Source: Yuukianura sp. NJ FZ-2021
Lineage: Eukaryota
DNA: 64,000 nucleotides
Direction: 5' to 3'
NCBI GenBank assembly: GCA_046563655.1
Contig: JAJCTO010000014.1
Span: forward strand, 186,001-250,000
In this document: positions 1 to 64,000 of the stretch, one piece after another
Numbering within the stretch: position 1 is the stretch's first letter
Layout of the letters: each line of letters begins with the position of its first letter
The notes under the pieces: generated by a model
What the model was told of the DNA's origin: nothing
Databases searched by the model: none
What the model saw: only the letters and a program-made list of their open reading frames with translations
Position numbers and translations under genes: made by a program

Positions 1-14091
<14,091 letters not shown>

Positions 14092-14594
14092 CTCCTAGCC
14101 TGTCAAACCTAGCTTCAAACAAAAAAATTAGCAGATTTCAAAAATTGCTCAAATGAAGACCACCAGCCACGATACTTCGCATTCAACACTTCGTAAAAAA
14201 TGAAAATTCTAAAACCTGCAAAGATGAGAATGAGAGTACTTGATTTATTGGACTTCACATTGACCAAACATAAACAAAAACACAACGTTACAGCGTTTCG
14301 TTGGAAACGATTAAGTGGTCCACCATTGCATTGATCGATTGATCTAATTGACTAGAATTCAAATTAATTTACCTAAAAATTCTTATAATGATTCAACTAA
14401 AATATTGTTGCAAAAATAATACAGTTTATTTCCTTTTTTTGCGACGCACTCGGAAGTAGACTGGATTTAATAAGCTCATCCTAAATTATAAATTGTTTGT
14501 CGACTTACCACAAAACAAATTGAGCATGAGCAGTTGATTCGAGATTTGCCTTAGAGGCTCACAACATTCTTGATAAGGCGGTTTGATACTTGTA

Positions 14595-16347
14595 TTAGTC
14601 GTAGTAGTAGTCATCATCTTCAGAGTAATTGGGTTCGTAACCAACGGCATTTCCGTAGTCGTCGTCGTTTGACTCCCAGTTATCCTCATTGTCATACTCT
14701 CCATCACTTGACTGTTCCACATTGTCTTCCGTTTCTGCATTACTCTCCCAATTGGAGTCGTCGTCGTCTACAACCTTTTGCAGTTGGATTACACGTTGAT
14801 GAGATCTGGACATTACAGTATCGAAATCCACCTCTTTCAGCAGTCTTGCGTATAGTTTTAATATTGCATGAACGTCATATACGACAACGCGCTCCGTTGC
14901 TTTTGTAATTGGTCGATGGGACCAGTTGAATGCCTTATGAACACAAGAGCGGTTAGGAGTTAATACCTAACCTGCCAATCAGCCAACACGAGAAATACTT
15001 ATATTTTAATACCTCATTCCTGTATGGATTGCTTTGTATGCCGCACATTTTGCACAAATCGTCCAAACCAATGTTATGGTTACTGGTCCCAGGTTTGGCG
15101 GAAGTGATAACACGTTGAGCCATTTGTGTATCAAAAATTTGTTCAACCCACATGTCGTAATGGGAGTACAGACTGTATATTGCATCTCTGCAATCATGCA
15201 TCACCTAACCCGAAAAACAAAATACCCGAAATAAGTAAATTACACAATAAAGCGTAACATTAATAAATGTTGCCATTCAGAATACCTTTATCACACCAGT
15301 GTCCTCCATGAAATTTTTAATGTAGTCGAGAACAATGGTAGATGTCATGTCAAATACATACACTTGACCAGACTCTGTCCCAACTTGAAACAGCTTCAAT
15401 ATGTCGTAGTCACCATCCGTTTGAACGGATTTTATATCGACTGCGATGTACTTCTGTTTTAAAATGTAGTCAGTCACTTGTTTGGAATCACTCTTGTTCC
15501 TAACAATCATTGTGTTCTTCAGCAATGACTTCATATCTATCACGTTCGGCGGTGGCCCGGAATTATAAATTATTTCCCGGATCTTGGCAGTACATGCATC
15601 CAGGAATTCCTTTGGTTGAGCAATTCTTGATTTGAGAATAGGGTACAATTTCACCAAGGAAAGAACATCACTTGCTGCATAGCATTTCATATCTTGAGTC
15701 AGTGGTCTGGTCTCCCAATATCGTTGATTTTTTGCGTACTAGAAAAAAAAATTACAGCTCAATGATCAATAGTAACGATATTACATTTCTTACTAACTAA
15801 TACTTACTTTAATTTTCCCTTTCAACTGATTTTTTGGAAGACCATACTTTGCATTGAGTTCGTTCAATCCTGGGTTCAAATGTTTTACATTTTTGTTTTG
15901 TGTAAAATCGATTTGGACTTGAGCCCATTGTGTATCTACCACTTGTTGACAAAGTATCCCGTGCTCGACAAATAAATTGGTTACATCCCCTTTGCAGCCG
16001 TGCATAATCTGGAATTGAAATCACCACAATGGTAATGGCAGAAGGTTTCATAATTAATTTTGCAAGTAATATTTAGGTACCTTAAGCACATTCGATTGCA
16101 AAAGGGTACGCACTCCACTGTGCACTCCTTTTTGCAACATGTCGAAGATGAAAACATCTCCATCCGGAGTAGCCACTTGAACTTGCGTGACTTTTCCGTC
16201 TCGACCCAAATTGACTCCTTCACAATCAATACCCAAGTACTCTTGCTTCATCAAGTGGTCCAGAATGACTTTTGTCCATCTTTCTTCTGTAACAACGTGC
16301 AAAACGCTTCTCAAGACGTCAGTGCTCCAAATTGCAGTACCAGACAT
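14595..16347 (-). CDS. EXD1: EXD1/Egalitarian-like 3'-5' exonuclease protein with two tandem DEDDy domains and an acidic tail; about 5 exons, 5' end uncertain
   Basis: Domain 1: YLGIDCEGVNLGRDGKV, MHGCKGD, WETRPLTQDMKCYAASDV. Domain 2: YIAVDIKS, MHDCRDA, WSHRPITKATERVVVYDV. GT-AG introns join the ORF pieces in frame. Orthology to EXD1 itself not established. Confidence 0.75.
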
Positions 16348-16881
16348 TCTGAATCTGAACCAGAATCAAAATCAAATTACAAAATTGAGAATTGCAAGAA
16401 ATAAAATTTAAACCCTCATTCGCATACAGGACAATACAGTGCTAGTTTTATGTTCTGTTCATGCAAATGAGCCTAATCTAAGCCACTCCTCCATCTCTCC
16501 AACCAACTCCCTCTCGATCTTTTTTTCCCGCCGAAAGTTTGTTTCGGTTAAGACTAAAGCCCGGCAAATAAAAGTCAACCGACGCTGTTTCTTTGGTTCT
16601 TGGCGATCAGTTTGCTCTCTTCTTTTTTAGTTTTGCAACTAAAATTTCACTAGTTAAAAATTGAATATTATTCAATTAAACGTGCGTACGAGTATTAAAA
16701 ACTGATCTACAGTGGAATTGAGCGGAAAGAGAATAACTTCAAGTAAGGTGAGTGATCCATTTCTATTGTTTTCTAATTAAGTGATTGCCATTTTAGAATT
16801 GTCATGAAGGGATTTATGTCTCAAAATGAACAAAGTTATTTTCTAATGTTTACTATGTTATTTTGTTACGGCAGTTAAAGT

Positions 16882-18015
16882 ATGCCTGTCCACTACTCGG
16901 AACAGCAACGCCATTGCGTAATTAACAGGGATGTCAAACATATGTGCTAATAACCACAGAAATATTTATTTAAATATGTAGCAAAAAGCCCGAAATATGG
17001 ACAAACATATTTACTAAAAATAGGATATTTACTAAAAATTTGGACTAATTTTCTGTTACAAGCCCCTTTTCTTAGCTTCAAACCAACAAAAATGCATTAG
17101 ATTTACATCGGCATGTGGCAAATGTGGCATAAACCGGGAAGAATCAACGGATGTATTTGTCCGTTTGTGCACTTGTGAGAATAGGCAACGAATATGTCCT
17201 GCCGACAAATTTAGGGCGTGGTTTACGCAGGTGAGAGGCGACATGAGTTAATAACAACGCCGTTATTAGATTCCATCTTTCCGCTCAATTGAGCAAAAAA
17301 TGCCGATATTTGTTGCTGATTGCCATTTGACATGCCGACGACTGGTGCTAAATCAATCTAACATTGCTTCAGAAACCACCCAGAGGAGTAATAGCGGTAA
17401 AAAGATCACTTCTTACCGAAAAACGGAACAACCTCCCTCCACCCCCCGAAGACGGGCAATTTTTTTCTGGAAAAAACGTTCAAATTGGGTGTTTTTTAGG
17501 GTATATCCCTCAAAATTTTGCAAAAAGTCCAAAAAATTTACGTAAATATTTACTAAAAACGTAAATATTTTTTTTCTCCAAAAGTGCCCAAATATTTAAA
17601 AAATATTTAATATGTAAGTACATGCGTTTGACATCCCTGGTAATTAAACTTCGACTGAAGTACAAGGATGAATCCAGCACCGAGCTAATGCACAGATACA
17701 ATCAGAAACCTGTTTCGCAAAACAGACCTATGGAGCATCCTCAAGATGTGAACCGAATTTTAAAGCGATTTTCTGCACTGGGCAATACTAAAGACCGTCC
17801 AAAATCGGGTAGACGAAAAACTGTTTGGGACTATGAGGGGTAAAATTTTTTTACCGCCAAGACCTGCCATTGCGTTAGACCTAATGGCACGAATTGATGA
17901 TTTTTTTCGTGTGAATGTTACACCTGCAATACTCATAAATGTTAGAGACGATTTCCGTAAACGTTTACAAATGTGTCTTCAGGAAAATGGGAGTCATTTT
18001 GAACATTTAAAATAA
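16882..18015 (+). pseudogene. Tc1/mariner transposase remnant (N-terminal HTH and C-terminus kept, DDE core deleted, split by a hAT MITE)
   Basis: MPVHYSEQQRHCVI|KLRLKY...KRFSALGNTKDRPKSGRRKTV joined directly to the typical C-terminus ...FRKRLQMCLQENGSHFEHLK. Confidence 0.8.
16926..17639. mobile_element. hAT-type MITE nested in the Tc1/mariner transposase
   Basis: TIR CAGGGATGTCAAAC / GTTTGACATCCCTG; 8-bp TSD GTAATTAA. Confidence 0.9.
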
Positions 18016-18730
18016 TGCGCTTGCTACCCCTCCATATTCTGCGTACTCTTTTTGCTACATTATTTCCGTCTGCCTGTTGCTCAACGATCAATCTAAAGCC
18101 GATTACTGATTACACAAACTTTGTTATTTTGAGACAATAAAATCACTTATACACTATCAGTAAAGCTTAATTACTAATTATTATTTAAAAATTAATGTTT
18201 TAATTCAACTCTGGTAGGCGCAATACTCCACTGAATCAAATTTCCGACTGAATGAACGAGTATTTCGGTTGGCGTACACTTTAGCGAACGTGATTGTAGC
18301 CCCACAGTGTAAGCCATTCGTGGCAACGACGGGTGGCTATACTGCGTCAACTTATCGGGTGTTCCAAAAGTAACGATTATCTTTTTGTGCACAAAACCCA
18401 TAAGCTCCAAAAACTCCACAGTGCGAGATGAGAGATGAGATGGAAAAGTTACACAAAGAGAAAAAAGATAATCGTTAGTTTTGGAACACCCGATATGTTT
18501 GCACTTTATGTTAGGTTGAAGTGGATACTTAAGATGCCACTCAGGTGTAGCCACTTATTGTAGTGATTAAAAAATTGAAGAGTGCCTGCACTGTGCGGCT
18601 ACAACGACGATCGTTACTCGTTACGTCGACCGTGTCTCGGAACCGAGAGGGGAAGTTACTTGGAGAGATGGAGGGGTGGCTTAGATTAGGCTCATTTGCA
18701 TGAACAGAACATAAAACTAGCACTGTATAA

Positions 18731-19458
18731 AGCCTCTTTCACACCGGATACGCCGCAACAACTGCCGACGGCAGTTGTGCCGGCGTAACAAACTGCCGTA
18801 GACAGTTGTTGAAGGGTTTCACACTGCACCACCGGTTCTTTTTACGCCGTAAATTTTTTCTACGGAAAGTTTTACGCCGGCCTCGGTGTGATACAGCTTC
18901 ATTTGTCCACAATTCTTGAAAGGCGCCTTTAAGTTTCATATGAGAAGATAAATGAAGTAAATGAGTTGAAAACAATCAAATGTTTACTATTATTGATGTG
19001 CAATTGTTCCAATGCCATTCCTTGGGGGGTGTAGCCGACGTATTTCCGTATAGGGTGATGTATTAAGACAAATTAATAGTTAATTAGCTAATTAACTATT
19101 AATTAACACTTAGACAATGTTATCCTTTTGTTTTGCTACTTCAATATTGCTGATTATGTACAAAGAAGAGCGGAACGATAATCAGCTGAGATGAGATGAG
19201 GAACTGTCCGTCCGGAGTTGGTCCAAAAGTTGAAACTTTTCAACTTTTGGGGCTCCCATCTCCTCCTGTAGGAAGATTTGACGGCGTAAGATGTGACGGC
19301 GGCAGCCGTGAGGCGATGTGAACACCTCACCCGTCTTCCGCCGTCAACTTTCTCTTCCGTCGGCCAACTCACCGGCGGTGAGTTGGTTTGGTGTGAATGG
19401 ATACGCCGTCACAACTGCCGTCGCCAGTTGTTGCGGCGTATCCGGTGTGAAAGAGGCT
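18731..19458. mobile_element. PIF/Harbinger-type MITE
   Basis: TIR AGCCTCTTTCACACCGGATACGCCGCAACAACTG and its reverse complement; TAA TSD. Confidence 0.9.
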
Positions 19459-20909
19459 TAATAGGAACTAAATCCACTATCCACTTACCTTTTACACGAT
19501 TTATCGCTTCAGCTTTCTGTACTCACTTCACTAGTCAGTGACGACGTCGTTCGTGTTGTCCCCAAGTGTCCAAAGAAAGAAAAACGAAAAGAAAACAACC
19601 AAAAACGGAAGAAGAAATAAAAACAAAAGTTAAAAGATTTACGAAACAGCTGAGGGCTGAGAGCTCTCTCTCTGCAGTTTTTTTTTTATCAATCCGCCCC
19701 CTTCCTTCCCCGCGATTCACGAACGCCAAAAGAGGAAATGACGTCTGCCTTTTGTTAAAAACGCAAGCAGATTTCAAGGTTATGTAGAAATAAGATGTAC
19801 CGCTACCGAAGGTACGAATTTCACCAGATTTACTGCACTAATTTGTAGTAAAGTCTGATTTATTCAATTATTCCTTCCTGTCCATTGGCTGTGCTGTCAT
19901 TACAAACAGAAGACGGAAATACGCTTTTTCTCTTTTGAATCCCGTAACATGACATCGACATCTTAAGTTAATTAATTTTAATTTGATGACCAACGTATTA
20001 AATATAAACTTATTATACTCAATCCACAAGAACTTTTAGGTCAATTCAAGTTAGATTTTTCAAAACAAAAAAACTAACTCCATTGATTACTAAATTTTCT
20101 ACAGGACACATGACTTTTATACAGTTTTCGGGCATCAACAGGGAACTACAGGGAACATAATGCGTGTAATTACTTTTTACAGCCTTCATCAATTAACTTG
20201 TGGAGAATTTAGTAACAATTTACAAAGTTACTTTAAATCAAATTCCTAAATATTTTTTAAAGAATTGACAAATAACGCTCCTCTTTGGCACCCATGTTTT
20301 CCCCCATAACTCCCACTTCCCACAACTTTACAATTACAAGTAATTTAACAAAACTAATTAATTATTTTATAATATTTAACTTAAATCGTATGGAAATAGC
20401 GCCTTCTTTTAGTAATTTCTTTTACAATTTAAAAAATTGCCCTTCCCGTTTTCAGCAAACTTGTGTAGAAAAAAAAAGGCCGCAGCGTCTTCATATGGAT
20501 TGGCAGTTGCATTTAAGGCCTTTACACATTACAACAAACAGTTCAATTTTTTGATCAGTACTTTGCAAATTGCAACTTTTTGCTACTGTAGCATATGTTA
20601 GCATTACGTAACAAAAATGTGTAACTAAATAATATTTTGTAAATTAACAATCTTAGATTAATAACATTTAGGGGTGACATGCTTCTCAACTTCAAGCAAC
20701 ATTCACTCAATTATTTCTCTATTTTGAAAAGTCCGTGTGTCTTTTCCTTGCATTTTTTACAAAGTTTTGACCAGAATATTTTTGTGTTTTTCGAAAACAG
20801 CTTTACACCCAACCACATTGTTGTTAATGATTGCTTTGTTCAATTATAAACAAAATGGGCTGACAAATGAGTAGAATCGGCTCTCTTGGGTATAGGCGGC
20901 GGCGGTTTC

Positions 20910-23900
20910 TTATTTCTTAAGATGAACTTGATGTTGTTGATTGTTATAATTGTTGGACATTGTCATTGGGATTCCCATTTGAGAATGTTTTCTTCCTTGG
21001 AAGTTTTCATAAATTACGACATTTGTTGACGGCGTTTGGTAAATTGGTGGTTGAGTATAGGCAGGAGGGGATGGTAGCGGAGTCGCCACTGGAATTGAAA
21101 ACGAAACTCGTTGTTGCGGTTTGGCATTCGGTACAGGCGGAATCGACTTTCTGGGTTGTGGCGACTCCGGTACCTCCTCGGCTCCACCGTAGTGCTGCGA
21201 TACCCAGGCTCTCACTACTGCCTCCTAAGCAAACCAACGAAATCGGTATCAAAATTCGTTTTTTTTAAAGAAAACAACTTAAAGTGACCAAAAAAACGAA
21301 AAATACCATACCTTGTTAGTTGCCATTGGTGTGATGCTTCCGGATCTTGACGATGGTGGATAATAGTACTGGTCTTCGCTGACACTATGCAGAGTAGGAT
21401 TCCCGGAACTATCAAGTTCCGATTGACATTCGCTTATTGGACTCTCCGGATACTGCGAACCGGAACAATTGTTCGGTTCGAACCGAAATCCCAAGATTTC
21501 CTGTGGACTCGAATTGGAAACTTGACACTTCTGGGCCACTTGCCACTTCTTTTGCATTACCCTTTGGAGGTCAGTCAGAAATGCTTGTGGAGGTTCCTCC
21601 ATTTTTCTTGGACTAGACAAACTACTGTTACTGTTGTTTGTGTTCAGAGGAAGTGGCGACAGATTCAATTTGTTCGGAGCAGGAGGAGGAGGAGGCGGGG
21701 CCTGATTTCGACTCATCAGTCTTTGTGAAAGTTCGTTTGCAAAGGTCACGCCTTTCTTCGGAAGGCTCTGCGTACTCGATTGAGAATCAAGCGAACCATG
21801 GCGTGAAATTGGCCCAGATGGGAGTGTTCCGCTCTGGGACCATATTCTCGTAGGGTGGTAAGTCGGATAGTATCTCTTCCCGCTGGTAAATTCAAAATTT
21901 ACCAGCGTTCCGATTCATAAAACGGGTTGCAGGGGAGATAGTTGGCGGCTGGTAACTTCTGCCAGCCGCCTTTCTTTCTCCATTGAAAGAGCTGAGACAA
22001 AGTCTCAACTCTTTCTCTTTTCGTATTCATAAAGAGCTCCGCCCCCTCCTAGTATCTTAAAATTCCTAGTAAAGTTAGGGGTGCCTCGACCCACCCCTAA
22101 CTATTTACCAGAAGCTACAGATGATGAGTTTAATCAACTAAACTAACTTAATTAACTTCAAAATGCTACCTAATCACGAAGATAACGCTCGACAACGATA
22201 ACTGAACCCTATGCTGACCTCGCACTAACTAGTTAATGCCGAATAACCCTACAAATAAAGAATTTGCGCAAAAATGACCACATTTTATTTGACAAGAAGC
22301 GAAAGTTGGGTTCAGCACGCAATTGAACCCTCGAAATTGGAAATCCGCGCCATCCGAGTAAGGTTTCCTTGATGGAACCCATTGCTGCAAAGATAAACGT
22401 TATGTCAATTGTTATGACACGTCAAGGCTAATTGAATAGGATTTTCTTGCATGCTTTTACCTTTTCCTATGTCGTTCAGTGTTTTGATTGGTTTTTGATT
22501 CTAATATTATCAAAAGTAATGTAATTAACTAAAAACTGACACTTCACCAATTACAATACAAAAGTGGAAACAAAAACAAACAAAAACATATGATTCAAAG
22601 TCAACAGAGTTGAACTTGAATGCATGCGCGGAGCTCTGCTAACTCCGCCCACCTCGTAAGTTTGGAGAAAGCTTTCTCCAACTTACCAGGTTTCTCCCCA
22701 AAGTTTTATGAATAAGGATTAGCCGACCCTAGTAGAGCCGACCGATAGTATCTCTACCAGCTGGTAGGATTTAAGACCTTTATGAGAATATCGTCCCTGG
22801 TGTCCCATCTTGAGTATGGACATTGGTGGTCCAGCATTTGGAACCTGGTAGATATTGTCTCTAATTTCATTGTCCGATACTGAAATGACATTAACTTCAT
22901 CACAGCCACCGTACTCCAGAAGTTCTGGAGGAGGAGGTGGCAAATTGGCAATTTCTAGAGAGTCCAGCGATTCTTCTCCGACTGGGGCTGGAACTCCCAA
23001 GGGCTTTCCATTTGAAGGGCCATATGGAGGTTTTCCACAAGTTGGATGAGGATTGCTACTCACGGTTCCAGGTCATAGCCGCCAAACCAAAAGCGGCCAA
23101 TTCCATAGCAGCCAATCAATAGCCGCCAAATTATAATGCGGCCAAGTCCTTAGCGGCCAATCCTAAAGCGGCCAATTTCTAAAGCGGCCAACTCCTATAG
23201 CCGCCAATGATTAAAGCCGACAATTAGAAACTGGTGATTATACCTTAAGGTAATCATCCTACGTGGTAATTCACATTAACGTGACCTAACCAAACCTAAC
23301 CTAGGTTAATGAAGCATAACACAACCTAAATAACCTAGCCTTATTAAATTAAAACTAGTTTTTAGTTTTGTCGGCTTTAATCATCGGCGGCTATTGACGT
23401 TGGCTGCTTTAGGATTGGCCGCTATGGAATTCGCGGCTTTAGGAATTGGCCGCTTTAGAAATTGGCCGCTTTAGGATTGGCCGCTAAGGAATTGGCGGCT
23501 TTAGAATTTGGCCGCTATTGATTGGCTGCTATGGAATTGGCCGCTTTTGGTTTGGCGGCTATGACCTGCTACGGCTACTCACAGGGGAGGAGATGACGGA
23601 AGAACTGGACGAACTTGTTGGCGTTCCACCATTTCCGCTGACACTTCTTTTGCGCTGGAGCGTATGTGCCAGTGTCACGGTGTTTCCTTCTCCAGGCGTT
23701 ATGTACTCGCTGACTAAACTTCTAGTATTCAGCGTCAGAGGAATCTTGGGACTGAGTACTGTAGAAGGTTTCCTTTTGATTGTCCCACCCACTGGAGCGT
23801 CACTTTCAAATCCTTCTTCTCTTACAGCCACAATCGTTTGCAGCGTTGTCGGTGGCGGAGGGAGTTGATGATTTACAAGCACCTATTCAAGTATACAACA

Positions 23901-25283
23901 AAAATGAACCAATCAGAACCTGTCAAATCACAACCAATCAGAAGGTTTTGTTCAATTGAATGCTAATTTTGAACAAAAGCAGTCATAAATTTCTAAAAAA
24001 TGCTTACCATGCGATCACCATTGAAACCATTGGAATTCTCCGGTGCAGAATGATTGTGAAGGTTGAGAGAAGGGCCGAGAGGGGCCAGAGGAACTGAAGT
24101 GGCTGACGTAGTATTGTTGGAGGGCAAAAAGTCTTGAGGTGGTGGAGGGTATTTGACAAGGTGACCCTTGACCTCTTCTCCACTAGTTGAGGTTGGCTGA
24201 TGGTAATTTGAATTTAGAGTAGTGATTTGAATAGGCATTGAGGCTAGGGATACACTGCGTCCAAATCGATCCAAGTCCTCGTGTGCAATGTCTTCTTGGA
24301 GACTTCGGTAATTGTCCCAAAGGATTTTTCCAAACTAAAACGACATTCAAAAAGAAATTCTAGATTTTCTTCCAAAAAAAAAGTTGGAAAACTAACTTAG
24401 ATGTTTCGGCTTCAATAATTCCTGAAGTGTAATTGAAATTTTTGAAGTACCTTAGCAATTCGAAGTCCCACCATCCAGGACTTAAGGGTCTCGATATCCT
24501 CTGCACAGAGGTACTTCATGTGTCGATGTGACTTGACCTGAAGCCGGGCTGGTTTTAGCACAAATCCAAATTCCGTCGGTGCCTTGAACTTTTTTCTCCA
24601 TCCAACGCCCTCATAAGCCTAAAAACGAAAAAAGAAAGTTCCAAAAATGACTTCAATTCAAAAACAAAGTTAAATTAAAATTAAATCTTTCAATGAAATT
24701 CAGCATTCTGCATTCAAAAACTTTTTCCAGACATATCAGCGTTATTTCGTAGTTCGAAATTTCCGTCTTCCCGGGAAAACTGAAAACTGTACCTCAAACA
24801 AAGCAACAGACGCTTCGGAGGAGAGTCGACCGGAAGCATTTGTTTGAAAAGTGTTTTGAAAAGTTTGAAAATTACGTTAGGGTTGGATCCTTACTTGTAT
24901 GTTGTGATCAATGGTGGCAAGACAGACCAAGTCCTTGGAAGGGTTAGCATGGGCCTTTCCCTTGGGAAAGTAGTAGACGCCAGAGGCACGGAGCACGAAA
25001 GAAAACTTCTTCCAAGCCTTCTTGCCCTCTGCTTTGAGGTAAAGACAACTTTCTACTTCCGGAACACCGTGGCCATGGGCATAAAATTCATCCACTAAGT
25101 TCCTCTTGCCATGATCATCCAGAACAGTTCCTGGCCCAGCACCGCCGTGGCTGAAGTAGCGCTGTGGACTGTTGAACATGTCGTACTTGTCTTCTCGCTC
25201 TACAAAGTAGATCTTGTTCTTCGAGTCACGTGTCCACATCAGCAGATTCTCAACCATGTTCTCATGATCCTCGTAAATCCGTT
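20910..25283 (-). CDS. RAPH1: MRL-family adaptor (lamellipodin/RIAM/pico/MIG-10), 3' exons: end of RA domain, PH domain, proline-rich tail; 5' exons not found in the window
   Basis: ERIYEDHENMVENLLMWTRDSKNK (RA end), LYLKAEGKKAWKKFSFVLRASGVYY and WMVGLRIAK (PH), LPPPP/YPPPP motifs, FLTDLQRVMQKKWQVAQKC. Two exonic TE insertions, so functional status is unclear. Confidence 0.85.
21837..22796. mobile_element. Non-autonomous DNA element (Harbinger-like, CWG target) inserted in an MRL exon
   Basis: Imperfect TIR GGACCATATTCTCGTAGGG / CCTTTATGAGAATATCGTCC; 3-bp TSD CTG; several internal hairpins. Removal restores ...MGHQ-SGTLPSGP... in frame. Confidence 0.8.
23064..23573. mobile_element. MULE-like foldback MITE, long family, inserted in an MRL exon
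   Basis: Termini GGTTCCAGGTCATAGC...GCTATGACCTGCTACG, arms made of AGCGGCCAA-type repeats, 9-bp TSD GCTACTCAC; same tips and central AACCAAACCTAACCT motif as the dynein MITEs. Confidence 0.9.
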
Positions 25284-25701
25284 CTAAATTAAACCCAAAC
25301 AAAACAAATTGAAGTCAAGAAATTTGGAATTTAAGGAAGTTTCAATTTCAAAGAAAAACTTGCAAGCATACATAGTAGAAAAGGGAAAAGTGAAACCATA
25401 AATTCTATCGTTCCGACGTAAAACAACACAACTCAAAAACCGTTGACGACTTGTGTTGCTAATTGAAAAAAGTAAACAAACATCAGCAAAATCGGCAAAA
25501 ATTTGTATTATCGATGAAATTAGTACTTCAAAATTGTTGCAAATTGAGTGAAATTGAAAGTTATCAACTTGTGAAACAATTTGGATTTCGTTGCGAACGA
25601 GACAGTTTAAGCTTTTGTATGTCGGTCTGTACCTCAGTTGTAAGTATCGTTAGATACTGCTTGTAGGAATCGGCTCGCTTGTCAGGCTGACTAATGCGTT
25701 A

Positions 25702-27221
25702 AGTCTGATTCCCAATGACTGCAATCGCATGCGAATTCGCATGCTGCATGCGAATTCGCATCGAAAGTGTGAGAACCGGTTTGCGTCCACTGCATGCGTC
25801 ATGCGAAAATCGCTGACGCATGCGATTTCTTGCAGTCAGCAATTGTGAACCACAATGCGATCGACGGATGCGAAAATCGCATACGTCGGTCCGTCATGCG
25901 ATTTTCGCAAAATCGCATGAGTTGAAAAATCTTAACTTTTGCGTCCGTCGACGCATACGTCAGGGCGGGAAAGTGAAAAATGTAAACAAAACTTTGAAAT
26001 TTACCAAATTCAAAATCAGATGTTTACTTCACTTTTACTAAAAAAAATTAATACGTGAAGTCTGATTTTGTCGCATTGTAAGAAATTAACATTAATTTAT
26101 TTATATAACATAATAATAAGTGGTAAAAGTGCTGATGGACTGTAGGAGATTCCAGTTATTTGGAACTAGTACGAGTCGCTGATGTTTCTTATTACGGAGC
26201 ACAATGCCAAACATGGTAAATCGGTTATTTAACAAACTAAATATAATCTAAAAAAGTTTCAAACCTAACCTATACTAAAATCCATAATAACTTTATTGTT
26301 AGTGTACAGTACAACTTTCAATTTGAACGAGGACAACCCAGGAACTGAAGAGATGTCCTGTGTGAGATGACACTGCTTCCGAGCGGGATTCGGAATCACC
26401 CACCTCATCACAAGTTGATAATACTGAAGAGGATGGTACTAATCAGTCACTGTACTTGAGCAATGCTCCTATGCCGAAGCTTAAAACTCCCCGTATGCTC
26501 GGTGCATACAGCATGCAAAGGTATGAAGAAATCTAAATAACGTAATACTAGCCTAAACTAACCAATGCTGGGTTGTCAACTTACGCAACACTTGGTTAGT
26601 TAAACTAGAAACTATAGGATGTGTTCATTCTATTCCGGGTGTTGATTGGCAGGGACTTCAAACTTCAAGCGAAGACGGAAAGATTGGCCCGTTTCCTGTG
26701 TCCATATCCACTGAAATGGCAAAAAAGATTGAAACAGAGCAAGACACACTGAAGTTTGGTGTTATGGACTTTTAATTAAATCCATAAAAAGGCGTCAAGA
26801 GCGAAAGATTTGAGTTATGTTACACAAAATTAAGTTGTAGTTATAGGTTATTAATTATGTTATTCTATTTTCTGATATTGAATAGGGTAGTTATTAAATA
26901 AAAATATATTCTAGAATTTTTGGGAACTTGAGTTATAGTTAGAATAGTTAAAACAGTGCAACAGAGTGAAGAATAACAAAAATGGAAACTAAAAAAACAA
27001 CAACAGATGTTTTTTGTTTGGGTGCAGCGCTGCGATTGCATTGAGAACCGGGTTGCAGCAGAAAATCGTACCATCGCACCGACGTACGTCGGGCGATGCA
27101 AATGCATGCGTCTGAGCAGTCATTGGGAATCACCTTCCGAATTCGCACTGCACGGACGTACGTCCGCGCTGCAATCGCATGCAGCGTCCGTCCGTGCGAT
27201 GCAGTCATTGGGAATTAGGCA
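25702..27221. mobile_element. PIF/Harbinger-type non-autonomous element
   Basis: TIR AGTCTGATTCCCAATGACTGCA / TGCAGTCATTGGGAATTAGGCA; TTA TSD; subterminal CGCATGCG palindromes. Confidence 0.8.
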
Positions 27222-27228
27222 TTAATGC

Positions 27229-27618
27229 CAGTGTTGCTGGATGCTTAAACGTGCAGTGGCTTAATTGCCAGTTCCACTGGATATCCAGTGGAAGAAATGG
27301 GGTCCTACTGGACGGTGGATGGAAGAAATCAGCTGAGTTCAAAAACTCAGCACAAATTTCAAATAAATTTTAAATAATTTTATGGAATAATTTAATTAAT
27401 TATTTATACCACGTTTGATTGATTGGTTTTGTTATTAGAAGTGACTATAGCACGATTTAGAGTTATTTTTATAGTGTTTTTGACCTGTTTCCACTTTTTA
27501 TTTTTAAATCATTCAGACCGTGCGGGCAAAGCTCCGCCCTTTGGATTCACCCATTTCGTCCCATTTCTTTTACTGGATATCCAGCCGCGGACGCAATGTT
27601 GGAAAGTGGATATCCATC
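27229..27618. mobile_element. Truncated copy of the hAT MITE at 41158-41556, with related fragments to about 28400
   Basis: Clear homology from CAGTGTTGCTGGATGCTTAAACG to GTGGATATCCA; right TIR lost. Confidence 0.8.
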
Positions 27619-29278
27619 GTATTGACATAACTTTTAACCTAATAAGCCATGGTGTAACTACCTGCTTGCAGGATACCATTCGGTCAAATAAATCAATCAA
27701 TCAATCAGAAACAGTGGTTTAAGCTAAAACGATATTACAATTTCCCTTTGCTTTTGGGAATTAACTGCTGCTGAAATAATGAGTAATTAAATCAATAGAA
27801 ATCTCCACTGCTATTCTTGAGAGCTATCCTTGCTTTGCATACTGTATTTGAATCTTTTCCGTTTTTTAATTTCAGATTAATTAATTAAGCCCACCTCTTT
27901 GGCTTCTTCATTTGGTCCATTTTTTCCATTTTTATCCAGCTTTGGATAAAATGTTTGAAAGGTGGATACCAAGCATTATTTTTCGATGGAAGGAAAGTAG
28001 GAGATGAGCCTACAATTCAAACAAATAGATGCTGATGACAGATAACAAACCAACGAAAGAAATGTTTTATAATTTCGCAAATTAATATATTTAAATTTAA
28101 ATTTAAACACTTTCAGAACTTCCCTAAAGTTTGAATTCCTAGTTTTAGTTGTAGTGGATGATAGTACTTTTTCCGGTGATGTGGTATTGCTTGATATCCA
28201 TTTTTTCGACATTTCATCCAGGGTTGGATATCAAGCGGACGAAAGTGGCATTCCAACCATTTTCAACGGATAAGTGGCATTCCAGCCACTTTCAGCGGAT
28301 AAAAGTGGTTTTCCAACCAATAACAGCGGATAAAAGTGACATTCTAAACACTTTCCTCGGATGAAAGTGGCATTCTAGCCACTTTCAACGGCTGAAAGTT
28401 ATTTGAAATTTTAATGATATTGTAATTTTTCTGTCAATGTTTACTTGCTAAAAATTTTCGTCCGGGTGGCACAATTGCTCGGGATGAAATAAAGTGCAAT
28501 CGGCGCTCAATCTGCTGAATCAACAATACTGTCGCTACTTCGTTATGTCTTCAAAAGATGGTTTTAAAAAAAATCAGCGGCACAATTTTGCGTAGTGATT
28601 CGCTGGTTTCTTGGAACTTTCGTAAGTTCAAAAACCGATTCATTTCTTGGCGATTAGTTAGGTACGGACATTACACTATTTACATTAGTATCACTTATCA
28701 CATTACAAAATACTTTTATAAAACGCCACTACACGAAAGCGTTACGGTTTGATGCCAAATTACTCAATATTCTGCGTTAAAATTGACAAGACGTACACTT
28801 CTTTTTTGAACTTGAGCAAAACAATTTTCAGTGCCGACTTTTAACGATTTTTGTTTACTTTTTTGGTTTCCACAGAAAGAAAATTTTCAAAATCTGAGTT
28901 GTGTTGTTTTACGTCGGAACGCTACAATTCATCAAGCTCAAGTTTGGTTTTTCTTTTGCGCTTAAAAAGAATCTTCATTCCAAACTGTCAGCTTAGGAAT
29001 GTCTTCTAATCACAACCAACCAAACATTCCGTCAAACTCTCACAAAAACAGGAACTTCTCTTAATCCAAATTTTTTCGCTGTTCAACTGTTCATTTTGCC
29101 TCTCCCCCACCAATTCCACTTTTTAAAACAAACTCATTCAAACATGTCTCAAAATTTGAAAAAACAGAAGTGGTCCAGAATGAGGAAGAAGAAGGGTGAA
29201 CATGATGACCTCCTCTAACACATCATCATTTCAAACTTTTTGAAATTTCAGTTCCACTTTCCCCCGCCACAAAAATTT

Positions 29279-29484
29279 TGTGCCGGCGGGATGCCCTGTG
29301 ACCTGAGATGCTAAGTGCTGGTGAGCCGACGAAAGGAAGTGGACGACGAGAGAGAAACAACCAAGAGAGATGAGAAACCAACGGATGGTTTATTGAGACT
29401 AAAGTGAGTGTGTGTATGTATGAATGCAATAGCCTATCATAGCCTATGGGGGTGAGTGGGGTGCTGTGTATGGGGTGTGGTACA
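29279..29484 (-). repeat. 3' LTR of the outer gypsy element
   Basis: Near-identical to 44220-44428 (few substitutions, one short divergent segment near the U5 end). Confidence 0.85.
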
Positions 29485-29663
29485 CATTGGGGGGCTGAAA
29501 AAAGGGGGTCCTCCGGGGGGGGGGTGTATGTCCAAAATCCGGGGGATGGTGCAAAGAAAATCCAAGAAAATCCAATGTACAAGGCCGGTCATCATCATCT
29601 AATCAGGAACAAGAGCACCATCCGGTGTCGGTTTTGTGTTTAATTTCGGCGGTGTCGCCTCCG

Positions 29664-31445
29664 CTAATTCTCCTCCCATTTTTCACTCTTTTTGGATTTG
29701 GCAAGAAAATATTCGGGATATTGTTCCATAACTTTCCGTTTTCTAATTTGCATGTTTCTCATGAAGCGTGAATCTTTCTTCAAATAAAGTTGACGGTCTC
29801 TGCAGTCACTCCGGACATGATTTGGTCGATAACAGATAAAGCAATATGGTGGAAGTTTTGAATTTGGAGTAGAAATGGTGGACTTCGAAGTTGAAAGAAC
29901 CGATTTATGACGCTTTGAGATGACAAATACTGGCTTCGTTTGGGTTTCAATTGAGCGATACACCGTTTCTTCGATGTAGCATTCAACTTCCATTTCTGAT
30001 TCATCGAGATCCGTCTGCGTTTCGGCAAATTTCCTCAATGTAATCTTGGGAGCTGGAGGAGGTTGACGCGGAGTTGATGTAGATGGGGTTGGTTCCAGAA
30101 ACGTTGAAATGTTGTCATCATCATCAGAAATTGTCAGTAAATCGAGCTCCTCTAGAGCGGTAAGTTCTTTGAAGCAGCGTTTGACTGTTTGCTGTGGAGT
30201 TGGAGTGGTTTCTTCGTTGTCTGAATCAATTTCAACCAAAATTGGAGGCGGATCAGGGCGAGGAGTGACTTTGATCAATTTTTTCGGCTTGGAGATGACT
30301 TTGAGAATTTCTAGAACATCTTGACAGAAGTGCTTTTGGAAGAAGTATGAATTGCTTGGCATGAAACCTAGAAGATCTTTCTCAGACTTAATCTTTTCTT
30401 TGTTGAGGCAAATAGTCATCAGTCTTGATGTTTCGCAAATCAGAGTTGGAGGTAAATCAAGTCTTTGAGCGGTCTCATCCCTTTTTTGGAACAATTTGGT
30501 GAAGTTTAGTCGGTCTTCAGCGGAACCAATGAATTTTCTCTTGACTTCTTCAAGATTCTCCAGTTTTGGAAGATGAAAAGAGGGTAAAATCTGATGAGGT
30601 CGTTCCAGTGATGCAATCCAAAAGTCTGATTTCAGCTTATGCATGACGTGACTTCCATACAACTTCTTGAGCTGGTTCCAAATTTTTAGCACAATGTGGG
30701 AATCAGTACGAGCGTATTCAATTTGTTCTGCCGTCAAAGGCCTCTGAGTCCAATTGGATGTCTGAAACTGATTTTTGTCTGGTAGTTGGATGTCAGGAAA
30801 GTAATGAGTAGCGATTTCAGTAAGAGATGCCTGTTTCTTGATGACTTTGGATGGTGGTTGTCCTTCTGCCTGATCTTTCCAACTTAAAAGTTCAATTTGG
30901 TAATTCCCCGTTAAATTGTAGTGAGCCTTTTGAACATCAACCACTGGGAAGGGAAATATCTCGAAATACAGATGGAATTTCGCCAGATCTTGTTGCGGTG
31001 CATGGAATATCTTCAGAATTTCCGGTTCTTCCAAGACAGATTTGAGTTCGGCGATGTGTTTGGCAAAGAGGAAAGGGCAGAGAATGTAGTCTTGACGGTT
31101 GGTTGAGAATTGTAGTAAAGCCGGGTAACTTGAGCCGAAATAGGAATTGTCTGACTTGAATTTAGTGCCAATCTTGGTTCCCGAAAATTCCATGTCAACT
31201 GCAAATGCGTCTTGACCCTCTAGGTCGCTTCTCATCATATTAAACTCTTCTAGAGTGGAAATTAATTTGACTGGAGTAGAGCTTCGGGTGTCGGACGTCC
31301 CATCACGATCTCGTAACTCGGCACGACGTGGGCAAAGAACAAATTTCTTTCCATCCTCATAAAATGGATGAACTTTCGTCCGGTTCAACTTTTTGTTCCG
31401 ATTGAGAACTGTTTCATGATATTCCCGGTAGTAGTAACTTTGCAT
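29664..31445 (-). CDS. Retrotransposon-borne Rrp6/RNase D-like DEDDy 3'-5' exonuclease + HRDC domain + C-terminal CCHC zinc knuckle (593 aa, intronless)
   Basis: ExoI FAVDMEF, LLQFST..QDYI, ExoII KIFHAPQQD, ExoIII WTQRPLTAEQIEYARTDSH; HRDC-like LFQKRDETAQRLDLPPTLI; CFICYRPNHVRSDC. Confidence 0.9.
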   Translation of the reverse strand: MQSYYYREYHETVLNRNKKLNRTKVHPFYEDGKKFVLCPRRAELRDRDGTSDTRSSTPVKLISTLEEFNMMRSDLEGQDAFAVDMEFSGTKIGTKFKSDNSYFGSSYPALLQFSTNRQDYILCPFLFAKHIAELKSVLEEPEILKIFHAPQQDLAKFHLYFEIFPFPVVDVQKAHYNLTGNYQIELLSWKDQAEGQPPSKVIKKQASLTEIATHYFPDIQLPDKNQFQTSNWTQRPLTAEQIEYARTDSHIVLKIWNQLKKLYGSHVMHKLKSDFWIASLERPHQILPSFHLPKLENLEEVKRKFIGSAEDRLNFTKLFQKRDETAQRLDLPPTLICETSRLMTICLNKEKIKSEKDLLGFMPSNSYFFQKHFCQDVLEILKVISKPKKLIKVTPRPDPPPILVEIDSDNEETTPTPQQTVKRCFKELTALEELDLLTISDDDDNISTFLEPTPSTSTPRQPPPAPKITLRKFAETQTDLDESEMEVECYIEETVYRSIETQTKPVFVISKRHKSVLSTSKSTISTPNSKLPPYCFICYRPNHVRSDCRDRQLYLKKDSRFMRNMQIRKRKVMEQYPEYFLAKSKKSEKWEEN

Positions 31446-31458
31446 CGGGCGGATCGTT

Positions 31459-31472
31459 CTGGAAATGGTTAG
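31459..31472 (-). promoter_or_regulatory. Putative branch point and 3' splice acceptor serving ORF3
   Basis: Minus strand CTAACCATTTCCAG lies 13 nt upstream of the ORF3 ATG; a second candidate acceptor (TTGATTACAG) is ~50 nt further upstream. Confidence 0.55.
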
Positions 31473-32218
31473 TTTCCTTTTAAGGCTCTGGTCTCGATTA
31501 GAATTTATCTGTAATCAACAAAATTGAAGATTTTAGTGATTTTTTATGATCTTTGGTGTTCAATTCCACCTCAAGTGGTTCACATACATCATAATACTCT
31601 TGAAAGTCAAAGAGATTCCCGTATTTGTTTTCAAATTTGACAACTAACGCTTTGTTTTAAAACCCGCTAAAGTACGGTAATTTATGCGCGACTTTTGTCG
31701 AAGATTTCTTTGATTGCCGATTTCTGATTGTAAGTCATTTGAATTTACGGTAGGACTTTCGTCTGAGGTACTGGGCTCTTCTTGAGCATTAATATTCGTC
31801 TGTTGTCTAGCAACATAATGTTTAATTTGATGCAGTGTATTTGCGCTTTTCAGCGCACTTCTCAACTTCCCCGTAAGTTAAGTTTTGTGTCCAGAGTGGC
31901 GGTTACTTTTAAGTCACCACCACTCTCTCTAAAACACATAGTTTTGGCACTCAATGTTTGAGTGCCGCTCAGCACACACTTAATTTAGTATTAAGGTTTT
32001 CATTAAATAAATCACTTCATTTATTTAAATCGGAATACACCACATTTGGCGTGGCTAGCGAAAACAACGATTCGACATCGTCACAGCAACAACAACACAA
32101 CTGGATAACGGTAATCGTCAACAACTTGGGCACGGTAAATCGGAATTGCCTATCCCCATAAAGTTACATTATCTAATCATTGTGAGCTTGCATAACTGAT
32201 TAAAATCTGAGGAACAGC

Positions 32219-35200
32219 ATGTCGTCTAGTAGCTCCTCTAAACCGAACGTCACTCCGACCCAGTTCGTAAACGTCATCGGTTCGGTTCCGTCCTTTGATC
32301 AGGACAAAGATGACTTCGACGACTGGACCGATCTTTTCAAGTTCTTTCTACTGTCGAACGGTATCGACGAAAAGGAACAAGAGACGAGATGCAAAGCAGT
32401 CTTCTGTTCGTCTCTAGGGATGCGTACTTACACGCTCCTTAAGGATCTTCTCTCTCCTGAGGATCCTACGTCCAAGTCACTTCAAGTGTTAATCGACACG
32501 TTGTCGAAACACTTCAAACCTTCACCTAAGGTAATTTCTGAACGTTTTAAGTTTGGAAAGAGGGTACAGCAACATGGTGAGTCCGTTGCTGAGTTTTTAG
32601 CAGAACTAAGAAAATTGGCTACGACATGCAAATTCACTTGTTGTCTCGATACTCGCCTCCGTGACCAGTTTATGTTAGGATTAGGCAATGCTGCTGCACA
32701 GAAACAACTGTTTACCAAGGAGGATGACATTTCGCTTGCTGACGTGCTCTCCCTTGCCCAATCACACGAACTTGCGATTAAGTCGCAACAGCTGATTCGC
32801 GATGGGAAATCGGATCAGAAGGAGGAGAACGTAAACGCTGTTTTCAACGGAAGGGTGGTAAAGGTCAATGGAAAAATAAGTCAAAACCGAAACCTAACAA
32901 TGTTCCACAGGAAAATCAAGGTCAGAAGAAGAACTGTCCAAATTGTGGCTCCAGTAAGCACTCTACCGCCAAGGACTGTGACAAGAAGGATGTTGAATGT
33001 CACTCATGTGGAAAAAAGGGTCACTACGCAAAATTCTGCAGGTCAAAGGGCAAGTCAGTCTCTGCCCAACGTGACAATTCTGGACATGGGAAAGTTTCAA
33101 ACATCTCGTCTGTCAATCATGTCCACTATGGTAAACGTAAGGAACTGTGCGTAAGTCTAATTGTCAATGGTGTTCCACATTCCTTTGAATTAGACACAGG
33201 CTGTGAACACAGTCTCCTTTCCGAGGATTTTTGGAAATCCCTCGGTTCTCCGACCTTGAAAAAGTCAACACTCGTCTTCAAGGGATATCCTGACGTGACG
33301 TTTCGACCAAAGGGTGAGTTACCTACGACAGTCTCGTACAATGGTCAAAATGTGTCACACCAGTTTCCAGTGACAACTGGTTCATCTCTGCTGGGTCATG
33401 ACCTCATGCAGAAGGTAAAACTGAATTGGGTTGAAATTGGCAAAAACTTGCCTCATTGTAACCTTGTGCAAAATTTAACGTTGGAAGGTGTGCTAACTGA
33501 ATTTTCTCAGGTTTTTGGCAATCCAACTGGGTCAGTCACGGACTTCCGTGCAAAAATTGTACTCAAAGAGGACGCTCAACCGAGGTTCCTCAAAGCACGT
33601 CCAATTCCGTTCGCACTCAGGTCAAAGGTCGACGAACAATTGGATCTCATGGTGAGTCAAGGAGTATTGACAAAAGTTGAGCATTCTGACTGGGCATCAC
33701 CTCTAGTTTGCGTTCTAAAGCCCAATGGTAAAGTCAGAATTACAGGGGATTTCAAAAACACTGTTAACTGTCAACTGAACATTAATCAGTATCCCATTGC
33801 TCGTACTGAGGATTTGTTTAATTTGCTTTCTGGTGGACAGAAGTTTTCAAAATTGGATGGCCCTGACGCCTTCCACCAAATCCCAGTAGACGAAAGTTGC
33901 AGAAAGTACTTGGTAGTCAACACCCACAAGGGGTTATACCAGTACAACGTCCTTCCACAGGGCATTTTGTCATCGCCTTCAATTTTCCAAGAATTCATGG
34001 ATGGGCTCTTGACTGGAATTCCAAAATCCGGGGCGTACATGGATGACGTCATATGTACTGGACATGACGACCACGCCCACCTCAACACCCTACGTCTCAT
34101 TCTGTCGCGGATGAGAGACCGCAACTTTTTTCTGAAGAGGGAAAAATGTGAGTTTATGCGGGAAAATGTTGATTTTGTTGGTTTTAGGTTGACGTCAGAT
34201 GGAATAAGCGCATCTCCTAAATTGGTTGAATCGATTCTCGAGATGCCCCAGCCGACCAACAAAAAGGAAATGAGTTCATTTTTGGGTTTGGTTAATTTTT
34301 ATCGTGGTTTTGTACCCAGTTTTGCAGAATTTTCAGCACCACTCTACAAATTGACGCACGATGACGTAGACTGGAAGTGGACAAACCAACACACGAAAAT
34401 TTTCAATCAAATCAAGCGGAAACTGTCCTCTACGGAAGTTCTCACTCTCTACAATCAGGATTTGCCCCTTGGGATATCCTGCGACGCTTCAGGTATTGGT
34501 CTCGGGGTGGTACTATTCCACAGAATGGCGGATGGTAAGGAAAAGCCAATTGCGTATGCGTCAAAAATCCTTACCAAAACTGAACAAAAATATTCTCAAA
34601 TTGAAAAAGAGGCATTATCAATTGTGTTTGGGTGCAAGAAATTTTACAAGTATCTTTTAGGCCGCCACTTCACCCTAGTAACCGACCACAAGCCTCTCGT
34701 GCACATTTTTGGCAAAAATAAGGCACTTCCGTCCTTCGCTGCGATTCGTGTTCATCGCTGGAGTCTGTTTCTACAACAGTTCTCTTACGACGTACACTAC
34801 AGGAAGACGACGGAACATGGGAACGCAGACGCCCTTTCACGCTTCCCAACTTCTGGTCATGACGTGACTTTTGACGACGACGACGAAGGACTTGTCAACG
34901 CAGTCAAAGTCGCAACCGAATCCGTCACCGTCACCTCTGCAGAAATCCAGAGGTATGCGAAAAAAGATAAAATTTTGTCGCAGGTTTTTAGGTACATTCG
35001 TGACGGTTGGCCAGACAAAGTGGACAAGAACGACCCCGTGTACCCATACTTTCTACGGAAGGAAGAGTTGACAATTGCCAGTAACGTTGTCCTATGGGGT
35101 ATCCGGGTACTCATTCCAGAAAAATTGAGAGAGCAACTCCTCCAGGAACTTCACTCTGCTCACACTGGAATTGTCAAGATGAAGTCTCTTGCTCGAGAAT

Positions 35201-37036
35201 TTTTCTGGTGGCCAAAACTGGACAGTGACATTGAGCAAGTCACGAAGCGTTGTACCCACTGCCGTGAGTCAGCCAAGGATCCACCACCAGCTGAGCTTCA
35301 TCCTTGGGAGTTTCCCCAAAAGCCGTGGCACCGTCTCCACGCAGATCTGGCCGGTCCATTCAAAGGTAAAATGTGGCTACTGATCGTAGACGCACATAGT
35401 AAGTGGCCAGAAGTGTTTTGCCTTAACTCTAATTCCACATCTCAGGCTCTAATTACCAAATTCCGTGAGTGTTTTGTCCGTTTTGGTATCCCAAGACAGG
35501 TGGTTACGGACAACGGACGCCAGTTCACTTCAACCGAATTTGTACAATTCTTGAAGTCGAACGGCGTAAAACATACGACAAGTTCAGTTTACCATCCTAG
35601 GTCCAATGGCGAGGCGGAGAACTTCGTCAACACCTTCAAAAAGTCAATTGAAAGTAAGGGTGATTTGGATTATTTGGTGCAAACTTTTTTATTCCAATAC
35701 AGAATCACTCCTCACATCACCACTGGAGTCGCACCCTGTGAGCTACTCCAAGGTCGCCGTCTCCGATCTTTATTTGATTTGTTACGTCCTGACGTGTCTC
35801 ATCAGGAACGACAGAAATCAAATTTCGACAAAGGAGCGAGACACCGCGAGTTCCAAATTGGTCAACGGGTTTGGTTCAAATCGTACAAAAAAGATTATCC
35901 AAAATGGTCATTAGGTGAAATTGTGGAATTCAAAGGTCCTGTAACTGTTGTTGTCCAGTTTGAGACTAGTAGGTACCGTCGTCACCAGGACCAATTACTC
36001 GACGCACGGACCTCTCCGTTTTCGTTTCAAAATTCGGAGGAGGAGGAAGTGGCACTGAACACTGCAAATCCAAAGCCAGTGTCACCACCAACCGCAAAGT
36101 CAACTCCAACGCCTAGTCGAACTCCAAATACGCCAGCCAAAGTCCCGTCTCCGCACTCGTTTGCTCCTATTTTGACTCCGCATCTTTGTTGGAGCGTTTT
36201 CAGGGTTTCTGAGTCGTCTCAGGCAAATTTCTATGTTCCCTATGTTAATTTTAGTCTTTCTAAAAAGTAAGGTTAAGTTAGTCTTTCATTTGTTTACACG
36301 TGTCGGTTTCTTTAGTTTCAATTTACATTTTGTGTCTTTTCCTAGAAACTGTCATTTCAATTGGGGTGGATTTACGACCCAACCCAAACCGTCTATTCTT
36401 ACTTCTGACCAGGTCAGCCCTTGAGGTCGACCTCTACTCTATAAATTCCCTTCATCTGCCATTCTCGGCAGGACAGTCTTTCATTAGTCTTCTCTCTTTC
36501 AACTAGTCACTGTCTTCATGTGTCCGTTGACCTCTGCGGAGTCAACTCTCTTGTGTCCGTCGTTGCTCTACTATAGAGACGACTCTACCTTTCCTTTGTG
36601 TGTGGTATCCTCTACTATTGTCTTTACTCCAACAGGAGTTAGTTCATTGTTTCAATAAACCAGTAAAGCCAACCATCTACTTGGGGTCACAGCAAAGGTC
36701 AAAGGCATTCATTTGTGTACAGTGGGTCTGATACAATACAACAGTATTCGGGTCGACCCAGTTGTGCTTCTCTCTTAGTTTCCGTCCATTCATGAATCCT
36801 GGGTGTTTACAGTCCGCCCAGCACTGAACAAGAGCAAACTACTCTTCAATCTTCCTACGGAGTACTCAAACGCTGATTCCGAACCGTCATCGGAATACAA
36901 GTCCCCGGACGAGGACGACTACACTACACCGTCCCCAAATCAAAGTCCGTTTACTTCCCCGGAAGCAACTCCAGCCCCTGCGCCGACTCAACGTCGCCCG
37001 GTTCTTCCACGTGCCGCTAAAGGCAAGAAAAACTGA
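32219..37036 (+). pseudogene. gag-pol: gag-pol of the nested Mag-like element; frameshift near 32850 and a 625-bp insertion in the C-terminal tail
   Basis: Gag ERFKFGKRVQQHGESVAEF, two CCHC knuckles in the pol frame, FELDTGC (protease), AYMDDV (RT), CDASGIGLG (RNase H), HADLAGP/TDNG/SNGEAE (integrase). Confidence 0.9.
36187..36811 (+). mobile_element. Solo-LTR-like insertion without a TSD
   Basis: TGTT...TACA ends, TATAAAT and AATAAA inside; removal rejoins ILTPHL-VRPALNK in frame. Confidence 0.6.
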
Positions 37037-40000
37037 AATGTAACGGTTTAGTGTATATAGTTTCTAAGGTTAAGTTAAGGTTCCCAACTACTAGTTGTAA
37101 CCTCCTCTTGAGGAAAGGTCACTTCCCTTCCCTCACCTTAACCTTCTTCACCCCCTCAGCGGATGGTCCAGCAAAACCTCGGTGCTGCTGGAGGCCTCGT
37201 CCACCTCCACGTCAAAGCAGTGGTTCCCACCGGGTACCAAGATGCTGGGGTCCCTTCCTTCTCTTTCCTTTTCCAAAACGTTTTGGAAAGTGACTTTTCC
37301 TAGAGGGGAAGGAAATGCAGTGTATTTGCGCTTTTCAGCGCACTTCTCAACTTCCCCGTAAGTTAAGTTTTGTGTCCAGAGTGGCGGTTACTTTTAAGTC
37401 ACCACCACTCTCTCTAAAACACATAGTTTTGGCACTCAATGTTTGAGTGCCGCTCAGCACACACTTAGATTTAGTTTTAAGTATTGATTAAATAAATCAC
37501 TTCATTTATTTAAATTCGCAATACACCACATTTGAGAAACATGTCTCTTTCCAATACTTTGTTTATCAACTGTCTGTAAAATGTCAACTGTCACATTAGA
37601 AAGTCGTTCTCCCAATTCATATGGGCCTTGCCATCTAGGCGCTAACTTTTCCATAAACCCAGACTCTTTGTCAGATTGAACATGGGATTTAACTAAGACT
37701 GAATGTCCTTTCTTGAAATTGTCTTGTATTCGACCTTTATCGTACTGTATTTTATTTTTCTCATGAGCTTTGTGAATATTTTCTCTTACAAATTGAACTA
37801 ACTCTTGTACCAATCTTGGTGTCTCTTTGAGTTCTTCAGAACTAACTTCTGGCTCTTCCAGAGCTAAATTTCTGTCGAATGGTAACTGGATTTCTCTCCC
37901 AAGATTTAATAAGGCTGGTGAAACTTTTGTAGTGTCATTCATCACGGTTCTGAGCGCTACGGCAAACTTCTGAATATTTTCTTCCCATTTATGGTGACTT
38001 GACTCCAAGTACGCTTGAAGCATTGCTTTTATGTTTCGATTTGTTCGTTCGGAATTATTGGCTTGAGCATGATACGGACTGATGAATTTGTGTTGAATAT
38101 TCCATTCAGAGCACAAGTTTTTGAGAATGTTTGAATCGAAGTATGTAGCATTGTCAGAGACGATTCTCTTTGGAGTGCCACACCGGCAAAATATATAATT
38201 TTCTAAAATGTCCGCAACTTTCTTCGCTGTGATTTCTGACGCAGGAAATAATTCAATCCATTTGGAAAGTTCGTCTAGAACGACAAGTAAATGTTTATTT
38301 TGTTTTCCTCCAGCACTCGTCGGCAGGGGTCCAATGAAATCAAAATGAATTGTAGAAAATACAGCCTTTGCTGGCTCTGCTAATTGCAGTAAACCGAATG
38401 GTTTATGATTATTTGATTTGGATCTTTGACAACGATCACATGACTTGACATAACTTGCAATTTCTTTGTTCATATTGTTCCAATAACATCTTTGTTTGAT
38501 TCTTTCGAGGGTTTTGGTTCTACCCAAGTGTCCCGCTTCTGGGGCATCATGAAAAATTTGTAAGATCCTTTGAGTCATTTGCTTTGGAATAACTGGAACA
38601 TAATAATCTTCTAGATTTTTTGCTTGTAGCTTTGTAGTTTTTGACCTTCTAAGTCTAAATTTTCAGCTGAAGTGCCTGTTTGTGCCGCGGTTTTGAAATG
38701 ATTGCAATCTGGTTGTAGACAGAGGGGAATATGACAAGTAGAGTCGCGAGCCTCTCTTGTTTTGGTAAGTGTTGGGTCCATCGATGGATTAGTAGTCATG
38801 CCCTTAAAGGGTTTAATTTTGATGAATAGGGTGTTTCTATCCATTTGGTAATTCTCCAAGCACCTTGGCCGAGATACTGAAGAATTCTGGAGCTGGTCAA
38901 TTATCTTGGAAAGATTTTCATCCTTCCGTTGCTCCTGGGCGATTTCATCTATTGTCGGAGTACAATAGACTAAGAGAAAACTCGGTAAATAGAGTGTTTC
39001 CCGGTCTTGGAACATATCGGGGTCTTCTGGACCTTCTGGGACACTAGCACGTGATAACGCGTCCGCCACCACGTTTTCGCATCCTTTGCGAAATCTGAGT
39101 TTCGCGTTCCACGATAAAATTTCCATTGCCCACTGCGTGAGTTTTGCTTTCTTGTTCTTCATACCTTTAAGGTATCGGACCGCTCGATTATCGGTTTCTA
39201 TGATGAAGGGGTGATCTTCTATGAATTCGCGGAATTTGTCGTATGCGAAAATAATAGCATAAAGCTCTTTTTCATAGATGTGTGCGCTTCTTTCTGACTG
39301 TTTCAAAGTCTTACTCACGAACATGATTGGTCTTTCCTTCCCTTCGTGTTCTTGAACAAGGGCTGCGCCTAAGCCAGTAGTTGAGGCGTCACATTGCATA
39401 ATCAGGGGTTTTGAATAGTCAATTGTTGTTAAAGTGACTGTATCGGAAATCGCGTCCTTGAGTAGTTGGAAGGACTGTTGTTGAGGGGTATCCCACTTCC
39501 ATTTCTTTCCTTTTCTGAGAAGTGTGTATAAATTTTCTGCTTTGATACTGTAGGTTTTGATGAAGCTGGAATACCAGCCACACATCCCAAGGAATCGGTA
39601 GAGTTCTTTCTTGTTAGATGGAGGTGGGTAGTTGGAAATTGCGACTTGTTTACTGGGTTGTTTTTGAATTCCATTTTGCGAAGCGACATATCCTAGACAT
39701 GGAACTTCATTCTTTGCGAAAATTGATTTCTCTCTTCCAATTGTGAGATTTGCTTCTCGTAGTCTCTCTAAGACGAGTTCGAGGTGTTTCATATGTTCCT
39801 CTAAATTTTTGGAGTAGATTAGGATATCGTCCATGAAAACTTTGACAAATTTGTCCACGTAACCGTGTAGAACGTTCCTCATGACTGCTTGGAATGTCTT
39901 TGGACTATTCTTAAGTCCCATGGGCATTACCAAAAATTCGTAATGTCCATCTTGTGTAATAAATGCTGTCTTCTCGATACTATCTTCATGCATCGGAATT

Positions 40001-40892
40001 TGCCAGAAGCCTCCGTTGAGATCAAGAACTGTGAAGACGTAATTCATTGGTATGGTTCTGAGAATTGAGTTAACATTGTCCATTGGACCTGCGTTTGTCT
40101 TCATGGCGTCGTTTAGACGAATGTAATTGACACAAAGGCGATAGGATCCTGATTTTTTCTTCACCATAACGACTGGAGCAGCATACGTTGAAGTAGAATG
40201 TCGAATCATTCCTTTCTGAAGTAACTTCTCAATTTCTTGATTCATAATTTCTCTCACATTTGGTGAGTATGAGTAAGGTGCGACTGCAATTGGTCTGCCT
40301 TGAGTTTCGATCTGATGACATCCGAAGCTTGTTCGTCCATAATTTCCATCCGGTCTTGCGACATCAGGGAATTTTTTGAGTACTTCTAGTACTTTTGCCT
40401 CTCTGGGATCTACTTTTTCATTTTGCGGAGGATTTTCAGTTGTAACTGTCAGAGCTACTATTTTTGCTTCACGTTCTGGAGAAAATTTGGTTTTGAATAT
40501 TTCATTTGGTCTTGACTTGAACCAAAATTGATCTGTAGAAACATCAATGATGATCTGGTACTTGTGCATGATATCCCGGCCAATGATTAAAGGAAATGGA
40601 AGTGTCTGCATCACAAAAGCTTTGACGTGGATGAATGTTCCTCCAAATTTGAGTTGAAGACTGATTTTTCCTAATGGCTTCAATTTTGAATTGTCGGCAA
40701 TGGTAAGTTGAAGTGAACATGGTTCGAAGAGTTTTTGAATTTTGTGAGCTAAATTTTTGTGAATTAGGGTGTAGTCACTGCCGGAATCGAATAACGCGTG
40801 AATTTCTTCTTGAGAGTTTGAGGTTGCGCAAAGTGAACTCAATTTGAGAATTGGGAGTAAATAAGATTGCGCTATCTTATTCTCCCTCAATA

Positions 40893-40899
40893 GTTTAAA
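40893..40899 (-). promoter_or_regulatory. Slippery heptamer TTTAAAC for -1 gag-pol ribosomal frameshift
   Basis: U UUA AAC sits at the gag end, immediately before the pol ORF. Confidence 0.7.
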
Positions 40900-41157
40900 T
40901 TTTGAGATGAATTTTGCTCCTGTCCCTCTAGAACTTGAAATTCTTTCTGTTCACTGTCTCCAGTGAAAAGTACAAGTGGTTTCTTGTTTCCGCATTCATT
41001 TGCCCAATGCCCATAACCTTGGCACTTTGGACATTTCCCAGGGGGATCTTTCTGCGATTTGGAACTTGGTCCTGGCTGTTGATTGTCATTGTTTCTTCCC
41101 TGTTCGGAATTTTGATTTCGGGAATTCCCGTATCCTTGGTTTTGATAACCACGTTTG

Positions 41158-41556
41158 CAGTGTTGCTGGATGCTTAAACGTCCAGTGGCTTAATTGCCAC
41201 TTCCACTGGATATCCAGTGGATGAAATGGGGTCCAACTGGACGGTGGATGGAAGAAATCAGCTGAGTTGAAAAACTCAGCGCCAATTTCAAATAAATTTG
41301 AATTAAATAATAGGAAATACTTTAATTAAGTATTTAAACCGCTTTTGTCTAATTGGTTTTGTTATTAGAACTTATTTTAGCACGATTTCCGGTTGTTTTT
41401 GTATTGTTTTTGATTCCTTTTCGATCTTTATTATCAAATTATGCATACCCTGCGGGCAAAGCTCCGCCCCTTTGGATTCATCCATTTCGTCCATTTCATC
41501 CACTGGATATCCAGCCGTGGATGAAATGTCGAAAAAGTGGATATCCAGCAACACTG
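41158..41556. mobile_element. hAT-type MITE in gag
   Basis: TIR CAGTGTTGCTGGAT / ATCCAGCAACACTG; 8-bp TSD CACGTTTG. Confidence 0.92.
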
Positions 41557-44219
41557 CACGTTTGTAACCTCGACGAAATGGTCTCGAAGAATTGTACCCA
41601 CGATTGGAGTACTGAGCCACATATCCTTCATCTTGCGATCCGGAATTTCGTTGAAAAGGGTTGTAATTGGGATTGTAGTTTCTGCCTTTGTAATTTGTGT
41701 TTTGTCCATTGTTCTGGTAACGTCCGTGTCCTTGTACACGTCGGTGAAATCCTCTAGATTGTCGTCTGCGATTTGAAAACCCTCTAGGTTGAGATTGATT
41801 CTCTTCCTGTGTTTCTTTTTGTTGATTTGATTCGGAATTGTAAACGACTCTCGAGCCTTGTTGATAATTCTGAGCATTGTTGTATCCTCTGGTATTTCTG
41901 GTACGGGCGGGATTGAAATCTCTGCGAAAAGTTTCCTCGCTGATTGTTGGTTGTATTCTGGAGACTGGCTGCCACAAGTGGAGGTAAAGCGTCATAAATT
42001 CTGCGACTTTTGTCCTCTGCTGTAAGATTTTCATGTGCAACTCGACAAGCTGCAAACAATTCTTGTGGAGTCTCGAACTCTCTTTCCCCAAGTGGGGTTC
42101 TAAGTCTTGGAAACAATGAAGCTTTGACTCTTTTGATCATTTGTTTAAGTGTTTCACTTGGAAAACACAACTTTGCTAAACGTAGCATTTCATAGATGTA
42201 CGTCTCCGTAGGATCTTTAAAATGTTGAACTCTGTTCGTAAAATATTTGATCCGATTTCTCTGTTCATCCTCTCCGTCGTAACGTTCAATGAAAGTTTTC
42301 TTAAATTCTTCCCAATCCTTTGTTTCAGAATGGACATGTTGCCACCAAGCATGACTTTCCTCTGGAAGAACAGTTTTGACTAAATATAGCCATTGTTGAG
42401 GTGCGTGACCTTGCGTAGTGAAGAAACGTTCAACGTCTTTGAGAAATGATTCTGCGGTATGCCGCTTTGGATTAAATTTTGGCAGTGGCAGTTGAGAATT
42501 AACTGCTGTGACCCGAACGTTTTTGAGAGCTTCAGCCAAAGCTTCCGTCGTAACGAAGCTTGAAGTCGGAGATGCTGGTGAATGTCCAGTTGAAATTTGT
42601 AAGGTTTTGGGCCGCTGTGCTGAAGTTGATTGAATTGGGATTGAACCAATTTGTTGTTGAGTATTTGTCTCTGCTAATTTTTGCTGTTCAGCAGCTTTTC
42701 TTTGAGCTTCTGCTATCTGTCTGGTCCTTTCAGCTTCATTTATAGCTGCTGTAAACAACTGAGCAAGTGCTGCCATCTGCCGGTCACTGAATGGGTAATC
42801 CGTTTCTACTTCCTGTTGGTTTGATCTGTCAATCATTTGTTGATCCAAATTCAGGTTCTGCCCAAAATTTTGATTTTCTGGCGTAGATTGTGCGGTAGTA
42901 GCTGAGCTTCCAGCTTCCTCTGACCTTTGACCTTCTAGGTCTGACATTGTTGTCGTTGATTTGCGAATTATTCGTCCACTTCGAGTTTTGCTTGCTCCAA
43001 ATGTTGGAGTTGGAATTTTCGTTTGCGTAGGTTTTTTGCTCATTAAGCACTTTTGAGGATCCTTCTAGGATTTGGCGTTATGAAATTTAATTTTTAATTT
43101 AAAATTGTTCGATTTAGCAGTTAACTTGTTTTAAAAACTTTAAATTTTAACGAAAATCCAAAAATTTTCTTTGCTTTACGAAGTTTGTCAATTAATTTGC
43201 AAATTATTTAAATCGTTAACGTGAATGAATTAATTAAAATCTTTACAAATGTTCAAAAGTTCGTTAAAACTTGATTAATTTACAGTTTGTCCCTCTAGGA
43301 CTGAATTATTTGCTTTACAGTTGAGTCTCTTTTGAATTTATAAACAAAACAGTTAATTTTTGCACGAAAGTTTGAATTTACCAATTGTTTTTGTCGAACA
43401 GCTGACTTTTGTTTTTGTTTTGATTTGAATTGTCAGTTTTTTGCGAAATTGGAATTTGTTTTGTCAATCAGCTGACTTTTGTTTTTGTTTACATCTCAAA
43501 TGTCAATTTTTCTGTTTTGTAGTATTTTGTAGTTTCATCCATTAGCATTTGTTCAGTTTTGTAGTTTTGCAACTTTTCAATTGTACTTTTTCAAGTTTTT
43601 GAAATACGTCAATTTGCTGAATTCTCATTGGATGTGTTTTAACCTGTGGTGGTATGGTCGGGTGGGAATACAATCTCCCCTTCTTCTTCCTTTTTTTTTC
43701 CGTTATGGGCGTAGCTTCTCAACAGCCATTTTAACTTTTTTGACAAAAAGAACGCTATGTCTTTAGATTTCCAGAAAAATCGGGCAGCACCCGTGCCCCA
43801 ATTTACAATTTCAAAAAAAAATCGCCTTCCAGGCCTTATGTCGTTCACCCCTGACCTTCTGGTCGCTTGCGGGGGTTATGATGTGCTGTGAAGGTGGGAG
43901 AGGAAGAAAAAGACACCACAGAGCTCTATCTTCCTCGTTATGTTTTTAAATTTTTGACAGATTTAAGAAATTTTAGCCAATTTTAACTTTTAACCAGTTT
44001 TAATTTTTTAAATTTTTAACGTTTTAACTTTTTAGAACTTTAACTTCCCGTCTTCAGCTCCACTGACAGGTTTTTTAAAGAAAAATCTTCAAAATCCGGC
44101 GAAAGGAAGAGGAAAACCTCTTTGACTTTCACATTTTGACAATTTTTGTTAGTTTTTACCGTTGTTGTGAGTAGTTCCTGAGGATTGCGGGTTCGTCTCC
44201 TTGACAACAGATCGACACG

Positions 44220-44428
44220 TGTGCCGGCGGAGGTTGACCTGGTGACCTGAGATGCTAAGTGCTGGTGAGCCGACGGAAGGAAGTGGACGACGAGAGAGAG
44301 ACAACCAAGAGAGATGAGAAACCAACGGATGGTTTATTGAGACTGAAGTGAGTGTGTGTATGTATGAATGCAATAGCCTATCATAGCCTATGGGGGTGAG
44401 TGGGGTGCTGTGTATGGGGTGTGGTACA
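44220..44428 (-). repeat. 5' LTR of the outer gypsy element
   Basis: Direct repeat of 29279-29484, upstream of a ~1.2-kb leader and gag. Confidence 0.85.
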
Positions 44429-45648
44429 GGCATTGGCGACAAGGGTCAAGTTCGAGAAAGTTCAAGTTCAGAAGATCAGGAAAAAGAAGAAATGGCAGCG
44501 TCTTCTAATGTCGCTCCTGCAGAAAAAGAAGATGTTGCAGTTGAACGGGAGCCGAGTACATCATATCCATTTCGTGTTTCCAGCGGTTATATTCCTTTGT
44601 CGTCTCATTATCAACCTTCACCATTTGTTCTAGATACCATGAACGAGAATTTTACGGTTTTGCCCTTCGAGTCACCTTCAATGAGTAACTACATGGGTAC
44701 ACAGGACACGTTCACAATTACAGAACCATTTTCACCGCCGCCTCGTCCTATGGATGTCATGATTGAGCATCGTGTTCCTTCTGGACACTACGGTCTTGGA
44801 TGCACCCCTCCAAGAAACGAAATTCAGCGTAGACAACTTCCTACTGAACCATCAGTCCAGCAGCAGGCGATGTTCAACCGAAGGTATCGAAATCGACTTG
44901 ATCCAATTGTGAGTCCGGTTTTCCCGAATCTCACTACTGGAAAGCGACCATGGGCTTCACATGCACATCTCCGACATCATCACAAGAAACAGCATCAGCA
45001 CCATCCACAGCAACCGAAAGTTGCCGAAGAGAAGAAGGAAAGTGACAACAAGCAGATGCAGCCAGTAGAAGGCAAGACACTTCATAAATATCATCCGAAG
45101 AACAAGATTTTTCGTTTTGGGAATTACAACCAGTACTATGGGTATCGAAATGCTGGGCAAGCAGAGGATGCTCGACTGAGAGCATTCAAAAGAGAATGGA
45201 TTGAAGGGAAAAATGTACTGGACATTGGATGTAACGTTGGACATGTGACACTCTGCCTGGGACGGGACTTTGGACCACGCGGGATCCTGGGAATTGACAT
45301 AGACGGATACTTGATCAAGGTGGCCAAGAAGAACATCAAGCATTACGTGGATCGAGATCCAAACGACGTGAGTATAAAGTTTCCTCTCGCCCTTTCAATC
45401 GTACATGGAAGTCTTCAACCTCCACAGTTGGAAGCGGCCGTGGGGAAAACACCGGAGTATGCAGGATCCAGTGCTACGCCGACGTCGACCAGTGGCAGCC
45501 AAGGAGAACGCAAGAGGATTCTGTTTCCGTACAACGTCGGTTTCCGACAAGTATGTCTATCATTTTACTTTTTTCTAACTTTTCACAAGAAGATTCTAAT
45601 GTTTCTTTTGAATTTTAGGAAAATTACGTTATGGAAGATTACGTTATG
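44429..45648 (+). pseudogene. MEPCE: 7SK snRNA methylphosphate capping enzyme (MePCE/Bin3), truncated in the methyltransferase domain
   Basis: FRFGNYNQYYGYRN, VLDIGCNVGHVT, GIDIDGYLI, FPYNVGFRQ|ENYV (intron 45551-45618); sequence switches to satellite at 45648 before the C-terminal Bin3 motifs. Confidence 0.85.
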
Positions 45649-45944
45649 GTTTTAGCGTTCAAATGTTTAAATTCTGAATGTGGAGAGAGGCGTCTCTGCC
45701 ATCGCTGTACTATGAGTCCTTCCTAGACGTGATCAAATTTCCGACAATTCCAAAAACAACACAAGTGTTAGCGGTCAAAGTTTGAAGTTACGGCCCCATG
45801 CAAACCGGGTAGAAACTTCGCTCACGGGGGGTTCTAAAAGCCGATGCAAACTTTTAAAAAAATTCCCTCCTCACGAACTGAGGGGTTTTAGCGTTCAAAA
45901 GTTTAAATTCTGAATGTGGAGCGAGGCGTCTCTGCCATCGCTGT

Positions 45945-48269
45945 TGAAACCTCCCCCAATATCTATCTCCACAGGATCTATCCATCTTCCACATGCCCTC
46001 AAATATCAGACGAAAGACAACAAGATAAATAATAAAATCAATCAATCTAATAAAACTAAACAATCAATGAATCAACTCCGGATGTGTGATCTAACTCCAT
46101 GACCTCAAGAGGAGTAGCATGCTATTTCCTAGATTCTACTAGTCTAACACTAGTGCCTGGGTTTCCTTAAGTCCTTTGGATTGGTTGGTGAAAGTCGCTT
46201 TGAATTGAAATGCTCTTCAATCATTTGTGGGCAGAGCCCAGCAGGAGGACCTGAGTACTTACTAATAGTAATTTGTATACAAACGTACCTGGAGGTAGTG
46301 CCTTTCCTTGACGCTTCCCCCTGGATGTATTCTGCAGAAGGACCTGACCTTTGACCTTGGACGTCGGACCCTCACGGATGGACTGGAGACTTCGGTTGGT
46401 GGCTCGAGCGCAAAGGATTTCGTCAGCAGTTTAGAAGTTGAAGAAAAGTGAAAGTTGGAAATAGAAGCGAAAGAAGTGAATGGATAAGTTGGTATTTCAG
46501 TCAAAGTAACTTTTACTTGTACTTTGACTTAGGAAAATGAGGATATCCTCATTTTCCGCAAGTCAAACTGGTAAGTCAAAGTATAAGTTCGAGTGGAAGT
46601 TTGACTGAGAATTGAGTTTTTCACTCAAACCTGAGAACTTATACTTTGTGTGTGGTTTCTTTCGGTTGAAGTAAACTTTGACTCCACTGATGTGTTACCC
46701 ACAAAATACATTGTACTTTTACATGCACCATCATGGCCGGGAAGTTTTGATGCTCATTTTCAATTTCTGATATGTAGAAAACTTAATTAAATTGTAATTA
46801 AAATTAAAATTCTTCAGGATTGCAACCATTCATCCGAGGTCATATTGCTAAACATTGATAATTACGTGTTTGTTTTAATTGCCCCTGAATACAAAGGTAG
46901 CCTTTTAAACTTTTAAAATTGTAAACCTAATTAACTAATTGCAATGAATAATTAACTTTAATTAGTACCATTAACATATCAGATATGTAGATTTATGGTG
47001 ATTTCGGGTCGCTGACTACGAAAATGACTTCAAAAACGTTGAAAAACTAAACTTAATTAACTAATGACAATTAATAGTTAACTTTAATTAGTACAATAAG
47101 CACATAAGACAAATACATTTGGGGTAATTTTGGGTCGCCTACCACGGACATGACTTCAAAAATGTAAAGAAACGTAAACATAATTAGCTAATTGCGATTA
47201 ACAATCAACTTTAATTGATTAATTAAACTCCATTTGTGAAGTAATTTTTGTGTTCAGCGACCCAAAATTACGCTAGAAGTGCATGTTGTATTAATTAATG
47301 TTAATTTGTTAATTGTAATTAGTTAATTACAAATAATAACAATTACAGTTTGGGTAGGTGTACGTTGTTAAACGTTTTTGATGTGATTTTGATGTTCAGG
47401 AACCCAAAATTACTTCACATGTATATGCTAATTGTACTAATTAAAGTTAATTATTAATTGTAATTAGTTAATTAAGTTTACGTCTTTGACGTCCTTGACA
47501 ACTAAAATTAGTTATCAATTTTGAAGGGGTACAATACAATTCAACGGGAGTATTCAACGAGGAGTCAAAGTTTACTTCAACCATTTTTTCGTTGTAGTCA
47601 AAGTACAAGTAATGGGAAATAACAACAGAAGTTGTACTTGGACTATGACTTTCGTCCATCACAAAGTCAAAGTACAAGTAAAAGTTACTTTGACTGAAAT
47701 ACCAACTTATCCAATATGTTTTTAATTTAGACTAAAGGGCCAATGCTGGCCAAGTGCCTACTTATTTAAGAGCTAAGTAAAGCTACCGGACAACTGACCC
47801 AGAGGTCGGACTACCGATCCTCTATTTATACTTAAAGATTAGAAGATCTGGACATGCAAGAACATGATCTTCGACCACGTTAACTAATAAACATGTCTAA
47901 CTAATCTACAATTTGTAACTACAAAGTTTCCTAGTCATCAACTTTGTAGTCTTTCTAATCTATTCTCTAATCCTAAAAGACATAAACTTTGTCTTAAGTT
48001 TTGAATTAGTTAAGCTAACTAAGTAGATTTCAGAGTCACGTCAGATCACTCATGACATGACATTTACTGTTGATTGCGAGAAAGTCGTAAACTTTCGCAC
48101 AATCAGGACAGCTGATAAGGGTTACCGGTCAGCACCCTGGGGTCGTCTCCCTCTGATTACTGAACACGCGAAAAAGGAATGAACTAATTCATTCCCTTCT
48201 CCTGTGCTCCAGTGCGAAATCTGCCAATCAATACTTTAAAATTGATTGACAGCTTTCTCCACTGTTACA
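45945..48269. mobile_element. Solo-LTR-like insertion in the satellite, itself containing a TIR element
   Basis: TG...CA ends with 4-bp duplication CTGT of satellite sequence; no coding remnants recognised. Confidence 0.65.
46482..47712. mobile_element. Non-autonomous TIR element with an internal foldback segment
   Basis: ~48-bp TIR GGATAAGTTGGTATTTCAGTCAAAGTAACTTTTACTTGTACTTTGACTT; AAT on both sides. Confidence 0.85.
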
Positions 48270-50447
48270 CTGTACTATGAGTCCTTCCTAGACGTGATCA
48301 AATTTCCGACAATTCCAAAAACAACACAAGTGTTAGCGGTCAAAGTTTGAAAATACGGCCCCATGCAAACCGGGTAGTAACTTCGCTCACGGGGGGTTCT
48401 AAAAGCCAATGCAAACTTTTGAATCATTTAAAAAAATTCCCTCCTCACGAACTGAGGGGTTTTAGCGTTCAAAAGTTTAAATTCTGAATGTGGAGAGAGG
48501 CGACTCTGCCATCGCTGTACTATGAGTCCTTCCTAGACGTGATCAAATTTCCGACAATTCCAAAAACAACACAAGTGTTAGCGGTCAAAGTTTGAAGTTA
48601 CGGCCCCATGCAAACCGGGTAGAAACTTCGCTCACGGGGGGTTCTAAAACCCGATGCAAACTTTTGAATCATTTAAAAAAAAATTCCCTCCTCACGAACT
48701 GAGGGGTTTTAGCGTTCAAATGTTTAAATTCTGAATGTGGAGAGAAGCGTCTCTGCCATCGCTGTACTATGAGTCCTTCCTACACGTGATCAAATTTCCG
48801 ACAATTCCAAAAACAACACAAGTGTTAGCGGTCAAAGTTTGAAGTTACGGCCCCATGCAAACCGGGTAGAAACTTCGGTCACGGGGGTTCTAAAAGCCGA
48901 TGCAAACTTTTGAATCATTTAAAAAAATTTCCCTCCTCACGAACTGAGGGGTTTTAGCGTTCAAAAGTTTAAATTCTGAATGTGGAGAGAGGCGACTCTG
49001 CCATCGCTGTACTATGAGTCCTTCCTAGACGTGATCAAATTTCCGACAATTCCAAAAACAACACAAGTGTTAGCGGTCAAAGTTTGAAGTTATGGCCTCA
49101 TGCAAACCGGGTAGAAACTTCGTTCAAGGGGGTTCTAAAAGGCGATGCAAACTTTTGAATCATTTAAAAAAATGTCCCTCCTCACGAACTGAGGGGTTTT
49201 AGCGTTCAAAAGTTTAAATTCTGAATGTGGAGAGAGGCGTCTCTGCCATCGCTGTACTATGAGTCCTTCCTAGACGTGATCAAATTTCCGACAATTCCAA
49301 AAACAACACAAGTGTTAGCGGTCAAAGTTTGAAGTTACGGCCCCATGCAAACCAGGTAGAAACTTCGCTCACGGGGGGTTCTAAAAGCCGATGCAAACTT
49401 TTGAATCATTTAAAAAAAATTTCCCTCCTCACGAACTGAGGGGTTTTAGCGTTCAAAAGTTTAAATTCTGAATGTGGAGAGAGGCGACTCTGCCATCGCT
49501 GTACTATGAGTCCTTCCTAGACGTGATCAAATTTCCAACAATTCCAAAAACAACACAAGTGTTAGCGGTCAAAGTTTGAAGTTACGGCCCCATGCAAACC
49601 GGGTAGAAACTTCGCTCACGGGGGTTCTAAAACCCGATGCAAACTTTTGAATCATTTAAAAAAATTTCCCTCCTCACGAACTGAGGGGTTTTAGCGTTCA
49701 AAAGTTTAAATTCTGAATGTGGAGAGAGGCGACTCTGCCATCGCTGTACTATGAGTCCTTCCTAGACGTGATCAAATTTCCGACAATTCCAAAAACAACA
49801 CAAGTGTTAGCGGTCAAAGTTTGAAGTTATGGCCTCATGCAAACCGGGTAGAAACTTCGTTCAAGGGGGGTTCTAAAAGCCGATGCAAACTTTTGAATCA
49901 TTTAAAAAAAAATTTCCCTCCTCACGAACTGAAGGGTTTTAGCGTTCAAAAGTTTAAATTCTGAATGTGGAGAGAGGCGTCTCTGCCATCGCTGTACTAT
50001 GAGTCCTTCCTAGACGTGATCAAATTTCCGACAATTCCAAAAACAACACAAGTGTTAGCGGTCAAAGTTTGAAGTTACGGCCCCATGCAAACCGGGTAGA
50101 AACTTCGGTCACGGGGGGTTCTATAAGCCGATGCAAACTTTTGAATCATTTAAAAAAAATTTCCCTCACGAACTGAGGGGTTTTAGCGTTCAAATGTTTA
50201 AATTCTGAATGTGGAGAGAGGCGTCTCTGCCATCGCTGTACTATGAGTACTTCCTAGACGTGATCAAATTTCCGACAATTCCAAAAACAACACAAGTGTT
50301 AGCGGTCAAAGTTTGAAGTTACGGCCCCATGCAAACCGGGTAGAAACTTCGCTCACGGGGGGTTCTAAAAGCCGATGCAAACTTTTGAATCATTAAAAAA
50401 AATTTCCCTCCTCACGAACTGAGGGGTTTTAGCGTTCAAAAGTTTAA

Positions 50448-53400
50448 CCTCTTGAACCCTAAATACGACTTTAGTCGTATTTTCTGTGCGGGCTCAGGGG
50501 CCTGAATACGACTATAGTCGTACTTTCTGTGCGTGCTCAGGGGCCTGAATACGACTTTAGTCGTACTTTCTGTGCGTGCTCCAGGGCCTGAATACGACTT
50601 TAGTCGTATTCTGTTTCCCTGCTCAGGAGCCGGACTACGACTATTGTCGTATTTTAATTTGAAAAAAAAAGAAACGTTTTGTGAAATCTTATTGGCACGG
50701 ATTCTTTTCGAAAATGAATTGAAAATCTTTTTATAAAAGAAAATTTTTAGAAAATTGAAAAATCGAAATTTTTTAAATTCTGATGCGTTTTTTTAAGAGA
50801 AAAAAATAAAAAATTTTAACAACACCGTAAAAACGAATTCCAACGTAATTCGAATTTCTTGGCCAAAATTCTAATTATAACAAATATTCAATGTGAGAAA
50901 GTGTATTCTTGGGCACATATCACCATTTCTGGATTAGACTATTCTTGATCAGACTTTTCTGGCTCAGACTTTTCTGGATCAGACTTTTCTGGATCAGACT
51001 TTTCCGGATCAGATTTTTCTAATAAGACTTTTATGGATCAAACTTTTCTGGCTCAGACTTTTCTGGATCAGACTTTTCCGGATCAGATTTTTCTAAATAA
51101 GACTTTTATGGATCAAACTTTTCTGGATCAGACTTTTCTGGCTCAGACTTTTCTGGATCAGACTTTTCCGGATCAGATTTTTCTAAATAAGACTTTTATG
51201 GATCAAACTTTTCTGGATCAGACTTTTCTGGCTCAGACTTTTCTGGATCAGACTTTTCCGGATCAGATTTTTCTAAATAAGACTTTTATAGATCAAACTT
51301 TTCTGGATCAGACTTTTCTGGCTCAGACTTTTCTGGATCAGACTTTTCCGGATCAGATTTTTCTAAATAAGACTTTTATGGATCAAACTTTTCTGGATCA
51401 GACTTTTCTGGCTCAGACTTTTCTGGATCAGACTTTTGCGGATCAGATTTTTCTAAATAAGACTTTTATGGATCAAACTTTTCTGGATCAGACTTTTCTG
51501 GCTCAGACTTTTCTGGATCAGACTTTTCCGGATCAGATTTTTCTAAATAAGACTTTTATAGATCAAACTTTTCTGGATCAGACTTTTCTGGCTCAGACTT
51601 TTCTGGATCAGACTTTTCCGGATCAGATTTTTCTAAATAAGACTTTTATGGATCAAACTTTTCTGGATCAGACTTTTCTGGCTCAGACTTTTCTGGATCA
51701 GACTTTTGCGGATCAGATTTTTCTAAATAAGACTTTTATGGATCAAACTTTTCTGGATCAGACTTTTCTGGCTCAGACTTTTCTGGATCAGACTTTTGCG
51801 GATCAGATTTTTCTAAATAAGACTTTTATGGATCAAACTTTTCCGGATCAGACTTTTCTGGATCAGATTTTTCTAAATAAGACTTTTATGGATCAAACTT
51901 TTCTGGATCAGACTTTTCTGGCTCAGACTTTTCTGGATCAGACTTTTCCGGATCAGATTTTTCTAAATAAGACTTTTATGGATCAAACTTTTCTGGATCA
52001 GACTTTTCTGGATCAGACTTTTATGGATCAGACTTTTCCGGATCAGATTTTTCTAAATAAGACTTTTATGGATCAAACTTTTCTGGATCAGACTTTTCTG
52101 GCTCAGACTTTTCTGGATCAGACTTTTCCGGATCAGATTTTTCTAAATAAGACTTTTATGGATCAAACTTTTCTGGATCAGACTTTTCTGGCTCAGACTT
52201 TTCTGGATCAGACTTTTCCGGATCAGATTTTTCTAAATAAGACTTTTATGGATCAAACTTTTCTGGATCAGACTTTTCTGGCTCAGACTTTTCTGGATCA
52301 GACTTTTCCGGATCAGATTTTTCTAAATAAGACTTTTATGGATCAAACTTTTCTGGATCAGACTTTTCTGGCTCAGACTTTTCTGGATCAGACTTTTCCG
52401 GATCAGATTTTTCTAAATAAGACTTTTATGGATCAAACTTTTCTGGATCAGACTTTTCTGGCTCAGACTTTTCTGGATCAGACTTTTCCGGATCAGATTT
52501 TTCTAAATAAGACTTTTATGGATCAAACTTTTCTGGATCAGACTTTTCTGGCTCAGACTTTTCTGGATCAGACTTTTCCGGATCAGATTTTTCTAAATAA
52601 GACTTTTATGGATCAAACTTTTCTGGATCAGACTTTTCTGGCTCAGACTTTTCTGGATCAGACTTTTCCGGATCAGATTTTTCTAAATAAGACTTTTATG
52701 GATCAAACTTTTCTGGATCAGACTTTTCTGGCTCAGACTTTTCTGGATCAGACTTTTCCGGATCAGATTTTTCTAAATAAGACTTTTATGGATCAAACTT
52801 TTCTGGATCAGACTTTTCTGGCTCAGACTTTTCTGGATCAGACTTTTCCGGATCAGATTTTTCTAAATAAGACTTTTATGGATCAAACTTTTCTGGATCA
52901 GACTTTTCTGGCTCAGACTTTTCTGGATCAGACTTTTCAAAATAAGACTTTTCCGGATCAGATTTTTCTAAATAAGACTTTTATGGATCAAACTTTTCTG
53001 GATCAGACTTTTCTGGATCTGACTTTTCTTGATCAGGCTTTTCAAGATAAGACTTTTATGGGTCAAACTTTTCTGGATATACAAAATACATTAAAGAGGT
53101 AATGTATTGTTTACGGCATATAATATGTGTATATGTTATATTATCCACATAATATAAATAATAATAATATGTTATTCTTATTATTATCATCATATATCAC
53201 CTTGTTGTAATATATGGTAAGTACAGTTATTAGCTAGTTATTAGAAATTATGTTGCAGTACGGCAAGAGTGTGGGTCACAATCCCACCCATGACGTAAAT
53301 CACTCTTTGCGGCGAAGACACAGTAAGCACGCGGAGCAGCCTCGGCATATTCAATATTTATGCCAATTGTTAGTATTATTATAATATTATTACAATCAAA

Positions 53401-53923
53401 AATGTTGCACTCGTCATGAAAAGTTGAGAAAATGGTTTTTGGTTGTCAAAAAAGTGTAAAATATGTTCTCAGAAATGCATTTTGTAACAGTAATTTGAAT
53501 TTTGCTTAAAAAGGACGAAATACTCCGTCCTTTTTAAGCAAACACTTTTTCGGAAAACTCTTTTTTGGTTTTTTTTTTTTAAATTCTTGATTTTTTTTTT
53601 TAAAAAATCGCGGTGTATGTACATGTAGTAAGGCAATTGACAAGAAACTCCAGAATTTTTGTATCATATTATTCCAAAAAAAAATCGGAATTTGTGTCAA
53701 ACTAACCCGGCACCAACATTATGTTGGATTGTGTATTTAATTTTGGGTCAAATATGTGAGAAAATATGGAGGCATAAATCCGGCCACTTGTGCCACCCCA
53801 CAAAAAAAATGGCGTCGCCCTCGAATCGTAACAATATTTCAATTTAGTCAGCCGTGGTAACCAATGGAAATTAAAAGAGGGCCGAAAACCAAACACCACG
53901 AAAATAACTCAGGGTTCAAGAGG
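50448..53923. mobile_element. piggyBac-like non-autonomous element
   Basis: TTAA TSD; TIR CCTCTTGAACCCT / AGGGTTCAAGAGG; ~43-bp subterminal repeats containing the palindrome AATACGACTTTAGTCGTATT. Confidence 0.88.
50926..53078. repeat. 15-bp minisatellite (GATCAGACTTTTCTG) with 90-bp higher-order period
   Basis: Six 15-mer variants repeat in fixed order about 22 times. Confidence 0.97.
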
Positions 53924-54935
53924 TTAAATTCTGAATGTGGAGAGAGGCGACTCTGCCATCGCTGTACTATGAGTCCTTCCTAGACGTGATCAAATTTCCG
54001 ACAATTCCAAAAACAACACAAGTGTTAGCGGTCAAAGTTTGAAGTTACGGCCCCATGCAAACCGGGTAGAAACTTCGCTCACGGGGGTTCTAAAAGCCGA
54101 TGCAAACTTTTGAATCATTTAAAAAAATTTCCCTCCTCACGAACTGAGGGGTTTTAGCGTTCAAAAGTTTAAATTCTGAATGTGGAGAGAGGCGACTCTG
54201 CCATCGCTGTACTATGAGCCCTTCCTAGACGTGATCAAATTTCCGACAATTCCAAAAACAACACAAGTGTTAGCGGTCAAAGTTTGAAGTTACGGCCCCA
54301 TGCAAACCGGGTAGAAACTTCGGTCACGGGGGGTTCTATAAGCCGATGCAAACTTTTGAATCATTTAAAAAAAATTTCCCTCACGAACTGAGGGGTTTTA
54401 GCGTTCAAATGTTTAAATTCTGAATGTGGAGAGAGGCGTCTCTGCCATCGCTGTACTATGAGTACTTCCTAGACGTGATCAAATTTCCGACAATTCCAAA
54501 AACAACACAAGTGTTAGCGGTCAAAGTTTGAAGTTACGGCCCCATGCAAACCGGGTAGAAACTTCGCTCACGGGTGATGAGGGAGGTAAGCCACTTCTGC
54601 CCCCGCAAATCTCAAGTTGCCCCAAGTTTTGATGACATGATGGCAAAAAATGCAGAATGCTTTTTTGCCATTCATGTCACATTGTTTTTTGCGCCGAATT
54701 GACACGACGTCTTTTCGGCAGAGAATGTAATACATCTTTATGTCATTCAGCCGTTTCTGGTGTGATGACAAAAAGACAGATTGACATTGTACTACATTGC
54801 TCCTTTTGTCTGAAGGAAAAAACTGCACTGTGTCTATAAGTGCACATATAGCAGTCTGTTCCTTTGTTCAGTTTAGAATTAGAATTTAGAGAATTAGCTT
54901 TAGAGTTTAGAATTTGTTACATTCAATCTTACAAA

Positions 54936-55621
54936 ATGTCGAAAGGAAAATCACCACGTCAAATCAAGGCTGATAGGAAAGCCAAGGAAGCAGCAGGTGT
55001 GCAACACGTAAGATTAATCAAAAAATTAATTGAAATTTTTTTATGTTAGTTCTCATCCAGTTTATTTCATTTCTCTTGGAATTATTTTAGTTTTGTGTGA
55101 ACAAACAAAACCAACCAAAAGGTCGTGGTGCAGAGATAAAAGAAAATGGAGGAACCAAGGTAATACGCTTCATTTCTCGTCGTCGTACATTCAGTCTTGT
55201 TTATGGTCAAACCGGATTTGTCATGTACATCAAAAGTAGAAGTAGAAACGTGCGCGGGGTTTTGCAAAAAACCTGTACGTTTTTGGGGACATGCTTTCAT
55301 GCGTATTTAAACAAAATTTGCGCATGCGCACAAAACATTAAATTTGTTCAAGTTCAAAAAAATAAGCGAAGTTTTGTCTCTTGTCTAAACGTCTCCACTT
55401 TCAAATTTGCGCATGCGTACCAAACTTTTAAAAATTTGAATGTGGAAAGGTACATGGCATTCCAGAAAACGTCTACGACAGTCTTATGTTACGTTATTAG
55501 TACTTGTTTTGATTCTTTTAATTTCTTATTTAGAAAAAAAATAACATGTTCCGAGCCATGGGTACAGACGTCCAAGCCCGTCAAATTCAAAATTGGGCTG
55601 TACAGCAATATGAAATTGTAA
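54936..55621 (+). CDS. Putative small basic protein, about 3 exons
   Basis: TATA-like CTATAAG upstream; MSKGKSPRQIKADRKAKEAAGVQH|FCVNK...GGTK|KKITC...MKL joined through GT-AG sites; AATAA-rich 3' region. No family recognised. Confidence 0.35.
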
Positions 55622-55984
55622 AAATTTATCTTTATAGAAACAAATAACTATTGAAAAAATATGTCAACTGACTTTGTAAAATAATTTATAGAACAAACCG
55701 GAGAAAATCAACCAACTCAAGCGCCTTAAGAGACAGTTTGAGCGAGATCGCAAACGCGATAAAAAGAACAAAGAGGAAAAGTCCAGGATTTCCTTGGAAG
55801 CAAAGCAGAAAAAATGACTTGTGGTGCATGTGCATTACTATTACGTCGAATTTGACTTTCAATGACCTAACCTAACCTTTTTCTCTTTTAAGTCTAACAT
55901 ATTAAAAAAATGTTCAAATAATTTTTATTGGTTACAGAATTAATTTTTCAAATTTTTATTGCATTTTCAAGGAAGGACCTTTAA

Positions 55985-57448
55985 TTATTCGAGTTGTTTA
56001 GACTCAACGTAACACTTGTATGCCATATCAATGGCTTTTTTCAAATTCGGTAGGTATTGGACCTCGATGTTAATTCCCCGTCTTCCATCTGGGGCTCCGT
56101 TCACAAAATGTCGGACCATCACGTACCACTTTTTCTTGAACTCATGCCATTTCACGTGTACATCTTGACCAATGTGGACGTCTCCTGAACGCATGCTAAC
56201 TTCGGACAAGCTTCCATGTTCAGTCGGAGCGAAATCAATGACCAGCTCCTACAGGAAACAGCGTTAGAGTAAAAGCTATTCTTATAAAATGCAGTATTTT
56301 CTGTTTTAATAGTGAACTCACATTGGACTTTTTCTTCTTTTTCTTCAACGTATACGAATCATACGATTCGGCATCAGAATCACTCTCAAAGTCAGAAGCG
56401 CTCTGCAAATAAGAACAAACGCGTATGATTCAAACCTAAGCCACAAACTCCAAAAATGGTTTAATTTTAAATATACCTCAGTTATCTTCTTTTTCAACAA
56501 CTGCCTTTTTGCAGTACGCGCATTACGAACACCTTGAGTGTCAATTCCTTTTGATGTTGATGGTTGACTTACGGCATCCTTCCCACTCTTTTGAGCGTTC
56601 TTCTCAGTTCCATAGACAACCTAAATCATTATTTTGTCAGATAGTGTACATTGTTTTAAAACTTAAATTTAAATTAGAATTCAAAATGTTTGCAGTTTAC
56701 CTTCGTAACGCCTCTGCGCAAAGGTTTCGGCACCGTCTTTTTTCCAACTTTCGGTTTCACCTTCGTTGCACTCGCGGCTTCAAAGTCTGGCTGCAAATTC
56801 TGTTGAAAACAATAGACAAAAAAGAATGTTTCATTCGCTTTAAGCTGCATTATTTTTTTTTGCCTCATGTTCTCACCTTTACAAATGGTGGTTTTGGAAC
56901 CATCATTTTCTTTTGGACGCTGAGAATTCTGATCTCGTCGTCTGCCACCGTCTGGGTCTTTTCACTTCCGCTTTCGTCACTTTCAATTTCACCTGGTCCT
57001 TCATCATCATCCTCCAATTCCTCTTCCTCTTCTTCATCGCCCGGAAGGAATTCAGGATCCGATTCCTGCATGTCAAATGAACATTTTAAAATTTAAATTA
57101 AATATATACAACACTGCACATACAGAGCATGTCACTGAATTAACACTGACCTCAGCATCCGCAACTGCCCGCTTCCTCATCGACTGTTTTACCGCTTCCT
57201 TGTACTGCTGGCTGCGAGCGATAGGGTTAGTTTTGGCTATCGCAAGCTCAGCATCTTCATTAAGTTCGACGATTTTTTCGTCAACTTTTTTCACCTCAGA
57301 GTCCATCGAGTTAGCTGAAATTAAGAAAACGAAATAAAAAATGGGACCTTTACTTTTAGAAAAACAAAAATCAATGCGACTTGAATATACAGAAACGAAA
57401 TTGCATTGAAACATTGGTAAACTCACCCTTCCTCAGCCGTATGGCCAT
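55985..57448 (-). CDS. 7-exon gene: acidic/basic low-complexity N-terminus and C-terminal PC4-like ssDNA-binding domain
   Basis: Six GT-AG introns give one open frame from MAIRLRK; last exon HIGQDVHVKWHEFKKKWYVMVRHF...RRGINI resembles PC4/p15. Confidence 0.7.
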
Positions 57449-58105
57449 AGTTGGTGCGAGTGTTCAGTTCCAAGCGCAAGCGACTGCGTTAGTTGATCAG
57501 CACTGGAGCTTGTTTCTTGTCTTAAGTTAAAAACTTGACTGAAAGTGACTAAAACCGTAGAAGGCCCTTCCCAAGACAAATTATGAGCTGCTTATTACAG
57601 TTCGGGACTTAGCAACAGCATTGCCAAGGACATTTCAGTATCTTTCAATTCGTGGGAAATGTCGATCCAATGATTTTCTCAATTTCGTAAAATGTGCAAA
57701 TTAACAGAATTTTTGAATAAAGTTTTCACCTTAGTCAGCGGAAATTCTAGAAAAGTAATAGAAGAAATCTAACATTTCTCTAAAAGTGTACTCCAAAAAA
57801 TCAAAGAAAACTCTTAAGACTGTGTCAAATAAGGGTACTAATAAGGGCACTAATCTAACATTTGAAGTACCTTGAGTTGTATAAGTGTTACGTTCCTTTA
57901 CCATCGTGTTCATATCTTCATTTGAAAAATAATTAGTGCATCCTGTTTTTATTCTTGATTATTCTGAGTTTGTTAGCAAAACAGAACAAAAAAATCAAAA
58001 CAAGTAACAGACAGCGCCATCTTTGGGGAACTATACGAATTTGTCTTTCATATTCATATCGTGAGAGGGAATAAACACTTCAGTTAATTATTTGTTTAAT
58101 TTCTA

Positions 58106-61100
58106 GTGTTTGAAAACATGGATCAGATCCATCCAAAGTCCTCATTTTGTGACGTATGTGGTAAACAGAAATTTCGGAAGCTTGAATACCTTAAACATGT
58201 TTCTCAATGCAGAAGGAAGTGTGCAAGAAACAAACGTGAACGTGAATCTCCAAACTACAAGTGTGTTGTGTGTCGAAAAAGATTTGGTTCTCATTTGCGA
58301 CTAGAAAACCACTCTGCGGTTGCGCACTCACGAGTGCTGCATTCTCAAATTGCAGAGAGTATGTGTCGACGACTTCAGGTTGGGGGCTCCCTTTCTAAGA
58401 ACTGTGGAATATATCCTTTCAAGAAAATTCAAGCTTTCCGAGGTTACGTTCGGACATATCGTCATCTGCTTAGAAAGTCTGTTTCTTGTCTCAATTTGTA
58501 CTTTTTGAAATTTGGAAACCAAGTGGAAAACATTATCAAAGAATGCTTAGTCGAATTGAAGAACATAAAGTGTCAGCTTTCTGTGAGGGTCCAGTTTAAA
58601 CGGTTCTTGTGCAATTCAAAAGACGGAAGTGACATTTTTGAATATCAAGAAAAAATGATCAACTCGAACATGCTAAACGTTTTGAATCCAAAACAAAGTC
58701 TTGTACGCTTTATGAAGATGTGTGTGTCCAAAATTGAGCAGTCTATCAATATATTTGAAGTGTATGGTTCAGGTTGGCAGTTGTCCAAAATTTGTGGTGC
58801 AGACATCAGAATTGGAAAATTTAAACCTTTTACTGGCGGGCAGTGGAAGAGGCTCCCCAAACGTTTGGAATCGAAAAAGGCCACAGTGAATATTAGGACC
58901 AGAGGAAATCACTGCTTCAAATGGGCTGTTCTTAGCTCCTTGTATCGTCCTGATAAGGAGACATCGCGTGCATCGTCTTACCAACAATTCGAACATTTGC
59001 ATGACTTTGATTGTGTTGATTATCCAGTTTCATTAAACCAAATTTGCAAATTTGAAGCAAGAAATGACGTTGCAGTGAATGTTTTTGAAGAGACTCGCTT
59101 TGATGGGATTTTACCCGTTCGAATTTCGGAGAAAAATTATTCAGCTCGTCAAACTGCAAATTTAATGCTTGTTTGTGATAAAAATTCAAACAAGTGGCAT
59201 TTTATTGGGATTCGGAGCATGAACAGTTGTTGGGGAAACGCAATTGCAGACGACGTTATTTATGCTACAATTGTCTTCAAAGAATTAAACAATGTCCAAA
59301 AACTTGCAATGAACCCGGTTGTGAACAAATGTGCCTACTACATAAGCATAGAGCTGACTGCGAAAAATTCGTTTTTCAAAAAGTTAAGATGCCGAAATTT
59401 GAAAAAGGTTGTCCGCCAGTGATGCGTTTTGAAAACTTTTCAAATCAAATGAAGATGGGATATGTTCTTTATGCTGATTTGGAATCGATATTGAAACCCG
59501 TTCGAGTATCTTCAAATGTATCGTCAACGACCAAAGAGAAACGTCACATCCCTTCAGGATTCGCCTATGCCCTCGTAAAAAATACCGGTGAGCTGGTCAC
59601 CTACCGTGTTTACAGAGGCAAGGACAGCATCAAAGTTTTTCTTGAAGACTGCTTACAAATTGCGGGCAATGTTATGGAGTTGTATAAACTCAACGTTCCC
59701 ATCAAAATGAAGGATGGTGAAGAGGAGATGTTTCAGTCAGCCGAAATTTGTCACATTTGCGGCGAAGGTTTTGAACTTGACGAAGATCCCAAGTGCAGAG
59801 ACCACTGCCATCTGACGGGTAACAAAATGAGAATATTTTTGGGAATATTCTATGAAATGGTACGACTTCGTTATTAAAACATTCACTGCGTTTAGGTTTA
59901 TATCGTGGCGCCGCTCATCAGAGGTGCAATCTGCAATTTCAACAGAAGGAAATATTACCGGTTGTGGTGAGATTAACATGTTTTTCAATTGAAGCAAGCG
60001 AACGGTTTATAATATTTTGAACCCTATTCTTCTAGATCCACAATTTCCGGGGCTATGACCATCACCTAATCGTCAAGGGACTGAATGACATTAGTGCAAG
60101 GAAAATATCGGTCATTCCGACTAACATGGAAAAATATATGTCAGTAGCAGTTGATTCCTTACGCTTCATTGATAGCCTTCAATTTCTGAATTCCTCATTA
60201 AGTGACCTTGTGAGCAACTTAAATGAGAACGGGGAAAGTGGATTTGCGATTATAAGAGAGGTGTTTGGAAGCAAATATGAATTGCTAACAAGAAAAGGTG
60301 TATACCCTTATGACTACATCGATTCGTGGCAACGATTCGACGAGCCCTGTTTGCCTGCAAAGGCAAAGTTCTTCAACACGCTTACCAATAGCCACATTAC
60401 AGATGCGGACTATGAATATGCCCTCCATACTTTCAAGTCGTTTGGTCTAGCATCCTTAGGAGAATACCATGATCTATACCTGCTAACAGATGCACTGCTG
60501 CTTGCTTGCGTGTTTGAACAGTTTAGAAGCATGGCATTGAAGAATTTTAAACTTGATCCGGCTCACTATTATTCGCTTCCTGGACTTGCCTGGGATGCAG
60601 CTTTGAAAATGTCAAAAGTAAAGTTGGAGCTCATTACCGACGTTGACATGTACATTTTCCTTGAAACTGGAATGAGAGGTATTTGATAAATACTATTATT
60701 TCTGAATTTTAATTTTTACTAACTGCTCGAACAATCGATTTAGGTGGAATCTCCCAAATTTCACATCGCTACGCGGAAGCACACAACAAATACATGAGCA
60801 ACTACAACGGACGAAATGGAGACCCAAAGCAGTTGTATATCACACTGTGGGACATGGTGAATCTGTATGGAAAAGCCATGGAAATGAAGCTGCCAGTTGG
60901 AGGTTTTGTTTTCTTAAATAAAGGTAGCGTTAATTAATTTGAAGGTTTTTTATCAGATTAACATTTTGATGTACTCTTCGAATTATTTCAGCACTTGTGA
61001 ACCAATTCAACGTTGACGATGTAAATGTTGATGACGACATTGGATACATTGCGGAAGTAGATCTACAATATCCGAGTATGTATTACACTTTATCTACATC

Positions 61101-62275
61101 TTTGCGTATACACTTATCTTTGATTTTCATTACCAACTTTACCTTTTACAGAAGAGCTCCACGACTCACATCAATGTTATCCACTTGCTTGCGAAAAGAC
61201 AACCGTCTCTTTGGAGAATTTTAGTCAATTCCAGCGGAAGTTGCTTGACTATTTGCCAATTAACTACATGGAAGCGCAGGAAAAACTTGTATGCCATTTT
61301 CAGCCGCGTAAGAAGTACATATGTCATGCCGCAAACTTGAAATTCTATGTGGATCATGGGCTGGTGATTGAGAAAATTCACAGAGTATTGGCGTTCCGTC
61401 AGAAGGCTTGGCTGAAGGAATATGTCGAGTTCAACACGTCGCAAAGACGAAGTGCCAAAAACGACTTTGACAAAATGTTCTACAAACTATGCGTCAATGC
61501 AGTTTTTGGAAAGGGGATGGAATCTGTTAGGAAGCGCATGAACGTCAAACTTGTCAACGACAGCCAGACAGCTTCCAAACTATTATCCAAGTCTCAATTT
61601 TTGTCACATGATATTTTAGGTGAAAATTTGGCGAGTTTCAGAATGCAGAAGTCATGCATCACTCTTAACAAAGCTATATATACCGGCTTCTGCGTGTTAG
61701 AGTTAAGCAAGTTACATATGGCTCGTTTCCATTTTGACTACGTCAAGGCAAAATGGGGTCAAAATGCAAAACTACTAATGACTGACACAGACAGCTTGGC
61801 ATACCTCATCCGCACCGCTGACGTATACAAAGACATTGAAGACGACTTGGAACTGTTTGACACTAGTAACTTACCCGAATCACATCCGAATTATTCGACG
61901 GCAAATGCTGGAGTCACAGGAAAAATGAAAGACGAAGTTAAAGGCCGAATACTTACAAAGTTCGTTGGACTCGCACCCAAATCATACTGCTTTGTGGGAG
62001 AAGATTACGATGAAACTCGGTTCAAGAAATCCGCAATGAAGGGCATACCGCAGAGAGTTCAAAAAATGTCCATATCATTTGAAATGCTTGAGAAGGTTTT
62101 ATTCAAGCAAAAAATTCTATCATGTACTCTACGCTCAATGCGCTCGTACAAGCACAAGATCTACAATATCAAGACAACAAAAGCTGCCTTGCATGCATTT
62201 GATTCCAAGCGATACATTTTAAACGACGGTATTACAACCCTACCGTACGGTCATTATTTGATTAATAAAAACTGA
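58106..62275 (+). CDS. polB: Protein-primed family B DNA polymerase (Polinton-type) with N-terminal C2H2 fingers and endonuclease VII-like insert; 5 introns, one frameshift near 59225
   Basis: YADLES (ExoI), CRDHCHLTG|LYRGAAHQRCNL, IHNFRGYD (ExoII), RKGVYPYDY, YLLTD (ExoIII), WDMVNLYG (A), KLCVNAVFGK (B), MTDTDS (C). Introns 59819-59895, 59967-60035, 60679-60743, 60924-60991, 61076-61151. Confidence 0.92.
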
Positions 62276-62339
62276 ATGTTCTATTTTCTGTATATTACAT
62301 CCGTTTTTTATAAGCCAAACTATTTATTTGCAGCATATT

Positions 62340-63042
62340 TTAAACGAAAACCTTAATTATAAGTGTTATTGGGGAACGGCATATTGGGCATAGTGATTGA
62401 GTTGTACAGCATTCCAGACATGTAGCCATATGACAGCACGGAGCGTACATGTAGGAGACTTGGCGCGTCATACAAATCTTGCATCTCAGAATCGACTTGA
62501 GATTATCCAATTCTATGGAAAAGAAAATATATAAAAAATGGTACAGTACAATGCATAAGTTATGTTCAATTGCTTCACTTTTTTTCTACCTGTTTCGATA
62601 CTTCCTCCGGACTCCATGTCACAAAGATCCTTGGTTGCCGAAACCTGTATTTTGCAAAATGCACGCTGTTAAAGAAGTGTTTAGTCTGATAATTTTGCTT
62701 CCAATCATTTTCGCTTACATTCGTAACTGGGTGCTGTAGGATTAAATAGGCGCAGTTTGGAGCATGAATACGGTGTTCCAACCAAGGTGAATCGTGTTGA
62801 CTCCAAGAAGTCAGACATAACCCACAGTAGAAACAAATTACAGCGTCCTCAAACTCGGTAAAAAAGAATCCAGCCTTTGCCAGATTTGCAACAGGAGGGA
62901 AGCAATCCTTAACAGACGAATCGAAGCTCGATAACCTGCTTTCAATTGTTGCGTACTGTTCGAAGTCCGGACCTTTATTTGTTAATACTACCAGAGGCAT
63001 GTTGATCACCTCTACGTTGGTCGGTATTTCACTTTCTGACAT
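62340..63042 (-). CDS. iap: Inhibitor of apoptosis protein (single BIR + C-terminal RING), 3 exons
   Basis: BIR RLSSF...LAKAGFF...CFYC...W...PWLEHRIHAPNC; after two GT-AG introns, RING CKICMTRQVSYMYAPCCHMATCLECCTTQSLCPICR. Confidence 0.88.
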
Positions 63043-63073
63043 TGTTGTAGTATTAACTCCAAAAATCTACTGA

Positions 63074-63937
63074 TTAGAAAATGCTCCAAGCAGATTTCGC
63101 AACTGGGGTTTGATAATGCTCATCAGATGTATCCCCGGTCGCCGAAGCATCCGTTTCGCCTTCCATGCCATCCCTCTCCTCCTCCTCCTCCTCTTCAACG
63201 CTTTCTTCATCCTCCTCCTCTTCCTCCTCTTCGCCTTCTTCTAGCGGTTGGTTAACCATTGGAGTATTTTGGGCCAGTAGTGTTACCGTACTCAAATTTA
63301 GCTTGTTTCTAATATGAATTCCGAGCAACTCCTTTGGTATATTAACCTTTTTTAAAATGTAAATAAATGTTCGAACTCCTTTTGGTGGAGTGACCTTCGC
63401 CGGAGGCTTGAGAACGTATGCCAGCAATTCAATAATGTTTGCACCATTCCTGGGTACGCCTTTAAATGAAACTTGACCCGATTCATCCCAGGATATGTCA
63501 TTAAAAGCAGATGTAGAAAGGACTTGCATTATTTTCATGGCAGGTAGCTGGTACTTTTTTGGAAGAAACTTAGCTAGATGATTGTTGTACAAAGCCTGGT
63601 CGACGGTCGTTCCTGCATCGCGTTTTATATTTTCTTCGGGGTCCGTCTTTGTACTTTTGGGTGTCGTAGGAAGCTTTCCCGGTTTATAAACTTCAACCTG
63701 AAGTGGAGTGTTCATTAGAGCCGAAAAATTTGCGTGCAGTCCCTTCACCATACTATTGAATAAGGCTAATTTGATGTCATCGGAAATAGAATTCCATTTT
63801 GGAATATTTGTTGCTGCTGCTTGCTTCCTTTGGAATAGTTGAACTGATGCAGACTTATGTAAAAGTTGAGGAGCTCGTTGGATGGCAATAAGCTTTTCGT
63901 ACTCCAGATGCGGTATCAATTTCATTTTTTTGGACAT
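63074..63937 (-). CDS. Conserved Polinton/Maverick-type protein of unknown function, acidic tail
   Basis: 287-aa intronless ORF with ISWDESGQV...GANIIELL...PKG..TF...L...NIP pattern that I recall from Polinton core ORFs (not verified). Confidence 0.6.
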   Translation of the reverse strand: MSKKMKLIPHLEYEKLIAIQRAPQLLHKSASVQLFQRKQAAATNIPKWNSISDDIKLALFNSMVKGLHANFSALMNTPLQVEVYKPGKLPTTPKSTKTDPEENIKRDAGTTVDQALYNNHLAKFLPKKYQLPAMKIMQVLSTSAFNDISWDESGQVSFKGVPRNGANIIELLAYVLKPPAKVTPPKGVRTFIYILKKVNIPKELLGIHIRNKLNLSTVTLLAQNTPMVNQPLEEGEEEEEEEDEESVEEEEEEERDGMEGETDASATGDTSDEHYQTPVAKSAWSIF

Positions 63938-64000
63938 TATAAACCCACAAGGTGAGTTAATGCGTTAGCTGCAAGACCGCCAAGTATCGACAAAGCTGGT
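63936..64000 (-). CDS. 3' end of an upstream ORF with a hydrophobic C-terminus, stop overlapping the next start (TAATG)
   Basis: ...PALSILGGLAANALTHLVGL-stop; TAA shares a base with the ATG at 63937. Confidence 0.4.

What the first reader, a model, noticed from the sequence alone, without database searches (positions are those of the whole stretch)
29279..44428. Gypsy retrotransposon carrying an intact Rrp6/RNase D-like exonuclease-HRDC-zinc knuckle gene in the env position
Seen: between the end of pol (31644) and the 3' LTR (29484), on the element's strand, is an intronless 593-aa ORF with all DEDDy catalytic residues (DME, HAPQQD, YARTD), an HRDC-like segment and a Gag-like CX2CX4HX4C knuckle. 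The nested element hides the link, but removing it with its TTTGA TSD rejoins the integrase tail in frame, placing this ORF ~200 bp after pol and inside the LTR pair. Established: DEDDy+HRDC is the architecture of exosome nuclease Rrp6/EXOSC10 and RNase D; the third gypsy ORF, when present, is normally env. Inference: a retrotransposon lineage captured an RNA-surveillance nuclease and fused it to an RNA-binding knuckle, possibly to trim or destroy piRNA/siRNA, decoy the exosome, process primers or proofread reverse transcription. ORF3 is open while gag and pol each carry frameshifts and insertions. I know of no description of this cargo but cannot search.
Basis: partly seen in the sequence, partly recalled or inferred. 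Interest (0 to 1): 0.92.

Follow-up and report, generated by a model that had tools for sequence, protein, structure and literature searches.

The report
Gypsy retrotransposon carrying Rrp6-like exonuclease gene
A decayed jumping gene in an animal genome carries, where an envelope gene would normally sit, a gene for an RNA-trimming nuclease related to the cell's Rrp6; the gene belongs to the element family, but this kind of cargo was already described in bdelloid rotifers in 2017.

Summary
A minus-strand Ty3/gypsy element (LTRs 29279-29484 and 44220-44428) has a 593-codon third ORF (29664-31445) 198 nt after pol. It has an intact DEDDy site, an Rrp6-type EXO+HRDC fold and a C-terminal nucleocapsid-type CCHC knuckle. 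A second gypsy (31831-37530, TSD TTTGA) is nested in the integrase tail.

The ORF is not a one-off capture:
- A diverged sister copy in the same sample joins pol, tail and ORF3 without the insert.
- Three of three informative metagenome contigs place a homologous ORF directly after a gypsy integrase, one of them a complete LTR-gag-pol-ORF3 element.
- Three springtail gene models fuse an integrase C-terminus to the same exonuclease.

These proteins form a clade of their own beside cellular Rrp6, so the capture is old.

The claim that this cargo is undescribed is wrong. Rodriguez, Kenefick and Arkhipova (2017) reported DEDDy exonuclease ORF3s in bdelloid rotifer LTR retrotransposons. What is new is a different gypsy lineage, a probably arthropod host, and a clearly shown HRDC plus knuckle.

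This copy is dead. ORF3 staying open is not significant, and its conserved N-terminus runs upstream of the first ATG. The function remains inferred: an element-serving 3'-5' exoribonuclease.

The parts
29279..29484 (-). 3' LTR of the outer gypsy element (206 bp, TG..CA ends)
   Evidence: Direct repeat with 44220-44428
29664..31445 (-). ORF3, 593 aa: short Rrp6-type N-terminal segment, DEDDy EXO domain (about residues 60-265), HRDC (about 298-385), disordered linker (403-527), CCHC knuckle (535-548) and a helical tail
31446..31514 (-). In-frame stretch upstream of ORF3's first ATG, open back to a stop. Its last 5 codons still match the family profile, so the native start is probably lost in this copy
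31644..31825 (-). C-terminal tail of pol (integrase tail), cut off from the rest of integrase by the nested element; stop at 31644-31646
   Evidence: a sister copy is contiguous across this point
31831..37530 (+). Nested, unrelated gypsy element (gag 32219-33154, pol 33406-36270, LTRs 31831-32044 and 37316-37530) with 5-bp TSD TTTGA at 31826-31830 and 37531-37535; no ORF3
   Evidence: joint 31824->37530 in contigs of 3 runs; its pol is only 24-28% identical to the outer pol
37531..38662 (-). Outer integrase (H2C2 zinc finger, rve core, SH3/GPY-type C-terminus), in a different frame from RT-RNase H
38611..40950 (-). Outer pol: end of protease, RT, RNase H (frame -2); the frame changes before integrase
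41156..41558 (.). 403-bp MITE-like insert with 16-bp perfect terminal inverted repeats, lying in the gag/protease region of the outer element; very high copy number
   Evidence: (depth about 83,000 against a few hundred nearby; joint 41151->41559)
41784..43064 (-). Outer gag (Retrotrans_gag / Arc-capsid-like). The C-terminal part, including any knuckle, is not recognisable
44220..44428 (-). 5' LTR of the outer element, followed on the element's strand by a conserved non-TGG motif CGTGTCG

Best explanation
The region is a dead copy of a low-copy Ty3/gypsy LTR retrotransposon. Its family carries, as a regular third gene after pol, an Rrp6-derived 3'-5' exonuclease: a DEDDy EXO domain, an HRDC domain and a C-terminal nucleocapsid-type CCHC knuckle. 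It lacks Rrp6's PMC2NT domain.

The gene was not taken recently from this host. It belongs to an old clade beside cellular Rrp6, and at least one subclade of it travels with one gypsy pol lineage in several organisms. It is the same kind of cargo as the DEDDy ORF3 reported in bdelloid rotifer retroelements.

Inferred mechanism, with my odds:
- The product is an active, exosome-independent, distributive 3'-5' exoribonuclease (about 0.8).
- The knuckle brings it to the element's RNA or particle.
- There it trims 3' ends for the element's benefit. Either it processes a replication RNA or cDNA end, such as an unusual primer (about 0.35), or it removes host-added tails or small RNAs as counter-defence (about 0.25).

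The anatomy, the homology and the linkage to the element are shown. Activity, substrate and benefit are inferred.
For: Anatomy:
- LTRs, gag-PR-RT-RH-IN order, and ORF3 198 nt after pol and inside the LTRs.

Linkage to the element family:
- A 5064-bp contig of the same sample covers 40253-37530 and 31824-30306 contiguously. It differs from the window by 165 letters and 15 gaps in the pol part and 192 letters and 7 gaps in the tail/ORF3 part. The joint appears in contigs of all 3 runs laid.
- The summed depth over ORF3 is of the same order as over pol and gag.
- 3 of 3 metagenome loci with upstream sequence place a homologous ORF 0-140 nt after a gypsy integrase. L001 is complete: LTRs 99% identical, gag, pol, ORF3. 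The fourth locus was too short to judge.
- The outer pol is 43-53% identical to the pol of those loci, against 24-28% to the nested gypsy.
- Springtail gene models P0016, P0021 and P0022 carry an integrase C-terminus before the exonuclease. P0021 matches the window integrase at 35% identity, E=3e-19.

Homology:
- The family profile hits EXOSC10 at 7e-78 and yeast Rrp6 at 8e-75, against RNase D at 2e-33, and includes the segment N-terminal of EXO.
- AlphaFold model: mean pLDDT 74, above 90 over most of EXO and HRDC. The top 13 Foldseek hits are Rrp6 catalytic cores, with 372-402 aligned columns.
- The knuckle profile hits retroviral nucleocapsids, E=8e-5.

Constraint:
- The catalytic pentad DEDYD is present in 23 of 31 aligned family members.

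Clade:
- 27 rows form one clade (SH-aLRT 99) sister to 16 Rrp6-like rows, with RNase D-like rows as outgroup. A FastTree of 124 rows agrees.
Against: - No RNA data: no listed run is on record as RNA, so expression and splicing are unknown.
- This copy is broken. There is a frame change in pol, two insertions and no TSD, and ORF3 lacks the family's N-terminal 26 profile positions and its usual start. The window copy itself is probably non-functional.
- 3 of the 31 aligned family members have a damaged pentad (P0004, which is the ORF3 of the otherwise intact-looking L001, plus P0018 and P0147); 3 others carry DEEYD and 1 is a fragment. Activity may therefore be dispensable.
- Retrotransposon linkage is shown directly for only 5 of the 18 rows of the subclade holding the window ORF (window, P0004, P0047, P0032, P0021). 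The rest of the 27-row clade is assigned by tree position and knuckle only, and some members named 'ribonuclease D' could be cellular genes.
- Relatedness to the rotifer ORF3s was not tested.
- Rodriguez et al. found no clear link between the ORF and copy number, and no departure from neutrality within a genome.
Confidence: 0.8

Rival explanations
1. One-off capture: a host Rrp6/EXD-type mRNA was retrocopied into this single element copy and has nothing to do with the family.
For: ORF3 is intronless and the copy sits in a nest of insertions.
Against: A diverged sister copy has pol, tail and ORF3 contiguous. Homologous ORFs follow a gypsy integrase in 3 of 3 informative metagenome loci and in 3 springtail gene models. 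ORF3 has no poly(A) tract or TSD of its own. It lies in a clade apart from cellular Rrp6.
Confidence: 0.02
2. Domesticated gene: the element is dead but ORF3 has been kept by the host as a working exonuclease, which is why it alone is open.
For: ORF3 is open over 593 codons, while pol has a frame change and gag and pol carry insertions.
Against: The chance of no new stop from substitutions alone is about 0.14 at the LTR divergence of 4.4%, which is not significant. The conserved N-terminus runs upstream of the first ATG with no start there. Several copies exist at a depth like that of pol. Some copies carry a 262-nt deletion inside ORF3. No expression data are available.
Confidence: 0.04
3. 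The product acts chiefly as a counter-defence nuclease. It removes host-added 3' tails (oligo-U or oligo-A marks for decay) from element RNA, or degrades small silencing RNAs, rather than processing a replication intermediate.
For: Rrp6-type enzymes trim 3' ends of RNA (established knowledge). The nearest solved DEDDy-plus-CCHC protein is Trypanosoma brucei RNase D, crystallised with U12 RNA (entry titles). The knuckle profile also resembles the knuckles of the uridylyltransferases TUT4/7. The protein lacks PMC2NT, so it should work outside the exosome.
Against: There is no direct evidence. The similarity to T. brucei RNase D is much weaker (E about 1e-17) than to Rrp6. Rodriguez et al. saw small RNAs mapping to the ORF3s like any other part of the element.
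Confidence: 0.25
4. Catalytically irrelevant: the protein works as an RNA-binding or structural factor, as EXD1 and Maelstrom do, or substitutes for env.
For: 3 of the 31 aligned family members have a broken pentad, including the ORF3 of the complete element L001. The position is that of env.
Against: The pentad is kept in 23 of 31 divergent members and D170 in 31 of 31. The model shows no transmembrane or coiled-coil segment: EXO, HRDC, a disordered linker, then knuckle and helices. Rodriguez et al. reached the same view for the rotifer ORFs.
Confidence: 0.08

Closest known systems
DEDDy (RNase D-like) ORF3 of Juno and Vesta LTR retrotransposons and of Athena/Terminon retroelements in bdelloid rotifers (Rodriguez, Kenefick, Arkhipova 2017, PMC5408684; passages read)
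   Same: A third ORF after pol, inside the LTRs, encoding a DEDDy 3'-5' exonuclease. It lacks env features, lies closer to other retroelement copies than to cellular homologues, and has a Cys/His motif noted in some families. Its function is unknown, with the same candidate roles discussed.
   Different: There the catalytic motif is DEED, the elements are rotifer-specific lineages with a dUTPase, and the paper text does not contain the word HRDC (0 occurrences). Here the motif is DEDD+Y, Pfam found no dUTPase in the complete relative's pol, and HRDC and a CX2CX4HX4C knuckle are clear. The host's flanking genes look arthropod rather than rotifer. Sequence relatedness of the two sets was not tested.
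Rrp6 / EXOSC10, nuclear exosome exonuclease
   Same: It shares the N-terminal EXO extension, the DEDDy EXO domain and one HRDC domain. Rrp6 is the best match by sequence profile (7e-78) and by fold.
   Different: There is no PMC2NT domain and no recognisable exosome-binding C-terminus; a CCHC knuckle stands in its place. The ORF3 clade lies outside the sampled Rrp6 clade, and the gene is encoded by a retrotransposon.
Trypanosoma brucei RNase D (PDB 7c42-7c4c, chains named 'CCHC-type domain-containing protein')
   Same: A DEDDy exonuclease combined with a CCHC zinc finger, and an RNA 3'-end trimmer (entry titles; its biology is recalled, not read here).
   Different: It is a cellular enzyme and the match is much weaker (E about 1e-17 against 1e-78 for EXOSC10). 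No HRDC match was seen in the aligned range.
DEDDy exonuclease domain inside Dada DNA transposases (Kojima and Jurka 2013, PMC3706591; passages read)
   Same: A mobile element that encodes a DEDDy 3'-5' exonuclease, proposed to process 3' ends during transposition.
   Different: It is a DNA transposon, with the domain embedded in the transposase rather than in a separate ORF, and there is no HRDC.

Membership tests
Ty3/gypsy LTR retrotransposon | Pair of direct long terminal repeats with TG..CA ends | tested here: met
   29279-29484 and 44220-44428; 9 mismatches and one indel over 206 aligned bases
Ty3/gypsy LTR retrotransposon | gag followed by pol in the order PR-RT-RNase H-IN | tested here: met
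   Pfam hits in that order on the minus strand. Collinear with the complete relative L001.
Ty3/gypsy LTR retrotransposon | 4-6 bp target-site duplication | tested here: not met
   The flanks of the outer element do not match. The nested element does have TTTGA.
Ty3/gypsy LTR retrotransposon | tRNA-type primer binding site (TGG...) after the 5' LTR | tested here: inconclusive
   No TGG. Instead CGTGTCG follows the LTR directly, both in the window and in L001.
Rrp6/EXOSC10 | DEDDy catalytic residues in an EXO domain | tested here: met
   D84, E86, D153, Y244 and D248 align with Rrp6; Pfam E=1.2e-22
Rrp6/EXOSC10 | HRDC domain after EXO | tested here: met
   Sub-threshold in the window by Pfam (E=0.0065). 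The family profile hits the EXOSC10 HRDC structure 2cpr at 2.3e-6, and Foldseek alignments to Rrp6 cores span EXO+HRDC.
Rrp6/EXOSC10 | N-terminal PMC2NT domain (Rrp47 binding) | tested here: not met
   No PMC2NT hit in ORF3 or in any of the ORF3-type relatives scanned; the only PMC2NT hit among the 27 proteins is the cellular Rrp6-like P0013. Only about 60 residues precede EXO.
Rrp6/EXOSC10 | Falls inside the Rrp6 clade | tested here: not met
   The ORF3-type clade (27 rows, support 99) is sister to the 16 Rrp6-like rows (quick IQ-TREE; limited sampling).
Retroelement DEDDy ORF3 (bdelloid Juno/Vesta/Athena type) | Separate ORF downstream of pol, inside the element, homologous to DEDDy exonucleases | tested here: met
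Retroelement DEDDy ORF3 (bdelloid Juno/Vesta/Athena type) | Sequence kinship with the published rotifer ORF3s | not tested
The only hint is three clade members with the DEED variant that the paper reports.
Nucleocapsid-type CCHC zinc knuckle | CX2CX4HX4C spacing, conserved among relatives | tested here: met
   Residues 535-548. All four knuckle columns read C-C-H-C in 16 of 31 aligned family members, most of the rest being gapped there or fragments. A profile of 4 gypsy-linked C-termini hits HIV-1 NC at 8e-5. The window alone is sub-threshold in Pfam.

The most novel reading that the evidence does not exclude
The exonuclease belongs to an ancient, retroelement-specific offshoot of Rrp6, shared by gypsy lineages from rotifers to arthropods. 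It works as a retrotransposon-encoded counter-measure to host RNA surveillance: tethered by its knuckle to the element's RNA, it strips host-added 3' tails or small guide RNAs, or it creates the unusual non-tRNA-end primer implied by the conserved CGTGTCG site.
Probability: 0.2. Interest if true: 0.8.

Novelty: new member of a known kind. Interest (0 to 1): 0.5.

Why it matters
LTR retrotransposons rarely carry enzymes beyond protease, RT, RNase H and integrase. A nuclease of the RNA-surveillance type, conserved with its active site and travelling with one gypsy lineage in several animals, suggests a step in retroelement replication or host evasion that is not yet understood.

This case adds four things to the rotifer report. 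The cargo occurs outside rotifers. It is specifically Rrp6-derived, with HRDC and a nucleocapsid-type knuckle. It forms its own clade. And complete natural relatives exist on which the biochemistry could be tested. It is not the first description, and the window copy itself is a wreck.

Tried and rejected
- No whole genome is held for the window, so there is no genome-wide copy census or dN/dS. The sister copy is known only through read laying tables, not as sequence.
- The word-based homologue search found only 2 distant hits.
- The search for related loci with the 22-sequence alignment found no conserved stretch to search with. A 4-sequence alignment worked. The same query in viral contigs found nothing.
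- No listed sequencing run is on record as RNA.
- Among the 15 joints shown, none skips ORF3 as a whole; 99 further joints were not shown.
- The earlier-findings index had nothing on this genome or sequence.
- tRNA and Rfam scans of the window were empty, so the primer behind CGTGTCG stays unidentified.
- A ZCCHC8 match of the family profile (3.7e-5) shrank to the knuckle alone when the C-terminus was searched on its own (E=0.19).
- The protein Atlas gave only sub-0.9 leads: exo+CCHC proteins of Euglenozoa, and Rrp6.
- The host could be narrowed only to 'animal'. The best named matches of the flanking MEPCE-like gene are ticks and mites at 41-51% identity over part of the protein. The dynein exon is 56-63% identical to many metazoans, including Rotaria at 56%.
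- Literature searches for further prior art turned up only papers from the Arkhipova laboratory (PMC5408684, PMC6431247, PMC5718144), one paper citing them (PMC6338049) and the Dada paper (PMC3706591).

Full report
**What is there**

The window is animal DNA at about 34-46% G+C.
- An axonemal dynein heavy-chain gene lies on the minus strand in the first 22 kb.
- A MEPCE/Bin3-like methyltransferase ORF starts just outside the finding.
- Between 29279 and 44428 lies a minus-strand Ty3/gypsy element. Its LTRs are 29279-29484 and 44220-44428, with TG..CA ends, 9 mismatches and one 3-nt indel over 206 aligned bases.
- On the element's strand the order is gag (41784-43064), the end of protease with RT and RNase H (38611-40950), integrase (37531-38662), a short integrase tail (31644-31825) and a third ORF (29664-31445). 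Then come 179 nt and the 3' LTR.

**The nested element**

A second, unrelated gypsy sits at 31831-37530 on the plus strand.
- Its LTRs are 31831-32044 and 37316-37530, about 95% identical, and it is flanked by TTTGA on both sides.
- The integrase frame that runs into it resumes in the same frame on the far side and ends at 31644-31646.
- Independent proof that this is an insertion comes from other DNA of the same sample. Contigs of all three runs laid show a joint from 31824 to 37530 that skips 5705 bases.

**State of this copy**

The copy is dead.
- pol changes frame between RNase H and integrase. Matches to a complete relative lie in frame -2 up to 38872 and in frame -1 from 38605.
- A 403-bp MITE-like repeat with 16-bp perfect inverted ends lies at 41156-41558 in the gag/protease region. 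Other copies lack it.
- The C-terminal third of gag is not recognisable.
- The outer element has no target-site duplication.
- ORF3 is open for 593 codons, but that says little. At the LTR divergence of 4.4%, about two stop-creating substitutions are expected in it, so the chance of none is about 0.14 before counting indels.
- A profile of 30 relatives, built without the window, aligns from 5 residues upstream of ORF3's first ATG and has 26 more N-terminal positions with no counterpart. A stop lies 23 codons upstream of the ATG. The native start is probably gone, so 'intact' overstates it.

**What ORF3 encodes**

- Pfam gives DNA_pol_A_exo1 at residues 61-261, E=1.2e-22.
- D84, E86, D153, Y244 and D248 align with the ExoI, ExoII and ExoIII motifs of Rrp6.
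- By sequence, the closest solved structures are Rrp6 cores. The alignment to Trypanosoma brucei Rrp6 runs through residue 347.
- A profile of ORF3 and 30 relatives hits human EXOSC10 at 7e-78 and yeast Rrp6 at 8e-75. It hits E. coli RNase D at 2e-33, mut-7/Nibbler at 1e-24, WRN at 8.5e-10 and EXD1 at 1e-5. The EXOSC10 match starts in the Rrp6-specific segment before EXO. The isolated EXOSC10 HRDC structure is also hit, at 2.3e-6.
- An AlphaFold model has mean pLDDT 74, above 90 over most of residues 60-390. It shows a helical HRDC-like bundle at 298-384, a disordered stretch at 403-527, and a confident knuckle-plus-helices module at 530-593.
- The top 13 Foldseek matches are Rrp6 catalytic cores (E 3e-17 to 4e-14, 372-402 aligned columns), followed by RNase D.
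- In the window's own protein, HRDC (E=0.0065) and the zinc-knuckle families (E=0.054 and 0.38) are below Pfam thresholds.
- The CX2CX4HX4C motif at 535-548 recurs near the C-terminus of relatives. A profile of four gypsy-linked C-termini best matches retroviral nucleocapsid knuckles (HIV-1 NC, E=8e-5).
- No PMC2NT domain is found in ORF3 or in any ORF3-type relative scanned; the only PMC2NT hit is the cellular Rrp6-like P0013.

**Is ORF3 part of the element?**

Yes, on four lines of evidence.

1. A 5064-bp contig of the same sample covers 40253-37530 and then 31824-30306 without a break. It differs from the window by 165 letters and 15 gaps in the pol part and by 192 letters and 7 gaps in the tail, spacer and ORF3 part. 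It is therefore another, diverged copy with pol and ORF3 linked. Summed contig depth over ORF3 (about 190-370 in run X1) is of the same order as over pol and gag (about 360-500). Contigs identical to the window have depth about 40, which points to a handful of copies, though the tool warns that depth is not a copy number.

2. An exhaustive profile search found 1011 relatives at E<=1e-3, but only one at E<=1e-30, at 39% identity. The best hits share ORF3's layout. Of 27 top hits scanned with Pfam, all 27 have the EXO domain and 17 an HRDC hit. Many carry the C-terminal knuckle. One metagenome scan returned four loci. In all three with upstream sequence, the ORF follows a gypsy integrase directly. 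L001 is a complete element: LTRs 99% identical, gag, a 1214-residue PR-RT-RH-IN-SH3 pol, then the ORF 104 nt later. L002 and L003 hold the integrase end and then the ORF after 81 and 0 nt, counted stop to stop. The fourth locus is too short to judge.

3. The window's pol is 43-53% identical to the pol of those loci, but only 24-28% identical to the nested gypsy that lacks the ORF. The 5' LTR of the window and of L001 is followed by the same CGTGTCG motif.

4. Five gene models of the springtail Orchesella dallaii belong to the family. Three of them (P0016, P0021, P0022) begin with an integrase C-terminus before the exonuclease. P0021 residues 14-118 match the window integrase at 35% identity, E=3e-19.

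**Where the gene came from**

- In a FastTree of 124 rows, ORF3 and all 15 knuckle-bearing rows fall in one 32-row group (support 98), apart from RNase D-like and Rrp6-like rows.
- In a mixture-model IQ-TREE of 53 rows, the 27 ORF3-type rows form one clade (SH-aLRT 99). It is sister to 16 Rrp6-like rows (support 93), including a butterfly EXOSC10, with 10 RNase D-like rows as outgroup.
- The window ORF lies in an 18-row subclade (support 95) that holds every member with a demonstrated gypsy link.
- The capture is therefore old, not a recent theft from this host.
- Caveats: only a quick search was run, the rows are search hits rather than a designed sample, and retrotransposon linkage is shown for 5 of the 18 rows only.
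- The pentad DEDYD is kept in 23 of the 31 aligned family members. Three have DEEYD, one is a fragment, and three are damaged, among them the ORF of the complete L001.

**Prior art**

Full-text searches found Rodriguez, Kenefick and Arkhipova 2017 (PMC5408684; abstract and passages read).
- Bdelloid rotifer LTR retrotransposons Juno and Vesta carry RNase D-like DEDDy exonuclease ORF3s, acquired at least twice.
- These ORFs are shared with Athena/Terminon elements and lie closer to each other than to cellular RNase D, mut-7, WRN or Rrp6.
- Their motif reads DEED, and Vesta2 and Vesta5 have a Cys-His-Cys motif.
- The authors discuss 3'-end processing and silencing-related roles, and note that activity is undemonstrated.
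- Two reviews from the same laboratory repeat this (PMC6431247, PMC5718144; passages). One opinion paper lists the domain as a known accessory domain (PMC6338049; passage).
- Dada DNA transposons also carry a DEDDy domain (PMC3706591; passages).
- I found no paper reporting such an ORF outside rotifers, naming HRDC in it, or placing it beside Rrp6.

**Host**

- The best named matches of the flanking methyltransferase are ticks, an oribatid mite and a sea spider, at 41-51% identity over part of the protein.
- The dynein exon is 56-63% identical to many animals, with Rotaria at 56%.
- The host is an animal, probably an arthropod and probably not a bdelloid, but this is not settled.

**How it most likely works**

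Shown: an Rrp6-type EXO+HRDC core with a complete active site, no exosome-docking N-terminal domain, a flexible linker, a nucleocapsid-type knuckle, and conservation with one gypsy lineage.

Inferred: the product is an exosome-independent, distributive 3'-5' exoribonuclease. The knuckle brings it to the element's RNA or particle, and it trims 3' ends to the element's benefit. I see two concrete versions.
- Processing of a replication intermediate. The site after the 5' LTR is conserved and does not start with TGG, so the primer may not be an intact tRNA 3' end, and a trimming enzyme could make it (about 0.35).
- Counter-defence, by removing host-added tails or small RNAs (about 0.25). The nearest solved exonuclease with a CCHC finger is T. 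brucei RNase D, crystallised with U12.

Proofreading of reverse transcription is possible, but nothing here favours it.

**Verdict**

The core interpretation is right: an Rrp6-like nuclease with a knuckle is integral third-gene cargo. The novelty claim is not right.

This is a new member, in a different gypsy lineage and probably a different phylum, of a kind described in 2017. Its domain architecture is clearer, and a set of natural relatives makes the open question of function testable.

Noticed in passing
window 41156-41558 and 27229-27630: A 403-bp MITE-like element with 16-bp perfect terminal inverted repeats (TGCAGTGTTGCTGGAT), present twice in the window. Summed contig depth is about 83,000, against a few hundred for its neighbours, so it is very abundant in this genome.
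   Followed up: partly
window about 44200-44219 (minus strand) and L001:163-175: CGTGTCG follows the 5' LTR directly in both the window element and the complete metagenome relative. There is no TGG, so the primer is probably not a plain tRNA 3' end. No tRNA gene or Rfam match in the window explains it.
   Followed up: partly
window 29274-29278 and 44429-44433: The outer element has no matching target-site duplication. The six bases before both LTR copies on the element's strand share CCAATG, which hints at recombination or rearrangement.
   Followed up: partly
window 30074-30336: Contigs of two runs show copies with a 262-nt stretch of ORF3's disordered linker replaced by 5 letters, so linker length varies among copies.
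   Followed up: no
window 44390-45655: The MEPCE/Bin3-like methyltransferase ORF abuts the 5' LTR. Its longest ORF starts at an ATG inside the LTR (34 extra codons), so the element sits at or in the gene's 5' end.
   Followed up: partly
window 50949-53102: A 717-codon open frame combines SV2 luminal/pentapeptide-repeat matches with a weak match to a bacterial Sde182 nucleoside-hydrolase-like domain. This is an odd mix for an animal gene.
   Followed up: no
window 60036-60686: A weak match (E=8.5e-4, below threshold) to organellar/viral type-B DNA polymerase, possibly a Polinton/Maverick-type remnant.
   Followed up: no
L001:6108-7760: The ORF3 of the otherwise intact-looking complete element has glycine in place of the ExoI glutamate, so an apparently young element may carry an inactive nuclease.
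   Followed up: partly
L002:5400-6080: An array of 41-bp tandem repeats lies about 2.4 kb downstream of the exonuclease ORF on the metagenome contig.
   Followed up: no
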